Shown: positions 1 through 64,000 of the stretch, in pieces
Layout: each line of letters begins with the position of its first letter
How positions within the stretch are numbered: position 1 is the stretch's first letter
The notes under the pieces: model-generated
Told to the model about the DNA's origin: nothing
The model's database searches: none
The model's input: only the letters and a program-made list of their open reading frames with translations
Position numbers and translations under genes: made by a program
NCBI GenBank assembly: GCA_904386005.1
Contig: CAJFKR010000001.1
Coordinates: 139,525 to 203,524 of the forward strand
Length of the DNA: 64,000 bases
Direction: 5' to 3'
Source of the DNA: Candidatus Flemingiibacterium merdigallinarum
GTDB lineage: Bacteria; Bacillota; Clostridia; Oscillospirales; CAG-272

Positions 1-1
1 C

Positions 2-352
2 AAGCGCGCGGCGCGCGAGGTGCTGCGGCTCGAGCCGGAGCGCCGTCCGACCGGACTTCTGACCGCGTCGGATGTGATCGCGCTGGGCGTGCAGAAGCAG
101 CTGCTGAAATCGGGGCTGCGGCTGCCCGAGGATATGTCGGTCGTCGGATTTGGAGATGTAGAGCTGGCGGCGTATATAAACCCGCCGCTGACGACGGTGC
201 GCATACCCGCGCGTGAGATGGGCATACAGGCGGCGAACGCGATCAACTACCTGATGCAGTCGCCGTCGATTATGAATATAAAGATACTGATGAAGTCGGA
301 GCTGTGTATCCGCGGGTCGACAATGGCATACAGCCCGAATGGCTTCGAATGA
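2..352 (+). CDS. LacI/GalR-family transcriptional regulator, C-terminal sugar-binding fragment; the 5' part lies outside the window
   Basis: The frame of ORF 20..352 stays open to the window edge. The stretch SDVIALGVQKQLLKSGLRLPEDMSVVGFGDVELAAYINPPLTTVRIP is typical of the C-terminal half of LacI-family repressors. Confidence 0.75.
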   Translation, partial: KRAAREVLRLEPERRPTGLLTASDVIALGVQKQLLKSGLRLPEDMSVVGFGDVELAAYINPPLTTVRIPAREMGIQAANAINYLMQSPSIMNIKILMKSELCIRGSTMAYSPNGFE

Positions 353-448
353 AATAGGCACCGTAAAATCGAATGAAATGACTCCGCAAAGTATGGACAG
401 GTACCGTAAAGGAGCATATGAAAACCGAACCAAATAGGAGGAATTGAT

Positions 449-1372
449 ATGAACACGAGATGCGCGCTTGTGACCGGAGCGGGCAGCGGAATCGGGCGGG
501 GAATCGCGCTCGGATTGGCGCGCGCCGGCTACAATGTCGCGATACACTACAACAGCAGTGAGGAGTCGGCGCTCGAGGCTGTGCGTCTCGCCGAGGGATA
601 TGGCGTGCGCTCGGCGGCAATCGGCGGGAGTCTTACGTCAAAGGCGGGGGTGGACGCTCTGTTTTGCGAATATGAGAAGCAGTTCGGTCGGCTCGATCTG
701 CTGGTCTGCAACGCGGGAGTCACCAAGACCGCCGATTTCGAGTCGCTCGACGAGGCCGACTTCGATCTGATGTATTCGCTCGACCTGAAGGGCTCGTACT
801 ACTGCATAGCCGCGGCGGCAAGGCTGATGCCGCGCGTGGGCAGTGGCTGTGACGTGGGGGATTCCGGCAAAACCGAGAGAGATGGCGCCGGATGTGCCGC
901 ACACAATCAAGCCGAGCGAGACGGCGCCGGATGTGCCGCACACAATCAACCCGAGCGAGACGGCGCCGCTCATACCAACCGCGGTATGCCGGATACCGAC
1001 AGCCGCGGACCGAGCATCGTCGTAATCGCGTCGAACAACGCGCATATGCAAACACCGCGCGCGGCGGCATACGCTTCGGTCAAAGCCGGACTCGTGCAGC
1101 TTGCGCGGCACAGCGCGGCAGAGCTCGCGCACCTCGGAATCCGCGTGAACACGATCTCGCCCGGCTGGACTGACACCGGCAGTCCGCGGCTCGGAAAAAA
1201 AGAGGACACCTACTACAAAATCCCGCTGAAGCGCTGGTGCCGTCCGGAGGAAGTCGCCGCCGCGGTGATATTTCTCGATTCGGCCGCGGCGGCGTCGGTG
1301 ACGGGCGCGGAGCTGGTCATGGACGGCGGCGCGTCGCTGATGAGCGACCGACCGGAACGGTATTGGCTGTAG
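449..1372 (+). CDS. SDR-family (short-chain dehydrogenase/reductase) oxidoreductase with a repeat-containing insertion of about 55 aa
   Basis: Rossmann motif TGAGSGIGRG, NAGV, and catalytic Y-x3-K (YASVKAG). An AGGAGG RBS lies 7 nt upstream of the ATG. Confidence 0.85.
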   Translation: MNTRCALVTGAGSGIGRGIALGLARAGYNVAIHYNSSEESALEAVRLAEGYGVRSAAIGGSLTSKAGVDALFCEYEKQFGRLDLLVCNAGVTKTADFESLDEADFDLMYSLDLKGSYYCIAAAARLMPRVGSGCDVGDSGKTERDGAGCAAHNQAERDGAGCAAHNQPERDGAAHTNRGMPDTDSRGPSIVVIASNNAHMQTPRAAAYASVKAGLVQLARHSAAELAHLGIRVNTISPGWTDTGSPRLGKKEDTYYKIPLKRWCRPEEVAAAVIFLDSAAAASVTGAELVMDGGASLMSDRPERYWL

Positions 1373-1614
1373 CAGGATATATCCTGCCGGATATATCTTG
1401 CAGGATTTGACCTGCCGGCTGTATTTTGACGCGGCGGCAATGCGGTATACCGCGGCGACAATTTATTTATCGCCGCGACAATTCCGCATACCCCGGTAGT
1501 TATGCCCTATCCTGCGGCGGCAATATCGCGGCGTCGGAAATTGCACTGCCAACCGGCATTCACGCAAAATAAAAACGGGGAGCTTTCGCCGAAAGCTCCC
1601 CGTTTTGTCATATG

Positions 1615-2457
1615 TCAGTTGTTTTTGATTATCCACTCACCGACGACCTTGTCGACTACAAACGCGTCGACGCGGCCTGCCTTGAGGTCGAGGTACGCGG
1701 TGATGTTGTCGGCGAACTCGACCAGCTCGCCGCCGTTCATTATAGCGTCATAGGTAGCGGTGTCGTTCTTGATAGCCTCGACTGCGGATGAGCCTGCCTG
1801 TACGGCAACCTTCTTGCCGGCGAGGTCAGCCTTCGTCTTTATCGGCGAGTCCTCGGCCACGATGATTACCTGCGCGTTGGCTACATACGGCTTTGACATG
1901 AACATCTCCTCGGTGCGCTCGGGGTTAATCGAGAAGCCGTTCCAGATGCAGTCGATCGTCTTGCCCGAAAGCTCAAGCTCCTTCGAGTTCCAGTCGATCG
2001 GCTGTGTTTCAAGCTTGACGCCGAGACGCGAGCAGACTTCCTCGGCGAGCGAGATGTCAAAGCCGACGATTTTGCCGGACTCGGAATCGCGGTAGCCCAT
2101 AGGCGGGAAGTTCTCGTCAAGTCCGAGGATGAGCGTGCCCTTGTCAAGGATATACTGGAGCGACTCGTCGCCCTCGACCGTCTGCATTTCACGTGGGAAT
2201 TCCTTGCCGGTCAGGAACGCGTCCTTGTTGCCGAACCACTCCTCGGCAATCTTGCCGGCAGTGCCGTCGGCGGCCATTTCGTCGAGTATCTCCTGTACCT
2301 TTGCGGCGAGCGCGTAGTCTTCCTTGCGGAAGCCGATAGCGTATTCCTCCGCGCCGAAGTTGTCGTCGAGGACGATATACTTCCTCGAGCTGCCGCAGGA
2401 CGCGAGCAGCGTCACGGCGAGTATTGCCGCGAGCATTAATGCGATGATTCTTTTCAT
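1615..2457 (-). CDS. ABC transporter substrate-binding lipoprotein, polar amino-acid (family 3) type
   Basis: Lipobox signal MKRIIALMLAAILAVTLLASC. The body (GFDISLAEEVCSRLGVKLETQPIDWNSKELELSGKTIDCIWNGFS) matches family-3 solute-binding proteins. Confidence 0.8.
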   Translation of the reverse strand: MKRIIALMLAAILAVTLLASCGSSRKYIVLDDNFGAEEYAIGFRKEDYALAAKVQEILDEMAADGTAGKIAEEWFGNKDAFLTGKEFPREMQTVEGDESLQYILDKGTLILGLDENFPPMGYRDSESGKIVGFDISLAEEVCSRLGVKLETQPIDWNSKELELSGKTIDCIWNGFSINPERTEEMFMSKPYVANAQVIIVAEDSPIKTKADLAGKKVAVQAGSSAVEAIKNDTATYDAIMNGGELVEFADNITAYLDLKAGRVDAFVVDKVVGEWIIKNN

Positions 2458-2714
2458 GATAGTCCTTCCCGCCGTGCGCGGTCATTTCCGGCACGACAAT
2501 AAAAATAATATAAAATAAGCTGTCAAGCATGATATTTAGCTGTCAAGCGTATTTTCAGTTTGAGTAAAAAAGCGTATAATCGATTCAGCGAATAATCGAT
2601 TCGCAAAATAAAGCGTTATCGCTTCGGTTGTCGGGTGAATCGATTGCTTGACTTTTGTCCGCCCGCGAAGCGGGGGCATTGCTTCGGCTACAGGGCGAAT
2701 CAAGTCGGACGCGC

Positions 2715-5456
2715 TCACTCCTCGCTGCCGCCGCTTACATTCGACTCGGCCATAATATCGACGAGCGCGTGTACCATTGACGCGGTTTCGGCGCGGGTCG
2801 CCGGCTCGCTCGGGCAGAGCTGTCCGTCGCGGCTCGGGTAGATGTCGTTCATCAAAAGCCAGCAGACCGGCTCGTATGCCCAGTCGGAGACGTCGTCGGC
2901 GTCTTCGTAGTCGAGACGGAACATCCACAGTCCGTCAAAGCCGCCGTCGTGGTATTGCAGATAGCGGTAGAGTATCGCCGCGAGCTGCTCGCGTGTGACC
3001 TCGTTGTTCGGACCGAAGGTGACCTCGTCGTAGCCATTGACGATTCCCTCTGCCGACGCCCAGCGAACCGCCTCGCTGTACCACTCGTCCTCGGGCACAT
3101 CGTCAAACTGCATCAGGTAGTTGACGACCGGACAGCCCTCGGCGCGCCAGAGTATAGTCACCGCCATCGCGCGGCTCAAGGTCAGGTCGGGCGCGAACAA
3201 TCCGCCAGGCAGACCGTCCATCAGCCCGTTTTCGGTCACAAATTTGACGTCGTCATAATACGGGCTTTCCTCGTCGATATCCGAATAAGGATTCTCCCAC
3301 GGCAGCGGCGCGAACACGGCTTCAATCGTATGGTCTTCGCGCACCCGTTCGAGGGTGAAGCTGCCATCGGCGCCGACCTCGTCGATTCGGCTTTCGCTGT
3401 CAACTATGATATCAGCGAGCATATAGCCGTCGTCAGGCGTCAGGGTGTAGCCGACGCTGCCGTCATAGCGCACCTCAGTTGTGCCGGCAGGCGAAATCGT
3501 GCCGCCGTCGGTCGCGGACGCGGTGACGTCGAAGGTTTGATTCAATATCGGAAGCAGCCAGATGAAGTCGTCGTCGGAATCGTCGGGTTCGGGTTCGTCA
3601 GGCTCTTGATCTATCGGCGTGTATAGTGCGGTCACATCGACCGGATATTCAGGCATTATGAATACGATTTCGGGCTTGTATTTGTCGGCTTCGGTGAGAT
3701 ATCCGTCGGCAATCAGCTGCTCGAGCCCCTGCCATTGGCTGAATTCTTTGTCGTCGTATTCCTCGGCGGTCAACCGAACCGCGGTGCCCTCATAATGTTC
3801 GGTAACGATTCCATCTACAGTCACCGAAAACGGAGTTTCGTCTGTGACGTCAGACAATACTACCTTGCCTTGGTCTATACGCAGTACGTATGTGTCGCTC
3901 ATATAGCGCAATGCCGCAAGATCCTGCGCGGTTATTGTGTATCCGTTATAGCCGGTCGCCAGCAGCAGATTATCACATTCAAGCCATGTATAGAAGTTGA
4001 GCGCTGCGCCGGAGGTGAGTCCGGCGATTTCTATATTTGAATAGCCGTAATTGTGGTTTCCGTCCGGATAAAGACCGCCGTCGGTCTCCTTGTCGGAGGT
4101 ATTGCCGGTTACGATCGGATTTCCACTTATGATGATATTGCCAAACGGCGAGCAATAAATTCCTCCGGCGTGAATGACCGCGTTATTGTCGGCTACACTT
4201 CCGCCGTGCAGCTCGAGCGTGCCGTCGATGTTGACAAAGATTCCGCCGCCGACTTTGATTGCCTTATTATTTGAGATTGTTCCGGACTCGAGTGTGAAAA
4301 ACGAGTCGGAGTTATCCACATACACGCCGCCGCCATACGTCGTCGCGGTGTTGTCTGAAATTTCTCCGCCAGACATAACGACGCTACCGCTGACTATGTA
4401 GACACCGCCGCCCAGCTGCGCGGTGTTGTTCGAGATTTGCGCGCCTTCCTGAATATACAGCTTGCCGTCGATCAGGCAGACTCCGCCGGACGCGCCGTTT
4501 TTGGTCGTGTTGTTGTTATTGCGCACGACCGCGCCGTCGCCGAGCGTGAGGCTGCCGCCGTTTATCGCGATGAGTCCTCTCGACGCGGTCAGTCCCTGCT
4601 CGCTGCCGCCGTCGACAATTACATTATTCAGCTCCACAGCATCGGAAATCTGAAGCAGATAGCCGTGCTTATCCTTTGTCGTGGATATTGATTTTGCCGC
4701 GCCGTCACTGGTTATAGTCAGACTTTTTTCAAGCGAGACAGTCGATGTGAGCTCGACGTCATTGATAAGATATATTGTGCCGCCGTCATACGAGTTTTCC
4801 ACAGCCTCGGCGAACGAGCCGGGCTGCCAGCTCTGTCCGGGCGCGGTCTGATATCTGGCGTCGGCTTCCTCAATAATGCTGAAGCTGAAGGTCAGCTGAC
4901 CTTTGTATTTTGCGGTATTCTTGGGCGCGATTGTGACTTCATATGTGCCGACCTCAACCGGCAAGGACGGGAGAATTTCGCCGGTGTCTTTTTTATAGGT
5001 TATATCATAATCGCCGTTGAAGTCCGAGCCGTCGGTGAGCTTTCCGCTGAGATTGATATATCCCGGATGCGGGTTGCCGTCGTACAGCACATTCTGCGGC
5101 TCGGCGGTGATGTTGACTATGTACTGTCCGGTGAGGCGTACATTGATATTGCATATGATAGTATCGCCGGTAGTGGTCGTCAGCTCGACGACAAGCGTCG
5201 TTGACACCGGCTCCTCAAAGGCTCGGGTGCTGAATTTCATATATCCATTCTGTTGCAATATCGGAACGGTGTAACCGGAGACTATACTGCTGTCATAAGA
5301 GAGCAGTTCGCCTGACGAAAGCTCTGTTTCCTTGGGCAGATATTCGAGAAAGTTGATTCTGAACTGCTGCTCGGTGTCGACCGGAGCTGACACATTGATA
5401 TCGACAGTCTGCGTGTCCGCGCTCAACGCAAATGTCAGGCAGACTGACAGCAGCAT
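2715..5456 (-). CDS. Large cell-surface protein: Ig/MBG-like N-terminal region, parallel beta-helix with GGGVY/GGGIF repeats, two Listeria-Bacteroides-type repeats, three C-terminal SLH domains
   Basis: 913-aa ORF. SLH motifs are present, e.g. FDDVPEDEWYSEAVRWASAEGIVNGY and ASMVHALVDIM-type ends. The annotated Met lies inside a signal-peptide h-region. The real ATG with its RBS is at 5488 in another frame (see finding). Confidence 0.8.
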   Translation of the reverse strand: MLLSVCLTFALSADTQTVDINVSAPVDTEQQFRINFLEYLPKETELSSGELLSYDSSIVSGYTVPILQQNGYMKFSTRAFEEPVSTTLVVELTTTTGDTIICNINVRLTGQYIVNITAEPQNVLYDGNPHPGYINLSGKLTDGSDFNGDYDITYKKDTGEILPSLPVEVGTYEVTIAPKNTAKYKGQLTFSFSIIEEADARYQTAPGQSWQPGSFAEAVENSYDGGTIYLINDVELTSTVSLEKSLTITSDGAAKSISTTKDKHGYLLQISDAVELNNVIVDGGSEQGLTASRGLIAINGGSLTLGDGAVVRNNNNTTKNGASGGVCLIDGKLYIQEGAQISNNTAQLGGGVYIVSGSVVMSGGEISDNTATTYGGGVYVDNSDSFFTLESGTISNNKAIKVGGGIFVNIDGTLELHGGSVADNNAVIHAGGIYCSPFGNIIISGNPIVTGNTSDKETDGGLYPDGNHNYGYSNIEIAGLTSGAALNFYTWLECDNLLLATGYNGYTITAQDLAALRYMSDTYVLRIDQGKVVLSDVTDETPFSVTVDGIVTEHYEGTAVRLTAEEYDDKEFSQWQGLEQLIADGYLTEADKYKPEIVFIMPEYPVDVTALYTPIDQEPDEPEPDDSDDDFIWLLPILNQTFDVTASATDGGTISPAGTTEVRYDGSVGYTLTPDDGYMLADIIVDSESRIDEVGADGSFTLERVREDHTIEAVFAPLPWENPYSDIDEESPYYDDVKFVTENGLMDGLPGGLFAPDLTLSRAMAVTILWRAEGCPVVNYLMQFDDVPEDEWYSEAVRWASAEGIVNGYDEVTFGPNNEVTREQLAAILYRYLQYHDGGFDGLWMFRLDYEDADDVSDWAYEPVCWLLMNDIYPSRDGQLCPSEPATRAETASMVHALVDIMAESNVSGGSEE

Positions 5457-5711
5457 TGTGAAAACAACCGATAAGATGATTTTTTCATAATATTACCTCC
5501 CGCATATAAAATCAACTTATATAAATTCATCTCACGTGAAAGCGGTGAAACTCATTTCATACACAGCATGATTATATCACAATTCGGACACAAAGTCAAG
5601 CGATTTAGCGTATTAAATTAATTGCCGCGTAAATTTGCGTAAATATACGAGGACGACAAATTGAATCGACAATTGTATTTTGAATTGGCTGCTCAAATTG
5701 GGTGAATATAA

Positions 5712-5745
5712 ATCTCCCCGCTCTGTATTCATAGAGCGGGGAGAT
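5712..5745 (-). terminator. Stem-loop downstream of the fucosidase gene
   Basis: 13-bp perfect stem atctccccgctct/agagcggggagat with an 8-nt loop. TTATATT follows on the minus strand. Confidence 0.55.
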
Positions 5746-5896
5746 GTGCAAAGCCGCTTGAATATTGAATCAAACCGAGCGTTACAGCAGCGTCAGCTCC
5801 TGCCGAAGCGTCAGCTTCTGCCGCGCGTCAAATATTGCCGCACGTCAATTCAGCCGAAGCGTCAGCTCCTGCCGCAGCGTCAAATCTTGCCGCGCG

Positions 5897-7213
5897 TCAG
5901 ATCTTGTTGCCGCCTGAACGGTCGTATCCGCCGCTGATCTGCGGATAGTAGGTGCCGCGGTACCACTCGGGCGGGGACGCGAAGGTCATTTTGATTATCG
6001 TCACGCCGAGCGGGTCGGGCGCGGTTTTCGGCAGATTCTTCATTAATATGCGCTGACCCTTGTATTCGAAATCGATCGGCGTGCCGTCAATGAGAGTCAC
6101 GCTCTCGGGCGCGCTCATGTAGCCGCCGAAGCCCATCTCGCCGTAGGACGGCCAGATCCAGTTCCAGAGGTAGACTATCTTTCCGTCCGCGCTCTGCGTC
6201 GTCGCGCAGACGCCGTTGCCGCCGGCGCGCATGAAGCCCTTCGGACGGCGCACCGGATATACCGCCTCGCCGTTGCGCTCGAGCCACTTGCCGACCTCAT
6301 TCAGCGGCTTTACCGCGTCGCTCGGCACGCTGCCGTCCGGAGCCGGTCCGATGTTGAGTAACAGGTTTCCGCCGCCTGCCGACGCGGTGTTCAGCATCTT
6401 CAAGATGCGCGGCGCGGTGTAGACATAGGGCGTCGCCTGCGCGGCGTCGACATAGCCCCACGAGATGTCGTTGAAGGTCATGCAGGCCTCCCAGTCGTTC
6501 GCCTCAGCGGTGACGTGACCCTCTGGCGTGCCGATGTCCTCAGGCAGGCGCGAGCGGTTGTTGATGATGATATCCGGCTGAAGCTCGCGCAGACGCTGAT
6601 TGCGTTCGAGCGAATCCCAGCCCTCCCAGTTTTCCATAGGGCAGGGTACGTCGTACCAGAGTATGTCGATCTTGCCGTAGTTTGTCAGCAGTTCGACGTT
6701 CAGTGCCTCGATGTAGTCGAGGAAGCGGCGGCGCGCGGCGGTGTCATACGCGCACTTGTAGCCGTCCTCGTGGTGCCAGTCCATAAGCGAGCTGTAGAAG
6801 CCGATGCCAAGCCCGAACTCGCGGCAGGCGCCGACGAACTCGGCGACGATGTCGCGTCCGCAGGCGTTGAACGAGTTGTACGGGTTGACCTTGCTGTTCC
6901 AGAGCGAGAAGCCCTCGTGATGACGCGTCGTCAGCACCATGTACTTCATTCCCGCGGCCTTCGCCTCGGCCGCCCACTCGCGGCAGATGCCCTCGCGCGG
7001 TCTGAACGTGTCGGCGAGACGCGCGTATTCGTCGCGCGGAATGTTCTCGTGCAGCTGCACCCACTCGTTGCGTCCGAGCTGGGAATAGAGTCCGTAGTGG
7101 ATGAACATTCCGAACCGCGCCTCGCGCCACCAAGCCATGCGGCGGTCACGCGTAGCAGCGCACTGCTGCTCGTATTCTGCCTTTGATACTATCTGTGCCA
7201 TTTGTGATATCAT
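5897..7213 (-). CDS. alpha-L-fucosidase, glycoside hydrolase family 29
   Basis: AWWREARFGMFIHYGLYS and TTRHHEGFSLW motifs, at typical GH29 length. The start could instead be the Met at 7201, which has better RBS spacing. Confidence 0.9.
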   Translation of the reverse strand: MISQMAQIVSKAEYEQQCAATRDRRMAWWREARFGMFIHYGLYSQLGRNEWVQLHENIPRDEYARLADTFRPREGICREWAAEAKAAGMKYMVLTTRHHEGFSLWNSKVNPYNSFNACGRDIVAEFVGACREFGLGIGFYSSLMDWHHEDGYKCAYDTAARRRFLDYIEALNVELLTNYGKIDILWYDVPCPMENWEGWDSLERNQRLRELQPDIIINNRSRLPEDIGTPEGHVTAEANDWEACMTFNDISWGYVDAAQATPYVYTAPRILKMLNTASAGGGNLLLNIGPAPDGSVPSDAVKPLNEVGKWLERNGEAVYPVRRPKGFMRAGGNGVCATTQSADGKIVYLWNWIWPSYGEMGFGGYMSAPESVTLIDGTPIDFEYKGQRILMKNLPKTAPDPLGVTIIKMTFASPPEWYRGTYYPQISGGYDRSGGNKI

Positions 7214-7420
7214 CCTTTCCGATTATAATCCCGGAATATCCCGGAGTTGGTTTCAGTATACCACAGGCGGCAGGGGTTGTCAATGTAATTTACATTATTA
7301 AATTAGGTAAAAAACATTACTAAAATACATAAAAGCGGCTGTACAGTCGACCGACATTGTGCCGCCGGCGGTACAGCCGCTATGGAGGATTATATCAAAA
7401 TTTTTAGATTTGTGTTCGGA

Positions 7421-8206
7421 TTATGAATAGAAATCGTGATTGCCGATAGTCGTCACATACGAGCGGTTTTCGGTGATCCACGAGCTTGTCGCGATCGCGG
7501 GGTTCAGAAAGTAGAGCGCTTCACGTGAGAGCGTATAGCCGTCGAGCACGATTTTCGCGGCGATGACGCTCTCGGCGGTCGGCGTGTTGTAGATAGTGCC
7601 GTTTGCGGTCGGCGTAAACTGGACGCCGAATTTGCTGTCGAAGATGACGCCGTAGATCGTGTTCGGGAAATCGTCGTGCCGGACGCGGTTCAGAACCACG
7701 TTGCCGACCAGAATCTTTCCGGTCATCGGCTCGCCCGACGACTCGGCGTTTATGATGCGCGAGAGCCAGTAGACCTCGTCGTCGCGGTAGTAGCTGTCGC
7801 CCGACTCAAATTCGTAGCCGCTCTCTGTCGTCAGTCCGACCGAGCGGGTCGCGTCGTCCCAGGTCACAGCCGCGCCGTAAACCTCGGCAATCGAGCGTAT
7901 CGGGATGAACAGCGCGCCGTCAATTATCAGATTCTCCGCGCCGCCGAGATATCGGCCGCTGACCGTTATGTAATTCTCGCCCGCGGTCACACTGATCTCA
8001 TGTGAGCTTCCGGTCACAGCTGAAAACAGCGAGCTCGCGCTCTCGTAACTCACGTATGTAGTCTGTCCGATCAGCCGCGCGTCCATGTCGACCGGGGTAT
8101 TGTTAATTGTGGTATGTACCGGTTCGACCGCGCTTGTGCTGAAAGCGAGAATTGAGGCTGTCAGGGCGGCGGATATCAGCCCTATGAGTTTTTTTGGTAT
8201 TTGCAT
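7421..8206 (-). CDS. SleB/CwlJ-type cell-wall hydrolase with N-terminal copper-amine-oxidase-like stalk domain
   Basis: Signal peptide MQIPKKLIGLISAALTASILAFSTSA. Hydrolase_2-like core YWLSRIINAESSGEPMTGKILVGNVVLNRV. The start was moved to ATG 8206. Confidence 0.8.
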   Translation of the reverse strand: MQIPKKLIGLISAALTASILAFSTSAVEPVHTTINNTPVDMDARLIGQTTYVSYESASSLFSAVTGSSHEISVTAGENYITVSGRYLGGAENLIIDGALFIPIRSIAEVYGAAVTWDDATRSVGLTTESGYEFESGDSYYRDDEVYWLSRIINAESSGEPMTGKILVGNVVLNRVRHDDFPNTIYGVIFDSKFGVQFTPTANGTIYNTPTAESVIAAKIVLDGYTLSREALYFLNPAIATSSWITENRSYVTTIGNHDFYS

Positions 8207-8480
8207 ATTGCATACCGTCCTTCTTTTGGTATTGTAAGATATGCGAGCTCGTCCGTATTCGGGACAAGTCGCAACGAAAAGGCATACGGACAAAGGTCAT
8301 CCGTATGCCTCTATTATACCATATTTGCCGAGTAATATCAACGCACAATATCTGCCAGCGGTCGGACGTGCCGTCGGCGGTCAGCGGGAACTGCGCCGGA
8401 CATAATGCACGGTCAGCCGGTGGACAGCGTAAACCGCACCGGACATATGCACAGTCAGCCGCCGGTATCCTGCGCGTGAA

Positions 8481-9920
8481 TCAATATGCCTTGCCCCAGT
8501 AGACCAGCTGCTTTGCCGGCTTGCCGCAGCAGACGCAGACGTCCGAAATCCGCTCCTGCTCGAGCGGCACGCAGCGCGAGCCGACTCCGGTCAGCTCCTT
8601 GACACGCTCCTCGCACTCGGGGTCGCCGCACCACATCGCGCGTACGAAGCCGTCGCCCGACGCGGCGAGCTTCTCGTTGATTTCGTCCATAGTCTTGCAG
8701 TCGTAGGTGCGGCGCACGAGATTGTCATGCGCTTTTTTATACATACCGTCGCGCACTTCCTTGAGCTTCGCTTCGACCGCGGTCTCGACGTTCACGAGGT
8801 CGACCGAAGTCTTTTCGCCGTTGTGACGGGTGACGAGCACGCACTTGCCCGCCTCAATGTCGCGCGGACCGAGCTCAATTCTGACCGGCACGCCCTTCAT
8901 CTCGTATTCGGCGAACTTCCAGCCGGGCGAGTTGTCCGACGCGTCCAGCTTTACGCGCACTCTGTCCTTGAGCCGTCTGTACAGCTCGTCCGCCGCCTCG
9001 AGCACGCCCGGCTTGTGCGCGGCTACCGGCACGATCACCGCCTGTATCGGCGCGACTGCCGGAGGCAGCACGAGTCCGCTGTCGTCGCCGTGAGTCATGA
9101 TGATGCCGCCGATCATTCGGGTCGTGCAGCCCCACGACGTCTGGAACGGATGCACGAGCTTGTTGTCGCGGTCGGCGTAGGTGATGTCGAACGCCTTAGC
9201 GAAGCCGTCGCCGAAGTAGTGCGACGTGCCGGCCTGAAGCGCCTTGCCGTCGTGCATCAGCGCTTCTATCGCGTAGGTGTCCTCCGCGCCGGCGAACTTG
9301 TCGCTCGGAGTTTTCGCGCCCTTGATCACCGGTATCGCGAGGTCGTTTTCATGGAAGTCGGCGTATACGTTCAGCATTTGCAGGGTCTCGGCGCGCGCCT
9401 CCTCGGCGGTGGCGTGCATGGTGTGACCCTCCTGCCACAAAAACTCGCGCGAGCGCAGGAACGGACGGGTAGTCTTTTCCCAGCGGACGACCGAGCACCA
9501 CTGATTGTACAGCTTCGGCAGGTCGCGCCACGAGCGGATGATGTTCGCGTAATGCTCGCAGAACAGAGTCTCGGATGTCGGACGGACGCAGAGCCGTTCG
9601 GTCAGCTTCTCGCTGCCGCCGTAGGTCACCCACGCGACCTCGGGCGCGAAGCCCGCGACGTGGTCCTTCTCCTTATTGAGCAGCGATTCGGGGATGAACA
9701 GCGGCATATACACGTTCTCGTGTCCCAGCTCCTTGAAGCGGTCGTCGAGGATCTTCTGGATGTTCTCCCAGATAGCGTAGCCGTAGGGGCGGATGATCAT
9801 ACAGCCCTTGACGCTCGAGTAGTCGATAAGATCGGCTTTTTTACAGATGTCGGTATACCATTGCGCGAAATCGACGTCCATTGACGTTATTTCGCTAACA
9901 AGCTTTTTATCGCCAGCCAT
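8481..9920 (-). CDS. proS: proline--tRNA ligase (archaeal/eukaryote-like form)
   Basis: N-terminus [35 protein letters not shown], class II motifs, and a C-terminal zinc-type CxxC...CxxC region. Confidence 0.93.
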
Positions 9921-10039
9921 GTTTATATTTATCCTTTCATAGTTGTTAGTTGTTTATTTATTAGTTATTAGTTATTAGTTGTTAGTTATCAGTTGTTAGT
10001 TATCAGTTGTTAGGTTGGGGCTGCGGCTGATATTATATT

Positions 10040-10068
10040 ATTATACAATATAAATACGATTGTGTCAA
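10040..10068 (-). promoter_or_regulatory. sigma-A promoter of proS (TTGACA-17-TATAAT, exact consensus)
   Basis: On the minus strand, TTGACA is at 10063..10068 and TATAAT at 10040..10045, with a 17-nt spacer. Confidence 0.6.
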
Positions 10069-10132
10069 GATAAATCATGTTAATTCTCGAAATACAGATG
10101 CGCTTAGCTTTATATAAAAATCAGATGTACTC

Positions 10133-10161
10133 TTGACAGTGCGTGGAAATTCTGATATAAT
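10133..10161 (+). promoter_or_regulatory. sigma-A promoter of the downstream putative glycoside hydrolase gene (TTGACA-17-TGaTATAAT)
   Basis: TTGACA at 10133..10138 and TATAAT at 10156..10161, preceded by an extended -10 TG. Confidence 0.6.
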
Positions 10162-10202
10162 ATTGATACCAAATGACATTTTCCGAAAGGATGGATAATA
10201 AA

Positions 10203-12089
10203 ATGATGCTACGCGCTCCGGCTGTTCCGCTTATAACAGTCGACCCCTATTTCAGCGTCTGGTCGAACACCGACCGACTCAATGACAGCGATCCGGTTCA
10301 CTGGACCGGCAAGCCGAACACAATCTGCGGCGTCGTCGAAATCGACGGCAAGGACTACCGCTTCATGGGTACCGGCGGTGGAGAGCCGCTCACCCAGACC
10401 TCGCTCGACATCACCACAATGACGACCACATACACGTTCGAGGGAGCTGGAATCAAGCTTGTCGCACGCTTCTTCACGCCGTTATTCATGGACGACCTTA
10501 AGATAATGACCCGTCCGGTAAGCTACCTTGAGGTCAAAGCCGAGCCGGTCGACGGCAGCACGCACTCGCTGAAGCTGAAGCTCTACGCGTCCGAGGAGCT
10601 CTGCCTTGACAAGCGCGACCAGTATGAGGTCGTCACCGAAACGCTCGACATCGACGGTGTGAGCGCGGTGCGCATCGGCTCGAAGGATCAGCCGGTGCTC
10701 GAGAAAAAGGGCGACGACATCCGTATCGACTGGGGCTACTTCTACATGGCGGCGTGGTGCGCCGATGTTGCCGGTTACAAGTGTACCGACACCAATATGA
10801 ACTTTGTCATGCTCGAGAAGCCGTTTGAGGATCGTGTGCTCGCGGTGTTCGCGTATGACGACGTCTACTCGATAAACTACTTCGGCGACAAGCTGAAATC
10901 GGTCTGGAACAACGACGGCAAGACTATCGAGACGGCGATACGCGAGGCGTTCGGCGATTACGACGAGCTGCTCAAAAAAGCGGTCGAATTTGACGTAAAG
11001 CTGTGGTGCGACGCTGTCCGCGCCGGCGGCGAGAAGTACGCCGAGCTTTTGCAGCTCGCGTACCGTCAGGTCATCGCGGCGCACAAGGCGGTAGTCGACA
11101 AGGACGGCGAGCTGCTCTTTATCTCGAAGGAGTGCTTCTCGAACGGCTGCGCGGCGACGGTCGATGTAAGCTATCCGTCGATACCGATGTTCCTAATATA
11201 CAACCCCGAGCTGGTGCTCGGCATGATGCGCCCGATATTCAAGTACGCGGCGAGCGACGACTGGAAGTTCGACTTCGCGCCGCACGACGCGGGTCAGTAC
11301 CCGATAGTCACCGGTCAGGTCTACGGCTCGAATGCCGAGAGCTACCAGATGCCGGTCGAGGAGTGCGGCAATATGCTTATAATGACCGCGGCGGCAGCTC
11401 GCGCGAGCCGTGATTACAGCTTCGCGAAGGCGCACCTCGAGACGCTCGAGGGCTGGACGAAGTACCTTATCGAGTACGGAGTCGACCCGGCGAACCAGCT
11501 CTGCACCGACGATTTCGCCGGACACCTCGCGCACAACTGCAACCTGTCGCTGAAGGCTATCTCGGGAATCGCGGGAATGTCGATTATCTGCGACGGTATC
11601 GGCGAGACCGACAAGGCGGTCGAGTACATGAAAAAGGCGCGCGAGATTGCGATAAAGTGGCTGCTGCGCGCGTCGAACGGCGACGGAAGCTATCGACTCG
11701 CGTTCGACCGCAAGGGCACGTACAGCATGAAGTACAACATCGTCTGGGACAAGCTGTTCGGCACCGGACTCATGCCGCACGAGGTATTCGATGGCGAGAC
11801 CTGGGCGAACCGCCGTCACTTCAACGCGTACGGTATGCCGCTCGACAACCGCAAGACCTACACGAAGTCCGACTGGCTCGTCTGGACGGCGACCCTCTGC
11901 GACACGAAGGCTGACTTCGAGAGTTACATCGCGCCGCTCTGGGACGCGTACAACGTAATGCCGACCCGTGTTCCGATGACCGACTGGTACGACACCGTGA
12001 CGTCGGCTAAGGTCGGGTTCCAGCACCGCACGGTTCAGGGCGGACTGTACATAAAGCTGCTCGAATATTACGGTACGGTAAAGGCATAA
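10203..12089 (+). CDS. Glutaminase-A-like / DUF4965-DUF1793-family putative glycoside hydrolase
   Basis: N-terminus LRAPAVPLITVDPYFSVWS and overall architecture fit this family. GAAAGGATGG RBS precedes ATG 10203. The upstream ATG 10173 would be nearly leaderless. Confidence 0.7.
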   Translation: MMLRAPAVPLITVDPYFSVWSNTDRLNDSDPVHWTGKPNTICGVVEIDGKDYRFMGTGGGEPLTQTSLDITTMTTTYTFEGAGIKLVARFFTPLFMDDLKIMTRPVSYLEVKAEPVDGSTHSLKLKLYASEELCLDKRDQYEVVTETLDIDGVSAVRIGSKDQPVLEKKGDDIRIDWGYFYMAAWCADVAGYKCTDTNMNFVMLEKPFEDRVLAVFAYDDVYSINYFGDKLKSVWNNDGKTIETAIREAFGDYDELLKKAVEFDVKLWCDAVRAGGEKYAELLQLAYRQVIAAHKAVVDKDGELLFISKECFSNGCAATVDVSYPSIPMFLIYNPELVLGMMRPIFKYAASDDWKFDFAPHDAGQYPIVTGQVYGSNAESYQMPVEECGNMLIMTAAAARASRDYSFAKAHLETLEGWTKYLIEYGVDPANQLCTDDFAGHLAHNCNLSLKAISGIAGMSIICDGIGETDKAVEYMKKAREIAIKWLLRASNGDGSYRLAFDRKGTYSMKYNIVWDKLFGTGLMPHEVFDGETWANRRHFNAYGMPLDNRKTYTKSDWLVWTATLCDTKADFESYIAPLWDAYNVMPTRVPMTDWYDTVTSAKVGFQHRTVQGGLYIKLLEYYGTVKA

Positions 12090-12259
12090 GCAGACACTGA
12101 ATATAATTATTATGAACACAAGGGGCATGGAGACGCACTCTCCATGCCCTGAATTTTTTATGGAATAAAAATGTCGAAAATAATTCGTATAATATTGACA
12201 AATTCGGATTTATAGTGTATCATATGTATATAATTATCGGAGAGAAGGTGCTTGACGGT

Positions 12260-12529
12260 ATGCGTGAATTATTCATTTTTATATTAACGGCAGCCCTATT
12301 CTTTGTTTTACAGCAGCAGCTGATACGGCGATGCGACCGGAAGGCGGTGCAGCTGATACCGATTTATCTGATTTCGGCGGCTTATGCGACCGCGATCACG
12401 CTGTTCATTATCGACCGTTTTACTGCCGGCGGCGTGCTTTTCAAAACGATTGTCGCTTTGCTCATAGCGGCATTGGCCACGGCTGCGTTGATTGGAGCCG
12501 GTATCGCGTGGCTTTACGAAAAGGTGTAA
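12260..12529 (+). CDS. Small integral membrane protein, unknown function
   Basis: Three predicted hydrophobic helices and a GGAGAGAAGGTG RBS. No recognisable family. Confidence 0.45.
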   Translation: MRELFIFILTAALFFVLQQQLIRRCDRKAVQLIPIYLISAAYATAITLFIIDRFTAGGVLFKTIVALLIAALATAALIGAGIAWLYEKV

Positions 12530-12560
12530 AATTTAATCATAATCGAAAGGAGCAATTACC

Positions 12561-13457
12561 ATGAAACACAAACTGCGCAAACTTCTCGCGATGATCATGA
12601 CGCTGTGCATGATTATCCCCACACTCGCTACCGGAGCGGCTGCAACCGACACGACTACCGCTCCATTTACCGATATCGCCGGTCACTGGGCGGAGGACAC
12701 AATCACCCGCTGGGCTGATGTAGGTATTGTCAACGGATATCCGGACGGGACATTCAGACCGGATGAATTTATCACACGAGCCGAGCTTGCGAAGATTGTG
12801 ACGCTCGCGTTCGGGCTCGAAACCGAATCTGACGCTCCGCTCGCTGACTGCGACCCTGACGCGTGGTATTATGAATACGTTAGAACCGCAGCTGACTACA
12901 TACCGAAATATCCATACATAGTTGGCTACGAGTCGGTGCTCATTTATCATAATAACACTTCGACTGGAAATTTTCTGCCGGATGAGCCGGTGCTGCGCTA
13001 TCATGCAGCCGACGCGTTTGCGACGCTCGCACTCGAGTATGGCGGCATGACGCTTGAGATTCCCGAGGATGAATACGAGGTTCACGCGGCGATATCGGAA
13101 GTTTTCTTGGACGAGTCGATACAGAGCTTTCCGACTTACTACCACCTGTTCCGGCCGAGCAATCCCACCGACCCGAATCTGATCCGTTTGCAGAATTCAA
13201 TTTATGCGGTCTACAAGCTGGGACTGATGACCGGTACGCCGACCGATGGCGGGTTTTATTTCTTCCCATTTATTGGTCTGTCCCGCGCGGAGGTGCTGAC
13301 TATACTTGACCGTATTCTCACGCCGGAGGAAGTAAGCGAGAATATGAACGGCACCGAAACAGCGGAGGAGAGCGAGCCGGTAGAGACTGAACCAGTAGAG
13401 ACAGAACCGGTAGAGACCGAGCCTGTCGAAACCGAGTTGCCAATTTTGATATTCTAA
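12561..13457 (+). CDS. Secreted SLH-domain protein, paralog A, with EPVET x4 C-terminal repeat
   Basis: Signal peptide MKHKLRKLLAMIMTLCMIIPTLATGAAA. SLH motif FTDIAGHWAEDTITRWADVGIVNGYPDGTFRPDEFITRAELAKIV. AAAGGAG RBS. Confidence 0.75.
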   Translation: MKHKLRKLLAMIMTLCMIIPTLATGAAATDTTTAPFTDIAGHWAEDTITRWADVGIVNGYPDGTFRPDEFITRAELAKIVTLAFGLETESDAPLADCDPDAWYYEYVRTAADYIPKYPYIVGYESVLIYHNNTSTGNFLPDEPVLRYHAADAFATLALEYGGMTLEIPEDEYEVHAAISEVFLDESIQSFPTYYHLFRPSNPTDPNLIRLQNSIYAVYKLGLMTGTPTDGGFYFFPFIGLSRAEVLTILDRILTPEEVSENMNGTETAEESEPVETEPVETEPVETEPVETELPILIF

Positions 13458-13477
13458 TTTCGAAAGGAGCAATTACC

Positions 13478-15058
13478 ATGAAACACAAACTGCGCAAACT
13501 ACTCGCGATGATCATGACGCTGTGCATGATTATCCCCACACTCGTGACCGGAGCGGCTGCTGACGACGCGCCGTTCTCTGATATCGCCGGACACTGGGCA
13601 GAGGACACAATCACCCGCTGGGCTGATGTAGGCATTGTCAACGGTTATCCGGACGGGACGTTCAGACCGGATGAATTCATCACCCGCGCGGAACTTGCGA
13701 AGATTGTGACGCTGGCGTTCGGGCTGACTGAAAAGACTGTGACCGAACTCAATGGAATCGACCCGGACGAATGGTATTACAACTATGTCTTGACTGCGGC
13801 GGATTTTATAACTTTGCAACCGATGTCTTTTCTACCGGAAGAGCTACATTTTTATCGTGTAAATCGAAGCGGCGCCAATGAGTTCTTTCCGAATGAACCT
13901 GCGCTGCGCTATCAGGCTGCCGAAGCTTTTGTACAGCTGAAAATATACGCTGACGGCGGTCTGACAAAAGAGATGCCGGAAACTGAAAATACTCAAACTC
14001 TTACGATTCCACAAAGCGATATCACTGTTGAAGTTCCCAGCGCATTTGAAATATTTTTGGAATTAAGGGAAACATTCAATGATTCCGAAATCGGACCACA
14101 AATAATGATGCTCGGTCCGGGCAGATGGGATACAAACCAGATGCGGAATGTTACATTCATGTGGCTCGCTTATGAACTTGGTATCATGCAAGGCGAAATA
14201 GAAGCGGATGGCAGATATTTTCATCCCAACGATTCGCTGACCCGCGCAGAGGTGTTGACCATACTCGACCGCATTCTCACGCCTGAACAGGCGGCTGCTA
14301 ACATGGCTGCTGCCGAAGCTGCGCTTGATGTGCCTGCGCCCGAGCCTGAGCCCGAACCGGTAGAGCTGCCTATACCCGACGGAACCGTTCCGGAGTCAAT
14401 CGACCTTGCCGACCCGAAATACAACATCACGCTGACCCGTGCGCAGTTCGCCGAGCTGCTCACAGTCGCGTTCGACCTTGACGGCGAAACCTCGCTTGCG
14501 CTCACCGACGTTGACCCGAACAGCGAATATTACAGTTACATCAAGGCGGCGGCTGATTATATCCCGAAATTCACCGGATATGAAATGCGCACCGAGGTTG
14601 ACGCGTATTATCAGGCGCAAAACCAATCTCGATACGACGATTTCCTGCCGGACGAGACTATTCTGCGTATGCACGCGTCGCAGTCGTTTACAGATATATA
14701 TGAGCTTCTGTACGGTGTTGAGTTCCCGATTCCGGATGATGCTTATGAGACAGCAGGTGTGATTTCGGCTTATTATGCAGACCCTTCCATAACATCAGTG
14801 GGAGGATTTCTGAATCCTATGATGCGCCCGGGATTTATTGCTGGTAATGTACTGCAATTCCAAAACGCAATCTACACTGGACATGTTCTCGGCATAATGA
14901 ACGATCGAATCGGCACTGACGGGCTGACCTACTTCCTGCCGTACGACGCGCTGACGCTGTCCGACGCGCTCTATTCGATTTTCAAGCTGCTGCCCTCTGA
15001 CGACGCGGAGGTGTTCGCGTCCGAGCTTGATAGCCTGTCGTTCATGCAGGCTGAATAA
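13478..15058 (+). CDS. Secreted SLH-domain protein, paralog B (two copies of the module found in paralog A)
   Basis: The RBS, signal peptide and first SLH motif are near-identical to those of 12561..13457. A second module begins near ITLTRAQFAELLTVAFDL. Confidence 0.75.
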   Translation: MKHKLRKLLAMIMTLCMIIPTLVTGAAADDAPFSDIAGHWAEDTITRWADVGIVNGYPDGTFRPDEFITRAELAKIVTLAFGLTEKTVTELNGIDPDEWYYNYVLTAADFITLQPMSFLPEELHFYRVNRSGANEFFPNEPALRYQAAEAFVQLKIYADGGLTKEMPETENTQTLTIPQSDITVEVPSAFEIFLELRETFNDSEIGPQIMMLGPGRWDTNQMRNVTFMWLAYELGIMQGEIEADGRYFHPNDSLTRAEVLTILDRILTPEQAAANMAAAEAALDVPAPEPEPEPVELPIPDGTVPESIDLADPKYNITLTRAQFAELLTVAFDLDGETSLALTDVDPNSEYYSYIKAAADYIPKFTGYEMRTEVDAYYQAQNQSRYDDFLPDETILRMHASQSFTDIYELLYGVEFPIPDDAYETAGVISAYYADPSITSVGGFLNPMMRPGFIAGNVLQFQNAIYTGHVLGIMNDRIGTDGLTYFLPYDALTLSDALYSIFKLLPSDDAEVFASELDSLSFMQAE

Positions 15059-15154
15059 TATTTTTAATAAAGCTCTTGCATTTTTCCGGAAAACAAGGTA
15101 TAATAGTATTGCTGCAAGGCAATCAAAATATATCCTGCACAAAGGAGAAACAAT

Positions 15155-15877
15155 ATGGAATACGGTCTTCAGATGTACAGCGTACGCGACATCACCGGCA
15201 ACGATCTCGCAGGCGCGCTGAAAAAGGTAGCTGAAATCGGCTATAAATTCGTAGAATTCGCGGGCTTCTTCGGTCATCCCGCTGAGGAAGTAAAGGCTAT
15301 GCTCGACGAGTACGGACTCAAGGTCAGCGGTACTCACTCGGGTCTCGGCGACCTCGACAACGATTTCGCCGGAACGGTCAAGTACCACAAGACTCTCGGC
15401 AACACGAACTACATAGTCCCGGGCGCTCCGTGGGACACCAAGGAAGGTCTCGATTCGACTATCGAAAAGCTGAACAAGTATCAGCCGATGCTCGCGGCTG
15501 AGGGAATCACGCTCGGTTACCACAACCATGACGGTGAGTTCAAGCCGAATAAGGACGGTCAGATCGCTCACGCCGAAATGGAAGCTCGCACCAGCGTCGA
15601 CTTCGAAATCGACACCTACTGGGCATTCTGCGCCGGCCGCGACCCGATCGAGACTATAACCCGCCTCAAGGACAGAGTACACGTCATTCACCTGAAGGAC
15701 GGCACTCGCGACCGCAAGGGTCTCGCGCTCGGCGAGGGCGAAGCTCCGGTGGCGGCAGTCCGCGCTAAGGCGATCGAACTCGGTATGCGCATGGTAGTCG
15801 AGAGCGAAGGTCTCGACCCGACCGGTATCGAGGAAGTCACCCGCTGCTTCAAGTACCTGATGACGCTCGAGAAATAA
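15155..15877 (+). CDS. Sugar phosphate isomerase/epimerase (xylose-isomerase-like TIM barrel)
   Basis: MEYGLQMYSVRD...IGYKFVEFAGFFG...HNHDGEF...VIHLKDG pattern. AAAGGAGAAA RBS. Confidence 0.8.
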   Translation: MEYGLQMYSVRDITGNDLAGALKKVAEIGYKFVEFAGFFGHPAEEVKAMLDEYGLKVSGTHSGLGDLDNDFAGTVKYHKTLGNTNYIVPGAPWDTKEGLDSTIEKLNKYQPMLAAEGITLGYHNHDGEFKPNKDGQIAHAEMEARTSVDFEIDTYWAFCAGRDPIETITRLKDRVHVIHLKDGTRDRKGLALGEGEAPVAAVRAKAIELGMRMVVESEGLDPTGIEEVTRCFKYLMTLEK

Positions 15878-15890
15878 TCTGATTTATATT

Positions 15891-15927
15891 CAGCCGTATA
15901 CGCAGACCGTATGCGGCTGATTTTTTT
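15891..15927 (+). terminator. Rho-independent terminator
   Basis: Stem cagccgtata.../...atgcggctg followed by T7. Confidence 0.65.
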
Positions 15928-16071
15928 GAAAATATTTACGAAAGTAGTTGACAATGCCGAAATAATACTGTATACTATAGTTATACAGTAAATATCCGTA
16001 TTCTATATTGGCAGCAATATTCTATATGGAGCTGACCGAAAAATCAGCTCTTTGTTTTAGGAGGTATCGAT

Positions 16072-16668
16072 ATGCGTGAATGCGAGGACTATGGCAAATA
16101 CGAACGCTGCAAGCATTGCCGTATGCACAAAAGACCGATGTCAAGGCGGCGAATCATTCTGCTTATCGTGCTCGGTGCAATCGTACTGCTGATTGCGGGG
16201 ACTGCCATCGGCTTCGTCGCGTTTGTAAAGAGCGGCGGATATCAGCTGCTCGACGATGTGCTCACTAAAGATACTGTCGAGCGTGTGACGCTGACCTATG
16301 GTATTATCGGCTACGAGCTTGAACTGCGCCCGGGTACGGTCGAATTTTACAGAGCGATAGCGTATACCGAGGATTTGCGCGTATACTTCTGGAGCATCGA
16401 CACCGACATGAACTGGAACGTGAGCGAGACGGTTATATTCGGTGGTCCTCCGCCGGTCGGTATCAATTTTTACCTGAAGGACGGCTCGACGCATCGGGTC
16501 GCGCTTACTGGTACGCGCTACTTCTTCAAGCACAATGTACACAATATCATCGTCGACGGCACGTCGTACATAACCGACGGCTGGCGTATTGAGGAATTGG
16601 GTAAGTTTGTTGAGCCCTACGTCGAGGATCTCATCGAGGGAAACAAGGAATATCAGAATCAACAATGA
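16072..16668 (+). CDS. Hypothetical single-pass membrane protein with Cys-rich N-terminus
   Basis: TM segment IILLIVLGAIVLLIAGTAIGFVAF. Its stop overlaps the start of the next gene (ATGA). No family recognised. Confidence 0.5.
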   Translation: MRECEDYGKYERCKHCRMHKRPMSRRRIILLIVLGAIVLLIAGTAIGFVAFVKSGGYQLLDDVLTKDTVERVTLTYGIIGYELELRPGTVEFYRAIAYTEDLRVYFWSIDTDMNWNVSETVIFGGPPPVGINFYLKDGSTHRVALTGTRYFFKHNVHNIIVDGTSYITDGWRIEELGKFVEPYVEDLIEGNKEYQNQQ

Positions 16669-17243
16669 ATGACATTATCTATCGTGAGCTTGAAGCGTCC
16701 GAGCTCGTACCCGAACTGTTCGCAGACTTCATTCGGCGGCAGGTCGTGAATCTCTGCTACCGCCATCCCGACGCGACCGCGTCTGACCCGGGCAAAGCTG
16801 CCGGATGGGTAGTCCGCCCCGACCCGTTTGTCGACGACTGGACGGACGACGACCACACCCGCGTGTCGGCAGACCTTTTATGCATAGTCGAATCAGGCGG
16901 GCTTGTATACGGCGCGTTCGTACCTGCCGAACCGAACGCGGGCAGACTCGTCGGCTTCATCTCAGTCGAGCCGGAGATATTCGGCGAGCGGCGATACATG
17001 GATCTTTCACATCTGCACGTGTCGGAGGATATGCGCGGCAGAGGTATCGGCGGCAAGCTGCTCGAATACGCGAAGCTGTGGGCTGCCAAGCAGGGAGCGC
17101 TGAGGTTATATATATCGGCACACTCCGCGCTTGAGTCGCAGAATTTCTACCGCCGCCGCGGCTGTATCGACGCCGTCGAGCCGCAGGATGAGCATATCGC
17201 GGAAGAGCCGTTCGACTGTCAGCTCGAATGCGACTGTATATAG
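16665..17243 (+). CDS. GNAT-family N-acetyltransferase
   Basis: Acetyl-CoA binding motif RGRGIGGKLLEYAKLWAAKQG. Confidence 0.8.
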   Translation: MNDIIYRELEASELVPELFADFIRRQVVNLCYRHPDATASDPGKAAGWVVRPDPFVDDWTDDDHTRVSADLLCIVESGGLVYGAFVPAEPNAGRLVGFISVEPEIFGERRYMDLSHLHVSEDMRGRGIGGKLLEYAKLWAAKQGALRLYISAHSALESQNFYRRRGCIDAVEPQDEHIAEEPFDCQLECDCI

Positions 17244-17316
17244 GCGTCATATCCGACCGCGAGCCTTCATAGACAATATACGTACAATTGTGAAAATGAA
17301 TCGCGCGGTATTAAAG

Positions 17317-17350
17317 CAAAATCGTCAGGTGTCAGCCTGACGATTTTGTT
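17317..17350 (+). terminator. Rho-independent terminator
   Basis: 13-bp stem caaaatcgtcagg/cctgacgattttg with a T-rich tail. Confidence 0.65.
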
Positions 17351-17354
17351 ATAT

Positions 17355-17446
17355 TGGCGGAGAAGCAGAGATTCGAACTCTGGAGACCCTTTTAAGGCCT
17401 ACACGATTTCCAATCGTGCGCCCTCGACCAGCTAGGCGACTTCTCC
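17355..17446 (-). tRNA. tRNA-Ser (anticodon GGA) with encoded CCA
   Basis: Hand-folded cloverleaf. Acceptor GGAGAAG/CTTCTCC. Anticodon stem CACGA/TCGTG with loop TTGGAAA. Long variable arm. T-arm CAGAG-TTCGAAT-CTCTG. Discriminator G plus CCA. Confidence 0.93.
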
Positions 17447-17474
17447 ATGTCCTATTAAGGTCGATTACCTTAAC

Positions 17475-17503
17475 AGTATACCACATTTCCGCCTGTTTGT
17501 CAA
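17475..17503 (-). promoter_or_regulatory. sigma-A promoter of tRNA-Ser (TTGACA-17-TGgTATACT)
   Basis: On the minus strand, TTGACA is at 17498..17503 and TATACT at 17475..17480, with a 17-nt spacer. Confidence 0.55.
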
Positions 17504-17616
17504 GGGGTATATCGAATTTTCCTCGCGATTCCGATTGAATTTTGCGCATGACCGCGGCTGCGCGCCGGTTCTTGAGTCTTTATTGACCATAGTCACAGCG
17601 AAAGCCGGCGTTATGG

Positions 17617-18552
17617 TCAGAGATTCCGATATTTCAGATACTTCTTCCGATAGTCAGTCGGCGATATCTCCTTCGCCGCGCGGAACGCGCGGTAGAAATT
17701 CGAGACGTCGCCGAAGCCGGTCTCGAGCGCAATGTCGAGTATCGACATATCCGAGCCGACGAGCAGCTTCTCGGCGCCGCTCAGACGTATCTCGATAAGA
17801 TAGTCCTTTGGCGTCTGACCGGTCACCTCGCGGAAGCCGGCGCGCAGCTGAGATATGCTCATGCAGCAGAGCTGCGCCAAATCCTCGATTTTCACAACCT
17901 TCATGTAGTTGTCACGTATGTATTCGAGCGCCGGCTTCAGCCGTTCGAGCTTCGGGTTGACTATGCAGCCCAGCTTCTTTTCATCAACGCTCGCCCGCGC
18001 GTTCAGCACGAGCAGCTCGGTCAGCATGGCCATGATAATCATGTACCGCCCCGGCTGGTCGGCAAGGCTCTCGGTGACAATCCGTCGTATCAGCGACGCT
18101 ATCATCGGATGCCGTTCGGCGTCGATTATGCCGGATATGCCGATTTCATTGTGTATCATGTCGATTATCTCTGAGTAGTTCGAGTGTCCGGTCTCGCTGC
18201 ACAGCCGCCCCAAATCTATCTGTATGAAGTTCCACAGGCTGTGACCGCCCGCCTTGCTGCGCGATATGTGATACTCATATGGAAAGAATATTTCAACATC
18301 ATCGGTCTTTGTGTCGTATATTCCGTGAACGGTGTGGCACTCTCCGACTCCGGCACGACAGAGCCCGAGCTCAATTGTGTCGTGAAAATGCAGCGCGCCG
18401 ATCTCGTTCTCCGGCAGCTCGTACAGCGAACAGTATACAATCTGTCGGTCGGCAGGCTGGTTTTTGTCAAAGCCATAATAATTATCGAATACAGGTGAAT
18501 CATATCGAGCGATAGTATTATTAAAATCTTTAGTATCGTTAACTTTTTGCAT
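17617..18552 (-). CDS. AraC-family transcriptional regulator (cupin-like sensor + HTH)
   Basis: C-terminal AraC HTH (ILDIALETGFGDVSNFYRAFRAAKEISPTDYRKK). AAAGGAG RBS 8 nt before ATG 18552. Confidence 0.85.
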   Translation of the reverse strand: MQKVNDTKDFNNTIARYDSPVFDNYYGFDKNQPADRQIVYCSLYELPENEIGALHFHDTIELGLCRAGVGECHTVHGIYDTKTDDVEIFFPYEYHISRSKAGGHSLWNFIQIDLGRLCSETGHSNYSEIIDMIHNEIGISGIIDAERHPMIASLIRRIVTESLADQPGRYMIIMAMLTELLVLNARASVDEKKLGCIVNPKLERLKPALEYIRDNYMKVVKIEDLAQLCCMSISQLRAGFREVTGQTPKDYLIEIRLSGAEKLLVGSDMSILDIALETGFGDVSNFYRAFRAAKEISPTDYRKKYLKYRNL

Positions 18553-18790
18553 GAAATTCACTCCTTTTTGCATTGAATTTTCTTTGACATACGTGTATAA
18601 TGATTATATCATGTGCGAATACACACGGCGATATGTTCATAATCGAACAAATGGGAACGCTTTGATATGGGCAGTCAATGATGTGTATTATTGTGCGCCG
18701 GGGACGGTCATACACGCCCTGCCGCCGCGGTGAGAAATTTCCGCGGTCGTGCTCGCGGCGCACCCAAAAATTACGAAAGGAAGTATCATC

Positions 18791-19396
18791 ATGAAGAAAA
18801 TTGCTTCAGCTATTCTTACGCTCGCGCTCGCGGCTACTCTCCCGCTCGGTCTGTCGGCAGCCGGCGAATCGGCTTTCGAAAATGTAATGATCACCGCTGA
18901 TACCAAGCTCTATGACGAGGGCGGTACCGACAATCCTATCGCTTATATGGAAGCTTACGGTGTAGGTTACTCCAGCAAGGGCGACCAGGTTATCTTTGAG
19001 GACATCGACTTCGGCGAAAACGGCGCTGATAAGATGTATATCAACTTCTCCTACGGCAACGAGAGCAACTCCACCAACCTTGAGGTTTACATCGACGAGG
19101 TCGCAGGCGAGCCGGCGGCTAAGTACAACATCGGTTACACCGGTGGTTGGGAATCCACATATGCCGAGGAATTCGAGACCGATATCTCCGTACCGGCAGG
19201 CACGCACGACATAATTGTCCTGTTCACCGACGAGACCGGTTCGTTCAACTACATCCGCTTCGACGAGGCTCCTCCGGCTCCGGTAGAAGAAGCTCCGGCA
19301 GAAGCTCCGCAGACCGCTGACCCGCTCACCATCACCGCTGCAATCGCAGCAGCAACGGCAGCCGGCGCAGTTGTCTTTAAGAAGCGCGCAAAATAA
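18791..19396 (+). CDS. Secreted CBM6/CBM35-like carbohydrate-binding protein with C-terminal hydrophobic anchor and basic tail
   Basis: Signal MKKIASAILTLALAATLPLGLSAAG. A beta-sandwich-like core. C-terminus PQTADPLTITAAIAAATAAGAVVFKKRAK. Confidence 0.65.
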   Translation: MKKIASAILTLALAATLPLGLSAAGESAFENVMITADTKLYDEGGTDNPIAYMEAYGVGYSSKGDQVIFEDIDFGENGADKMYINFSYGNESNSTNLEVYIDEVAGEPAAKYNIGYTGGWESTYAEEFETDISVPAGTHDIIVLFTDETGSFNYIRFDEAPPAPVEEAPAEAPQTADPLTITAAIAAATAAGAVVFKKRAK

Positions 19397-19640
19397 TTTC
19401 GCACCAAACTTTTTCATAACAGAACGATCGGCGGTATGACGCCGGTCATTCTTTTTTTCGGGATTATTTGTCGAAAGCATTGATTTTTAATCGCTTTTAT
19501 AATATAATTATAAAACAGATACGCGATAAAGTAAATGGACAAATCGACTATGTTAGCATAAATCAATCATGTCCGGAACGCCCCGAATATTTGCGTGTCA
19601 TATATCCACTGCGGTAAAATGCGCTTTCTGTTTGGACAAT

Positions 19641-19734
19641 TTCTAAAAATACATAAAAATCCGTGGGAAAAGCAAATCGATGACCGTCGTATCGATTTAT
19701 CTTTTCATTAAAATCGTATTTTTAGATTTTACCT
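19641..19734. repeat. 94-nt nested-palindrome element, copy A
   Basis: Roughly 85% identical by eye to 48857..48950. Nested inverted repeats tctaaaaatac/gtatttttaga, gggaaaag/cttttc and aaatcgat/atcgattt. Confidence 0.8.
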
Positions 19735-19818
19735 TTGATATTTTGTGTGAGCTGGGATATAATCAAGCGGTATAAAATTAAGGGAGCTTTCGCTTAACCG
19801 AAAGAATTGGATAAAATA

Positions 19819-20691
19819 ATGAACATTACAAACAGCACCCCTGAAATAATCAGCGACTCGAAATATTTCGAGCCTAATACGGTTCGAATAACAATATGCG
19901 GAAGCCAGCACCACGGCAAGGTCTGGCAGCATTCACACGCTTTCTATGAATTTGTCTATGTCGAGCAGGGCTTCTCGCTGCACTCGTATAATGGCAAGAC
20001 TTCGGTGCTGTGCGGCGGCGACCTGTTCGCGATATTCCCGGGCGACGTACACTCCTACAACAGCGCGTATCACACGCATATCTACAACTGTCTGTTCTAT
20101 CTCGAGGAGCTCGGCGACCTGCGGTCTGAGGTGCTGAAGCTTCCCGGCATCGACTGGGAGCGCAGGCGTGCCGCCTCGCCGCTGCCGATAATCCGCGTCG
20201 GGTTGTCCGAGCGTCGGGAGCTGGTCGAGCTGCTCGAGCATATGCGCCGCGAGCGCGAAAACAAGGCGGTCGGCTGGGAACTGAATCTGAAAGGACTGCT
20301 TATAAATTTCCTGACTATGTATTCGCGCCTGATCAGCTCGCTGCCCGATCACGAATGCAGGCAGGACGAGCGCGGTTACTGCGGGTATATCTATGCCGTA
20401 CTGAAATTTGTCGAGGAAAATTATACACATGACATCACGGGCGCGGATATCGCCGAGTTTGTCGGTTTATCGCAGGACTACCTATCGCGTCAGTTCAAGG
20501 CCGCGATGGCGATGACTCCGGTCGAGTACGTGCGCAAATTCCGCGTCGCGAAATCGATTGACTTACTGAAAACCACCGATATGTCGATTGCGAATATCGC
20601 CGACGCCTGCGGCTTCGGCGACATCAGCCTATACTCGCGCGTTTTCAAGCAGATAATCGGCGTCTCGCCCGCGGCCTTCAGAAAGGAATGA
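19819..20691 (+). CDS. AraC-family transcriptional regulator
   Basis: Cupin-like N-terminus plus HTH (IANIADACGFGDISLYSRVFKQIIGVSPAAFRKE). The start could be TTG 19807 or ATG 19819. Confidence 0.85.
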   Translation: MNITNSTPEIISDSKYFEPNTVRITICGSQHHGKVWQHSHAFYEFVYVEQGFSLHSYNGKTSVLCGGDLFAIFPGDVHSYNSAYHTHIYNCLFYLEELGDLRSEVLKLPGIDWERRRAASPLPIIRVGLSERRELVELLEHMRRERENKAVGWELNLKGLLINFLTMYSRLISSLPDHECRQDERGYCGYIYAVLKFVEENYTHDITGADIAEFVGLSQDYLSRQFKAAMAMTPVEYVRKFRVAKSIDLLKTTDMSIANIADACGFGDISLYSRVFKQIIGVSPAAFRKE

Positions 20692-20760
20692 CGCGTTTCT
20701 ACATGGACTTCAATATATATTAATTAGGCTATTGCAAAAGTGCAAGTCTGTTTGCTTTTA

Positions 20761-20798
20761 CTGGGGGAGGTGCCTTTTGAAAAAGGCACCTCCCCCAG
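20761..20798. other. Perfect 18-bp-arm inverted repeat (terminator-like hairpin without a U-tail)
   Basis: ctgggggaggtgcctttt/aaaaggcacctcccccag. No T-run on either side. Confidence 0.5.
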
Positions 20799-20879
20799 AC
20801 CCCCTCCGCGAAAACTTTAATAATTTGGTCAAAGCATAATTGTTTATAACTTCACAGAGATTATATAACTGCTTATCGT

Positions 20880-21080
20880 TAGAACAACAGAGATGCGCCG
20901 CCTAATGGGACCCTGCTTCCCAACCGGCGGCTTGGTTTCTACGTGGCTGTTTGAAATCGACTTCAGCTTCGCTGATCGCCGCTCCTCGCTCCTGAATTCT
21001 CCTCTATTCTCGCTAATCCTCGCTCCTGAATTCTCCTCTATTCCCGCTAATCCTCGCTCCTGAATCCTCATCCATTCCTG
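20880..21080 (-). repeat. GA-rich (on minus strand) intergenic repeat block: 34-bp tandem repeat x2.8 plus a hairpin module related to those at 28288 and 53688
   Basis: 34-nt units at 20987..21020, 21021..21054 and 21055..21080. The segment cagcgaagctgaagtcga (minus strand) is shared with 28299..28318. Confidence 0.6.
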
Positions 21081-21164
21081 CAATGCGCGGAAGCTGATGC
21101 TGCCCGCCGAGGTATAATTTGCAAATATGTGCGTATTGCACAAAAATAACAGAGATATTTCTGC

Positions 21165-21193
21165 TTGACAAAGCTCATATAGTGTCGTATAAT
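21165..21193 (+). promoter_or_regulatory. sigma-A consensus promoter P1 (TTGACA-17-TATAAT), about 200 nt upstream of blaI-like gene
   Basis: Exact hexamers at 21165..21170 and 21188..21193. Confidence 0.55.
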
Positions 21194-21276
21194 ATTAGTA
21201 TCGAATCGAATTTTATTACGGCTATATCACAGACTGGCGAAATTTTATAAATATCGAAAAATTTCGGCAAAACCTC

Positions 21277-21305
21277 TTGACACACGTAGTAAATTGTGAT
21301 ACAAT
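21277..21305 (+). promoter_or_regulatory. sigma-A promoter P2 (TTGACA-17-TGaTACAAT) of the blaI/blaR1-like operon
   Basis: Hexamers at 21277..21282 and 21300..21305. The palindrome ATTGT-gat-ACAAT overlaps the -10. Confidence 0.55.
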
Positions 21306-21388
21306 AGTATTGCAGGATTACACCATGACGTGTCGGAACGGCTTCCTTATCCACTTCCGGCGCGCCGATAAGGAATGGAGATAATCGT

Positions 21389-21790
21389 ATGATAAAGAAA
21401 AAGAAAGATTTCACAAAGCTTCCCGCATCCGAGCTTCAGATCATGCAGCTTATCTGGGATATGAACCAGAAGGGCGTGAAGGATATTCACGCCGGCGCGC
21501 TGCTCGCCGCTTACCCTGACGAGATTGGTCATCTCGCGCTTACCACGGTACTGACTCTCATTTCGAGACTTCAGACCAAGGGCTTTATCCGCCTTGAAAA
21601 GCACGGTCGCGCTAACTGCGCCATTGTAATCGCCGACGAGGACGAATACAAGCGCAAGGCGGCAGCCGACTTTGTTGCGACAGTTTATGAGAACAACACA
21701 AAGGGTCTGATTTCGGCTCTTTACAGCGACGGCATTCTTTCAAAGGAGGACATAGCCGAGCTGCGGCAGGAAATCGAAAACGACAAATAA
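21389..21790 (+). CDS. BlaI/MecI/CopY-family transcriptional repressor
   Basis: LPASELQIMQLIWDMN...TVLTLISRLQTKGFI winged-helix pattern. GGAATGGAG RBS. Confidence 0.88.
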   Translation: MIKKKKDFTKLPASELQIMQLIWDMNQKGVKDIHAGALLAAYPDEIGHLALTTVLTLISRLQTKGFIRLEKHGRANCAIVIADEDEYKRKAAADFVATVYENNTKGLISALYSDGILSKEDIAELRQEIENDK

Positions 21791-21805
21791 AGGTGGTGCT
21801 TCGGG

Positions 21806-23707
21806 ATGTTCGGCTTCGTTTTAAGCTTAACCGTGATGTCCGTGATGTTCACCTTGTCCGGCGGGGCGGCATTCATACTTCGGCGCACTCTAATGCGTGG
21901 GCGCGAGGGGAGAATGTACCCTGTCTGGATTGCTCTCTTTGCAATATCCGTTATACCGATTCGATTTAACCTTCCGGATATTGAACTTACCGAAGCGGCG
22001 AATTATAACACTGCTGCCGATATTTCAGACAATATCGCACAGGCTGATTCGCATTTTGACTTACAGCAGCCGATTGAGCCAGGTGTCAAGGACTCATCAG
22101 ATCTGCCGCGACAAAACGAAAATCTCGCTGAACTTCACCTGAGACGTTTCTTGGTCGCATTTGCCGAAAATCTCGATATGCTCACTTCCGTATTGTTTCT
22201 TTTGTGGCTCTCGGGCGCGACTATCAATTTCATTGTGTCGATGAACGAGTACTTTAGCGCGAAACGTATGCTTTACGCGAATTCGACGCCCCTGTGCGAT
22301 GAGCGGCTGATGTCGCTTATTGAAAAGGTGCGCGCCGATTGCCGCCTGAAGCGTCGGGTTGAAGTGCGCGTATTCGACGATATGCTGGTCGCGTCGCCGT
22401 GCGTGAGCGGTTGTCTCAAACCGATTTTGTACATCGAGTCGGGGGCTAAAGGGCTCGACGACGACAAGCTGCGCTATATCATTGCGCATGAGCTGACCCA
22501 TATCAAGCGCCACGATATTTTAATCAAGCTGTTTTCACTGTTCACCGCCGCGGTACACTGGCTGAATCCTGCAACCCGCAGCGTACTGCGCGCCGTATAC
22601 GAGGACTGCGAGCTGTCCTGCGACAGCCGGGTCATAAGTATCTACGGCAAGGAAATCAGCGGCGTCTATATGGGCGCGATACTCGATTTTGCGGAACGCT
22701 TTTCTGAAAACTCTCGACTCATCGGCGCGCCGATGCTGAACGGAGGACTGTTTGTCGCCCCGCCGTCCGGCGCACGTTATCTGAAAAGGAGATATGTGAA
22801 CATGAAAGGCTTCAGAAAAGATCGTGTGGCAGGCGTAATAACGGCATTGTTCTGCACAGCCTGCGCGGTGTCAAGCACCGTCGCGCTGTCCGCCTGCTCA
22901 GATATTACCCCAGGATTTTTCGAAAACGCGATAGTCCTCGACCAGCCGGTCGAGCAGATGGTTCGCGCATATTACGGACTGACCCTTGACGATTTCATCA
23001 CTCCGGATATGGTAGACGGAATAACGCAGCTCGAGGTCAGAGCACGCGAGAGCGCCGACGGCAAGATTTACGCCGAGTTCGTCGTGAACGGTCTCGACGG
23101 CTTTGCGTCGCCGCAGCCGAACTATTCAAAAAAGGTATATTGGGAAGACTGCACAGCCATGGCGGAAGCTATAACTGACTATGAGGGCGGTGCAGACCGG
23201 CAGAGAACCGATCTCAACAAGATCAACGCGTTCTATCAGCTCAAGGATCCAAGCGATCCAATGCTGACCGAGCGCGCACGTGCCGAGCTGCTCGCAATGT
23301 TCCCGATACTGAATGAAACCGGCGCGCTCTATTTCTTCGACCCCTACGCGTCCGAGCGCGAGATAAACGAGATACTGACGATATACGACCGCATGGGCGT
23401 CGCCGACCTGTGGGAAGTCGGCTCATACGAGTTCGACGCGTCGTCGCTGATGTATTTCACGAATCTGCGCGAGGTTACATTTGTCGGCTTTACGCCGGTG
23501 AATTACGATTTTCCGGATACGATCAAGGTGACGCTGGTCGACACGCAGCCGATCGAGACTGTCGATACCGACACGACCGAAGCGGTTGAAACGACCGAAG
23601 CGACCGACACGACCGAGGAAACCGCGGACACAAGTGCTGTTCCCAGCATCAAGGTTGAGGGCGGCGGTCGGGTTATCGTCGACAGCATTATCAGCACGCA
23701 ATCATAA
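21806..23707 (+). CDS. BlaR1-like M56 peptidase-family membrane sensor with divergent extracellular C-terminal domain
   Basis: N-terminal TM helices, zinc motif IIAHELTHIKRHD, and a Thr/Glu-rich C-terminal tail. Confidence 0.8.
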   Translation: MFGFVLSLTVMSVMFTLSGGAAFILRRTLMRGREGRMYPVWIALFAISVIPIRFNLPDIELTEAANYNTAADISDNIAQADSHFDLQQPIEPGVKDSSDLPRQNENLAELHLRRFLVAFAENLDMLTSVLFLLWLSGATINFIVSMNEYFSAKRMLYANSTPLCDERLMSLIEKVRADCRLKRRVEVRVFDDMLVASPCVSGCLKPILYIESGAKGLDDDKLRYIIAHELTHIKRHDILIKLFSLFTAAVHWLNPATRSVLRAVYEDCELSCDSRVISIYGKEISGVYMGAILDFAERFSENSRLIGAPMLNGGLFVAPPSGARYLKRRYVNMKGFRKDRVAGVITALFCTACAVSSTVALSACSDITPGFFENAIVLDQPVEQMVRAYYGLTLDDFITPDMVDGITQLEVRARESADGKIYAEFVVNGLDGFASPQPNYSKKVYWEDCTAMAEAITDYEGGADRQRTDLNKINAFYQLKDPSDPMLTERARAELLAMFPILNETGALYFFDPYASEREINEILTIYDRMGVADLWEVGSYEFDASSLMYFTNLREVTFVGFTPVNYDFPDTIKVTLVDTQPIETVDTDTTEAVETTEATDTTEETADTSAVPSIKVEGGGRVIVDSIISTQS

Positions 23708-23748
23708 ATATAAGCTCTTTGCTTAGATAAAAGCTCTTTGCTCAAATT

Positions 23749-23787
23749 AAAGCTCTCCGCTTCAAGCTGAAGCGGAGAGCTTTTTTT
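23749..23787 (+). terminator. Rho-independent terminator (probably bidirectional, between blaR1-like and ald)
   Basis: 16-bp stem aaagctctccgcttca/tgaagcggagagcttt followed by T7. Confidence 0.7.
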
Positions 23788-23810
23788 GACTTATGCTTCG
23801 ATTTTCAGAT

Positions 23811-24920
23811 TTATACTTCGAAAGGATTCGAATATTCAAGTCCGAGGCTGTCGGCGAGATTGCGATTCGCGCACTTGCCGTCGTAAATGTTCAGTCCCAT
23901 GACCAGACCGTGGTCGAGCTTCATCGCCGCTTCGAGTCCGTGCTGCGCAATCAGCATTCCGTAACGGAAGGTGGCGTTCGACAGCGCGATCGTCGACGTG
24001 TTCGGCACCGCGCCTGGCATATTTCCGACGCAGTAGTGTACGATGCCCTCGTCGATGTATACCGGATTGTCGTGCGTCGTGACGTGCGACGACTCGCAGC
24101 AGCCGCCCTGGTCGATTGCGATGTCGACGATGACCGCGCCCTTTTTCATAATTCCGAGATGCTCGCGGCGGATAAGCTTCGGAGTCGACGCTCCGGGTAT
24201 CAGCACCGAGCCTATAACGAGGTCGGCTTCGCGCAGCGACTTGCGGATATTCGCTTCGGTGCTGTACAGCGTAGTCACCGACGCGCCGAATATGTCCTCG
24301 AGGTAGGACAGCCGGTTCAGGTTGACGTCGAGCAGCGTCACCTGCGCGTCAATGCCGACCGCGGCTTTCGCGGCGTATGTGCCGGCGACGCCGCCGCCGA
24401 TTATCACAATCTTACCGCGCTCGACTCCGGGTACTCCGCCGAGCAGGATTCCGCGGCCGCCGTACGCCGCTTCGAGGTACTTCGCGCCCTCCTGTATCGA
24501 CAGTCGTCCGGCAATCTGGCTCATCGGGCGCAGGCAGGGCAGGTTGCCGTCGGCGTCGGTGATCGTTTCGAACGCGACCGCTTTGACGCCGCGTTCGAGC
24601 AGGACGTTCGCAAGCTCGGGATTCGCGGCGAGATGCAGGTAGGTGTAGAGAATCTGACCCTCGCGCAGATACTGATACTCGCAGGGCTCGGGCTCCTTGA
24701 CCTTGACAATCATATCCGCTTTGGCGAACACCTCGGCGGGCGAGTCGACAATGACCGCTCCGGCGGCGGCGTATTCGTCGTCCGAGAAATTCGCGCCCTC
24801 GCCGGCGTGTGTCTCGACATATACGGTGTGCCCCTTGGCGACATAGTCGGAAACGTTGTCGGGCGTGAGTCCGACGCGGTACTCGTGGTTTTTCAGTTCT
24901 TTTGTAGTTCCGATAATCAT
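23811..24920 (-). CDS. ald: alanine dehydrogenase
   Basis: MIIGTTKELKNHEYRVGLTP N-terminus, NAD-binding motif VIIGGGVAGTYAAKAA, 369 aa. Confidence 0.92.
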   Translation of the reverse strand: MIIGTTKELKNHEYRVGLTPDNVSDYVAKGHTVYVETHAGEGANFSDDEYAAAGAVIVDSPAEVFAKADMIVKVKEPEPCEYQYLREGQILYTYLHLAANPELANVLLERGVKAVAFETITDADGNLPCLRPMSQIAGRLSIQEGAKYLEAAYGGRGILLGGVPGVERGKIVIIGGGVAGTYAAKAAVGIDAQVTLLDVNLNRLSYLEDIFGASVTTLYSTEANIRKSLREADLVIGSVLIPGASTPKLIRREHLGIMKKGAVIVDIAIDQGGCCESSHVTTHDNPVYIDEGIVHYCVGNMPGAVPNTSTIALSNATFRYGMLIAQHGLEAAMKLDHGLVMGLNIYDGKCANRNLADSLGLEYSNPFEV

Positions 24921-24980
24921 TATGTGTTCATCCTAATCTGTGTATTTCGACGCAATAACGCGCGGTAGTATAATATACTA

Positions 24981-25009
24981 TTATACTACCGATTCGTAGA
25001 GATGTCAAT
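24981..25009 (-). promoter_or_regulatory. sigma-A promoter of ald (TTGACA-17-TATAAT, exact), overlapped by an 11-bp-arm palindrome
   Basis: On the minus strand, TTGACA is at 25004..25009 and TATAAT at 24981..24986. The palindrome ggtagtataat-atact-attatactacc spans 24965..24991. Confidence 0.6.
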
Positions 25010-25120
25010 AATATTTGCGGAAATCGCCGCGATAAAATGCAATATTTTTGATTTTCGCGGCTAAAACGCAAAAAATCCGTTCGCACCGCTGAGTGTACGA
25101 CCGGATTTCTGACCGTAATA

Positions 25121-26113
25121 TCAATAATGCACCGGCACATCGGTTTGGGCGCGTATCGTATCGACCCAGCGCGTGACGGCATCGGGAGCGGGCATAGTGT
25201 CGCAAGACCGCGATGTCTCACGGTTCATCGGATATTCGCGCCCGAGCCGCAGGCATTTCGCCGCGCCGAGCGGGTGGTAGGGCTCGACGTCGATTTCGAT
25301 TATATTCGTCAGCCGATTCGCGAGCGAAGCTATTGCCGCGAGGTGCTCTGGGCGGTCGTTCAGCCCGGGGATTATCGGACAGCGGAGTATCGATTTTGCG
25401 CCGACCGAGTCGAGCCGCAGCAGGTTATCGACAATCTGTCGGTTGTCGACGCCAGTGTATTTTTTGTGCAGCACGGGCGAGGTCTCCTTATAGTCGTAGA
25501 GGAAGATGTCGCAGACCTCGGCGAGCTCACGCAGCCGCTCAAATGGCGCGCAGCCGCTCGTCTCGACGCAGGTGTGCAGTCCCGACGCCTTCGCGCCGCG
25601 GAGAAGATTATAGGTGAATTCGAAGCTGTACAGCGGCTCGCCGCCGGTGACTGTCAGTCCTCCACGGACTGTCAGTCCGTATTCGCTGCCGTAGAAGTCG
25701 CGGTCGCGCAGGACGGTATCGAGCGTCTCGCCGACGGTCAGCTCGCGCCCACAGAGCTCGAGCGCTTCGGCAGGGCAGACGTCGGCGCAGCGTCCGCAGC
25801 CAATGCAGGCGGCGCGGTCGAAGATGTGGATTCGGTCGGGGTGACTGTTGTCGCGGTCGGTGTTACCGACTATGCGGTGGCACTCGCAGACCCGCGCGCA
25901 CTCGCCGCAGCCGATACACTTGCTCTCGTCGTAGAACAGCTCGGGTTCACGCCGCTTCGACTCGGGGTTGTGACACCAAAGGCAGTCGAGCGGACAGCCC
26001 TTCAAAAACACCGACGTGCGTATGCCCGGTCCGTCGTGGACCGAGAAACACTGAATATTGAATACTGTCGCGGTTACGGTCGGGTCGAATTGTGTGGATA
26101 AAATCTGGTTCAT
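25121..26113 (-). CDS. Glycyl-radical enzyme activase AE-1 (radical SAM with two auxiliary ferredoxin-type clusters)
   Basis: FNIQCFSVHDGPGIRTSVFLKGCPLDCLWCHNPES, plus CIGCGECARVC and CIGCGRCADVCP. Start set at ATG 26113 (MNQIL), 43 nt after the GRE-1 stop. Confidence 0.9.
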   Translation of the reverse strand: MNQILSTQFDPTVTATVFNIQCFSVHDGPGIRTSVFLKGCPLDCLWCHNPESKRREPELFYDESKCIGCGECARVCECHRIVGNTDRDNSHPDRIHIFDRAACIGCGRCADVCPAEALELCGRELTVGETLDTVLRDRDFYGSEYGLTVRGGLTVTGGEPLYSFEFTYNLLRGAKASGLHTCVETSGCAPFERLRELAEVCDIFLYDYKETSPVLHKKYTGVDNRQIVDNLLRLDSVGAKSILRCPIIPGLNDRPEHLAAIASLANRLTNIIEIDVEPYHPLGAAKCLRLGREYPMNRETSRSCDTMPAPDAVTRWVDTIRAQTDVPVHY

Positions 26114-26156
26114 GTTTGATTTTGTGTCATCTGGTATCAAGTTCGTCGGCTTTATG

Positions 26157-28265
26157 TCAAATCTCGTGCTCGGTGCGCAGCAGAACTTCCTCCTGCATCT
26201 CGGGCGAGAGGTGGACGAAATAATCGCTGTAGCCGCCGATGCGCACGACGAGGTCGCGATAAGCCTCGGGGTTCTCACGCGCGGCGAGCAGAGTGTCGCG
26301 GTCGACGATATTTATCTGTATCTCGAAACCGCCGCGCGCGAGGTAGGCGCGGATAAGCTCGGCGGCTTTGCGGCGCGAGTCGGCGTTGAAGGTCTTTTTC
26401 GTGAACTTCATATTGACCGCGACGCCGCCGATGAGTTCGGTGTGGCTCCACTTCGTGCTCGACAGTATCGACGCGGTCGGACCGCGCCTCTCGCGCCCCT
26501 GACAGGGACCCGAGCCGTCGCCGAGCGGGAATCCGGCGAGCCGTCCGTCGGGAGTCGCGCCGGTCGAACGCCCGAACTGCTCGTGCATAATCCAGCAGAA
26601 CACGCTCGGCACGAGGTGTCCGTTTGTGAACATAGGCGTGTATTTTTTGCATTCGGCGACGATGAAGTCGATGATACGACCGAACAGCGCGTCTACGCGG
26701 TCGATATCGTTGCCGTATTTGTCACAGCGGTTTAATAGCTTCAGCCGCAGCGGCTCGAAGCCCTCGAAGTTTTTGTCAAGCGCGGTCTTAAGTTCTGCAA
26801 GCGTCAGCTCGCCGCGCTCGAATATCAAGGTTCGGATAGCGTGCAGCGAGTCGACGAGATTCGCCATGCCGACAAAGCTCGGCATGATCCAGTTGTAGCG
26901 CGCGCCTCCCTGCTCTATGTCGACTCCGCGACGAAGGCAGTCGTGGACAAAGCAGGAGAGCAGCGGAGTCATTCCGCGCTCGGCGCGAAGTGCGCGTATG
27001 CGGTTCTGCTCGTCGAAGTTCGCGCGGATGTGGTTCGACAGCCGGTCGAAATAAGCGTTTATCAGCGACTCGAAGTCGTCGTATTCGCCGCCGAGCAGCT
27101 CGAGCAGCAGCCCGGGCATATTTGTGTAGGGGCTGGCTACCCAGACGTTCGACGAAGCTATCGGCGTGATTTCGACGCAGGTACTGTGTATGTACATATG
27201 CGAGTCGGACTCGGGCAGACCGTAGAGCCGTATGCCCTTTGAGATCACGTCGTCGTTGAATATTGCTGGATGCGAGCGTCCGTGCGACAGAATCTCACAG
27301 GCGCAGTCGAGGTATTCGTTCGGCATATCGCGCGTCCAGCAGAGCCCGACCGACGGATAGACGAGCCGTATGTCGTCGACGGCGCGCATACCCATTATAG
27401 TCAGCTCGTTCACGACCGGCTTGCCGTTATCGCGGCCGCCGAGCATATAGCCGGACGAGAGTCCGCGCGGCACACGGCGGTTTATCTGTATCGCGAGGCA
27501 GTCGATGAGGCACTGCGCCGTCTCGTCATCGATCGCTCCGCGCTCGACGTCGGCTTTGTAATAGCGGTAGAGGTAGCGGTCGGGGCGGCCGAGCTGAAAC
27601 TGCTGCGCGGCGAAGTAGCGGAAAGGGTCGAGCGTCAGGCAGTGCGTGACAAAATGCACCGACTGCACGGCTTCCCAGAAGCTCTCGGCAGGACCCGCGG
27701 GCACGCGGCGGCAGATGTTGGCGATAGTCCGCAGCTCTGCGGCGCGCTGTGGGTCGGTGCATTCAGCCGCGAGCTGCTCGGCACGGTTCGCGTAACGGCT
27801 CGCGTAGACCTTGACGGCTTCAAGGCAGGTGCGGCAGCAGCGGTAGAACGCGGCTTTGTCGCCGTCCGTATCGCCGAGTCTTTCGAGACAGGAGTCTATA
27901 ATAGATATAATGCCGTCGATTCCACCATCGAGCAGCAGGTCGTAGTCGACAGCCATATGCGAGTCCTGTCCGGCGATAGCGAGGCGGCTCGCGGCAATCG
28001 GCTGCAAACGCCGCCACTCATCGGCGTCGGCTTCGGTGAGCGGCGCGGACAGGTGTCCGACAATCAGCTCGTCGTCGTCAATCTCGGCGTCGAGTCCGGA
28101 GAGGGCGGTATAATAGGAGCGTGCGTAGCGTTCGCGGTCGTCAAGCTCGGGGCGGCGCTCCCACTCACGCCAGAAGCCGAGGTACATGGCTTCGTGGCAG
28201 AAGCGCGGCTCAACGGCGGCGCTCCGCAGGCGTTCGATGCGCTCGCGGTCGGAAGCTGTAAGCAT
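26157..28265 (-). CDS. Glycyl-radical enzyme GRE-1 (PFL-like fold, eliminase-type Cys-x-Glu loop), 702 aa
   Basis: C-terminal VVRIGGYSDYF with Gly codon at 26232..26234. Thiyl loop STCVE with Cys codon at 27177..27179. N-terminal ERIERLR...DDELIVG pattern. GAAAGGTG RBS before ATG 28265. Confidence 0.9.
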   Translation of the reverse strand: MLTASDRERIERLRSAAVEPRFCHEAMYLGFWREWERRPELDDRERYARSYYTALSGLDAEIDDDELIVGHLSAPLTEADADEWRRLQPIAASRLAIAGQDSHMAVDYDLLLDGGIDGIISIIDSCLERLGDTDGDKAAFYRCCRTCLEAVKVYASRYANRAEQLAAECTDPQRAAELRTIANICRRVPAGPAESFWEAVQSVHFVTHCLTLDPFRYFAAQQFQLGRPDRYLYRYYKADVERGAIDDETAQCLIDCLAIQINRRVPRGLSSGYMLGGRDNGKPVVNELTIMGMRAVDDIRLVYPSVGLCWTRDMPNEYLDCACEILSHGRSHPAIFNDDVISKGIRLYGLPESDSHMYIHSTCVEITPIASSNVWVASPYTNMPGLLLELLGGEYDDFESLINAYFDRLSNHIRANFDEQNRIRALRAERGMTPLLSCFVHDCLRRGVDIEQGGARYNWIMPSFVGMANLVDSLHAIRTLIFERGELTLAELKTALDKNFEGFEPLRLKLLNRCDKYGNDIDRVDALFGRIIDFIVAECKKYTPMFTNGHLVPSVFCWIMHEQFGRSTGATPDGRLAGFPLGDGSGPCQGRERRGPTASILSSTKWSHTELIGGVAVNMKFTKKTFNADSRRKAAELIRAYLARGGFEIQINIVDRDTLLAARENPEAYRDLVVRIGGYSDYFVHLSPEMQEEVLLRTEHEI

Positions 28266-28287
28266 AGACACACACCTTTCAAACAAG

Positions 28288-28549
28288 AGTGGTCTCGACT
28301 TCAGCGAAGCTGAAGTCGAGAGAGTGGAGAGTGGAGAGTGGTCTCAAACCGCCGCAGGCGGTTTGAGAGCTGTGGTAGGAAATCGCCGGAGGCGATTTCC
28401 GGAATTGATTATAAGAGAGGAGAGATGAGAGTGGGGAACGGACTCACCGCGGATGGTTTCGAGAGAACGGGCTCCCAAAGGGTGGTTTCGAGAGAGCGGA
28501 CTCACCGCGTGTGGTTTCGAGAGAGTGGACTTCCCACGGGTGTCGGAGC
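28288..28549 (+). repeat. GA-rich modular hairpin array (three long GNRA-like-looped hairpins plus 29-nt tandem units x3.5)
   Basis: Hairpins at 28293..28321, 28342..28368 and 28378..28400. 29-nt units start at 28438, 28467, 28496 and 28525. The 28318..28400 core recurs at 53783..53862. Confidence 0.7.
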
Positions 28550-28609
28550 TATAATAGCGGGCGGAATGGATTTATGATTGATATCGGTATTAAGACGCTC
28601 CTATAATCA

Positions 28610-29125
28610 TCATTCCTTGACAAAATAGCACATATCGAGAATGACGTTTCCTTTTTCGTCGGGGGTGGTGAAGCGGGGGCACTGGTAACGCTCGAAGAAC
28701 CAGAACGCGCCGTCCATAATCGCAAGCTCAAGCCCCTCGTCGGCAAGGCGAGGACAGATAACGTCCTCACGGCAGTACAGCTCGCCGTTTGACTCATTGC
28801 CGTAGACCTAAGCGACGCCGATTGGCGCGGCGGGGAAATCGTGATAGTCGAGTCCCTCGGGAACGGCGGTGTCAGGCTTCATGAACATTCCGATCCAATA
28901 TTCGAACGGCTCGCCGTCGAGGTGGCGCATGAGTCCGATATACGCGCCGCTGTCCTCGAAAAACTGCTCTCCGGCGATTGCTTCGAGCCGCTCGAATAGT
29001 CCGGTCTCGAACGCTTCGCCCCATTTTGCGCCGAAGCTGCCGTCGTCGCGGTCGTCGTCCGAGTATTTTTTGCCGATAAAGCGGGTCGCGGGCAGGGATT
29101 GTTTATAGATTCGCTTAATTTCCAT
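28610..29125 (-). pseudogene. GyrI-like / AraC-effector-binding-domain small-molecule-binding protein interrupted by an in-frame TAG
   Basis: MEIKRIYKQSLPATRFIGKKY...PIGVA, then TAG (28808..28810), then in-frame VYGNESNGELYCRED...MCYFVKE to the stop at 28610..28612. AAGGAG RBS before ATG 29125. Confidence 0.7.
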
Positions 29126-29373
29126 CGTGTGACTCCTTAGCTTTGTATTGCCGAACGCCATCGGATGCTAAGCGTTCGATTATGGTATAATCATACTACC
29201 ACACGGCTTCTGCCATGTCAATAGCCGGCGCGCAACCTGACGATATTCTATAAATGCTACAAAAATGCAGGTGCAATTTGTACAAATTGCGAGGGCGAGC
29301 TGTCAATATGCTTTTAATACTCCGATTGTGTTCGACTTCGATTTGATGTCATATCAAGAAATATGTTCGTTTC

Positions 29374-30351
29374 TCACAACAGCTTTACTCCGTGAGTGGT
29401 CAGATATTCGCCCGCCGCTCGCAGCTCATCGCGCGTCGGCGGCTGACAATCGCTGTCGCGAACATTGCGTCCGAGCGCGGACAGCTTCGAGTTGCCCCAG
29501 GCGTGATAGGGCAGCAGCTTCACGCCGCCGCAGCGCTTCAAGCGTAGGTACAGCGACGCGATATTGTCGAGGTGCCGCTCGTCGAGGTTAACGCCCTTTA
29601 TCAGGATGCACCGCAGCTGTGTCGGCGCGCCGAGCGAGTCGACCGCGAGCAGATTGTCGACTATCACATCGAGCGCGGCGCCGGTGTTCGCGCGATGCCG
29701 AGCGTCGTCCGAGTCCTTGTAGTCCCAGAGCAGCAGGTCGCACAGCTCAACCAGCCGAGGTATGTATTTCGGGTCAAAGCAGCCGCAGGTCTCGACCGCC
29801 GTTCCGATACCGCGTCGGCGGCACTCGGCGAGCAGATCGAGAGCGCAGTCGGGGCTGTACATCGGTTCGCCGCCCGACAGCGTGATTCCACCCTTAGTTC
29901 CCATGAACGCGCGGTCGCGCTCGACAAGGTCGGCGATTTCGGATATCGACATGAGCCGGTACGACGCCTCGAGCGCACCGGTCGGACAGGCGTCGACGCA
30001 GGCAAAGCAGGATTTGCAGCGCGCGCGGTAGATTGTATGCGAGATGGGGATATTGGTGGGAGTGGGTACGTCAGTGTGAACAGCTTCGAATATATGCGCG
30101 CGGCTCGGGCAAGCCTTGGCGCACTCGCCGCAGCCGATGCACTTCTTTTCATAATATAATAGCTGCGCTTCGCGGCTCTGCGTCTCGGGGTTGTGACACC
30201 ACCGGCAGGACAGCGGGCAGCCGGCGAAAAACACTACCGTCCGCACGCCCGGTCCGTCGTGCATACAAAAACGCTGAATATTTGTTACCGGTATCTGAAT
30301 TCCTATTACCTCCTTTCCTTGCCGATGTTTTGTGACGGTTTTGCGAAGCAA
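29374..30351 (-). CDS. Glycyl-radical enzyme activase AE-2 (start uncertain: TTG 30351, or ATT 30300 behind a strong RBS)
   Basis: NIQRFCMHDGPGVRTVVFFAGCPLSCRWCHNPE, plus CIGCGECAKACP and CKSCFACVDACP. Confidence 0.88.
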   Translation of the reverse strand: MLRKTVTKHRQGKEVIGIQIPVTNIQRFCMHDGPGVRTVVFFAGCPLSCRWCHNPETQSREAQLLYYEKKCIGCGECAKACPSRAHIFEAVHTDVPTPTNIPISHTIYRARCKSCFACVDACPTGALEASYRLMSISEIADLVERDRAFMGTKGGITLSGGEPMYSPDCALDLLAECRRRGIGTAVETCGCFDPKYIPRLVELCDLLLWDYKDSDDARHRANTGAALDVIVDNLLAVDSLGAPTQLRCILIKGVNLDERHLDNIASLYLRLKRCGGVKLLPYHAWGNSKLSALGRNVRDSDCQPPTRDELRAAGEYLTTHGVKLL

Positions 30352-30405
30352 ATCGCGGTCTGTGACCGCGAAGTCACAAAACGCGTGGTTTGAAAAATTT
30401 ATTTT

Positions 30406-32568
30406 TCAAACTTTGCCCTCAAGCTCGGCGATTATCATGTTCTGCCAGTCGCAGTTCAGCGTCACGAAGCGTGCGTTCCAGCCCGACACGCGCACCGACA
30501 GCGCTTGATAATTCTCGGGGTGCGCCTGCGCGTCGCGCAGTATGCTCGCGTCGGCGACGTCCGGCTGCATGAAGAAACCGCCGAGCGTAACAAAGCCGCG
30601 CATCAGTCCGACGATAGCGTCGAGTCCCTCGTCGCCGTCGACGCTGTCGGGCAATAGCTTGATGTCGAGTGCCGCGCCGGTCACTTGCTTTGTGAGGTCG
30701 GCGGCGGCATACGACCGGATAATCGCGGTCGCGCCCTCGCGGTCACTGCCCGGGGTCGGCGAGCAGTTCGGGGCGAGCACCTCATGTGCGCGATGTCCGT
30801 GCGGCGACGCGAGCCGGTTCGGCGCCCACTCGAGCTGACGACCGAACGTGCTGACTCCGCTCGGAAAGCGATACCCGCAATTTGTGCCGAGCCTTTGCTC
30901 CATGTCATGACAGATGTCCGAGAAGTCGGAGAGCAGCTTTGAATAGATCGAGTCGACCTCGGGGTTGTCGTTGCCGAAGTAGCGGTACGCGGTCAGCATA
31001 TGCTGTCGGAGCGGCTCGCTTTCGTCCCAGTCCGCGGCGAGAATATCGAAGAATTCATCGAGCCCCAGCAGCCCCTCGTCGAATACGGCTTTCTTAATCG
31101 CGTACAGGCTGTTCACCGTGTCGGCGAGTCCGCCGATGTGCGGCGAGATGACGTTGTAGACCGGTCCGCCCTCGAAGTAGGAATATCCCCTCTCGATACA
31201 GCCCTGCTCGAACAGCGACACTACCGTGCAAGGGGCGGTCGGACGCCAGACGAGCCTGCCGTCAGGGTCGCGCTCGGTCTCGAAGCGCGCGAGCTGACCG
31301 CGTCCGATTCCCTCGACATATGCCTTGAGGTCGCGGACATACGCGTCGTACAGCGCGTCGAAGTCGGCGAAATCTCGATTCTTGTAGTCGGCGAGCGTCG
31401 TGTGCTGCAAAATCGCGAGCGAGTCGAACGGCGTGTAGATGAAGTAGGTCTTGCCCGGGATCTGCACCTCCCAGCAGCCGTCGTTCGCGAACCTTTTCGC
31501 TTCGCGCTCGTCGTATCCGAATTTGGTCAAGGCGTCGATAATCAGCGGCTCGTTGTACAGCGCGATTATGCCGCCGCCGTAGCGGATAGTGTTCGCGACG
31601 CGGTAGAGAAGCTCGTCGCTCGAGTCGGGCGAGATACGGACGGTTATCGGGAAATCGCTGATACCAAGCTCGTCGATTATGTCGAGGACGAGGTAGGTGA
31701 CATTGCACTCGACCGAGTTGTCGTTCTCGTCGATGCCGCCGAGCAGGATATTCTGATAATGCTGCGCATCGCCACTGCCGTAGTCGCCGCCGCTGACCCA
31801 CTCGCAGCCCTTGATGAAGAAGTGCGCGAGCAGCTCGCGCGCTTCGTCGAGTGTGATTTTGCCGTCGGCGAGGTCGCGCTCGAGATACTCGCCGAGCAGC
31901 ATATCAATCCGTCCGATGCCGGGCCAGTTTCCGCAGAGCCGCACAAACGCGAACGTGAACCACAGGCTCTGCACCGCCTCGCGGAAATTCGACGCCGGCT
32001 CGAACGGCACGCGGCGGAGTATGTCGGCGTTGTCGTGATATCCGCCCGCTTCAAGCGCGTTGATATAGCGGTCGCGCCAGATTAGCATTGAGTCAAGGCA
32101 GCTTTTACAGCTTGCGAGAAACTTAAGCCGTCGGGTCGAATACAGGTCGCTGTTAAATATTATCTCCGACATGGATTTTTCTATTTTGTCGTAAAGACCT
32201 ACGACTCCGTCTCTCAGCACCGACACAAAGTCGAGCGTCAGGTGGCTGACGCTGCCGAACACCGGACGACCGTCGATTGTCGCCGGAACGACGTGCGATA
32301 TCGCAAGTCCGAGTGTCGCCGCGCCCGATATAAGCTCGCCGTCACAGATTCGTATCGGCGCGCTCTCGGCGATACGGCGGATCGCGGCGTTGTATTTTTT
32401 CAGGTCGGACAGCTCCGATATGCCGTCGATATCGTCGAGCGGCACCGACATCACGCGTCGGGTGTCGAGCCCGTAGCGGTGGTCATACAGCGATTCATAC
32501 GCGAAGCGTCGCGTCGCGTCCGAAAGACGCACCGGACGCTTTTCTTTTGATACTGTGAAGAATTCCAT
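30406..32568 (-). CDS. Glycyl-radical enzyme GRE-2, 720 aa
   Basis: C-terminal SVRVSGWNARF with Gly codon at 30481..30483. Thiyl loop DGCWE with Cys codon at 31474..31476. GGGGAG RBS before ATG 32568. Confidence 0.9.
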   Translation of the reverse strand: MEFFTVSKEKRPVRLSDATRRFAYESLYDHRYGLDTRRVMSVPLDDIDGISELSDLKKYNAAIRRIAESAPIRICDGELISGAATLGLAISHVVPATIDGRPVFGSVSHLTLDFVSVLRDGVVGLYDKIEKSMSEIIFNSDLYSTRRLKFLASCKSCLDSMLIWRDRYINALEAGGYHDNADILRRVPFEPASNFREAVQSLWFTFAFVRLCGNWPGIGRIDMLLGEYLERDLADGKITLDEARELLAHFFIKGCEWVSGGDYGSGDAQHYQNILLGGIDENDNSVECNVTYLVLDIIDELGISDFPITVRISPDSSDELLYRVANTIRYGGGIIALYNEPLIIDALTKFGYDEREAKRFANDGCWEVQIPGKTYFIYTPFDSLAILQHTTLADYKNRDFADFDALYDAYVRDLKAYVEGIGRGQLARFETERDPDGRLVWRPTAPCTVVSLFEQGCIERGYSYFEGGPVYNVISPHIGGLADTVNSLYAIKKAVFDEGLLGLDEFFDILAADWDESEPLRQHMLTAYRYFGNDNPEVDSIYSKLLSDFSDICHDMEQRLGTNCGYRFPSGVSTFGRQLEWAPNRLASPHGHRAHEVLAPNCSPTPGSDREGATAIIRSYAAADLTKQVTGAALDIKLLPDSVDGDEGLDAIVGLMRGFVTLGGFFMQPDVADASILRDAQAHPENYQALSVRVSGWNARFVTLNCDWQNMIIAELEGKV

Positions 32569-32764
32569 TGCGGTATCTCCCCTCACAAGAATTGATGTGT
32601 GATTTAATTATACCATATATCGCGCCCGATTTGTATTGACAAAACTATGATAAATATGTATAATACTATTAATAAAAAAACCGCTGTCCGGCGCTTCAGT
32701 CGCACGGCAGCGGAAATATATAAATTATGGATTCGCGGTTTTTGCTAAAAATATGAGGGATAAT

Positions 32765-33547
32765 ATGAAAATCGAGACGATAGACATAAAATACCATTTC
32801 TACGGGCGGTTTCGCGACAATCACTGCGACAACGTGCGCAACATCAAGTCGCTGCCCTGGCTGTCGGTCGTGCAGGCGGAGACCGGACGCTATTCTCTGC
32901 GGCTCGGCGGCAGCGAGACATACGAGATCCCGACCGGCGGCTTCTTCATCGCGCCGTCGCAGGTTACACAGGACATCGTCCACCACGTCGACCAAATGTC
33001 GGGGACGATGAACGCGCGCTGGCTGTTCATTGAGATTGAGGTGAACGGCGGCTACAAGCTCGAACACCTCTACGATTTTCCGGCGGTGGTCGGCGGGGAG
33101 ACTTCGATCAAATTGAACCGGCTGTTCGACGATATGTTCGCGTCGCGCACTCTCTGCGAGCGGATGAGTATTTACTACCGGATAATCGACATTCTGCTCG
33201 GCATCGCGTCGCCGAGGTCGGTGATGCTCGCCGGAAATATGCTCGATATCGCCGGCTACATAGCGAGCAACTACAGCCGTGACCTCTCCGTCGCCGAGCT
33301 CGCGGCAAGGGCGCATATGTCCGAGTCGAACTTCTACGCGGTGTTCCGGCGCAACTTCGGTATGTCGCCGATGGCCTATCTGAACCGATACCGTCTGTCG
33401 GCGGCGTCCGTGCTGTTGACCAGAACAGATCTGACGATAGCCGAGGTCGCGTCGTCGGTCGGGTATACCGACCCGCTCTATTTCAGCCGGCAGTTTCATC
33501 GGCTGTTTCAGGCATCGCCTCGCGACTACCGCAAGGCGGGGGTGTGA
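32765..33547 (+). CDS. AraC-family transcriptional regulator, divergent from GRE-2
   Basis: HTH region LSVAELAARAHMSESNFYAVFRRNFGMSPMAYLNRYRL...YTDPLYFSRQF. GAGGGA RBS before ATG 32765. Confidence 0.85.
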   Translation: MKIETIDIKYHFYGRFRDNHCDNVRNIKSLPWLSVVQAETGRYSLRLGGSETYEIPTGGFFIAPSQVTQDIVHHVDQMSGTMNARWLFIEIEVNGGYKLEHLYDFPAVVGGETSIKLNRLFDDMFASRTLCERMSIYYRIIDILLGIASPRSVMLAGNMLDIAGYIASNYSRDLSVAELAARAHMSESNFYAVFRRNFGMSPMAYLNRYRLSAASVLLTRTDLTIAEVASSVGYTDPLYFSRQFHRLFQASPRDYRKAGV

Positions 33548-33777
33548 GCGGTTTGAACCTAATTCGTTATAATATACAAAATGTCCTTTTATTAGTTGGC
33601 ATGATATACAAAAATGGTTTATCGCTGTTATAAATATTGCAATTATGCGTTAAGTATGATATAATAAATTCATAAATAGCCGCGCTATAATTACATAGTA
33701 CGGCAGAGTCTGCAAATGATCACTCGGCGGACTTCGCCGTATATACGACGCTATATGGAGAAAGGACGGTCATACTC

Positions 33778-35256
33778 ATGCTGAAATATTCAAATCGAAG
33801 TCTGCTGCCGGTTCTGGTGCTGCTCGCGGCGATAATAGCTTCCTGCGGTACCGTCGAGACGGCTGATACCGAAGCCACGACGGCGATTAGCGATACAGGA
33901 ACGGATACATCATCCGAAAAGCCGCTTCCGGAGCTGCCGGAGGACGACTTCGACGGCTACAATTTCCGTGTGGCGCACTGGGATATGCCCGACTGGCCTA
34001 TGCGCGCCTGCGTCGATATTGTAGGCGAGAACAACGGCGACACGATAAGCGACGCGGTCTATCGGCGCAATCTCGCGGTCTGCGAGCGTTACAATTTTGA
34101 AATATCACTGATTTCGGTGAGGTGGGACGAGCTGAAAGGCATGGTCACGAACGCTGTCATGGCGGGCGACGACGCGTTCGACCTTGTGATTCTGCGTATG
34201 TATGAGGGAAAGGATCTGCTTACAACCGGTCAGCTTGTCGATTTCCACAGCATTCCCTACATCGATCTGACCGCGCCGTGGTGGGACTCGAATTGCTCGG
34301 ACAATCTGACTATCGACGGCAAGCTCTATTACGCCGCGTCCGACCTTACTATCGAGGACAAGAACGCGACGTCGGCAATCCTGTTTAACAAAAAAATCGC
34401 CGACGATTACGGCGTCGAAGATCTGTATTCGCTGGTGAGATCGGGTGAATGGACGATTGAACGCATGATGAACATCTATTCCGAAGTCACTTCTGACCTT
34501 GACGGCGACGGCGAGCTGGGCGAAAACGATATCTGGGGCTTCCTCGGCGGCAACGATGTCGGCAGCGCGTTCTTCCTCGGCGGGGGCGGCAAGTATTTGT
34601 CCAAGGACGGGAGCGGCGTCTTTTACGACTCGTTCAACACCGAACGGAATATAGAGCTGTCGCAGCTGATACAGCGGCTTATGTCTGACAGCGACAATTT
34701 CTACAATCACCACACAGGTGCGCAAAAGGTTCCGATAACCGACGACACCGAATATCGAAATCTGTTCGCGAGCGGAGCGGGGCTGTTCTATTGGGATAGG
34801 CTCGACGCGGTCTCGGACCTGCGTTCGCTCGACACCGACTTCGGTATTCTGCCTACACCGAAATATGACGCCGAACAGGAAAATTACATAAATCAGGTTA
34901 GCCATCACACGATGGGATTACTCTCGGTGCCGGCGACGCAGACCGACCTTGAGCGCACCGGCATCATACTCGAGGCGCTGTCGGCCGAGTCGCGCTATGA
35001 GCTCAATCCCGCTTATTATGATGTGTTGCTTAAGACCAAGTCGATACGCGACGAGGATTCGTCGGAAATGCTCGACATAATACTGGCGAATCGCTGTTAT
35101 GACTTCGCCGCGATATTCAACATCGGCGGCTGGCCTGATGAACTGATAAATGTGATGAAGAACGGGTCGGCTATAGTTTCAAGCTATGAAAGCTACGCGA
35201 CAAAAATCGAATCCGCGCTGGACGACATCTACGACGAGCTGTCGATACTCGACTGA
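33778..35256 (+). CDS. ABC transporter sugar/oligosaccharide-binding lipoprotein (family 1), with no adjacent permease genes
   Basis: Lipobox LLAAIIASCGT. Paralogous to 58038..59468 (shared DAVYRRN, WW, SGxWxIxRM motifs). Confidence 0.85.
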   Translation: MLKYSNRSLLPVLVLLAAIIASCGTVETADTEATTAISDTGTDTSSEKPLPELPEDDFDGYNFRVAHWDMPDWPMRACVDIVGENNGDTISDAVYRRNLAVCERYNFEISLISVRWDELKGMVTNAVMAGDDAFDLVILRMYEGKDLLTTGQLVDFHSIPYIDLTAPWWDSNCSDNLTIDGKLYYAASDLTIEDKNATSAILFNKKIADDYGVEDLYSLVRSGEWTIERMMNIYSEVTSDLDGDGELGENDIWGFLGGNDVGSAFFLGGGGKYLSKDGSGVFYDSFNTERNIELSQLIQRLMSDSDNFYNHHTGAQKVPITDDTEYRNLFASGAGLFYWDRLDAVSDLRSLDTDFGILPTPKYDAEQENYINQVSHHTMGLLSVPATQTDLERTGIILEALSAESRYELNPAYYDVLLKTKSIRDEDSSEMLDIILANRCYDFAAIFNIGGWPDELINVMKNGSAIVSSYESYATKIESALDDIYDELSILD

Positions 35257-35346
35257 CCTTTGCGATAAATATAATACACAAAAACAGTTCTGCCTCGCGC
35301 GGAACTGTTTTTGTGCGGGTCTGAAATATCGACCGGCTCGGACTAT

Positions 35347-35943
35347 TCAACATTTGCGCCCCATGACGCAGTGCTCCATTATCTCGCATATCTGCTCGAT
35401 TGAGTCGGCGCAGTCGCGTTTCAGCCACTCATTGACTATCGCCATGAGCCCGTTCATGTAAAAGGTCATCATATAGCCCTGTTCCTGCTCGGGAACCTGA
35501 AATCGCTCCAATATCGGTCTGAATATATGCTCAAATATATGATGGTAGGTTTTATATAGCCGGAGCGACTCGGAATTTTTGAGCACGGTGCGAAACAAGC
35601 GCTTGTGTCCGGCGATGTAGGAAAGATAGGGCATCAGATATTCGGGCGTTATCAGATACAGCTCCTCGAGCGGGCATATGCGTATTCTGTTTACAAGGTC
35701 GTCCGACGTCGGCTTCATATGCGAAAAAAAGTCGCTGACGAAATACCGCACGCTTTCCTCGAGCAGGTCGCCTATCGACTCATAGTGCAGATAAAAGGTG
35801 GAGCGGTTGACACCGGCGGCGGCGCACAGCTCCTTTACCGTGATATATTCGATGTCCTTCTTCTCGAGCAGTTCGAGAAACGCCTGATCCATACGAGCCG
35901 CGGTGCTGTAATATTTGCTTTCGGATCTATTCAAGCTTATCAC
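35347..35943 (-). CDS. TetR/AcrR-family transcriptional regulator
   Basis: N-terminal HTH ITVKELCAAAGVNRSTFYLHYESIGDLL. Confidence 0.88.
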   Translation of the reverse strand: MISLNRSESKYYSTAARMDQAFLELLEKKDIEYITVKELCAAAGVNRSTFYLHYESIGDLLEESVRYFVSDFFSHMKPTSDDLVNRIRICPLEELYLITPEYLMPYLSYIAGHKRLFRTVLKNSESLRLYKTYHHIFEHIFRPILERFQVPEQEQGYMMTFYMNGLMAIVNEWLKRDCADSIEQICEIMEHCVMGRKC

Positions 35944-36835
35944 CCTTGTCTTGGCAAAACGCGCGTATTAACATAAATAAAGCTATGGCTATAACTCCAA
36001 TAACTACCGCCGAACCGGTTATCGTGTCCATTAAGCGGCGGTAATCGGTGTCATGCGGTGAAAACCTTGATATCAACGCGGATTGCAAAGTGAGTATAGA
36101 CAGCATCGCGCACACAAGATTGATGGCTTTCGCGGCTGAAAGTATCGGGCTGCCCACTTTGCGGAATTTTACAATATTGATTATCGACAATACCATAATG
36201 TAGAATGTATAAAACGCGGTCATATAAATGAGGTTGCCCGGATAAACGATATCGGGCGCGCTCTTTACCATCAGCACTACCATTCCGGACATAGGTATGA
36301 TGAGGACGAGCAGCATTACCGCCGTGCGGCGGTAGCAGCGCAGCTCGTAGTCCCTGCCCCGCGTCTCCCGCCGCCGGTAGCCCCTCGCCAGCTGCGCGCG
36401 CATGATGATGAGTACCATGTAAAACACCGCGACCGTGAAAAACCATACCGAGCCATACCACAAAGCGGTGATATACCGGTATAGCATATACGCGAAATTG
36501 ACAGTCATTCCTTGATATATGCCGACACTGCCGCGGTAAAAACAATCGGTTGAATATTTTTTCACAAATGTGATCAGCCTTGATTTTTGCTGTGGGTCAT
36601 AAGTGACCAGCGCGCTTTTCATTCGTTTGATCCACCTGATAAGCGCAGGCAGTCGGATTGAAATTATCGTGAGCGAATAGGCTGACGATAGATAAATCGG
36701 ATAGGAAATGACGCTTTCCTCCAAGCCGCCGACGAAAATTACGACAAGCAGGGGAAATGATACGCTCGAAAGCAGTATCAAAACCCACTTTGGAGGAAAT
36801 AGAAGGTCGTGTAGAAGCCTGTTCGCTCCTCGCAT
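35927..36835 (-). CDS. Polytopic membrane protein, unknown function
   Basis: At least 6 hydrophobic segments. Overlaps the tetR start by 17 nt, suggesting coupling. Confidence 0.6.
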   Translation of the reverse strand: MRGANRLLHDLLFPPKWVLILLSSVSFPLLVVIFVGGLEESVISYPIYLSSAYSLTIISIRLPALIRWIKRMKSALVTYDPQQKSRLITFVKKYSTDCFYRGSVGIYQGMTVNFAYMLYRYITALWYGSVWFFTVAVFYMVLIIMRAQLARGYRRRETRGRDYELRCYRRTAVMLLVLIIPMSGMVVLMVKSAPDIVYPGNLIYMTAFYTFYIMVLSIINIVKFRKVGSPILSAAKAINLVCAMLSILTLQSALISRFSPHDTDYRRLMDTITGSAVVIGVIAIALFMLIRAFCQDKGDKLE

Positions 36836-36839
36836 TGCG

Positions 36840-37193
36840 TCACTCCTCGCTGATTTCCTTTGCCAGCTCCATTATATCAAACGCGTATTTGCGCTTGCCT
36901 TTTTCGAGCAACCGCTTGTAGATCGGATAGTTGAAGCCCATGCCCGCGAAGCCGATAAGTCCGATTATTACGCCGAGGATAAACATTGCCGCGCTTCCGT
37001 CGCCGATAACCTCCATCGCAAGGCACATTCCGACTCCGGTGACGAGTGACGAAACAATTCCGAACGTGTAGCTGAAAATTGTCGACGGCAGCTTTGCCTC
37101 AGCGTCGAGCTTGCGCAGCGCGACAACCTTGGAATCTCTCTTGGGCGCGTATTCGTTGGCGAGATGCTCCGCGTAAATCTTATCTGTGTTCAT
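36840..37193 (-). CDS. Small membrane protein (two TM helices), first gene of the TetR operon
   Basis: AGGAGG RBS before ATG 37193. Hydrophobic core IFSYTFGIVSSLVTGVGMCLAMEVIGDGSAAMFILGVIIGLIGFAGM. Confidence 0.55.
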   Translation of the reverse strand: MNTDKIYAEHLANEYAPKRDSKVVALRKLDAEAKLPSTIFSYTFGIVSSLVTGVGMCLAMEVIGDGSAAMFILGVIIGLIGFAGMGFNYPIYKRLLEKGKRKYAFDIMELAKEISEE

Positions 37194-37268
37194 GTTTGTT
37201 TGCCTCCTGTTATTTTGTGATTACAGTATACCACAAAATAAAGTCGGACTGAACAACACAAATTATAA

Positions 37269-37344
37269 TTTGTGTTGACACAAATCATGATTTGTGTTGA
37301 CACAAACGGCGATATGTGTTGACACAAACGGCGATATGTGTTGA
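37269..37344. promoter_or_regulatory. Array of 3.5 near-palindromic 16-bp boxes (TTTGTGTTGACACAAA) phased every 22 bp; putative TetR operator array
   Basis: Boxes at 37269..37284, 37291..37306, 37313..37328, and a partial one at 37337..37344. They lie 76-150 nt upstream of ATG 37193. Confidence 0.6.
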
Positions 37345-37426
37345 ATTGAGGCGGCGCGGCGAAAATATCCGGTCAGATTGCGTCCGAGCCGATTTTGGCA
37401 GGCGGTATCGCGGCGGCTGTGGTTCT

Positions 37427-38962
37427 TTACTGCCCGAACTTGAGCTTCGCGAGACCTCCCTCGGCGGTCTCCTTGTATTGGCGCGAAATGTCGAGTCCGG
37501 TCTCCTTCATCACGTGTATGACCTTGTCGAGCGAAATTTTGCGCGAGTCGACGAGGAAGCTCGCGAGGCTGACCGCGTTTATCGCGCGCATTGCCGCGAC
37601 CGCGTTGCGCTCGATGCAGGGGATCTGCACAAGCCCGCATATCGGGTCGCAGGTCAGACCTAAGTGGTGCTCGATGGCGATTTCGGCGGCGTATTCAATC
37701 TTGTCGAGGTCGAGTCCGAACAGCTCGGCGAGCGACGCCGCGGCCATCGCGCAGGCTGAGCCGATCTCCGCCTGACAGCCGCACTCGCTGCCCGATATCG
37801 ACGCGTTCGTCTTGATGAGGTTGCCGACGACACCGCCCGCCGCGAGCGCGCGCAGTATCTCCATATCGGTATAGTCGCGCTTCTTCTGCTGATAGTATAA
37901 AACCGCCGGCAAAACTCCCGACGAGCCGCAGGTCGGCGCGGTGACTATCGTCTCGGCGCAGGCGTTCTGCTCGCTGACCGCGAACGCGTAAGCGCAGACC
38001 ATGCGGTTCTCGCGCGTCTCGGCACTCTCGTCTATATGCTCGCGGCATAAAAGCTGCTTTGCCTTTTTCTGCACGCCGAGTCCGCCCGGGAGTATGCCCT
38101 CGTCGGCGAGTCCGCGCTCAATGCTCGCTTTCATGCCGCGCCAGATTTCGGAGAGGTAGTCCCAGATGCCGCTGCCCTCGGCGCGCTCGACATACTGCCA
38201 GAGCCGCAGATTGTTCGCGCGGCACTCCTTCGCTATCTTCTCGAACGACGATACCGGATAGACGTCGGGCGGCTCGGGCAGCAGGTATTTGTCGTTCTCG
38301 AATCTTCCTCCGCCGGTGCTGACAACGCGGATGCGGTCAATCTGTGCGCCTTGTCTGAACGCGATCATGTCCATTGTGTTCGGGTGCGGCAGGTCAAGCT
38401 CGGTCGTGTTGAAAATGATATCGCAGCTGACCGGCGCCAATGTGGCTTTGATTACCCGGTCGGTGCCGTGACCGATTCCGGTCTTGGCGAGCGAGCCGTA
38501 GAGTATCACCTTGAAACGGTCGGCGGTCGGGTTCTTCTCGCGGAACATACGCGACGCGCGTTCGGGCGCTATAGTGTGCGAGCTCGAGGGTCCGCGCCCG
38601 ACGAGGTATAGCTCGGTCAGCGATTTCATACCGGTGGGAGAGGGCTCATCTCTGATTTCAGATTGCAGCTCGCTGCCGAAAAAGTAATCGACCGGAACAT
38701 TGAAGATTTTCGCGAGCTTATACACATTCTCGGTTGACGGCAGCGCGAGTCCGGTCTCCCATTTCGAGACGGCGCGGTTGCTGACGCCGAGCCGCTCGCC
38801 GAGCTCTCGCTGTGTGATGCCGCTGCGTCTGCGCAGCGCGGCGAAGGTCTTAGCAAAGGCTGTGTCTTTAGCAAAGGCTGTGTCTTTAGCAAAGGCTGTG
38901 TCTTTAGCAAAGGTTTCGCCTTTAGCAAAGGCTTTGCCTTTGGCAAATTCGTTTTCGTTCAT
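37427..38962 (-). CDS. XRE-type HTH domain fused to single-chain iron-sulfur L-serine dehydratase (beta + alpha domains)
   Basis: HTH ITQRELGERLGVSNRAVSKWETG. Dehydratase motifs GRGPSSSHT and APTCGSSGVLPAVL. N-terminal FAK-type hexapeptide repeats. Confidence 0.85.
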   Translation of the reverse strand: MNENEFAKGKAFAKGETFAKDTAFAKDTAFAKDTAFAKTFAALRRRSGITQRELGERLGVSNRAVSKWETGLALPSTENVYKLAKIFNVPVDYFFGSELQSEIRDEPSPTGMKSLTELYLVGRGPSSSHTIAPERASRMFREKNPTADRFKVILYGSLAKTGIGHGTDRVIKATLAPVSCDIIFNTTELDLPHPNTMDMIAFRQGAQIDRIRVVSTGGGRFENDKYLLPEPPDVYPVSSFEKIAKECRANNLRLWQYVERAEGSGIWDYLSEIWRGMKASIERGLADEGILPGGLGVQKKAKQLLCREHIDESAETRENRMVCAYAFAVSEQNACAETIVTAPTCGSSGVLPAVLYYQQKKRDYTDMEILRALAAGGVVGNLIKTNASISGSECGCQAEIGSACAMAAASLAELFGLDLDKIEYAAEIAIEHHLGLTCDPICGLVQIPCIERNAVAAMRAINAVSLASFLVDSRKISLDKVIHVMKETGLDISRQYKETAEGGLAKLKFGQ

Positions 38963-39003
38963 TGTATGGTTTCCGGCAGCTGCCGGCAGTTTCTCCTTAT
39001 ATA

Positions 39004-39912
39004 TTACGGCTGTTTTAGCTTTGATAGTATATGTGTATACAAATCGTCGACCGATTCAAGCTCACTTTGCGGCAGGATACGCTGTCTGACGATATCTCCG
39101 CCGAAATCGTGTATCAGCAGTCCGTCGACAATCATCTGCGCAAGCGATTCGGGCGGCATATCGCCGAAATATCCGCGGATTAGGTCGCCCTCGAGTCTGA
39201 ACAATTCGGTGGCAATCAACGCCTGCTCGTAGAATTTCGGGGCTTTGACCGCGTCGGCGAAGTCGATGACGCGGAGGTTTCCATCTCGGTCGACGAGGAT
39301 GTTGTCCGAATTGAGGTCGCCGTGGACGAACACGCGCGCCGAGGTGTCGAGCCGGTCGATATACGCGCGGCGGTCGGCGCGGAAGCTCTCGGTGTAGCAG
39401 TCCCAGCGGCGCGAGCGCTCGGGGTCGTTAATGATGTCGACCGAGTTGAAGTCGGGCGCGGGCTGGTTCATGCGGTCGGTGAGCTCTCTCAGCGACGCGG
39501 CAAGTCCGCGCTTTTTTTCGGGGTGGTCATGAATATAGCTGTCGAAGTCGATTCCGTCGATATATTCGCTGACGATATACACGAAACGGTAGCGGTCGCT
39601 GACCTCGCCGCTCGCGACGATACGCGGAGTCGGCACGTCATGCTCGCGCGCGAAGCGTTCGGCGAACAGCTCGGTCGACATATCGGACACGCAGTCGACG
39701 CCGCTCTCGATCGGGGCGTAGATTTTGACGACATACCTGCCTATTCTGAACACGGCGTTAGTGCCGGGCGTCAGCTTTTCGGGCGGGGTATAGTCGAGCC
39801 GTTCGCGGTCGAAGATATATTCGGCGAGCGGCGCGAACGCGTCGGGCGAGTTGAACACACGTCCCCAGTCAGCCCAGCTCGCGATGCTGAAGTTGAAAAG
39901 ATATTCGCTCAA
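39004..39912 (-). CDS. Aminoglycoside/choline-kinase-like phosphotransferase family protein
   Basis: Catalytic loop VFVHGDLNSDNILV and the IDFADA motif. Confidence 0.75.
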   Translation of the reverse strand: MSEYLFNFSIASWADWGRVFNSPDAFAPLAEYIFDRERLDYTPPEKLTPGTNAVFRIGRYVVKIYAPIESGVDCVSDMSTELFAERFAREHDVPTPRIVASGEVSDRYRFVYIVSEYIDGIDFDSYIHDHPEKKRGLAASLRELTDRMNQPAPDFNSVDIINDPERSRRWDCYTESFRADRRAYIDRLDTSARVFVHGDLNSDNILVDRDGNLRVIDFADAVKAPKFYEQALIATELFRLEGDLIRGYFGDMPPESLAQMIVDGLLIHDFGGDIVRQRILPQSELESVDDLYTHILSKLKQP

Positions 39913-40084
39913 ATGAGACTCACCCCCCTCGACATAAATTTTGTATTATCGTGTATTTGCTTGCTGCGTCGGTTCATAGTACTATTGTACCACATTTCGC
40001 TCGGGATTACAACAAGAATTTTCGATGTGATAATATTAACGTAAAAATAGAAGCAGGGAGAGTTTCCTCTCCCTGTAAATATTG

Positions 40085-41626
40085 TTATTCGTCGTCGTCG
40101 ATCGAGGTCTTGGAGCGGACGAGCACCTTCTGCTCGTAGCAGGAGAATATCGAGTCGACGTCGTTTTTAGGCTTTGGCGTCAGGTAGCTGACTATCGGTA
40201 CAATGATGAGACCGAGTGTCATCGCGATTGCGCCGGCGTTTATCGGCGAGTCGATGAAGCCGATGAACATATTCGAAACGGTCAGTCCGACGCCGGTTAT
40301 AAAGCAGACCCAGACCGCGGCTTTCGTGACGCGCTTCATGTACAGACCGTACAGGAACGGCGCGAGGAAGGCTCCGGCGAGCGCGCCCCACGAGATGCCC
40401 ATCAGCTGCGCGATGAACGCGTTCGCCGAGTGGTACTGCATAATCGCGATGACCGCGGATATGACTATAAACACCGCGACAAGTATACGAATCGACAAGA
40501 GCTGCTTCTTTTCACTCATGTTCTTTATAATGCTGCCGCGCAGCAGGTCGAGCGTCAGCGTCGAGCTCGAGGTCAAAACGAGCGACGAAAGCGTCGACAT
40601 CGAAGCCGAAAGCACAAGGATTATGACAATGCCTATGAGTATATCCGGCAGGGTCTCGAGCATGGACGGGATGATCGAGTCGTAGACCGGCGCGCCGTTA
40701 TTGTATTCGACAACGTCGCCGAACAGTCTGCCGAAGCCGCCGAGGAAGTAGCTGCCGCCCGCGACCACGAACGCGAACAGCGTCGAGATGATCGCGCCCT
40801 TCTTGATGTCGTTCTCATGCTTTATCGAGTAGAATTTCTGCACCATCTGCGGCAGTCCCCATGTGCCGAGCGACGTCAGTATAACGACTCCGAGCAGTCC
40901 GAGCGGGTCGGGACCGAAGAACGAGGAGTACGCGCCCTGCATATTCGCCGCTGTGCCGGTCGCCTCGGACGGTATCTGCGAAAGCGAGGTCATAGCCTCC
41001 ATGAAGCCGCCCTTGCCCGAAAGCACCGCGCCGATTACCGCGCAGATGCCGACCAGCATTATTATTCCCTGAAGGAAGTCGTTTATAGCCGTGGCTGTGT
41101 AGCCGCCGAGGATTACGTACACCGCGGTCAGCGCCGCCATCGCGAGCACACACCAGGTGTAGTCGATACCGAACGCCATGCCGAACAGACGCGAGAGTCC
41201 GTTGTAAACCGACGCGGTATAGGGAATGAGGAACACGAACGTGATTATCGCCGCCGCGATTTTGAGCGGCTTTGAGTCGAAGCGTTTTTCGAAGAATTCA
41301 GGCATAGTGCTGGCGTCGAGGTGATGAGTCATTACCCGCGTGCGTCTGCCGAGGATGACCCAGGCAAGCAGACTGCCGATGAGCGCGTTGCCGACGCCGA
41401 TAAAGGTAGAAGCGATGCCGTACTTCCAGCCGAACTGTCCCGAATAGCCGACGAAAATGACGGCCGAGAAGTATGAGGTGCCGTACGCGAACGCGGTCAG
41501 CCAAGGTCCGACTGAGCGTCCGCCAAGCACAAAGCTGTTGACACTGGTCGCGCGCCTACGGCAGTATATGCCGACCGCTACCGTCATGGCTACAAATATC
41601 AGTATCATCAGGATTTTTGCAAACAT
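40085..41626 (-). CDS. Sodium:solute symporter (SSF) family transporter
   Basis: About 13 TM segments and an SSF-like N-terminus (FVLGGRSVGPWLTAFAYGTSYFSA). AAAGGAA RBS before ATG 41626. Confidence 0.85.
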   Translation of the reverse strand: MFAKILMILIFVAMTVAVGIYCRRRATSVNSFVLGGRSVGPWLTAFAYGTSYFSAVIFVGYSGQFGWKYGIASTFIGVGNALIGSLLAWVILGRRTRVMTHHLDASTMPEFFEKRFDSKPLKIAAAIITFVFLIPYTASVYNGLSRLFGMAFGIDYTWCVLAMAALTAVYVILGGYTATAINDFLQGIIMLVGICAVIGAVLSGKGGFMEAMTSLSQIPSEATGTAANMQGAYSSFFGPDPLGLLGVVILTSLGTWGLPQMVQKFYSIKHENDIKKGAIISTLFAFVVAGGSYFLGGFGRLFGDVVEYNNGAPVYDSIIPSMLETLPDILIGIVIILVLSASMSTLSSLVLTSSSTLTLDLLRGSIIKNMSEKKQLLSIRILVAVFIVISAVIAIMQYHSANAFIAQLMGISWGALAGAFLAPFLYGLYMKRVTKAAVWVCFITGVGLTVSNMFIGFIDSPINAGAIAMTLGLIIVPIVSYLTPKPKNDVDSIFSCYEQKVLVRSKTSIDDDE

Positions 41627-41649
41627 ACGAACATTCCTTTCGAGATATT

Positions 41650-41980
41650 TTCGAAAGGGCAAAAGAAAACGCCCTTCCGTAATCGTAATTACAGAGGACG
41701 AATAAATCGTGTTACCACCTCAGTTCGCCTGCCCCTCACGAGACAGACCTCAGAAAGTACTGGACAGACGTGCGCACGCGTCCACATACTCGGCGCCAGA
41801 TAACGGCGGCGTTCCGTTACCGCTTAATTGTACAGGCAAATGAGCCCTTCCGTTCGCAGTACAGCTCTCGGGATGTAATATTACTCTGCGATGCTCCGCG
41901 CCTCTCACCAACCGGCGGCTCTCTGTGGTATCGCGTGCGAGTATATCCGGACAAATCCGGTTCCCGGTCACAGCTTTTAT
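41650..41980 (-). promoter_or_regulatory. T-box riboswitch leader
   Basis: On the minus strand: Stem I AG-box plus distal loop AGAGAGCCGCCGGTTGGTGAGAGGCG, F-box CCGTTA, AGTA box, and T-box core AACTGAGGTGGTAACACG (plus coordinates about 41708..41725). Confidence 0.7.
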
Positions 41981-41986
41981 ATTTTT

Positions 41987-42015
41987 ATTATATCACCATA
42001 TTGAAGCTTTGTCAA
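41987..42015 (-). promoter_or_regulatory. sigma-A promoter of the T-box leader (TTGACA-17-TATAAT, exact)
   Basis: On the minus strand, TTGACA is at 42010..42015 and TATAAT at 41987..41992. Confidence 0.65.
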
Positions 42016-42166
42016 TAGTTATTTGCAAAAAAATGAAAATTTTGTCTTAAGCGGGCGACCCGACGCGGTCTCAGCCAAGACCGCGAATAAGCGGAGCTCG
42101 AGCGGTTATACTATGGATGATTCGGCAAAGCTCTGCCGAAAATCATTATTTGAAAGGTTTGTATAT

Positions 42167-43231
42167 ATGAAAGGTTACGCAATGCTCGGAATCGGGCGCA
42201 CCGGCTGGATCGAAAAGAATACGCCCGAGTGCGGACCGCTCGACGCGCTCGTGAAGCCGCTCGCGGTCTCGCCCTGCACGTCCGACATACACACGGTCTG
42301 GGAGGGGGCGATAGGCGACCGGCACGACATGATTTTAGGTCACGAGGCGGTCGGCGAGGTCGTGTCTGTCGGTTCGCTCGTGCGCGATTTCAAGCCGGGC
42401 GACCGGGTATTAGTTCCGGCGATCACCCCCGACTGGGGAAGTCTCGAAGCCGAGGCCGGCTTCTCAATGCATTCGGGCGGTATGCTCGCCGGCTGGAAAT
42501 TCTCGAACTTCAAGGACGGCGTGTTCGCCGAGTGCTTCATGGTCAACGAAGCCGACGCGAATCTCGCGCTGCTGCCTGACGGCGTAGACATAGCGTCCGC
42601 GGTCATGCTGTCGGACATGGTGCCGACCGGATTCCACGGCGCGGAGCTCGCGCGTGTTCAGTATGGCGAGAGCGTCTGCGTCATCGGTATCGGACCGGTC
42701 GGTCTTATGTCGGTAGCGGCGTCGGCGCTGCGCGGAGCGGGACGGATATTCGCGGTCGGCTCGCGGCCGAGGTGCGTCGACGCGGCGAAGCAATACGGCG
42801 CGACCGACATCATAAACTACCGCGACGGCAGCATATCCGAGCAGATAGCCGCGCTGACGGGCGGCCGTGGCGTCGACAAGGTCATTGTCGCCGGCGGCGA
42901 CAATGACACGTTCATCGACGCGGTTAAAATCTGCGCGCCGGGCGGTATCATCGGCAACGTGAACTACCTCGGCAGCGGCGACTATGTAAAGATTCCGCGC
43001 GTCGAATGGGGCTGCGGAATGGGTCACAAGACGATAGCCGGCGGTCTGATGCCTGGCGGCAGACTGAGAATGGAGCGGCTCGTGTCACTGCTAAAATATG
43101 GCAGACTCGACACGTCGATACTGCTGACTCACCGCTTCGACGGCTTTTCGCACATCGAGGACGCGCTGTTTTTGATGCGCGATAAGCCGCGCGACCTCAT
43201 CAAGCCGGTCGTAATGATAGAGTCGGACTGA
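42167..43231 (+). CDS. Zinc-dependent, NADP-type (secondary) alcohol dehydrogenase
   Basis: MKGYAMLGIGRTGWIEK...CTSDIHTVWEGA...LGHEAVGEVVSVG and GIGPVGLM. Start moved to ATG 42167. Confidence 0.88.
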   Translation: MKGYAMLGIGRTGWIEKNTPECGPLDALVKPLAVSPCTSDIHTVWEGAIGDRHDMILGHEAVGEVVSVGSLVRDFKPGDRVLVPAITPDWGSLEAEAGFSMHSGGMLAGWKFSNFKDGVFAECFMVNEADANLALLPDGVDIASAVMLSDMVPTGFHGAELARVQYGESVCVIGIGPVGLMSVAASALRGAGRIFAVGSRPRCVDAAKQYGATDIINYRDGSISEQIAALTGGRGVDKVIVAGGDNDTFIDAVKICAPGGIIGNVNYLGSGDYVKIPRVEWGCGMGHKTIAGGLMPGGRLRMERLVSLLKYGRLDTSILLTHRFDGFSHIEDALFLMRDKPRDLIKPVVMIESD

Positions 43232-43254
43232 ATCAGGCATACAGTAAATACAGA

Positions 43255-43295
43255 ACGCGCGGTATCACACAAAGGTTTGATACCGCGCGTTTTTG
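43255..43295 (+). terminator. Rho-independent terminator
   Basis: 13-bp stem acgcgcggtatca/tgataccgcgcgt followed by TTTT. Confidence 0.7.
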
Positions 43296-43486
43296 CGCTT
43301 TATTTAAGCTCGCCGTCGCGTATGTGCAGTTCACGTGAACACTGTTTTGCTATCGCGTCATCGAGCTGCTCCGATACGCCGAGCGATTCGGCAGTGCCAG
43401 AGAGCTGGCTTTCGTCCGGCTTCTTGTCCTTGAGCAGCCGGTATCGCGATATTTTCACGCGGTGAGTATTGGCAAAATATAAGAGT

Positions 43487-44089
43487 CTATATAAAGAAAT
43501 GTTTATAATCATTTCCATGGCTTTCGCGCGGAGAGAGCTTCCTTTTATACTTTCCTCCCAAGTCCTCCATGAATCCCATTCCGATAAGATCATGCTTTAC
43601 CGTGCAGTAATCGTCGTATATCTCGGAAATCAGAGCGACGACCTCTTTTTCGGTATAAACTCGATTTGGCTCGAATTTTTCGGCTATGTGACCGATAATT
43701 ATTTCACGTTTTTTGATCTGTGTGGGAAGGTGTGTCAGTTTCCCATACGCAAAAAATCTGTCAATGATTTTTTGCTCGTAGCTATCGTAGCTGTCAGGCT
43801 CTATCGTCGCGCGGATAAGGTCACTGATTTTTTTGTCCATCAGCTCATAATTGATTGAATATATGGTGTAGTGCTGAATTTTGGTTGATAAAACTATCCC
43901 CGCCTTTTCAAGTTTGTCCATATGGTATGATACGGTGGGAGCAGTCAGATTGAGCTTTGCGGACAGATATTCGGTGTAGCTGTCCTTTTCAAACAGGATG
44001 CTTAAAATTTTCAGCCTTGACTCGTCCGCCAGCGCCTTGAAAATCGCGGTCTCCGCGGTTTCGACAGTCTTTTTAGGCATTATTGACAC
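43487..44089 (-). CDS. ArsR-family HTH regulator fused to a DUF2087 domain
   Basis: ALADESRLKILSILFEKDSYTEYLSAKLNLTAPTVSYHMDKLEKAGIV, with a DUF2087-like C-terminal half. Confidence 0.75.
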   Translation of the reverse strand: MSIMPKKTVETAETAIFKALADESRLKILSILFEKDSYTEYLSAKLNLTAPTVSYHMDKLEKAGIVLSTKIQHYTIYSINYELMDKKISDLIRATIEPDSYDSYEQKIIDRFFAYGKLTHLPTQIKKREIIIGHIAEKFEPNRVYTEKEVVALISEIYDDYCTVKHDLIGMGFMEDLGGKYKRKLSPRESHGNDYKHFFI

Positions 44090-44573
44090 CTCCTACACTC
44101 TGCCACCACTTGTCCCATTCCGACAAAAGCTCGGTAAGTGTGTCAATAATGATACTGCATTCAAAGATCGCCTCGACCGAGTTTGACAGCTTGGCAAGCT
44201 CCAATTCCTCGACCCTATGGTCTAAAAAGGCGGAGTGTATCATCTGAACGGCGTGCGCGTATACCAAAAACGCTTCTTTGCGGTCGACGTCGCTTTCATT
44301 ATCATACCAAGTCTTATACTCGGAAAAATACATTTTCCGAGAGTTTCTGAAAACTCTGTTTTCACGCAGGCTGTAATACTTTTCGCCATATGGCGGTTGA
44401 GAGAAGCTCATATTAACCATCTTCTGCGACTGCTCGATCATTGACAGCGATATTTTATACGCCTTGATAGCGGTTTTCTGCCGCGCGTCAACCTTACTCA
44501 TAGCATCGCTTGTCTTTGAACGCAGCTTTTCGGCGATCAAAAGCAGCTCACGCTCTACATCCTGTCCTGTCAT
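44073..44573 (-). CDS. Hypothetical protein (helical, no recognised family), translationally coupled to the ArsR/DUF2087 gene
   Basis: 166-aa ORF whose 3' end overlaps the next start by 17 nt. GGAGCGAAAA RBS-like sequence. Confidence 0.5.
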   Translation of the reverse strand: MTGQDVERELLLIAEKLRSKTSDAMSKVDARQKTAIKAYKISLSMIEQSQKMVNMSFSQPPYGEKYYSLRENRVFRNSRKMYFSEYKTWYDNESDVDRKEAFLVYAHAVQMIHSAFLDHRVEELELAKLSNSVEAIFECSIIIDTLTELLSEWDKWWQSVGGVNNA

Positions 44574-44801
44574 GTGTTTTCGCTCCTTTATAATTTACTT
44601 AGATAAATATCTAAGTAAATTATATCACATCACAAACGAACTGTCAAGATTTTTTATGTTTTTTTATTGGCAGATTGAAAAATGAAATTGCACTATCCAA
44701 ACTGATAAAAAGTTTTCATAAAAAGAGTATGGGAGATTATTGACATATTTGCATTGATGTGATATAATAATAAAAATCCGTTTATCGGGAGGTGGCGTAC
44801 A

Positions 44802-45563
44802 ATGGAAAAAATCACGGTTGACAACGGGCAGAAGTTCGACTTTGGGCGAACCTCAGCCGAATATGCGAAATACCGCGACATCTACCCGCCCGAGCTTTAC
44901 GACAGGCTGTATAGTCTCGGCGTCGGCGCGACGAATACACGCTGGCTCGACCTCGGCACCGGCACGGGTACAGTCGTGCGCGGACTCGCGAAATATGGCG
45001 CGGATATCGCAGCAATTGACAGCTCAAAGGAGCAGATAGCACAGGCAATCGAGCTGTCGCGCGGGTATGACAACATCAGATACGAGGTGGTCAGCGCCGA
45101 GGAGGCATCGTATCCCGAACACAGCTTCGACACAGTCACCGCCTGTCAGTGCTTCTGGTACTTTGATCCGGCGGCAGTAGTGCCGAAGATAAAGAAATGG
45201 CTGAAATCGGGCGGAATGTTTCTGAAGCTGTATATGAGCTATCTCAAGGAAGACCCGATTGCGAGCCGTTCGCACGCGCTCGTAAAGGAGCTGAACTCGA
45301 ACTGGACCGGCGGTTCGGCGGCAGTGCAGGATCTGCGGACACATTATTTCGACGCCCCGCAGCTTGACAGCTTTTGTATAGACCTGCCGTTCACGCGCGA
45401 GAGCTGGCACGGTCGAATCAAAGCTTGCCGTGGTGTGCTCGCGTCTATGGACAGCGACACGTTCAGGCGTTTTGAGGAGCGTCACCTCGAATTGCTTAGG
45501 ACTCTGCCCGAGCACTTCACGGTGAGACACAAGGTTTTTCTGACCTATTACATTATGAAATAA
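44802..45563 (+). CDS. Class I SAM-dependent methyltransferase
   Basis: Motif I WLDLGTGTGTVVRGL, with an acidic residue after beta-2 (AIDSS). Confidence 0.8.
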   Translation: MEKITVDNGQKFDFGRTSAEYAKYRDIYPPELYDRLYSLGVGATNTRWLDLGTGTGTVVRGLAKYGADIAAIDSSKEQIAQAIELSRGYDNIRYEVVSAEEASYPEHSFDTVTACQCFWYFDPAAVVPKIKKWLKSGGMFLKLYMSYLKEDPIASRSHALVKELNSNWTGGSAAVQDLRTHYFDAPQLDSFCIDLPFTRESWHGRIKACRGVLASMDSDTFRRFEERHLELLRTLPEHFTVRHKVFLTYYIMK

Positions 45564-45624
45564 TATATCCCCCTCAACTCTGAGATTCGGTTGAGGGGGT
45601 ATCTTTATCTTAAATTGTACGAAA

Positions 45625-46821
45625 TCAGTAATACCAACTCGAGTCAAGTTCGTCGAGCGTGCCGAACGAATAACCCTCGTCCTGCAAGAACTCGATAATC
45701 CAACCGAGCATATCGGCGGTTTCGGTGTAGGATTCGTGCAGCAGTATAATCAGAGGAGAGTTTTTCAGCGACGAGCCGTATTTGAAGGTGTCAGTAAAAT
45801 TTTTCTTGAGCCATTCGTCGGCGGTCATATTGGCAGGACATTTTTTCAGCATACTGTCGTAGTTCGCGCAGTTCCAGTCGTAGCCCTTGTAGCCGAGCTC
45901 GGATAGCTTGCCTTTCAGGTCGAGCGCGCTCTTTTTAGTCGAGCCTCCGGGGAACCGGAACAGCTTTTCGTCCGGTACCTCGCCGAGCGCGTTGTTTATC
46001 GCCGACTCCCATTCGGAGATTTCGGCTTCAAGCCCGCCCTCCTTTTGTATGCGCGCGTAGTCGTGGTCGTAGGAATGGCAGCCGATTGCATGTCCGCGCT
46101 CGTAGCAGTCGGCGACCAGCTGCGGGTAGGAGTCTACGAGGTAGCCGACGGTGAAGAAGGTCGCTTTGACGCCGTATTCGTCAAGCGTGTCGAGGATTGT
46201 CGCGATGTTCTTTTTGTTCGGTCCGTCGTCAAAGGTCAGGTATGCGACCTTGCCGCTCGAAGGCTTCGCGGCGGCAGTATCGGCTGCCGTCGATGTACCT
46301 GCGGCAGTATCGGCTGCCGTCGACGTATCTGCGGTGGTATCGGCTGCCGTCGATGTACCTGCGGTGGTATCGGCTGCGGGTGACGTATCTGCGGTCGTCT
46401 CGGCTGTAGTTGATATGTCAGCCGTTTTTGGCTCGGCGGCGTCCGATTCGGCAGTATCGTCGGGCTCTTCCGGCTTGGCTGTGACCGGCGCGGCGGTTTC
46501 GGATTCGAGCGATTCGGTATTGTCGCTGCTTACTTCAATTTCAGTGGTTTCGGGGAGCGGCGTGTATATCGAGTCGTCTGACGCTGTCTCGGCACAGACC
46601 TCGGTTTCGGTCGGAATGTGCGCGGATGACGTTTCGGTCGTATCACGGCGATATGGCACAACGGTGCGCCGTGTCAGATATGCGTCCTCGGCGCTGACCC
46701 GTGACGCGAAATTCGCACAGGATACTGCCAATACAGTGAATATTGCAAGTATTGCAACCGTAAGTATACGCGATATACGTAAAGCTGTGTATGGTTTGTG
46801 ATTTGCGGCTCTGTGTTTCAT
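45625..46821 (-). CDS. Membrane-anchored polysaccharide deacetylase (NodB homology domain) with long Thr/Ala/Asp-rich repeat linker
   Basis: NodB motifs YLTFDDGP and HSYDH. N-terminal TM segment ILTVAILAIFTVLAV. Confidence 0.85.
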   Translation of the reverse strand: MKHRAANHKPYTALRISRILTVAILAIFTVLAVSCANFASRVSAEDAYLTRRTVVPYRRDTTETSSAHIPTETEVCAETASDDSIYTPLPETTEIEVSSDNTESLESETAAPVTAKPEEPDDTAESDAAEPKTADISTTAETTADTSPAADTTAGTSTAADTTADTSTAADTAAGTSTAADTAAAKPSSGKVAYLTFDDGPNKKNIATILDTLDEYGVKATFFTVGYLVDSYPQLVADCYERGHAIGCHSYDHDYARIQKEGGLEAEISEWESAINNALGEVPDEKLFRFPGGSTKKSALDLKGKLSELGYKGYDWNCANYDSMLKKCPANMTADEWLKKNFTDTFKYGSSLKNSPLIILLHESYTETADMLGWIIEFLQDEGYSFGTLDELDSSWYY

Positions 46822-46990
46822 TGGTTTCGTACTCCCCTCTTATATCCTTTTGTATATATGACGAAAATAATGTTGAAAAGTTCCGATATAACAACAAAAT
46901 GCGTGAAAGTTTGATTATAGTTCATATTTAGTTAACAATATTACCGTCATCAGCGTCATTGCCGTCATCGCGTCAAGACAAAACTATGCC

Positions 46991-47024
46991 AAGATATAAA
47001 TAGACCCGCGATCGGTCGCGGGTC
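46991..47024 (-). terminator. Terminator of fucI
   Basis: Stem gacccgcga/tcgcgggtc with loop tcgg. TATTTATATCTT follows on the minus strand. Confidence 0.6.
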
Positions 47025-47062
47025 GGGATATTGAGGTTGTACTATATGCGCAAATAGCTACA

Positions 47063-48829
47063 TTATTTATACAGCGGACCGTATGCGGCGCAGGCACGGT
47101 AGTCTGCGTCCTCGAGGTTGGTCGTGCCGAATGCCGACCATGCGTGCGGACGGTAGACCTTGTCTGCCGGAATATTGTGCATCGATACCGGTATGCGCAG
47201 CATCGAAGCGAGAGTAAGGATATCCGCGCCGATGTGTCCGTAAGCGAACGCGCCGTGGTTTGCGCCCCAGTTAGCCATTACGCTGTAGACATCGGTGAAC
47301 GCGCCCTCTCCGGTGAGCGTCGGTGCGAACCAGATCGAAGGCCAGGTCGGGTCGGTGCGGTCGAGCAATGTATGGGTTACCTTGTCGGGCAGCTCAACGG
47401 TGTAGCCCTCGGCGACCTGGATTACCGGTCCTAATTTGTCGACGAGGTTGACGCGAACCATCGTAACCGGCATTTCGCCCTTCGATATGTACTGGCTCGA
47501 GAATCCGCCGCCGCGGAAGTAGCCCTTGTTCGCCGGAGCCCACTTCGTGTTGGCGAGCATAGCCTCGATGTCGGCGTCGGTGACGTTCCACCATTCCTTC
47601 ATGACCGAGTTGCCGTTTTCGTCCTTAGCCGCGCCGTTGCCGTCGAGTGCCGACGCGCCAGAGTTGATAAGGTGCATGAAGCCGCCCGATGCCTTGCCGG
47701 TGACCTCAAAGCCGGCGACGCGCTTGACCGCGTCGGGGCTCCAGTAGGTGCGCACGTCGGAGAATACCGCCGGACGGTTCGAGACGAGGTTCAGAAGCAG
47801 CATAGCGAGACCGTTGAGGTTGTCATTCTCGGTAGCGAGAATGAACGGCGGGCGCTTGCCGTTCCAGTCGAACGTCGTGTTGAGTATAGCCTCGGTGAAG
47901 TCAGCGTTCGGCATATAGTCGGTCCACTGGCGCTGACCCTGGAAGCCGCCAAAGATAGCGTTGCGGCCGTTCGACTCCTCGATGTAGCCCATTTCGGCGA
48001 GCTTCGGGTTTCCGAGCATAATGTCGCGGACGATGAGCGTCATCTTCGCGATAAACTCCCACTCCTTCTCGTCCTGCTCGGCGTTGTTCTGCCATTCGGG
48101 CGGATTGACCTCGAGACCCTTCGGGCAGTTCTTCTTGATCCACGCGAGTTCCTTCTCGTATTCGTCGTGATCGTAGATGCCGAGGTCTACGCGGCGGAGA
48201 ATCTCAACCATGTCGACCCACTCGGCGCGAATTCCGAGATACTTCTGCATGAAGTCGGGATCTGCGAACGAGCCGGCGATACCCATTGCGACCGCGCCGA
48301 GTCCGCAGTATGCCTTGCCGCGCATGAGTCCGACCGCGATAGCGCAGCGCGCGAAGCGGAGGATTTTTTCAGCGACGTCGGCGGGAATCGTCGTGTCGCC
48401 CATGTCCTGAACGTCGTGACCGTAGATCGCGAACGCGGGAAGTCCGCGCTGTGCGTGCGCGGCCATGACGGCGGCGAGGTAGACCGCGCCGGGGCGCTCG
48501 GTGCCGTTGAAGCCCCAGACCGCCTTAGTCGTCAGCGGGTCGAGGTCCATAGTCTCGCTGCCGTAGCACCAGCAGGGAGTTACCGACAGGGTCGCGCAGA
48601 CGTTCAGCTTTGAGAATTTCTCGGCGCAGAGAGCGGCTTCCTTGCCGCCGCCGATAGTGGTGTCGGCGATGACGCACTCGACGTGCGTTCCGTCCGGATA
48701 GAAGAGCGTCGACTCGATTAACTCCTTTGCGGCGCGAGCCATGTTCATCGTCTGATCCTCAAGGCTCTCGCGGATTCCGCGGCGGCGTCCGTCGATTATC
48801 GGGCGGATGCCGATTACCGGTTTGTTCAT
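47063..48829 (-). CDS. fucI: L-fucose isomerase
   Basis: 588 aa. N-terminus [24 protein letters not shown] and overall colinearity with FucI. Confidence 0.92.
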
Positions 48830-48856
48830 AATAATATCCCCTTTTCTTTAGGTTAC

Positions 48857-48950
48857 TTCTAAAAATACATAAAAATTCGTGGGAAAAGTAAATCGATGCC
48901 TATGGTATCGATTTATCTTTTCCTTCAGATCGTATTTTTAGAGGTTACCT
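48857..48950. repeat. 94-nt nested-palindrome element, copy B (immediately 5' of the fucI RBS)
   Basis: Roughly 85% identical by eye to 19641..19734. The palindrome arms extend to about 48850..48951. Confidence 0.8.
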
Positions 48951-49264
48951 GTATAGTTTTTGGCAGCGGGCGGATTGCTGGGCTGTAAGCGGATATGTAT
49001 TAGCCCGCGACCTTATTGATTTAAGTATACATATTAAATATACCATACCGCGCGCCATTTTGCAATAGATTTTTTATTATTTTATATGAATTTTCCGGTA
49101 AAGGGAGAAAAATGACTTCGGGCGATAAATCCGGTCGTTGTTATGTAAATTGCCGCAATTGTATTGACAGCGGTAGAAAATTATGCTACAATGTAGATAC
49201 CGAAAGAATAATTCGGAAACGCGGGAAAAGCTATGTTCATGATCAATGAAAGCGAGGGGATGAA

Positions 49265-50236
49265 ATGAAGCATTGGGCAATCGGCGTGCTGCTTGTATTT
49301 ATATGCTGTCTATCCATATCCTGCGCGGATATAGCCGACGACGGCAATTTGAACACGCCGTCGCCGCGAATCGCGTGGCTTGATAGGATTGTCAGAATTG
49401 AACTCGGCGATGACGCTGACCGCATTGTGTCGTCCGACGGCGAGACTATGTATACGTCCGATGGCGAGCTGCTCGGACTCACCGCCGCCGACGGCTGTGT
49501 ATACTTCCTCGAGCGAGAGGCGAACGGCGGTTCGGCATTGAGCCGCGACGTGACTATAGGCAGAATCGACGCGGACGGTACCGTACACAATCTGACAAGC
49601 GAGCTGTTTTCTGACAGTGAAATACACAACGAGCTCGGATTCATACGCATACTTGACGGCAAAATCTTCATCTCGGGCGCGTCGGCATACGGCGACGCGT
49701 ATCTCTGCGACCCCGAAACCGGAAATGTCAGCTTACGAAATATGCCGGCGACGAACGCGCTCGACAGCGAGAATATCTACTACACCGACGGCGGGTACGA
49801 GATATACCGTCTGACCGCCGACAATTTCGGGGGTGAAGCGGAAATTTACTACGACGGCAGTGACTTTGTCGGCTGGGAGGACGCGGAATATTATGTCGGC
49901 GTCGGAATCGAACAATTATGCGTTGGCGGCGGCAGATTGTACTTTACAGTATCGGCATCTGACGGGTATCGGATATATTCATACGACGGCGAGCTGTCGC
50001 TTCTGCACACAAACGAAAATCCGGTGCGTCAGCTGCAATATTACGGCGGTGAGCTGTATTATTCGGACGAAAACGGAATCTGGCGGCTTTCGGACGAGCC
50101 GGAGCGGATATGCGGGCTCTGTGCGCGCGGGGGCGAGTCGGGTCGGCTGCAAATGTTCGCCTGCGATTTTGTGATACACTCGGGTCGGCTTTACTATGAT
50201 ATCGACGATTTGACAGTATACGAGGAGCTTGGATAA
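49265..50236 (+). CDS. Hypothetical lipoprotein, beta-propeller-like (DUF5050-like YY repeats)
   Basis: Lipobox VFICCLSISCAD. Repeated ...YY.D....I.R... strands. Confidence 0.6.
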   Translation: MKHWAIGVLLVFICCLSISCADIADDGNLNTPSPRIAWLDRIVRIELGDDADRIVSSDGETMYTSDGELLGLTAADGCVYFLEREANGGSALSRDVTIGRIDADGTVHNLTSELFSDSEIHNELGFIRILDGKIFISGASAYGDAYLCDPETGNVSLRNMPATNALDSENIYYTDGGYEIYRLTADNFGGEAEIYYDGSDFVGWEDAEYYVGVGIEQLCVGGGRLYFTVSASDGYRIYSYDGELSLLHTNENPVRQLQYYGGELYYSDENGIWRLSDEPERICGLCARGGESGRLQMFACDFVIHSGRLYYDIDDLTVYEELG

Positions 50237-50251
50237 CAGGGAAGTGGTGAC

Positions 50252-50704
50252 GTGAAAAGGTCGCTGTATATATACGCGGGGATTTTGATACTGCACGCGA
50301 TGAATATGTGCGTCAATTTCTATATTGTCTGGCAGTTGAATATACGCAAGTCGTACGACCCGCCGGAGGGGTGGTTCGAGAGGGCTGACCGGCGAATGTT
50401 CATCGCATCGGCACTGGTATTGACGGTGACGGCAATATATCTGCTGGTGATGTGCCGAAGCGAGCGGTGGCTATGTCTATATCCGGCGGCGCTGACGTTC
50501 GTGAGCGGCGTTTCACTTATATCCGCGCGGTTTGAGTGGTCGACGCCGCTGCAACTGCTGATTGATTTTATAGGCGCGCTGCCGGTGGGGGCGCTCGGGT
50601 TCATCGACCGCGGGCACGAGTACGAGCTGTCACTGGTGTACTATGCTGTGCTGACGTTGCTGGTGGTGTGCGTGATGTTGGTTCGGAGACGGGGGCGGGA
50701 ATGA
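50252..50704 (+). CDS. Hypothetical membrane protein (4 TM)
   Basis: GTG start and four hydrophobic segments. No family recognised. Confidence 0.45.
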   Translation: MKRSLYIYAGILILHAMNMCVNFYIVWQLNIRKSYDPPEGWFERADRRMFIASALVLTVTAIYLLVMCRSERWLCLYPAALTFVSGVSLISARFEWSTPLQLLIDFIGALPVGALGFIDRGHEYELSLVYYAVLTLLVVCVMLVRRRGRE

Positions 50705-50737
50705 ACAGCCAGCTTTTATTTTAGGAGGTGATACTGT

Positions 50738-51532
50738 ATGAAAAAATTGGCTGTTTGTGCAGGTCTTATCACTGTGTTATACCTTATGCAAAGCTGTGCG
50801 GGCAATCAGGTCGAAAGCTCAGCGACTGAAATGGTGAATACTACGCCGGTCTCACCGTCCGACGCGTATTCAACCTCTCCGGCTGAAAGCAGCATAGACG
50901 AAACAACACAAACCGCGTCAGTATCAACGCCGGTTGATTATTCGAATACACAAACCTTTGACAGTATACGGGAAATGAAATTATCAATAGAAGGTACATC
51001 AACTGACTTATCTCTTACCGAAAATACCGATATTAATTCCCTGATTTGGCGCGAGCTCACCGGTCTTGACAGTGAGTATTCGGAGGACTTTGTAGAATGG
51101 TCAGGCGGCGGCAGTTATTTCATCTATTATACAAATGGAGAATATGTGACAGCCTTTATGCCGTTTTCGACTGAAGCGGAGCTGTCGGACGCAATGAATA
51201 GTTGGCTTTCAGTCGACGGAACATATGAAAGCCTTACTGCAAACGAGCGGATATCGGATATAGTCAAAAACGATATTGACACCGAGCTCGGCACGATGTA
51301 TGAATGTACATATAATACTGACAAGGTCGAGGGACTGAAAACCCGATATCACGAATATACCGATGAGGGCGGGAGAACCTACATCCTTTCGCAATCGTTT
51401 ATGTCAGACGGCAGTCTGTCAAGCAACGCGTTGTTTGTGTTTGATGGCGAAGCGTCGTTTATGTGCAGCGGAAATGACCCGAGCTTTACGATGAACTCGG
51501 CACTTAGTCTGATATCGGCTGCAATTGAATGA
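50738..51532 (+). CDS. Hypothetical lipoprotein
   Basis: Lipobox VLYLMQSCAG. TAGGAGG RBS. Confidence 0.6.
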   Translation: MKKLAVCAGLITVLYLMQSCAGNQVESSATEMVNTTPVSPSDAYSTSPAESSIDETTQTASVSTPVDYSNTQTFDSIREMKLSIEGTSTDLSLTENTDINSLIWRELTGLDSEYSEDFVEWSGGGSYFIYYTNGEYVTAFMPFSTEAELSDAMNSWLSVDGTYESLTANERISDIVKNDIDTELGTMYECTYNTDKVEGLKTRYHEYTDEGGRTYILSQSFMSDGSLSSNALFVFDGEASFMCSGNDPSFTMNSALSLISAAIE

Positions 51533-51540
51533 ATAATCTC

Positions 51541-51574
51541 ATCTCCGGCAGCTTCGCTGCCGGAGATTTTTTTC
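51541..51574 (+). terminator. Rho-independent terminator
   Basis: 11-bp stem atctccggcag/ctgccggagat followed by T7. Confidence 0.75.
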
Positions 51575-51701
51575 ATTTTTTTTGTCTTTTTCCCCTTGCC
51601 AAACCCCGCGCTTTGCGGTATAATATTCACAAAGCAATATGATTTGTCCTGCTAAAACACAGGATATATCTGCCAAAATCAGTCAGAAAGGATAATTGCC
51701 A

Positions 51702-53687
51702 ATGTCACAAGCCCTGCTTGACTATGTCCTCGCCGGTGAGCATCACGCGTTCCGCCGAGACGCCGCCGACGCGCTCGGAATCGACAATCTCGCCGAATAC
51801 TACCGCGCCGCCGGACTTACGCCCGAGGAGCGCATGGCGGACCGCTTCGAGCGGCTCTGCCGTGCCGAAACACCGCGTATACTTCCGGACGAAAAAATCT
51901 GCTATGTCCGCACGATAAAAAATATCCCCGACTGCTTCACGCCCGACGAGTGGGACGAGATACGAAAAGGTCACTTCATCCACGAGATCGGCTATATCTC
52001 GAACCTCTCGCCCGACTACGCGAAGGCAATCTCGCGCGGCCTCGTTGCACTGCGCGAAGAAGCCGACGAATACGGACGGCGCGCTATCGACAACATCATC
52101 GACCTCGCCGACCGCTACCGCGACGAGGCTTTGCGTATCGGCCGCGGCGACATCGCCGCGACGCTCGAGCGCGTGCCGCGCTACGGCGCGACGAATCTGC
52201 GCGAGGCGTTGCAGTTCTTCCGGATAATCCACTTCTCGCTCTGGCTCGAGGGCAACTACCACGTCACGACCGGACGCTTTGACAAATACATCTACCCCTA
52301 CTTCAAAGCCGACATGGACAAGGGAATATATACGCGCGAGACCGCGCTCGAGCTCATCGAGGACTTCTTCATCTCGTTCAACAAGGACAGCGACCTCTAC
52401 CCCGGAGTTCAGCAGGGCGACAACGGTCAGTCCATGGTGCTCGGCGGCCGCGACAAAAACGGGCGCGAATGGTTTTCCGAGCTGTCCGAGCTCTGCCTTG
52501 AGGCGAGCCGGAATCTCGGGCTGATCGACCCGAAGATAAACCTGCGCGTGTCGAAGTCGACTCCGATCGATGAATACATAAAGGGCACCGAGCTCACCCG
52601 CGCCGGACTCGGCTTCCCGCAGTATTCGAACGACGACGTCGTAATCGACGGGCTTGTCTCGCTCGGATATTCGCCCGAGGACGCGGCGAACTATGTCGTC
52701 GCCGCCTGCTGGGAGTTTATAATCCCGGGCTGCGCGTTTGATGTCGTGAATATCGGCGCGCTGTCATTCCCTAAGGTTATCGACACTGTGCTTCACACGA
52801 GCTTTTCGGGCTGCAATGACTTTGACGAGCTGCTGGGGAAAGTGCGCGACGAAATCAACGCCGAATGCGACTCGATAACCTCGAAGATTCACGATTTGTG
52901 GTTTGTGCCGTCGCCGTTCATGTCGGTCATGCTCGACGATATCAAGTACCGCAATTTCGGCATACACGGCACCGGCATCGCGACCGCCGCCGACTCGCTC
53001 GCGGCGATTCGAAAATATGTCTATGACGATAAATCCATAACTCCAACCGAGCTTATCGCCGCGGTCGACGACAACTTCGAGCACACTCCCGAGCTGTTGC
53101 ACAAGCTGCGCTATGACGCGCCGAAGATGGGACGTGACGACGACTATGTCGACGGTATCGCTACGTCGCTCGAGGATATGTTCGCCGACTCGCTCGCCGG
53201 CCGCCGGAACTGTGAGGGCGGAATCTATCGCGCCGGAACCGGCTCGGCTATGTACTACCTCTGGCACGCCGCCGAAATCGGCGCGTCGCCCGACGGCAGA
53301 CGCCGCGGCGAGCCGTTCGGCACGAACTTCTCGCCGAGCCTGTTTGCCGATACTGACGGTCCGGTGTCGGTCATAAAGTCGTTCACAAAGCAGCATCTCG
53401 GCAGGGTGATAAACGGAGGTCCGCTGACGCTCGAGTTCCACAACAGCGTATTCCGCGGCGACGACAGCCTTGAAAAAGTCGCGGCTATAGTCAAGTATTT
53501 TATCGACCGCGGCGGTCATCAATTGCAGCTGAACTCGGTCAATCTCGAGACGATGAAGGACGCGAAGCTGCACCCCGACAAGTACCGCCGTCTGGTCGTG
53601 CGGATCTGGGGCTGGAGCGCGTACTTTGTCGAGCTCGACCCCGAGTATCAGGATCATGTTATCGCGAGACAGGAATACAGCATTTAG
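51702..53687 (+). CDS. Glycyl-radical enzyme GRE-3, 661 aa (shortest of the three)
   Basis: C-terminal VVRIWGWSAYF with Gly codon at 53610..53612. Thiyl loop AACWE with Cys codon at 52707..52709. GAAAGGA RBS before ATG 51702. Confidence 0.9.
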   Translation: MSQALLDYVLAGEHHAFRRDAADALGIDNLAEYYRAAGLTPEERMADRFERLCRAETPRILPDEKICYVRTIKNIPDCFTPDEWDEIRKGHFIHEIGYISNLSPDYAKAISRGLVALREEADEYGRRAIDNIIDLADRYRDEALRIGRGDIAATLERVPRYGATNLREALQFFRIIHFSLWLEGNYHVTTGRFDKYIYPYFKADMDKGIYTRETALELIEDFFISFNKDSDLYPGVQQGDNGQSMVLGGRDKNGREWFSELSELCLEASRNLGLIDPKINLRVSKSTPIDEYIKGTELTRAGLGFPQYSNDDVVIDGLVSLGYSPEDAANYVVAACWEFIIPGCAFDVVNIGALSFPKVIDTVLHTSFSGCNDFDELLGKVRDEINAECDSITSKIHDLWFVPSPFMSVMLDDIKYRNFGIHGTGIATAADSLAAIRKYVYDDKSITPTELIAAVDDNFEHTPELLHKLRYDAPKMGRDDDYVDGIATSLEDMFADSLAGRRNCEGGIYRAGTGSAMYYLWHAAEIGASPDGRRRGEPFGTNFSPSLFADTDGPVSVIKSFTKQHLGRVINGGPLTLEFHNSVFRGDDSLEKVAAIVKYFIDRGGHQLQLNSVNLETMKDAKLHPDKYRRLVVRIWGWSAYFVELDPEYQDHVIARQEYSI

Positions 53688-53912
53688 TGAGGAGTTAGGA
53701 GTTAGGAGTGAGGAGTTTCGGTAGAAATTCGCCGAAGGCGAATTTCTGAAACAGAGTGGACTCAAATTCGCGAAGCGAATCCGAGAGAGTGGAGAGTGTG
53801 TGGTCTCAAACCGCCGAAGGCGGTTTGAGAGCTGTGGAAGCAATTCGCCGGCGGCGAATTGCAATTGTTGGAAATTAGAATCCGGCGGATTTGGAAATGA
53901 GTGGTCTCACCA
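53688..53912 (+). repeat. GA-rich modular hairpin array between GRE-3 and AE-3
   Basis: AGGAG x4 run at 53689..53715. Hairpins at 53723..53747, 53761..53787, 53804..53830, 53840..53862 and 53879..53891. The core is shared with 28318..28400. Confidence 0.7.
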
Positions 53913-53935
53913 CACGATTATGAATTATCCCGGCT

Positions 53936-54877
53936 TTGCCGGTTTTGGTGCGAATGAACGATATATTTGATACAGCTGATGGAATTGAAAAATCTGGTCG
54001 GGCTGACGGATTTGATGGAATTGACAAATCTGATAAATTTGATAAAGGCGAAGATACACACGAGCCGCGCGGCATCGTCTTTGACATAAAGGAGTTCGCG
54101 GTGCATGACGGGCCGGGTGTGCGGACGACGGTGTTCATGAAAGGCTGTCCGCTTTCCTGCCGCTGGTGTCACAATCCCGAGGGCTTGTCGCCGCGCCCCG
54201 AGCTGATGGTCAAGACCGCGCGCTGCCGTCACTGCGGCTTGTGTACGCGTCCCTGCGAACACGAGGACTGCAAGCCGTACGGTCGCTGTCTGCATATCTG
54301 TCCGGAGGGACTGATATCGGTCGTCGGCAAAAGCTGGACGCCCGACGAGCTGGCGGCGCGGATACTTCGAGACTATGATTTTCTGAAATCGAGCGGCGGC
54401 GTGACGATCTCGGGCGGCGAGCCGACGATGCAATCCGAGTTCGTGTCAGAGCTGCTGCGCCGGCTGCATGGGCTGCACCGCGCGGTCGAGACCTGCGGAT
54501 ATTGCAGCGGCGAGCGGTTCACGTCGGTGATAAATGAGTGCGATTATGTGATAATGGACATAAAGCTCGCCGACCCCGAAGCGCACAAGGTGTGGTGCGG
54601 CGTCGACAATGCCCCGATCCTCGAAAATTTCGAGCGGTTAAGGTCGAGCGGGCGCGAGTATCTCGTCCGAGTGCCGCTGATACCCGACGTCACCGACACG
54701 CGCGAGAATCTCGCCGCGATATCCGAAATCGTCGGCGACAGCAGGGTCGAGCTGCTCGGCTACAACAATATGGCGGGCGCGAAGTATGCCGGAGTCGGGC
54801 GGGTTTACACGCTTCCTGACAAGAAGAACCGCGAGATCGACCTTGCGCTGTTCAAGCACGCGGTATTGAGCCGGTAA
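53936..54877 (+). CDS. Glycyl-radical enzyme activase AE-3 (start uncertain: TTG 53936 or ATG 53954)
   Basis: FDIKEFAVHDGPGVRTTVFMKGCPLSCRWCHNPE, plus CRHCGLCTRPC and CLHICP. Low-complexity N-terminal extension. Confidence 0.88.
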   Translation: MPVLVRMNDIFDTADGIEKSGRADGFDGIDKSDKFDKGEDTHEPRGIVFDIKEFAVHDGPGVRTTVFMKGCPLSCRWCHNPEGLSPRPELMVKTARCRHCGLCTRPCEHEDCKPYGRCLHICPEGLISVVGKSWTPDELAARILRDYDFLKSSGGVTISGGEPTMQSEFVSELLRRLHGLHRAVETCGYCSGERFTSVINECDYVIMDIKLADPEAHKVWCGVDNAPILENFERLRSSGREYLVRVPLIPDVTDTRENLAAISEIVGDSRVELLGYNNMAGAKYAGVGRVYTLPDKKNREIDLALFKHAVLSR

Positions 54878-54953
54878 AATTCAATACACAGCATTGAGGA
54901 AATCGGGATAGAGAAATATTCGGAGAGGGAATCAATCAGAGAGGGAAAGCAAA

Positions 54954-57032
54954 ATGAACACAATCAAAATCACCCGCGCCGCCTTTGCACTCGCGGACGG
55001 CGGCATATACGAATTCACGCGCACGAACAACGGCTGGGAATACGCGTCGGGCGATATCAGCGCGCATCTGACAGTTACGGTTGACGAGCAAACCGCAGAC
55101 TTCGGCGTACTCGGCGCGATACGCGTATCGGCTTCGGTCGACGGCGGATGCTTTTCGGCAGACAACGCGATAATGCTGACTGTCGGCGAGGACATACCGG
55201 CTGTCAGCTACATGGCGAACTACCAGAGCTGTCCGCACTGGTGCCGTCCGGCGTTCCCCGAGACACAGGACGCGATACCGAACAAGACGCAGGCGTTACT
55301 CGGCAGATACGGTGATGAATACGGCTTTATCCTGCCGGTCGTGGACGAGACCTACAAGACCGCGCTGCGCGGCGGCGATGTCTCGGGGAGGGGCGGCATG
55401 GAGCTGTATAGCTTCGCGAACGTGTCGAATTTAAGTGAATGTGAGACGCTCGCGGCGGTATACGCGTTTGGAGCTGAGCCGTACAAGCTCGCGAGCGAGT
55501 GCGCGAAATACGCGCTTGAGCTGCTGAACAACGGCGCGGCGATCCGAGCCGAGCGCCGCTATCCCGAGATATTCGAATATCTCGGCTGGTGCTCGTGGGA
55601 CGCGCTCGAGATACGTGTCAGCACCGAGGGACTGCTCGAGAAGTGCCGCGAGTTCAAGGAGAAGAACATACCGGTGAAGTGGGCGATAATCGACGATATG
55701 TGGGCCGAGTGCGACAATCTGCGCGACATACCCGACGACCTGACGCGCGAGACGGGAATGTTCAAGGTCATGCACTCGTCGAAGCTGCGCAGCTTCGAAG
55801 CCGACCCGAAGCGCTTCCCGTTGGGACTTCGCGACTGCATAGCAAAGATACACGAATACGGACTTAAGGTGGGTATGTGGCACCCGACAAGCGGCTACTG
55901 GTCGGGTATCGACCCGACGTCGCCGCTCGCGGACGAGCTGCGCGAGCTCCTTATCGAGACACCGAACGGTCGGCTGCTGCCGAAGCCCGAGCTTGAGACG
56001 GCTTATCTATTCTACAACGCGTTCCACGATTTCCTCAAAGCCTGCGGCGCCGACTTTGTGAAGATAGACAATCAGGGCTTCATCGCCGAGAACTATCGCG
56101 AGGTACTGCCGCTCGGCAAGGCGGCGCGTGCGTTGCAGAAGGCTATCTGCTCGTCGGTCGGCGCGCACTTTGACAACGACATCATCAACTGCATGGGCAT
56201 GGCGAGCGAGAATATGTTCAACCGCCCGTCGGGCGCGGTTTCGCGCTGCTCGGGAGACTTTTTGCCCGAGAACCGCGAGTGGTTCATACGGCACATACTC
56301 GCCTGCTCGTACAACTCGCTCGTGCAGGGACAGTTCTACTGGAGCGACTGGGATATGTGGTGGACCGACGACGAGCAGGCGAAGAAGAACAGCGTCCTGC
56401 GCGCGATTTCGGGCGGCCCTATCTATGTCAGCGACAAGATCGGGCGCAGCCGTCCGGAGGTGTTCGAGCCGCTCTGCTACAGTGACGGTCGGATTCTGCG
56501 CTGCGAGTCGCCGGCGACGCCGACGCTCGACTGTCTTACGGTCGACCCCGAGAAGAGCGGACGGATATTCAAGGTGAAGAATCTATACGACAAGGGCGGC
56601 GTGATCGCGGCGTTCAACCTCGACGCGGGAAATCAGCCGGTCAGCGGCAGCATCCGCGCCGCCGATTTGGGACTTAGCGGCGAGGTCGCGATATACGAGC
56701 ATTTCTCGGGCGAGGCGTGGATTTTAGCGGACGGCGATAGTCTCGACGTGACCTTGTCCGACCACGACGACTTCCGGCTCTACACGATAGTGCCGTTCGA
56801 CAAAATCGCGGTGCTCGGTCTTATCGACAAATTCAACTCTCCGCTCGCGGTATCCGGCGGATTCGACGATGTATACTCGCTCTACGAGGGCGGCGAGTTC
56901 GCGATAGTCGCTCCGGAGGGCGAATACAAGCTGCACACCGACGCCGGCGACTATGCGCTCGAGCGGAATGGGTGCGTATATTCGGCGAAGCTGCCGCTTG
57001 AGACACGCGCGGTGAAGATTGTGCGGCGATGA
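54954..57032 (+). CDS. Cytoplasmic GH36-clan / raffinose-synthase (Sip1)-like glycosidase
   Basis: YLGWCSWDALE, WAIIDDMW and FVKIDNQG motifs. No signal peptide. GAGAGGGAAAG RBS. Confidence 0.72.
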   Translation: MNTIKITRAAFALADGGIYEFTRTNNGWEYASGDISAHLTVTVDEQTADFGVLGAIRVSASVDGGCFSADNAIMLTVGEDIPAVSYMANYQSCPHWCRPAFPETQDAIPNKTQALLGRYGDEYGFILPVVDETYKTALRGGDVSGRGGMELYSFANVSNLSECETLAAVYAFGAEPYKLASECAKYALELLNNGAAIRAERRYPEIFEYLGWCSWDALEIRVSTEGLLEKCREFKEKNIPVKWAIIDDMWAECDNLRDIPDDLTRETGMFKVMHSSKLRSFEADPKRFPLGLRDCIAKIHEYGLKVGMWHPTSGYWSGIDPTSPLADELRELLIETPNGRLLPKPELETAYLFYNAFHDFLKACGADFVKIDNQGFIAENYREVLPLGKAARALQKAICSSVGAHFDNDIINCMGMASENMFNRPSGAVSRCSGDFLPENREWFIRHILACSYNSLVQGQFYWSDWDMWWTDDEQAKKNSVLRAISGGPIYVSDKIGRSRPEVFEPLCYSDGRILRCESPATPTLDCLTVDPEKSGRIFKVKNLYDKGGVIAAFNLDAGNQPVSGSIRAADLGLSGEVAIYEHFSGEAWILADGDSLDVTLSDHDDFRLYTIVPFDKIAVLGLIDKFNSPLAVSGGFDDVYSLYEGGEFAIVAPEGEYKLHTDAGDYALERNGCVYSAKLPLETRAVKIVRR

Positions 57033-57105
57033 GGAGAAATAGATAATAAATTGACATAACAAATGGCTGTCGTTTTTTAGCGACAGCCATATTGTGTATT
57101 CTTTG

Positions 57106-57915
57106 TTATAACAATTTAATGATATTATTTCTATATTCAGTTGGAGATTGCTTACTATACTTTTTAAAAAACAGTGAAAAATTTGAAACATTATCAAATC
57201 CCACCATAACAGCAATATCACTGATGCTTTTTTCAGTCGAAGTTAGCAGCATACAGGCGTATTCATACCGTTTAATATTTAATAAAGCTTTGACACTCAT
57301 ACCAAAATATCGATGACATATGCGTTGAAGACTTGATATACTGGTATAGAGACCATCAGCGATATCAGTTAGTGTAATATTATCTGATATATGAGTGTTG
57401 ATGTATTCGGTAAGACGAGTAGAATTTAGCTTGGACATATCGAGTTCACTTTGATTAATTATTTGACAAATAATTAATTTAGCAGCTAAGTTTTGTGCCT
57501 CATACGCCAAACAATCACTCTGAAATAAACTATTGGACAGCACTGTGGTGAACTTTAATATCTCGGGAATATTTAGAATTGTAGGAGTTTTGAATTTATC
57601 GATAAGGCTATAAGGGGGTGTATTATTATCATAAACCATATCTATGCCGCACTGACTATATCCATTAACGCTTGTTAACATATGATTATAAGCAGGCGGA
57701 ATAATCATAACACAGCCTTCGCGTACGACAAAAGTATTGTTGTCATTATAAACATTCAAACTGCCACAGGTAACAACAATAAATTGATAAAACTCATGCT
57801 GATGATAATCCATTTTAAAGCCGGCAGGGCGTACCATATAGTCGATATGGATTATTGGATAATCGGGGTGACTTGATACATATGAAATTTCTGTTTGCAA
57901 CGCGTAATCTCCCAT
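57106..57915 (-). CDS. AraC-family transcriptional regulator (AT-rich islet)
   Basis: C-terminal HTH ISDIAVMVGFDNVSNFSLFFKKYSKQSPTEYRNN. Cupin-like N-terminus. Confidence 0.85.
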   Translation of the reverse strand: MGDYALQTEISYVSSHPDYPIIHIDYMVRPAGFKMDYHQHEFYQFIVVTCGSLNVYNDNNTFVVREGCVMIIPPAYNHMLTSVNGYSQCGIDMVYDNNTPPYSLIDKFKTPTILNIPEILKFTTVLSNSLFQSDCLAYEAQNLAAKLIICQIINQSELDMSKLNSTRLTEYINTHISDNITLTDIADGLYTSISSLQRICHRYFGMSVKALLNIKRYEYACMLLTSTEKSISDIAVMVGFDNVSNFSLFFKKYSKQSPTEYRNNIIKLL

Positions 57916-58037
57916 TGACTCGATTTAATAACATTATGAACATTTTTTATATTGTAATTATCGGTCTGTTCTTGTATAATATAGACAAAGCCTGTGTTTG
58001 TTATATATGGGCTAATAAAAATGAGGTGGGAAATGCT

Positions 58038-59468
58038 ATGTACCGAGTATTTTCATTGATATGCGTTCTATCGCTGCTAATGGCAAGTGTTTCATGTGTC
58101 AGTGATGACAACGATGTTGTGACGACTAATGAATCATCTCAATCAGAAGTTGAAACAACAGAGTTATTTACTGTTGAAATTAAGGATTTTGACAACTATG
58201 ATTTCAGATTCTACACATATTCAACAGGCGTTGATATGTATGCGCCGGAAGAGGAGACAGGCGATATTGTAAATGACGCGGTATACCGTCGAAATCGCGA
58301 AATCGAAGAAATGTACAATATCACTATCAGTACGATTGACAGCGGCACGTTGAATGAAAGAGAACATAGAGATGCGATTAATACAATGATCAACGCGGGC
58401 GATGAGGCTTGCGATGTTGTATTGAATATTGGAAAGCAGCTGGCAAACCAAGCGCTGGATGGTTATTATATCAATATGTATGATATTGAGGAATTCGACT
58501 TCGACAAATCGTGGTGGTCAAAGCAGCTTGTAGAAGATTTATCGTTTTCTGGTTGTATGTATTTTTGCTCAAACAATCTCCATTATGAGGAATTTGCGGC
58601 TTCGAAGGTGTTTTACTTCAACAAAGATAAAATCGACGAATACCAACTGGATGATCCATATGAGCTTGTTTTAAGCGGAAAATGGGTAATTAATCGAATG
58701 ATTGAAATGACACGAGATGTTAACGAGGATTTGAATGGCAACAATATAGCTGACAACGAAGATTTTTACGGCTTGCTGACTACTGTGTCACATAATGCGT
58801 GGGCAGTTTGCTTTGATATCCCAGTGTGGGAAAAAAATAATGACTCAATTGAATTGGTGGCAATGAGCGATAAAATGTTAAATGCATTCGATAAAATCCA
58901 CTCGTGGTATTATGACAGCATTGGATTATATACGTGGGATAGTTACTCAAAAGCAATAAATGAGATGCGCGATATGTTCAAAGCCGGGCAGGGGATGTTT
59001 GTATTTGGTTTTGTGGGTGATTCCGGCACATATTATAGAGATACCGATGTCGATTATGGTATTGTACCATTTCCAAAATACGATGAAAATCAAGAAAATT
59101 ATCGTGTATTCTTCGGAGCTAATACGTCAAATATGTTTGCCATCCCGATATTTGCATCCGATAAATCAAGAACCGGTCTAATATTAGAGGCGCTTTCGGC
59201 TAAAGGATATGAGGAATTGATACCGGTATATTATGAGGTCGCACTCAAAGATAAATATATGAGAGATGAAACTTCGGTAGAAATTCTTGACATTATTACT
59301 GAAAACAGAACCATCAGCTTTTCATATTGTTATGACAATTGGGATGCCGGTCTTGGCTTTGGTAATTGTTTTCAGAGTGAATTTAAAGATAGTTTCTCTA
59401 CATTCTACGCTGCTCGTGAAAATATTGTAAAATCACGCATACAGAAAGTAGTTGAAGCTTTTACTTAA
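58038..59468 (+). CDS. ABC transporter sugar/oligosaccharide-binding lipoprotein (AT-rich islet), with no adjacent permease genes
   Basis: Lipobox LLMASVSCVSD at ATG 58038. Paralog of 33778..35256. Confidence 0.85.
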   Translation: MYRVFSLICVLSLLMASVSCVSDDNDVVTTNESSQSEVETTELFTVEIKDFDNYDFRFYTYSTGVDMYAPEEETGDIVNDAVYRRNREIEEMYNITISTIDSGTLNEREHRDAINTMINAGDEACDVVLNIGKQLANQALDGYYINMYDIEEFDFDKSWWSKQLVEDLSFSGCMYFCSNNLHYEEFAASKVFYFNKDKIDEYQLDDPYELVLSGKWVINRMIEMTRDVNEDLNGNNIADNEDFYGLLTTVSHNAWAVCFDIPVWEKNNDSIELVAMSDKMLNAFDKIHSWYYDSIGLYTWDSYSKAINEMRDMFKAGQGMFVFGFVGDSGTYYRDTDVDYGIVPFPKYDENQENYRVFFGANTSNMFAIPIFASDKSRTGLILEALSAKGYEELIPVYYEVALKDKYMRDETSVEILDIITENRTISFSYCYDNWDAGLGFGNCFQSEFKDSFSTFYAARENIVKSRIQKVVEAFT

Positions 59469-59523
59469 TCATCATACTTGCAGTAAGTCAGTTTCTTGCC
59501 AGTGCGGGCATTTCATCACGCGA

Positions 59524-59560
59524 CCCTTTGCGTCATGAGACGCAAGGGCCGCGCTTTTGT
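59524..59560 (+). terminator. Probable terminator
   Basis: Stem ccctttgcgtc/gacgcaaggg with loop atga. The T-run begins 6 nt later. Confidence 0.5.
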
Positions 59561-59665
59561 ACCATAACTTACTGAAGTGACGCTCACAATCTGTACACCC
59601 TGTCGCAGGCTTTAGTATTATATTCGGTTAACTGCATTTGTGACGTCGTAAGTAGTCAACCGCGG

Positions 59666-60553
59666 TCAGTCTATGGCCTTTATCTTGTAGCCGACCGAAT
59701 ACTTCTTGCCCGGCTCAAGCGTGATCGCGTAGGGCTTGTCCTCGAAGTTGCCGGTCTCGCCGAGGTGCGCGGGGAGTCCGTTCCACGGCTCGAGGCAGAC
59801 GAACGGAGCCTGCTTTTTCGGTGGCGTCCAGACGCCGAGCGCGTTGAAGCCGGTGAAGTCGAAGTCGATGCCCTTGCCGGTGTTCTTGTTGACCAGCTTG
59901 ACCTGACGGCTCTTCAGCTTCTTTGCGAGCAGCACGTCGACGTCGAAGTCGGGATAGTTCAGCTCCCACTCGTTCGTGTTCTTCAGCTTGTCGGTTATCG
60001 GCAGCGATGGGTCTATGTAACCTCCGCCGTAGTTGGTTGTGTAGATGACGTCCTCATTCTCGACCTCGCTGAATATCAGCTTGTAATCCGAGAATTTCTC
60101 GCCGTCATGCAGCGGGCATTTGAAGCCGGCGTGACCGCCGATGCAGAACACGATGTTCTTCGAGTCGATATTCTCGACTGTATATGTAGTCGAGAAGCCC
60201 TCGTCACTGATTTTGTGCTCGATAAGCAGACGGAACTTGTACGGGTAGACCTCGTGCGACGCGGCGCTGTCGAATAATTCGTACACGAGCCGGTCGGAGT
60301 CGGCTTCGAGCAGCCGGAACTCCTGCTTGCGCGCAAAGCCGTGCTTCTTCAGCGGATACGCCTTGCCCTCGAATTTTACGCTGTCGTCGATTGTCGAGCC
60401 GACTGTCGGGAACAATACCGGCGCGTGGCTTGCCCAGTACTCGGGCAGTCCCTCCCAGACGTATTCCTGCCCGTCGCGCTTATACGAGACAAGCTCGCCG
60501 CCGAGCGTTGAGCCGACAGCCACGGCTTTCGCGGTTTTAATTTCTGTGTTCAT
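59666..60553 (-). CDS. Aldose 1-epimerase (galactose-mutarotase-like) family protein
   Basis: PVLFPTVG...HGFAR...GGHAGF...CLEPW pattern. Confidence 0.85.
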   Translation of the reverse strand: MNTEIKTAKAVAVGSTLGGELVSYKRDGQEYVWEGLPEYWASHAPVLFPTVGSTIDDSVKFEGKAYPLKKHGFARKQEFRLLEADSDRLVYELFDSAASHEVYPYKFRLLIEHKISDEGFSTTYTVENIDSKNIVFCIGGHAGFKCPLHDGEKFSDYKLIFSEVENEDVIYTTNYGGGYIDPSLPITDKLKNTNEWELNYPDFDVDVLLAKKLKSRQVKLVNKNTGKGIDFDFTGFNALGVWTPPKKQAPFVCLEPWNGLPAHLGETGNFEDKPYAITLEPGKKYSVGYKIKAID

Positions 60554-60762
60554 TCTTGATTCCTCCTGATAATATTGGATAGTATGATTTTACCTGCCGG
60601 TCCCTCGGCGTATGCTTATATGCAAGCGTTCCGATGCAGCGGCAAACTCACGAAATAACAGACAGCGGCACGGCAGATTCGCCGCGCCGCTGTTTTATTT
60701 GCGCTGTCACGTATAAATTCTAATCCGGTCTGCGTAACAGTTATCACGACGCGGAGCCGCGT

Positions 60763-62766
60763 TTATTCCTTCATTCTCGGCGGGAATTCACCGTCGTGTC
60801 CTGAGTGCTGGTTCTTAGCCCTTTCCTCTGCTTCGCGGCGCTGGCGCGCTTCCTCGTCGGCTATCGCGCGATTGCGGTTCTCCTCCTCGCTGCGGCGGCG
60901 CTTCTCCTCGGCGAGCGCTTCAAGCTCCTCCTCGGTCGCGCCGTCGTCCATAGCGGCGTTGAACTGCGCCTCGTCCATGACCTCGTGCTTCATAAGGAAC
61001 GCGGCGATGAAATGCAGCTTGTCGATGTTCTCGTTTAAGAGCTTCATCGCGGTGTTGTACGCCGTCTCGACCAGACGCTTGATTTCATTGTCGATGAGTG
61101 TCGCGGTGTCCTCGGAGTAGTTGCGCGACGTGTTGAAGTCGCGGCCGAGGAATACCTCGTCGCTGTTGTGCTCCGAGCCGTAGACTATCGGTCCGAGCAC
61201 GTCGCTCATGCCATAGCGGGTGACCATGTTGCGGGCAATCGTAGTCGCGCGCTGGATGTCGTTCGACGCTCCGGTCGAGATGTCGCCGAGAATCAGCTTC
61301 TCCGCGACGCGTCCGCCGAGCAGCGAGACAATCTCGTTCTCCATCTCGCTCTTCGAATTGTACGAGCGATCCTCCTTGGGCAGCGACAGCGTATATCCGC
61401 CGGCGCGTCCGCTCGGGATTATCGAGATCTGATGAACCGGTGTGTCGGGCTGCAAAATCTTCGTGACGATAGCGTGACCGGCTTCGTGGTACGCGGTCAG
61501 CCGCTTTTCCTTTTCGCTGATTATCTTCGACTTCTTCTGAGGTCCGACCAATACCTTTATCGTCGCTTCCTCGAGGTCGTTCATACCGATAAGGCTTTTA
61601 CCCTTGCGAGCCGCGAGCAGCGCCGCTTCGTTCAAGAGATTCGCGAGGTCCGCGCCGGTGAAGCCGACCGTAGTCTTTGCGAGTGTGTGAAGGTCTACGT
61701 TTTCCTCAAACGGCTTGCCGTTCGCGTGAACCTTGAGTATTTCCTCGCGTCCGTTGATATCCGGGTAGTTTACCGTGATCTGCCGGTCGAAGCGTCCTGG
61801 ACGCAGCAGCGCCGGGTCGAGTATATCCGGACGGTTGGTCGCCGCGATGACGATGACTCCCTCGTTGCCGCCGAAGCCGTCCATCTCGACGAGCAGCTGG
61901 TTCAGTGTCTGCTCGCGCTCGTCATGTCCGCCGCCGAGTCCGGCTCCGCGGTGACGTCCGACCGCGTCGATTTCATCGATGAATATGATGCTCGCCGGAT
62001 TCTTCTTCGCGGTGTCGAACAGGTCGCGCACACGCGACGCGCCGACGCCGACGTACATCTCGACGAAATCCGAACCCGAGATCGAGTAGAACGGAACTCC
62101 GGCTTCTCCGGCTACCGCCTTTGCGAGCAGGGTCTTACCGGTGCCGGGAGGTCCTACAAGCAGGACGCCGTGCGGTATGTGCGCGCCGAGCCGCGAGAAC
62201 TTAGCCGGATCGCGCAGGAACTCGACTACCTCGACGAGCTCTTCCTTCTCCTCATCCGCTCCGGCTACGTCCTTGAAGTATACCTTCTTTTTCTCGTCCG
62301 AACCGAGCTTGGCGCGCGCCTTACCGAAGCTGCCTACCTTGCCGCCCTTGCCGCCGGCGCCCGAGAACTGGTTGATTATGAAGAACCAGAATACAATGAA
62401 CAGTATGATTACTATAGCGTACGGCAGCAGGCTGACCCACCACGGGATATCCACCGGCTCGGCGATGTTGTACTCCTCGATGATGCCGTCGCGGAACTGC
62501 TGCTCTATAGTGTCGCCGAACTGCTGCCAGAACACGTAGTAGTCGCGCAGCTTGAACGTGACTATCGTATTGTCCTGCTTTATTATAGTCAGCCGGTCGT
62601 CGCTGTCTATCTCAAAGGCTTTGACCTGCTGTTCGTAGAACAGCCGGTCAATATCGCTGTAAATGACCTTCTCGCCCGGCTGATTGCCGAACAGCGCCGC
62701 CGTCGCGAAGAGTATCACGCCGATCAGCACCACGTAGAAGATCATTATCTTATAATTTGATTTCAT
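60763..62766 (-). CDS. ftsH: ATP-dependent zinc metalloprotease FtsH
   Basis: Walker [12 protein letters not shown] region, and zinc motif HEAGHAI. Confidence 0.95.
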
Positions 62767-62843
62767 TAATTAAAACCTCGCCGGAGCGCCGCGGTACGCG
62801 GAACGCCCGCCATCCTTTCTTGTTTTGTCAAATATCACCGTGG

Positions 62844-63401
62844 TCAGTTTTTATTCTGATACACTTTGGGGCTGAGCACGCCTATGTAAGGCAGAGCCCG
62901 GTATTTTTCGTCATAGTCAAGCCCATAGCCGACCACAAACTCATCGGGTATCACCCTGCCGCAGTAGTCGGGGGTGAGGTTTATGCTCGGGTCGCGACGG
63001 TCGGGCTTGTCGAGCACGGTGGCGATCCGGACACTCTTTGCGCCCTTGTTTTTAAGGTAGGTCGTGAGGTATGACAGCGTGTGTCCGCTGTCGATAATGT
63101 CCTCGACTATCAGGATATCGATATCGGAGATATCGCTGCGGTGCAAATCGAGCAGTATCGTCGGTGTACCGCTTGACGTAGTTGAGCGACCGTAGCTCGA
63201 TACCTTCATGAAATCGATCTCGACCGGGATGCTGATTTTTTTCATGAGGTCGCCCATGAACACGACCGAGCCTTTCAGAATACAGAGCAGCAGCAGCCGC
63301 TTTCCTCGGTAGTCCTCGCTGATGCGATCGGCGATATCCTGCGTGATTTTATCGAGCTCCTCGCGTGAGACCAGAATGCTTTCAATGTCATTATTAATCA
63401 A
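62844..63401 (-). CDS. hpt: hypoxanthine phosphoribosyltransferase
   Basis: PRPP-binding motif ILIVEDIIDSGHTLSYL, 185 aa, in the conserved tilS-hpt-ftsH order. Confidence 0.92.
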   Translation of the reverse strand: MINNDIESILVSREELDKITQDIADRISEDYRGKRLLLLCILKGSVVFMGDLMKKISIPVEIDFMKVSSYGRSTTSSGTPTILLDLHRSDISDIDILIVEDIIDSGHTLSYLTTYLKNKGAKSVRIATVLDKPDRRDPSINLTPDYCGRVIPDEFVVGYGLDYDEKYRALPYIGVLSPKVYQNKN

Positions 63402-63448
63402 ATCGGAACCATACCTTTCTTAACAAAGCCGGTTTATATCGGACGGCG

Positions 63449-64000
63449 TCAGTTCGCCGGATTATAATAATACCAGACCGACAAAATCCTGTCGGAATCG
63501 GCTCTCGCGCGGTCGGCGACCGCGAAGCCCGGAACCCAGACGATTCCCTCCGAGTCGCAAAAGACCGGCAGTCGTTCGCGCTCGTCACGGCTCAACTTAT
63601 GGTCATTGTAGAGCTTTTTGAGCCGTCGGGTCATTCCGCCAAAGACATACGCGTCTCCGGCGCGCCTTGAGCGTACAAATAATATATGATTTATTTTATC
63701 AGAATTTAATTCTGCGTGTATTGATAATTTGTAAATATTTTTGAGTCTTTCGTTATATTTTTCAAATTCGCCGCATTTTTTCGAATTTGGCAATAAAATC
63801 GCCGCAAAATCGGGCGACGCGAATTGATTTATGCCAACGGCGAGCGGATATTCAAACTCAATCCGCTGCTGTGGCGCGGCATTATTGGCATAAGCCAAAT
63901 TGGCATAAGCCGAATTGGCAGAAGCTGAATTGGTAGAAGCCGAATCAATAAAAGTCAATTTTCCGCGCGAGATTTCAGCGCGAATTTTCCCGGGCAGCGA
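63449..64000 (-). CDS. tilS: tRNA(Ile)-lysidine synthetase, C-terminal part; the 5' end lies outside the window
   Basis: The frame stays open to the window edge (SLPGKIRAEISRGKLTF...). C-terminal domain RRAGDAYVFGGMTRRLKKLYNDHKLSRDERERLPVFCDSEGIVWVPGF. Sits in tilS-hpt-ftsH synteny. Confidence 0.8.
   Translation of the reverse strand, partial: SLPGKIRAEISRGKLTFIDSASTNSASANSAYANLAYANNAAPQQRIEFEYPLAVGINQFASPDFAAILLPNSKKCGEFEKYNERLKNIYKLSIHAELNSDKINHILFVRSRRAGDAYVFGGMTRRLKKLYNDHKLSRDERERLPVFCDSEGIVWVPGFAVADRARADSDRILSVWYYYNPAN

Follow-up and report, generated by a model that had tools for sequence, protein, structure and literature searches.

The window analysed here, a stretch of 64,000 nucleotides from Candidatus Flemingiibacterium merdigallinarum, carries the gene of a short-form glycyl-radical enzyme (GRE-3) followed by those of a radical-SAM activase (AE-3) and of a GH36-like glycosidase (Table 1). 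A sequence-only reading had described these three genes as co-oriented, and all of them were indeed found on the plus strand. Together they seem to form a self-contained operon (51596..57090) that comprises a promoter, GRE-3, a structured spacer, AE-3, the GH36-like gene and a terminator, and their co-transcription is likewise predicted from sequence signals. The hairpin upstream of the promoter closes a preceding set of lipoprotein genes and thereby sets the GRE operon apart. The putative promoter lies ~75 nt 5′ of the GRE-3 start codon, and a ribosome-binding site, AAAGGA, is found 9 nt ahead of the ATG. At the other end, the GH36-like gene shares its terminator with a convergent AraC gene. 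The gap between AE-3 and the GH36-like gene, for which no hairpin had been reported, folds no better than its shuffles, and a scan of it for terminator-like sites found none. The spacer between GRE-3 and AE-3, on the other hand, contains GGAGTKA tandem repeats and three perfect hairpins of 11-12 bp (53723-53747, 53804-53830 and 53840-53862). It also has a small GC hairpin, at 53930-53950, that carries a T-run. Since this last element is weakly terminator-like, fewer transcripts may reach AE-3 and the GH36-like gene. In homologous loci the GRE-AE gap is just 0-15 nt, and the structured spacer is specific to the lineage of the window.

Table 1. Features of the GRE-3 locus and its surroundings, in window coordinates.
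Feature	Position	Strand	Details
L-fucose isomerase (FucI)	47063..48829	-	NF008220, 1005 bits (cutoff 775)
Hairpin terminator	51541..51567	+	12-bp stem, then T-run
Putative sigma-70-like promoter	51596..51624	+	TTGCCA-17-TATAAT; 11/12 consensus positions, by consensus match alone
GRE-3, short-form glycyl-radical enzyme	51702..53687	+	PF02901 and PF01228
GRE-3/AE-3 intercistronic spacer	53688..53953	+	266 nt, structured; MFE -96.1, z -3.9
AE-3, radical-SAM activase	53954..54877	+	307 aa; TIGR02494, 270 bits (cutoff 174)
AE-3/GH36-like gap	54878..54953	+	76 nt, unstructured; MFE -10.3, z -1.16
GH36-like glycosidase, cytoplasmic	54954..57032	+	PF05691, E 2.7e-62
Bidirectional hairpin terminator	57063..57090		12 bp; MFE -28.2, z -5.7
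AraC-family regulator	57106..57915	-	cupin and HTH_18; GC 33%
Lipoprotein, family uncertain	58038..59468	+	GC 38%
Aldose 1-epimerase (mutarotase)	59666..60553	-	native base composition

The true start of GRE-3 is the ATG at 51702, which gives a protein of 661 aa with identical copies on metagenome contigs; residue numbers used here are counted on the 663-aa ORF that begins with TTG. Its Cys loop reads AAC338-W-E340 and its radical-glycine loop R-I-W-G639-W-S-A-Y-F, whereas other key residues are N103, at the site of His164 of glycerol dehydratase, D349 and R512. The activase shows a CPLSCRWC cluster motif, GGEP and a reduced ferredoxin-like Cys insert. The family of GRE-3 is made of short-form proteins of 655-690 aa with relatives in at least 568 species, and C338-W-E340 is invariant across the 76 members compared (76/76), a CXE motif that is the hallmark of GRE eliminases and isomerases (PMC13450708). 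By structure and sequence, the nearest relatives are glycerol dehydratase, PflD, HypD, propanediol dehydratase, CutC and YbiW (TM 0.77-0.83, from an AlphaFold model in which parts of the second half-barrel and of the glycyl-radical domain have low confidence), and both these relatives and the CXE motif point to a chemistry of the eliminase/isomerase class. Identity to solved structures is 20-25%, and all NCBIfam equivalog models score far under their cutoffs. Judged by these comparisons, GRE-3 is an ortholog of no characterised GRE, and on this point the sequence-only reading holds.

The product of the third gene is, by its residues, a GH36 enzyme of the raffinose-synthase/alkaline alpha-galactosidase type. 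The predicted nucleophile (K370-I-D372) and acid/base (R431-x-x-x-D435) are present and the -1 subsite residues D247, D248 and W309 are conserved, all of them being kept in the 17 GRE-linked homologs (17/17). Its closest solved relative is the plant alkaline alpha-galactosidase/raffinose synthase AtAkalphaGal3 (PDB 7exf, GH36; 184 bits), with which it has in common the nucleophile (KxD), the acid/base (RxxxD) and the Asp-Asp and Trp that bind galactose. The window enzyme is, however, bacterial and cytoplasmic, with ~30% identity in the catalytic core, and the plant protein has no partner GRE. Moreover, a different aglycone specificity would be expected because Asp446 and Tyr449 of the plant +1 subsite are replaced by G434 and L437.

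Beyond the operon we find an AraC regulator, a lipoprotein and a mutarotase, which had been taken together with the glycosidase as a classic glycoside-utilisation cassette. The genes are there, but they do not make up one conserved unit. The AraC and lipoprotein genes (GC 33-38%, GC3 29-37%) are a low-GC foreign insert among neighbours of 57-61% GC (GC3 72-81%), and the AraC and mutarotase genes are on the minus strand and thus outside the transcription unit of the trio. In other species, with GRE identities of 78% or less (loci L084, L085, L086 and L168), none of the three lies beside the trio, and they accompany it solely on contigs that are of the same species or near-identical (L081-L083; L089). 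AraC may still regulate the operon, although it falls outside the cross-species module. As for the proposed binding role of the lipoprotein, Pfam and NCBIfam gave no matches, permease genes are absent beside it, and its sole support is a marginal PDB match to a family-1 solute-binding protein (E 0.029), of which it is possibly a distant member. Lipoproteins of this family are also encoded close to GH36-like genes at several metagenome loci. The window had also been said to lack an isomerase, which is incorrect: an L-fucose isomerase gene is encoded ~3 kb upstream of the GRE operon. FucI recurs near this GRE in seven loci, counting the window (L018, L026, L084, L085, L091 and L122), and also in the same-species L081-L083.

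The trio itself represents a genuine conserved functional linkage, and this holds in both directions. The synteny of GRE and GH36-like genes put forward from the sequence was borne out in related genomes. Of 80 species genomes, 13 show the linkage from the GRE side. Within the clade of the window (≥57% identity) it is seen at 9 of 28 well-flanked loci, against none of 21 more distant ones, and the GH36-like gene adjoins the GRE gene in all six closest relatives checked (L084, L085, L086, L091, L026 and L168). Seen from the GH36-like gene, 12-13 of 28 well-flanked metagenome loci have an adjoining GRE, and the top neighbour families over 76 loci are AE (18) and GRE (17). Many anaerobes of gut and rumen carry the pairing, and a cultured carrier of the GRE is Ructibacterium gallinarum DSM 107454. 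That two enzymes of unrelated pathways merely share their regulation or were inherited together by chance would fit with the two thirds of the clade's loci that lack the GH36-like gene and with the heterogeneity of the glycosidase partners, but this explanation is very improbable in view of the reciprocal enrichment (17-18 of 76 loci, with 8 for the next family), of an adjacency that survives at least three distinct gene orders and orientations and spans 41-97% GH36-like identity, and of a locus (L168) where the trio stands alone amid unrelated genes.

What the enzyme acts on is suggested by the neighbourhood of the whole family. The 250 nearest and second-nearest GRE neighbours include 26 AraC and ~11 LacI/GntR sugar regulators, glycosidases (10 PF05691, 9 GH127, 6 GH51-like, 8 beta-galactosidases of GH2/35/42 and 2 GH78), 6 XylE-like MFS sugar porters and 4 DUF4867 proteins, with more GH78 genes in individually annotated loci. 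A carbohydrate-linked substrate, as the sequence-only reading had proposed, is the best reading of this context. Distant GRE clades adjoin GH127, GH51, GH78 or beta-galactosidase genes. Conservation alongside the GRE does not extend to a kinase, an aldolase or an enzyme dedicated to a later step. The tie to glycoside cleavage may nevertheless be a loose one, because in about half of the loci a glycosidase is absent within two genes of the GRE.

On these grounds we favour, with slightly better than even confidence, a model in which GRE-3 carries out a radical C-O elimination or ring opening on a carbohydrate released by the glycosidase. The co-encoded retaining alpha-galactosidase-type enzyme would supply the substrate in the cytoplasm, which we take to be the galacto-configured sugar that it sets free, the ketose isomer of that sugar, or else the aglycone. 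AE-3 would install a radical on Gly639 by means of S-adenosylmethionine and a [4Fe-4S] cluster, and in each turnover this radical would pass to Cys338, whose thiyl form would remove a hydrogen at a carbinol carbon in the substrate. With the carbinol hydroxyl deprotonated by Glu340 of the CXE motif, the resulting ketyl radical might eject a vicinal oxygen substituent (hydroxyl, ring oxygen or ether oxygen), and return of the hydrogen atom would give a keto-deoxy or ring-opened product usable by ordinary sugar metabolism. The substrate is probably derived from a carbohydrate, but the released sugar is hard to reconcile with the neighbour data, since the putative active-site residues are invariant across GRE clades despite the heterogeneous families of partner glycosidases. 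The pairing suggests an oxygen-free radical step, as yet undescribed, in how plant sugars are broken down.

This variety of partners also bears on hydroxyproline, or a hydroxyproline O-glycoside, as the substrate, with the neighbouring glycosidases stripping the glycans as plant arabinogalactan-proteins and extensins are degraded. The glycans of these proteins contain bonds that match alpha-galactosidase, beta-galactosidase, L-arabinofuranosidase and rhamnosidase activities, and the partner set (alpha-Gal, beta-Gal, alpha- and beta-L-arabinofuranosidases and rhamnosidase) fits them. HypD, a GRE eliminase abundant in the gut, ranks second among the NCBIfam and PDB matches and likewise has an Arg on beta8, at the site that corresponds to R512. 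The proposal is nonetheless exceedingly doubtful: NF043068 scores 271 bits against a cutoff of 1100, Arg156 and His160 of HypD are Gly99 and Asn103 in GRE-3, the HypD Asp278 site is a variable Val or Asn in the family, regulators and transporters are of sugar type, and pyrroline-5-carboxylate reductase is absent among the commonest neighbours.

GRE-3 could alternatively cut a bond beside an anionic group on a sugar, as a C-S lyase of sulfosugars (e.g. sulfoquinovose, sulfofucose) or an eliminase of uronic or other sugar acids. Judged by its spacing from the radical glycine (127 residues), the invariant Arg512 would be the counterpart of IslA Arg678, Asn103 occupies the site of IslA Gln193, and a clan-D glycosidase, a mutarotase, a FucI-family isomerase and DUF4867 recall a sulfoglycolysis-like gene set. 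However, HypD has an Arg at the R512 position without using it, GRE-3 has Gly99 where the sulfonate triad has its beta1 Arg (IslA Arg189), and the C-S lyase equivalog models reach 240-252 bits for a cutoff of 1000. The analogy drawn earlier with sulfoquinovose clusters is therefore weak, as the glycosidase is a GH36 with an intact galactose -1 subsite and not a GH31 sulfoquinovosidase; partner glycosidases are of neutral plant sugar types, and sulfite exporter and sulfite reductase genes are absent among the commonest neighbours. Altogether, an anionic substrate seems quite improbable.

Closer to known enzymes, GRE-3 might be a small-diol dehydratase, that is, a short-form analogue of B12-independent glycerol dehydratase (GD) or 1,2-propanediol dehydratase (PD) acting on glycerol, 1,2-propanediol or ethylene glycol, which would come from an aglycone (e.g. 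galactosylglycerol of plant galactolipids) or from the fermentation of fucose, rhamnose or arabinose. GD (1r8w) and PD (5i2a, 9rco) are the best sequence and fold matches and share with GRE-3 the fold, the CXE motif, an activase of the same subfamily and, for GD, probably the Asp after the Cys loop (D349, D447 in GD, aligned by inspection). FucI is repeatedly nearby, some operons carry a class II aldolase and GH78 rhamnosidases, and L058 has an aldo-keto reductase. Even so, we consider this reading unlikely. The lead is marginal (315 bits, against 280-284 for HypD, PflD and CutC), TIGR01774 gives 298 bits for a cutoff of 678, and at 22-25% identity GRE-3 is missing ~60 N-terminal residues and has further internal deletions. 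The aromatics of the GD/PD 'GLYP' and 'YPMY-Q' segments, which we take to be pocket residues, are Gly516 or deleted in GRE-3. Moreover, the GD/PD beta1 His, in GD the proposed general acid His164 (PMC13450708), is an invariant Asn103. Microcompartment shell, aldehyde dehydrogenase and 1,3-propanediol dehydrogenase genes are absent among the commonest neighbour families.

The favoured model for GRE-3 takes its template from YbiW and PflD, the only characterised sugar-acting GREs (PMC13450708). These isomerases of 1,5-anhydroglucitol-6-phosphate and 1,5-anhydromannitol-6-phosphate, which support 'anhydroglycolysis', abstract a carbinol hydrogen and then cleave a C-O bond; they have a CXE Cys loop as in GRE-3, and PflD (8id0) gives the top TM-score to the GRE-3 model (0.83). 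GRE-3 differs in being ~110-150 residues shorter, with 22% identity and an NF007437 score of 240 bits against a cutoff of 1109, and in its CWE and WGW motifs, where CVE and AGY are usual. Its commonest neighbour families include neither a PTS nor a kinase, so nothing hints at a phosphorylated substrate, and GRE-3, unlike YbiW and PflD, is coupled to a glycoside hydrolase.

Read from the sequence, GRE-3, AE-3 and the GH36-like glycosidase gene look like one operon: the three genes share the plus strand behind a near-consensus promoter, the 76-nt gap separating the GH36-like gene from AE-3 is unstructured (MFE -10.3, z -1.16), and the unit is flanked by hairpins. ORF listing and family scans recovered all the genes that had been named in the sequence-only reading, which was also right in finding no hairpin in that gap. 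Gene starts were set by exact-protein look-up; residue numbers of GRE-3 follow the 663-aa frame opened by a TTG. The gene next after the epimerase encodes FtsH.

Features of the GRE-3 region and related elements of the window
Feature	Position	Strand	Remarks
GRE/activase pair	25121-28286	-	
Palindrome related to a GRE-3/AE-3 spacer hairpin	28380-28398		just upstream of GRE-1
GRE/activase pair	29374-32586	-	
XRE-type HTH_3 fused to L-serine dehydratase beta and alpha chains	37427-38962	-	one ORF, 511 aa
L-fucose isomerase FucI	47063..48829	-	NF008220, 1005 bits (cutoff 775)
Three co-oriented genes between FucI and the GRE operon	49265-51532	+	323, 134 and 264 aa; no family matches
Hairpin ending the upstream genes	51541-51567		12 bp and T-run
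Promoter	51596-51624		TTGCCA-17-TATAAT; 11/12 consensus positions
GRE-3	51702..53687	+	661 aa; PF02901 and PF01228
GRE-3/AE-3 spacer	53688-53953		266 nt
AE-3	53954..54877	+	307 aa; TIGR02494, 270 bits (cutoff 174)
GH36-like glycosidase	54954..57032	+	692 aa; PF05691, E 2.7e-62
Hairpin 3' of the GH36-like stop, common to convergent AraC	57063-57090		12 bp; MFE -28.2, z -5.7
AraC-type regulator	57106..57915	-	269 aa; cupin and HTH_18
Lipoprotein	58038..59468	+	476 aa; no family match
Aldose 1-epimerase (mutarotase)	59666..60553	-	295 aa; PF01263

The spacer between GRE-3 and AE-3, absent from the sequence-only reading, is strongly structured (MFE -96, z -3.9). It comprises three perfect hairpins of 11-12 bp that share a CGCC-GAAG/GGC-GGCG core, tandem GGAGTKA repeats, and a small GC hairpin that carries a T-run. 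Since the GRE-AE gap is only 0-15 nt in homologous loci, this spacer is lineage-specific. A search of Rfam over 49-61 kb at E <= 1 gave no match at all, so that neither leader nor spacer matches a riboswitch or other known RNA. The element may lend stability to the GRE mRNA or limit read-through towards AE-3 and the GH36-like gene, and it may set the GRE:activase ratio. A related palindrome, AAATCGCCGGAGGCGATTT, lies near GRE-1, one of two further GREs of the window, and is the sole other match to the spacer hairpins there (5 matches vs 0.03 expected by chance).

GRE-3 belongs to the PFL-like superfamily, with a ten-stranded barrel (PF02901, E 1.5e-80), a C-terminal glycyl-radical domain (PF01228, E 2e-16), the radical glycine loop, a catalytic cysteine and a co-encoded activase. 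The fold is confirmed at the level of an AlphaFold model (pLDDT 73.5, pTM 0.81, low confidence at 505-553 and 630-663), which compares with GRE structures at TM 0.77-0.83, PflD (8id0) being nominally the highest. Within the superfamily, the profile of B12-independent glycerol dehydratase/PFL2 (TIGR01774) gives 298.5 bits against a cutoff of 678.2, HypD (NF043068) 270.9 against 1100, HpfG and HpsG 252 and 240 against 1000, the YbiW/PflD sugar-phosphate isomerases (NF007437) 240.3 against 1109, and CutC 214 against 1050. The solved relatives, namely glycerol dehydratase (GD), HypD, propanediol dehydratase (PD), PflD and CutC, are 20-25% identical and score nearly equally. Identity with HypD, HpsG/HpfG, PflD, CutC, a decarboxylase or PFL was discarded on NCBIfam scores 4- to 12-fold under cutoff, and any assignment to a known enzyme was dropped because PDB relatives are at most 25% identical and every NCBIfam equivalog is far under its cutoff. 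GRE-3 is therefore no ortholog of a known enzyme, a finding that would have counted against the sequence-only reading. A public metagenome collection indexes GRE-3 itself, as an identical protein, in 48 blocks. GRE-1 (709 aa, CVE and GGY motifs) and GRE-2 (726 aa, CWE and SGW motifs) are also short-form proteins, with 437 and 276 bits to TIGR01774 vs 678, and fall far under every NCBIfam equivalog cutoff, so that the window holds three uncharacterised GREs.

The Cys loop of GRE-3 reads A-A-C338-W339-E340, and its radical-glycine loop R636-I-W-G639-W-S-A-Y-F; C338, W339, E340 and the glycine loop are invariant in the family. The CXE motif, hallmark of GRE 1,2-eliminases and isomerases (PMC13450708), is present in GRE-3 at the level of sequence. 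Twenty putative active-site or loop positions are near or fully invariant in all 76 members (C338, W339, E340, D349, N352, R512, G514, T515, G516, A518, M519, Y521, N573, P576, T578, E580, R636, W638, G639 and W640), and because they hold whatever glycosidase adjoins, the family probably shares one chemistry.

Several residues set GRE-3 apart from GD and PD. GRE-3 is about 125 residues shorter than GD, and in weak but consistent alignments His164 of GD and the equivalent His of a PD fall on its invariant Asn103, which would assign some 60 of the residues it lacks to the N-terminus, the region of the GRE dimer-interface helices. In GD, His164 on beta1 is the proposed general acid for the leaving hydroxyl (PMC13450708); the presence of Asn103 suggests that the leaving group of GRE-3 is not a simple hydroxyl handled in the GD way. 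On beta8, R512-A-G-T-G516-S-A518 stands in place of the Q-P/A-G-L-Y-P-S/V of GD and PD, so that A518 occupies the position of PD Val696 and HypD Thr645, and the Tyr of GD and PD is a Gly; the aromatic found in 'YPMY-Q' of GD is lost to a deletion. If the lost aromatics line the substrate pocket in GD and PD, as we take them to do, the substitutions suggest a larger pocket in GRE-3. A small-diol dehydratase, for which GD and PD as best sequence and fold matches and the recurrent FucI speak, and against which stand the TIGR01774 score under cutoff, Asn103 and the missing aromatics, is in our judgement unlikely. The substrate residues Asp278, Arg156 and His160 of HypD are Val/Asn190, Gly99 and Asn103 in the GRE-3 family; action as an eliminase on hydroxyproline or a Hyp-glycoside, for which HypD as second-best match speaks and against which stands the change of these three contacts, is very improbable. 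As for the C-S lyases (IslA/IseG/HpsG), their sulfonate triad consists of an Arg and a Gln on beta1 and an Arg on beta8, in contrast to GRE-3, where Gly99 and Asn103 stand at the beta1 sites, as mapped via weak HMMER alignments, and the beta8 Arg is possibly R512, by residue spacing. A role for the invariant Arg512 in binding an anionic group is conceivable and would suit a lyase of sulfosugars or sugar acids; with Gly99 in place of the beta1 Arg, such a lyase is very unlikely.

The partners of GRE-3 carry the residues expected of their families. AE-3 has the radical-SAM motif CPLSCRWC (CX3CX2C) with a reduced Cys-rich insert, and its cluster has a member in 69 of 81 clustered sources (80 loci and the window). 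The GH36-like protein matches PF05691 at 211 bits vs a gathering cutoff of 20, and its closest solved relative, at 184 bits, is the Arabidopsis alkaline alpha-galactosidase/raffinose synthase 7exf. In that enzyme the nucleophile Asp383 lies in K-V-D and the acid/base Asp447 in R-x-x-D-D, the -1 (galactose) subsite comprises Asp243, Asp244, Trp307, Lys381 and Arg443, and the +1 (aglycone) subsite Asp446 and Tyr449 (PMC9912918). The catalytic and -1 residues are kept in the GH36-like protein (K370-I-D372, R431...D435, D247, D248 and W309) and invariant in 17 GRE-linked homologs, whereas Asp446 and Tyr449 of the plant +1 subsite are replaced by Gly434 and Leu437. For this reason the protein is read as a predicted retaining glycosidase, catalytically competent on a galacto-configured sugar and differing from the plant enzymes in the aglycone it prefers. 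Its sequence reads without a signal peptide.

The adjacency of GRE and glycosidase was followed in both directions. Scanning one genome per species found GRE-3 relatives in at least 568 species, from which 80 loci at 43-73% identity to GRE-3 were kept; ORFs for the neighbour statistics were called by a simple procedure, and the genomes were drafts and MAGs. The activase adjoins the GRE in nearly all 80, and a GH36-like gene lies within 4 kb of it in 13. Among well-flanked loci, the glycosidase is beside the GRE in 9 of 28 at >=57% identity and in 0 of 21 more distant ones, and it is present in all six closest relatives inspected (L084, 78%; L091, 76%; L085 and L026, 73%; L086, 69%; and L168). 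In the reverse direction, metagenome contigs scanned with an alignment of GH36-like proteins showed a GRE-3-type GRE with its activase in 12-13 of 28 loci having >=3.5 kb of flank on both sides, and in 23 of 55 flanked on one side; de novo clustering of the neighbours put the activase first (18 loci), followed by the GRE (17) and LacI (8). The proposed synteny of the pair is thus borne out by both scans. The trio occurs as GRE-AE-GH, as GH-GRE-AE and in convergent form, as in L086; since gene order varies, this argues for linkage under selection rather than shared ancestry alone. A chance neighbourhood with no functional meaning, which could account for the two thirds of loci in the >=57% clade that lack the glycosidase and would leave the varied arrangements unexplained, is highly improbable. 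In L168 the trio stands alone among unrelated genes (rubredoxin, rubrerythrin, GroES/EL), and the GH36-like protein of this locus is indexed in 51 blocks of the metagenome collection. Cultured carriers exist: Ructibacterium gallinarum DSM 107454 has the trio, and Acetatifactor aquisgranensis DSM 110981 the GRE and activase only. At another locus, L169, a GH36-like paralog has no intact GRE and is grouped with an AraA-like isomerase and a beta-galactosidase of GH2; 5 kb away (16255-17732) are GRE fragments of 152, 90 and 84 aa that match PFL-like and Gly_radical, apparently the remains of a decayed module.

The sequence-only reading had gone further and placed the GRE in a classic cassette of glycosidase, mutarotase, binding protein and AraC regulator. 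This part did not survive, as the four genes lie on different strands and are not co-inherited across relatives: in the loci L084, L085, L086 and L168 of other species the trio has neither AraC nor lipoprotein nor mutarotase next to it, and no mutarotase was found in the 28 well-flanked GH36-like loci, its base composition in the window being native. The AraC gene (GC 33%, GC3 29%) and the lipoprotein gene (GC 38%, GC3 37%) are by composition a putative foreign two-gene insert (57106-59468), set against GC 57-61% and GC3 72-81% for GRE-3, AE-3, the GH36-like gene, mutarotase, FtsH and FucI, and this low-GC island between GH36-like gene and mutarotase looks like a recent horizontal insertion. 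The two genes are on separate transcription units and not beside the trio in other species. A functional tie to the trio is nevertheless possible, because AraC regulators are the commonest neighbour class of the GRE family and between five and nine metagenome loci have a member of the lipoprotein family close to a GH36-like gene. The lipoprotein has a visible lipoprotein signal peptide, no Pfam or NCBIfam match even at E 0.01, and a sole, marginal PDB match, to a family-1 solute-binding protein (3quf, E 0.029 over 100 residues). The statement that the window lacks an isomerase had overlooked FucI; in the window, as in L018, L026, L084, L085, L091 and L122, only a few kb separate a FucI gene from the GRE. 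Two of the three family-less genes following FucI carry lipoprotein-type signal peptides, and a strong terminator parts them from the GRE operon; L084 has at their position a 329-aa gene without Pfam match.

Across the family, sugar-related functions dominate the neighbourhood. Among the 250 proteins encoded by the nearest and second-nearest genes of the 80 genome loci there are 26 AraC regulators, about 11 of LacI/GntR type, 10 of PF05691, 9 of GH127, 8 beta-galactosidases of GH2, GH35 or GH42, 6 GH51-like proteins, 6 XylE-like MFS sugar porters, 4 of DUF4867 and 2 of GH78, with more GH78 genes in individually annotated loci. Bacteroidales loci follow the order AE-GRE-MFS-GH51-like-GH127 next to a GntR-type regulator, and a [Clostridium] symbiosum MAG (L058) the order AE-GRE-GH78-monosaccharide ABC transporter-LacI-aldo/keto reductase. 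The richest context for guessing a pathway is a long co-directional operon of two Acutalibacteraceae MAGs (L018, 399-21982, and L037), in which FucI, a 634-aa protein of no named family, GH36-like, DUF4886, AraC, a melibiase-type GH36 and the GRE are followed by DUF4867, AE, GH78, a metallophosphoesterase, a class II aldolase, GH94, a beta-lactamase-fold esterase and a SASA esterase. DUF4867 lies between, or directly 3' of, GRE and AE in several loci; it has been proposed as a ketose ring-opening enzyme or mutarotase and usually occurs with FucI-family isomerases (PMC11968277). A reading of DUF4867 as a sulfoquinovose isomerase is not upheld by that work, where the role is only proposed.

The reading we lean towards, by a modest degree, is that GRE-3 would cleave a C-O bond by radical chemistry of the eliminase or isomerase type, its substrate being derived from carbohydrate and made available in the cytoplasm by the GH36-like enzyme. 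The radical would pass from SAM to Gly639, then to Cys338 and to the substrate, with Glu340 taking part, as the conserved motifs and the definition of the class imply; that the substrate would be a carbohydrate is deduced from gene context. The -1 subsite of the glycosidase says galactose-like sugar, and FucI and DUF4867 point to aldose/ketose interconversion. A sugar, its ketose isomer and an aglycone alike would fit these data as the GRE-3 substrate. Candidates drawn from context were L-arabinose or D-galactose, 6-deoxy sugars, O-methyl sugars or cyclitols, galactosylglycerol and Hyp-glycosides; none was singled out, since no downstream enzyme conserved with the GRE was found among the loci.

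GREs give anaerobes reactions beyond the reach of ordinary acid-base enzymes, and each newly assigned one has opened a gut metabolic route, as for choline lyase, hydroxyproline dehydratase, isethionate lyase and the anhydro-sugar isomerases. The GRE-3 family is large and uncharacterised, with a distinctive shortened architecture and unusual motifs. If its coupling to glycosidases reflects sugar or glycoside chemistry, a radical step would be added to plant-fibre degradation in gut and rumen. A broader and tentative proposal, in which we place rather less confidence, is that the short 'CWE/WGW' GREs are the first GRE family to act on an unphosphorylated plant carbohydrate released by a glycosidase, or on the glycoside itself, through radical C-O cleavage, dehydration or ring opening; they could then serve an unrecognised anaerobic route for plant-glycan sugars in hundreds of gut and rumen species of Bacillota and Bacteroidota, with the trio as its minimal mobile module. 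As cultured carriers exist, the trio is a compact three-gene system open to direct testing.

A literature search on glycyl radical enzymes with glycosidases returned no description of the GRE-3 family or of a GRE-glycosidase module, nor any earlier case of glycoside hydrolases genetically coupled to a GRE. A June 2026 review names YbiW and PflD as the only GREs acting on sugars (PMC13450708). They are the closest functional precedent for GRE-3, which falls outside their family as it does outside the GD, HypD and C-S lyase families. Altogether, the GRE/activase pair itself is ordinary in principle, and what is new is a distinct short-form clade together with its conserved genetic partnership.

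Follow-up and report, generated by a model that had tools for sequence, protein, structure and literature searches.

The gene for the glycyl-radical enzyme GRE-3 is separated from that of the radical-SAM activase AE-3 by a spacer packed with hairpins, which raises the question of whether this sequence arose as a device of the operon, setting the ratio of an abundant enzyme to a scarce activase, or whether it is one copy of something dispersed through the genome. The spacer lies within a stretch of 64,000 nt, which is referred to here as the window. It spans positions 53688–53935 (248 nt), or 266 nt (to 53953) if AE-3 begins at the ATG at 53954. The spacers of the other two GRE/AE pairs have the lengths previously claimed for them, that is, 43 nt for GRE-1/AE-1 and about 55–105 nt for GRE-2/AE-2. 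The two genes that flank the spacer are as follows.

51702–53687, + strand: GRE-3, glycyl-radical enzyme, 661 aa (Pfam PFL-like and Gly_radical; gene call from the ATG at 51702)
53954–54877, + strand: AE-3, radical-SAM activase, 307 aa (Pfam; gene call in public assemblies)

The repeat DNA extends from the spacer into the 5′ end of AE-3, where a tandem repeat with an 18-nt unit, at 53976–54034 (TRF), is in frame and codes for the N-terminal ~30 aa. Because the repeat region runs into this end of the gene, the close AE homologues have 290–326 aa, against 271–276 aa in the distant ones, and the presence of a hairpin-array repeat in the spacer explains why the N-terminus of the AE-3 gene call is variable and encoded by repeats. 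Between the two genes, the spacer can be divided into tandem runs, junctions, and hairpins of two types, A and B.

53688–53717, + strand: tandem run of the 7-nt unit AGGAGTT, 4.6 copies (TRF and motif positions)
53721–53747, + strand: type-B hairpin B1, with the head GTAG and AGAAATTCGCC-GAA-GGCGAATTTCT (stem-loop at 53723–53747, 11 bp, −15.7 kcal/mol)
53754–53786, + strand: type-A hairpin A1, with the head GAGTGG and ACTC-AAATTCGC-GAA-GCGAATCC-GAGA (stem-loop at 53761–53785, 11 bp, two A·C mismatches)
53782–53803, + strand: constant purine-rich junction GAGAGAGTGGAGAGTGTGTGG, with 7-mer heads of the GAGAGTG type (identical in the cluster at 28287–28545 and at dozens of loci)
53800–53831, + strand: type-A hairpin A2, GTGG, then TCTC-AAACCGCC-GAA-GGCGGTTT-GAGA, then G (stem-loop at 53804–53830, 12 bp, −21.4 kcal/mol)
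53832–53862, + strand: linker GCTGTGG-AAG and type-B hairpin B2, GCAATTCGCC-GGC-GGCGAATTGC (stem-loop at 53840–53862, 10–11 bp, −16.0 kcal/mol)
53863–53929, + strand: tail beginning AATTG, with a weak hairpin aatcc-GGC-ggatt (53878–53890) and an orphan head GAGTGGTCTC (53899–53908) that no hairpin follows
53930–53953, + strand: hairpin CCGGC-TTT-GCCGG (53930–53942, −8.0 kcal/mol), followed by TTTTGGTG

A reading of the letters alone, hereafter the sequence-only reading, had drawn attention to several of these features. The four AGGAG motifs that it placed after the GRE-3 stop do begin there, at 53690, 53697, 53704, and 53711, and form the 7-nt tandem repeat. Its impression that the spacer is filled with stop codons concerns nothing remarkable, given that 10 stops in three frames over 266 nt compare with approximately 12 expected by chance (by simple arithmetic). 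When folded as a whole, as this reading had proposed, the spacer yields stable hairpins and performs better than shuffled sequence on both strands (z = −4.6 on the + strand and −8.6 on the − strand). Of the five hairpins that had been claimed, three are perfect and strong and one is moderate, whereas the fifth, aatcc-GGC-ggatt, is not significant, with −3.6 kcal/mol and a score no better than that of the shuffles (z = −0.96). The stability of A1 depends on the strand, with −8.5 kcal/mol for the + strand and −13.2 kcal/mol for the − strand. The hairpin at 53930–53942 was absent from the earlier list; it lies 12 nt before the AE-3 ATG, has a stem top of the family type described below, and is conserved in three close relatives (L057–L059).

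These hairpins follow a plan that recurs at many other loci. The array of the repeat family consists of one to five type-A hairpins, followed by a single type-B hairpin, in a fixed polarity, and its modules are ordered as (A)AGAGTGG, then TCTC-stem-triloop-stem-GAGA repeated one to five times, then GCTGTGG-TAG with the B hairpin, and finally a AATTRATTATAAGAG tail. In type A, the head GAGTGG precedes a stem whose base is constant (TCTC/GAGA) and whose top is variable, perfectly complementary, and usually closed by a triloop, while in type B a G[T/A]AG head is followed by the stem AAATTCGCC-NNN-GGCGAATTT. Heads of the form GAGTGG or GAGAGTG connect the A hairpins, with purine-rich 7-mer runs (GAGAGTG, AGGAGTT) acting as linkers, and the constant 14-nt junction of the family is GAGA-GAGTGG-TCTC. 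The composite unit measures approximately 130 nt and has defined ends, AAGAGTGG at the 5′ side and ...AATTATAAGAG at the 3′ side. In the spacer, B2 is the terminal module, and the order of A hairpins followed by B is kept across loci. Each run of A hairpins shares one orientation, and inverted pairs of whole arrays are found at some loci only (L031, L029, and L042). The hairpin reported in the GRE-2/AE-2 spacer, gtgac...gtcac, is indeed present at 30361–30376, but it has neither the head nor the stem base that define the family.

The association between head and palindrome is stereotyped. Of the 122 GTGGTCTC heads in the sampled 288 kb, 106 lead into a perfect hairpin (7 bp or longer) that begins exactly at TCTC, versus 128 of the 2435 other TCTC sites. 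Perfect Watson–Crick palindromes predominate among the copies, with 121 perfect GTGG-headed hairpins in this sample and 11 in an unbiased 83 kb. The units of types A and B have 19–35 nt and stems of 7–16 bp, which is the size and stem-loop form of a REP, and the tetranucleotides at their heads (GTGG before the 121 hairpins, GTAG or GAAG before type B) match the GTAG/GTGG tag of REPs. As many as 47 distinct stem tops were recorded in the 288 kb, the commonest being CGC (10 copies) and the second commonest AAACCGCC, the top of A2 (nine copies). Among the 25 distinct stems of 12 bp, seven of the 12 pairs vary on both sides and no pair varies on a single side, and covariation reaches 0.643, versus 0.18 in shuffles and at most 0.147 in slid controls, although only the counts of pair types are informative here, because the examples were chosen for their perfect pairing. 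The loops are mostly GNA, TTC, or TTT, and approximately 59% of them read GNA on one or other strand, a motif that forms very stable DNA mini-hairpins. Inversion of the loops in a “flip-flop” was considered for the complementary loop pairs and was discarded, given that the loop sequence follows the type of stem (judged by eye). At the gathering level, the only Rfam match in the window is a tRNA and no family matches the repeat, while the best sub-threshold scores of a permissive scan are at most 19.6 bits, against thresholds of at least 34 bits.

Two further clusters of the family are found within the window.

28287–28545, + strand: second cluster, with the modules A-A-B, a purine-rich tail, and a 29-nt unit repeated 3.7 times in tandem
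20950–21090, − strand: third cluster, with a truncated A hairpin (TCAGCGAAGCTGAAGTCGA) and an AGGAG-rich unit of 34 nt repeated 2.8 times in tandem

The second of these clusters abuts the start of GRE-1 and is antisense to the flanking genes; since these genes lie on the minus strand, the array would be transcribed as its complement. It aligns with the spacer over approximately 130 nt, in which A2 is identical and the stem changes of A1 and B2 are fully compensated, as in the homologue of A1 at 28287–28323, where the stem is a different, perfectly matched one (GACTTCAGC/GCTGAAGTC). The third cluster is more degenerate and sits between a terminator-like hairpin and a BlaI-like gene (judged by eye from the translation). 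When the window is extended along the source scaffold to 83 kb, two more clusters appear outside it, at approximately 66.9–67.2 kb and 71.4–71.6 kb (in extended coordinates), one of them between a gdpP-like gene and rplI, which brings the total to five clusters in 83 kb of contiguous genome. Near-identical copies of B1 are found at the extended coordinates 66971–66994 and 67141–67164.

A search for the shared core of the kind that the sequence-only reading had called for, run on metagenome contigs and with a record of orientation and context, found the copies dispersed beside unrelated genes in both orientations. A 19-mer of the junction recovered 38 stretches from metagenome contigs, of which 30 are real copies of the family, on separate contigs of two assemblies, and eight are chance matches without hairpins. 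Two of the 30 are orthologous to regions of the window at approximately 95% identity, and the metagenome assemblies therefore hold a close relative. All the copies are intergenic, with the head at a median of 36 nt from the end of a gene. In the frame of the element, 14 lie in sense and 15 in antisense between co-directional genes, with a further eight between convergent and two between divergent genes, and the adjoining genes are as unrelated as gyrB, an rlmH-like gene, GH35, mgsA, spoIVA, and a comM-like gene. A specific association with GRE genes was considered and set aside; of the three clusters in the window, two adjoin such genes, a proportion that may be due to chance (n = 3), and the ~30 loci lie beside unrelated genes. 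The number of copies per genome, which in REPs exceeds 100, would be high, a figure extrapolated from the sampled sequence. A scan of a genome collection with the pattern GTGGTCTC-N19-21-GAGAGCTGTGG, in which the source genome was not returned, gave five chance matches without hairpins, in unrelated phyla. Two family patterns gave no matches in viral contigs, so there is no sign of a phage-borne element.

The AGGAGTT run can be traced in the same way. It recurs at L036 and L029, in inverted form, after a B hairpin, and is not found in the orthologous spacers of L057, L056, and L009, which marks it as a dispensable module of the family, rather than a feature specific to this site. Its AGGAG motifs do not constitute ribosome-binding sites.

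The history of the site itself can be read from the relatives compared, all of which keep the gene order fucose isomerase, GRE, AE, and GH36-like. They are given here by the identity of their GRE.

L012, GRE 74% (protein): spacer of 1 nt, no element
L010, GRE 78% (protein): spacer of 34 nt, with an unrelated palindrome only
L009, GRE 90% (protein): spacer of 82 nt, a short form with GAGTGG heads, one A-like hairpin, and one B-like hairpin
L057, GRE 94.6% (DNA): spacer of 186 nt, allele II
L059, GRE 95.6% (DNA): spacer of 255 nt, allele I
L058, GRE 96% (DNA): spacer of 265 nt, allele I
Window, reference: spacer of 248–266 nt, allele I

Allele II, seen in L057 and in the partial L056 (97% protein identity), has one CCGGC hairpin of a different kind in place of the AGGAGTT run, B1, and A1, so that among relatives approximately 95–97% identical only the 3′ part of the spacer is common to alleles I and II. 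The family was also sought in approximately 22 kb from each of the relatives at 74–78% GRE identity, and was absent. Similar changes are found elsewhere, with swaps of whole hairpin tops and the gain or loss of hairpins between identical junctions in the 28k cluster, in comparison with L044, and in the 67k cluster, in comparison with L037; the array at L044, which is orthologous to 28287–28545, has different hairpins and one extra. Within allele I, by contrast, the hairpin substitutions between the window and L058 and L059 all fall in the loops (GAA to GCA in A2, and GGC to GGA or GCA in B2), with none in approximately 90 stem positions, against flanks that have diverged by approximately 4%. 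This constancy of the stems could reflect selection on the structure, and not only self-correction at the level of the DNA. An argument from the conservation of the spacer in other strains (100% identical, with flanks at ~98%) was abandoned, given that the block at ~50000–54800 is identical throughout in those strains. Taken together, the comparisons indicate that the array is a recent and labile occupant of the GRE-3/AE-3 spacer.

The spacer is thus best explained as a copy, compounded from several modules, of a lineage-specific, high-copy, modular palindromic repeat. Its identity as a dispersed repeat is very probable, and the full account, including its origin, is held with good confidence. 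The family would not extend beyond a narrow clade of Oscillospiraceae-like Clostridia that are uncultured, and the array would have entered the GRE-3/AE-3 spacer in a recent ancestor. Comparison of the orthologues shows that the array has since grown and been remodeled through duplication, the gain and loss of hairpins, and the replacement of whole hairpin tops. This replacement, rather than gradual decay, suggests gene conversion or template switching between copies, which would be likely to proceed through the 14-nt constant junction. The element appears to behave like the stem-loop repeats of the REP/BIME type, as selfish or neutral DNA that would persist at the DNA level.

A purpose-built role is the principal alternative to this explanation. 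The sequence might be a dedicated cis-regulatory RNA that holds abundant GRE-3 and scarce AE-3 in proportion by blocking exonucleases, terminating part of the transcripts, or trapping ribosomes, and its place within an operon, its four stable hairpins, the weak hairpin and U-run 12 nt before the AE-3 start, the stems that stay constant while the loops vary among relatives with the same allele, and the precedents of intergenic stem-loops that set mRNA stoichiometry (PMC5927463, PMC10311766) are all consistent with such a role. It is nevertheless quite unlikely to be the reason for the sequence, as the sequence-only reading had proposed, given that dozens of unrelated loci carry these modules, in either orientation, and that the modules are absent from the orthologous operons at 74–78% GRE identity and much shorter at 90%, while the 5′ half of the spacer, including the AGGAG run, B1, and A1, is exchanged for a different hairpin in relatives that are approximately 95–97% identical. 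The other two GRE/AE pairs carry no such element between enzyme and activase, and Rfam offers no match. The genome-wide intergenic repeat that the same reading had entertained instead is borne out by the five clusters in 83 kb, the ~30 loci in a close relative, their unrelated neighbors, and their occurrence in either orientation. It is very improbable that the GGA and AGGAG motifs between the hairpins mark an RNA that titrates a protein or ribosomes, in the manner of a CsrA/Rsm sponge, or an independent small-RNA gene. The spacer does contain 10 GGA and four AGGAG motifs, with C-poor linkers (C = 11/140), and there is a PrrB/RsmZ match at 28337–28448, but this match is weak (13.9 bits, E = 0.67) and far under the gathering threshold of 44 bits, and the Rfam scans gave nothing meaningful otherwise, for which the sponge was rejected. 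The loops, moreover, do not present GGA, neither the spacer nor its surroundings gave a promoter-like site, approximately half of the copies would be transcribed as a C/U-rich complement, and the AGGAG run is missing in close relatives.

The remaining alternatives concern the way in which a dispersed repeat of this kind may have spread. A classical MITE, which derives from an insertion sequence by deletion, has terminal inverted repeats and target-site duplications, and is moved by a transposase in trans, would account for the ~130-nt composite with its conserved order of modules and defined ends, as well as for the inverted pairs of arrays at L031, L029, and L042. The AAGAG found at both ends of the array could be a target-site duplication, but it also belongs to the repeating head. 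Terminal inverted repeats are lacking in single arrays, the internal hairpins number anywhere between one and five, the filled, short, and empty GRE-3/AE-3 sites show no clean insertion with duplication, and the two family patterns had no matches in viral contigs, all of which leave the MITE improbable. More weight may be given to a true REP/RAYT system, in which a domesticated HUH Y1 transposase recognizes the GT[A/G]G head and a single-stranded stem-loop and spreads the hairpins. The GTGG and GTAG heads directly 5′ of short palindromes with stems of 7–13 bp, the extragenic and tandemly clustered copies, and the prevalence of GNA loops are what would be expected of it; REPs are defined by a terminal GTAG, with GTGG in one family, and are described in head-to-tail tandem clusters (PMC3733652), and group 1 RAYTs are present in Clostridia (PMC5581495). 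However, a crude screen for the HUH/Y1 motif (by regular expression) returned no candidates for a mobilizing enzyme in 288 kb, about 10% of a genome. The stems of classical REP families are conserved, in contrast with the 47 stem tops recorded here, the arrays are mostly direct repeats, rather than alternating BIMEs or inverted REPIN doublets, and a strong tie to abundant repeats is seen only for groups 2 and 3 of the RAYTs (PMC5581495). On balance, then, a true REP/RAYT system appears rather unlikely. An REP-like system of Clostridia of a kind not yet described may be suggested more tentatively, and is itself unlikely. In it, the 14-nt junction would frame cassette-like tops that are exchanged faster than the flanks diverge, in arrays of fixed polarity that end in B, which would be maintained by a dedicated hairpin-specific enzyme (RAYT-like or another single-strand DNA nuclease), and which could also have been co-opted generally as punctuation for the decay or processing of mRNA at gene boundaries.

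A dispersed hairpin-array repeat, whatever its origin, may still affect the transcript in which it is found. The array is probably co-transcribed within the GRE-3/AE-3 operon, because the GRE and AE of the relatives almost abut and no terminator or promoter was found beyond chance. The search for intrinsic terminators in the spacer gave one weak match, at 53930–53942, which is at the chance level (one found, 0.7 expected), and GAGAG or CTG, with no T runs, comes after the main hairpins, instead of the U tract of a terminator; nor was any promoter-like site found in or near the spacer beyond chance. Four stable hairpins (−8 to −21 kcal/mol) would probably impede 3′ exonucleases or serve as sites of processing, which would uncouple the AE-3 mRNA from that of GRE-3, as a by-product of the repeat and not as its purpose. 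Since the Firmicutes-type decay of mRNA, by RNase J and RNase Y, is unlike that of E. coli, the direction of any such effect is uncertain. The intergenic REPs of malE-malF in E. coli shield the upstream mRNA from 3′–5′ exonucleases (PMC5927463), and the intergenic stem-loops of the cip-cel operon of Ruminiclostridium cellulolyticum are processing and stabilizing signals that set stoichiometry (PMC10311766). A real effect on the GRE:AE ratio is plausible on these grounds, although it would be somewhat more surprising to find one than not.

The striking appearance of the GRE-3/AE-3 spacer is not evidence of a purpose-built stoichiometry device, and it recommends caution in the interpretation of the GRE operon. 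The bearing of the array on GRE biology is low, and it is of more interest as a new and dynamic family of hairpin arrays in uncultured Clostridia. The spacer alleles of 1, 34, 82, 186, and 266 nt represent a natural series in which the influence of hairpin arrays on expression within an operon could be followed. The family would also explain breaks between contigs in the assemblies of this lineage, given that L056 and L044 end inside arrays. The existence of a modular family that swaps its hairpins, in gut-type Clostridia not yet cultured, would widen the range known for REP-type stem-loop repeats, which have so far been described mainly in the Proteobacteria and a few other phyla.

A number of known systems resemble these arrays in part, and no prior description of the family in the Oscillospiraceae or Ruminococcaceae was found in the open-access literature. 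The cip-cel operon provides the example of GC-rich intergenic stem-loops inside an operon of Clostridia (PMC10311766), although its stem-loops are described as specific to that operon and their function has been shown by experiment, whereas those described here are copies of a genome-wide repeat read from sequence. The BIMEs of E. coli, as in malE-malF, are likewise mosaics of hairpins and linkers with a variable number of modules, located between the genes of an operon. The REPs of BIMEs, however, alternate in orientation (PMC2817692), whereas the A hairpins here are direct repeats that share one orientation, and the alternating or inverted organization of BIMEs and REPINs is not found. A further difference lies in the binding of gyrase, IHF, or Pol I, of which the present arrays, read from sequence, show no sign.

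The pneumococcal BOX element, with the structure boxA-boxB(n)-boxC, is a modular intergenic repeat of a Firmicute, with sequence-conserved modules of 45–59 nt. It has a variable number of internal modules, a fixed order, and a predicted stable RNA structure in common with the present arrays, but there is no similarity of sequence, and the hairpins here have 20–30 nt, with stems that differ from copy to copy.

The closest known kind appears to be the GTAG-tagged stem-loop repeats of the REP type, and the analogy with REPs drawn by the sequence-only reading was an apt one for these short, GTAG/GTGG-tagged extragenic palindromes. Repeats of this type have been reported in the Proteobacteria, Cyanobacteria, Chloroflexi, and PVC bacteria (PMC3733652), and include the SMAG family of Stenotrophomonas (Di Nocera et al. 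2013, PMC3733652). Both are short, GC-topped palindromes of 20–35 nt, extragenic and, by extrapolation in the present family, of many copies, with a GT[A/G]G tag at one end and several classes of stem per genome, and both occur singly, head-to-tail, or in tandem clusters that are predicted to fold in mRNA. The present family differs in its host, a member of the Clostridia, a group absent from that survey (PMC3733652), and in its longer head, GAGTGG, its constant TCTC/GAGA base beneath 47 variable tops, its fixed polarity, with A hairpins followed by B, and its 14-nt constant junction.

Small repeats are abundant in this genome in general, as several further short tandem repeats in the window show, and the elements found besides the hairpin-array family (one to five type-A hairpins followed by one of type B) are as follows:

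5790-5903, 8375-8465, 9940-10013, 38850-38947 and 63884-63945: further short tandem repeats, with periods of 7-51 nt
12543-12817 and 13460-13725: direct repeat of 275 nt, 88.7% identity
19641-19726 and 48857-48942: two copies of an imperfect palindrome of ~90-100 nt, 89.5% identical to each other
20761-20798 with 20882-20932, and 67324-67374 with 67458-67495 (extended coordinates, on the source scaffold beyond the window): two sites of a second repeat, gccgccggttggg.agc.ggg.cccattaggcggcgc, in inverted orientation
28436-28542: 29-nt tandem repeat GAACGGACTCACCGCGGGTGGTTTCGAGA, 3.7 copies, after the 28k array, a cluster of the hairpin-array family
30353-30376, minus strand: two mutually exclusive hairpins in the GRE-2/AE-2 spacer
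30388-30411, minus strand: AT-rich hairpin of 11 bp, overlapping the GRE-2 stop codon, within the GRE-2/AE-2 spacer region (30353-30411)
37254-37344: intergenic 22-nt palindromic tandem array ACACAAATCATGATTTGTGTTG, ~3.3 copies

The arms of the large palindrome (TCTAAAAATAC...GTATTTTTAGA) enclose a nested pair (AAATCGAT/ATCGATTT), and both copies lie upstream of unrelated genes of the plus strand, one of which is the first of the gene block ahead of the glycyl-radical enzyme gene GRE-3. The palindrome could be an operator common to both genes, or a further small repeat family. The 22-nt array, in turn, resembles a series of operator sites. The direct repeat covers the 5' parts of two neighboring plus-strand genes (12561-13457 and 13478-15058), which suggests the duplication of an N-terminal domain or leader.

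The 5' end of the activase gene AE-3 (53954-54050) contains an in-frame 18-nt tandem repeat (53976-54034), which encodes an acidic N-terminal extension of the DGIEKS/GRADGF/DGIDKS type, and the close homologues are 290-326 aa in length, varying with the copy number of this repeat, whereas the distant ones have 271-276 aa. Downstream of 53954, no ATG, GTG or TTG stands in frame before the conserved GIVFDIKEF motif. On the AE-2 side of the GRE-2/AE-2 spacer, a strong Shine-Dalgarno sequence, GGAAAGGAGG, at ~30316-30307 (minus strand) suggests that AE-2 starts near 30297, rather than at the TTG at 30351.

Both sites of the inverted repeat are close to a hairpin-array cluster, and each copy adjoins a terminator-like hairpin of 18-19 bp, with the base CTGGGGGAG...CTCCCCCAG. 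Each 29-nt unit resembles a degenerate half-hairpin of the hairpin-array family, with a head of type A (GGACTC) and GGTTTCGAGAG as the right arm. The family seems to interrupt the assembly of genomes from this lineage, given that short-read contigs of close relatives terminate within its arrays (L056 at 4331, L044 at 7498). At all loci of the family, the constant head and stem base together contain GGTCTC/GAGACC, a sequence that two type IIS enzymes, BsaI and Eco31I, recognize; this correspondence may be a coincidence.
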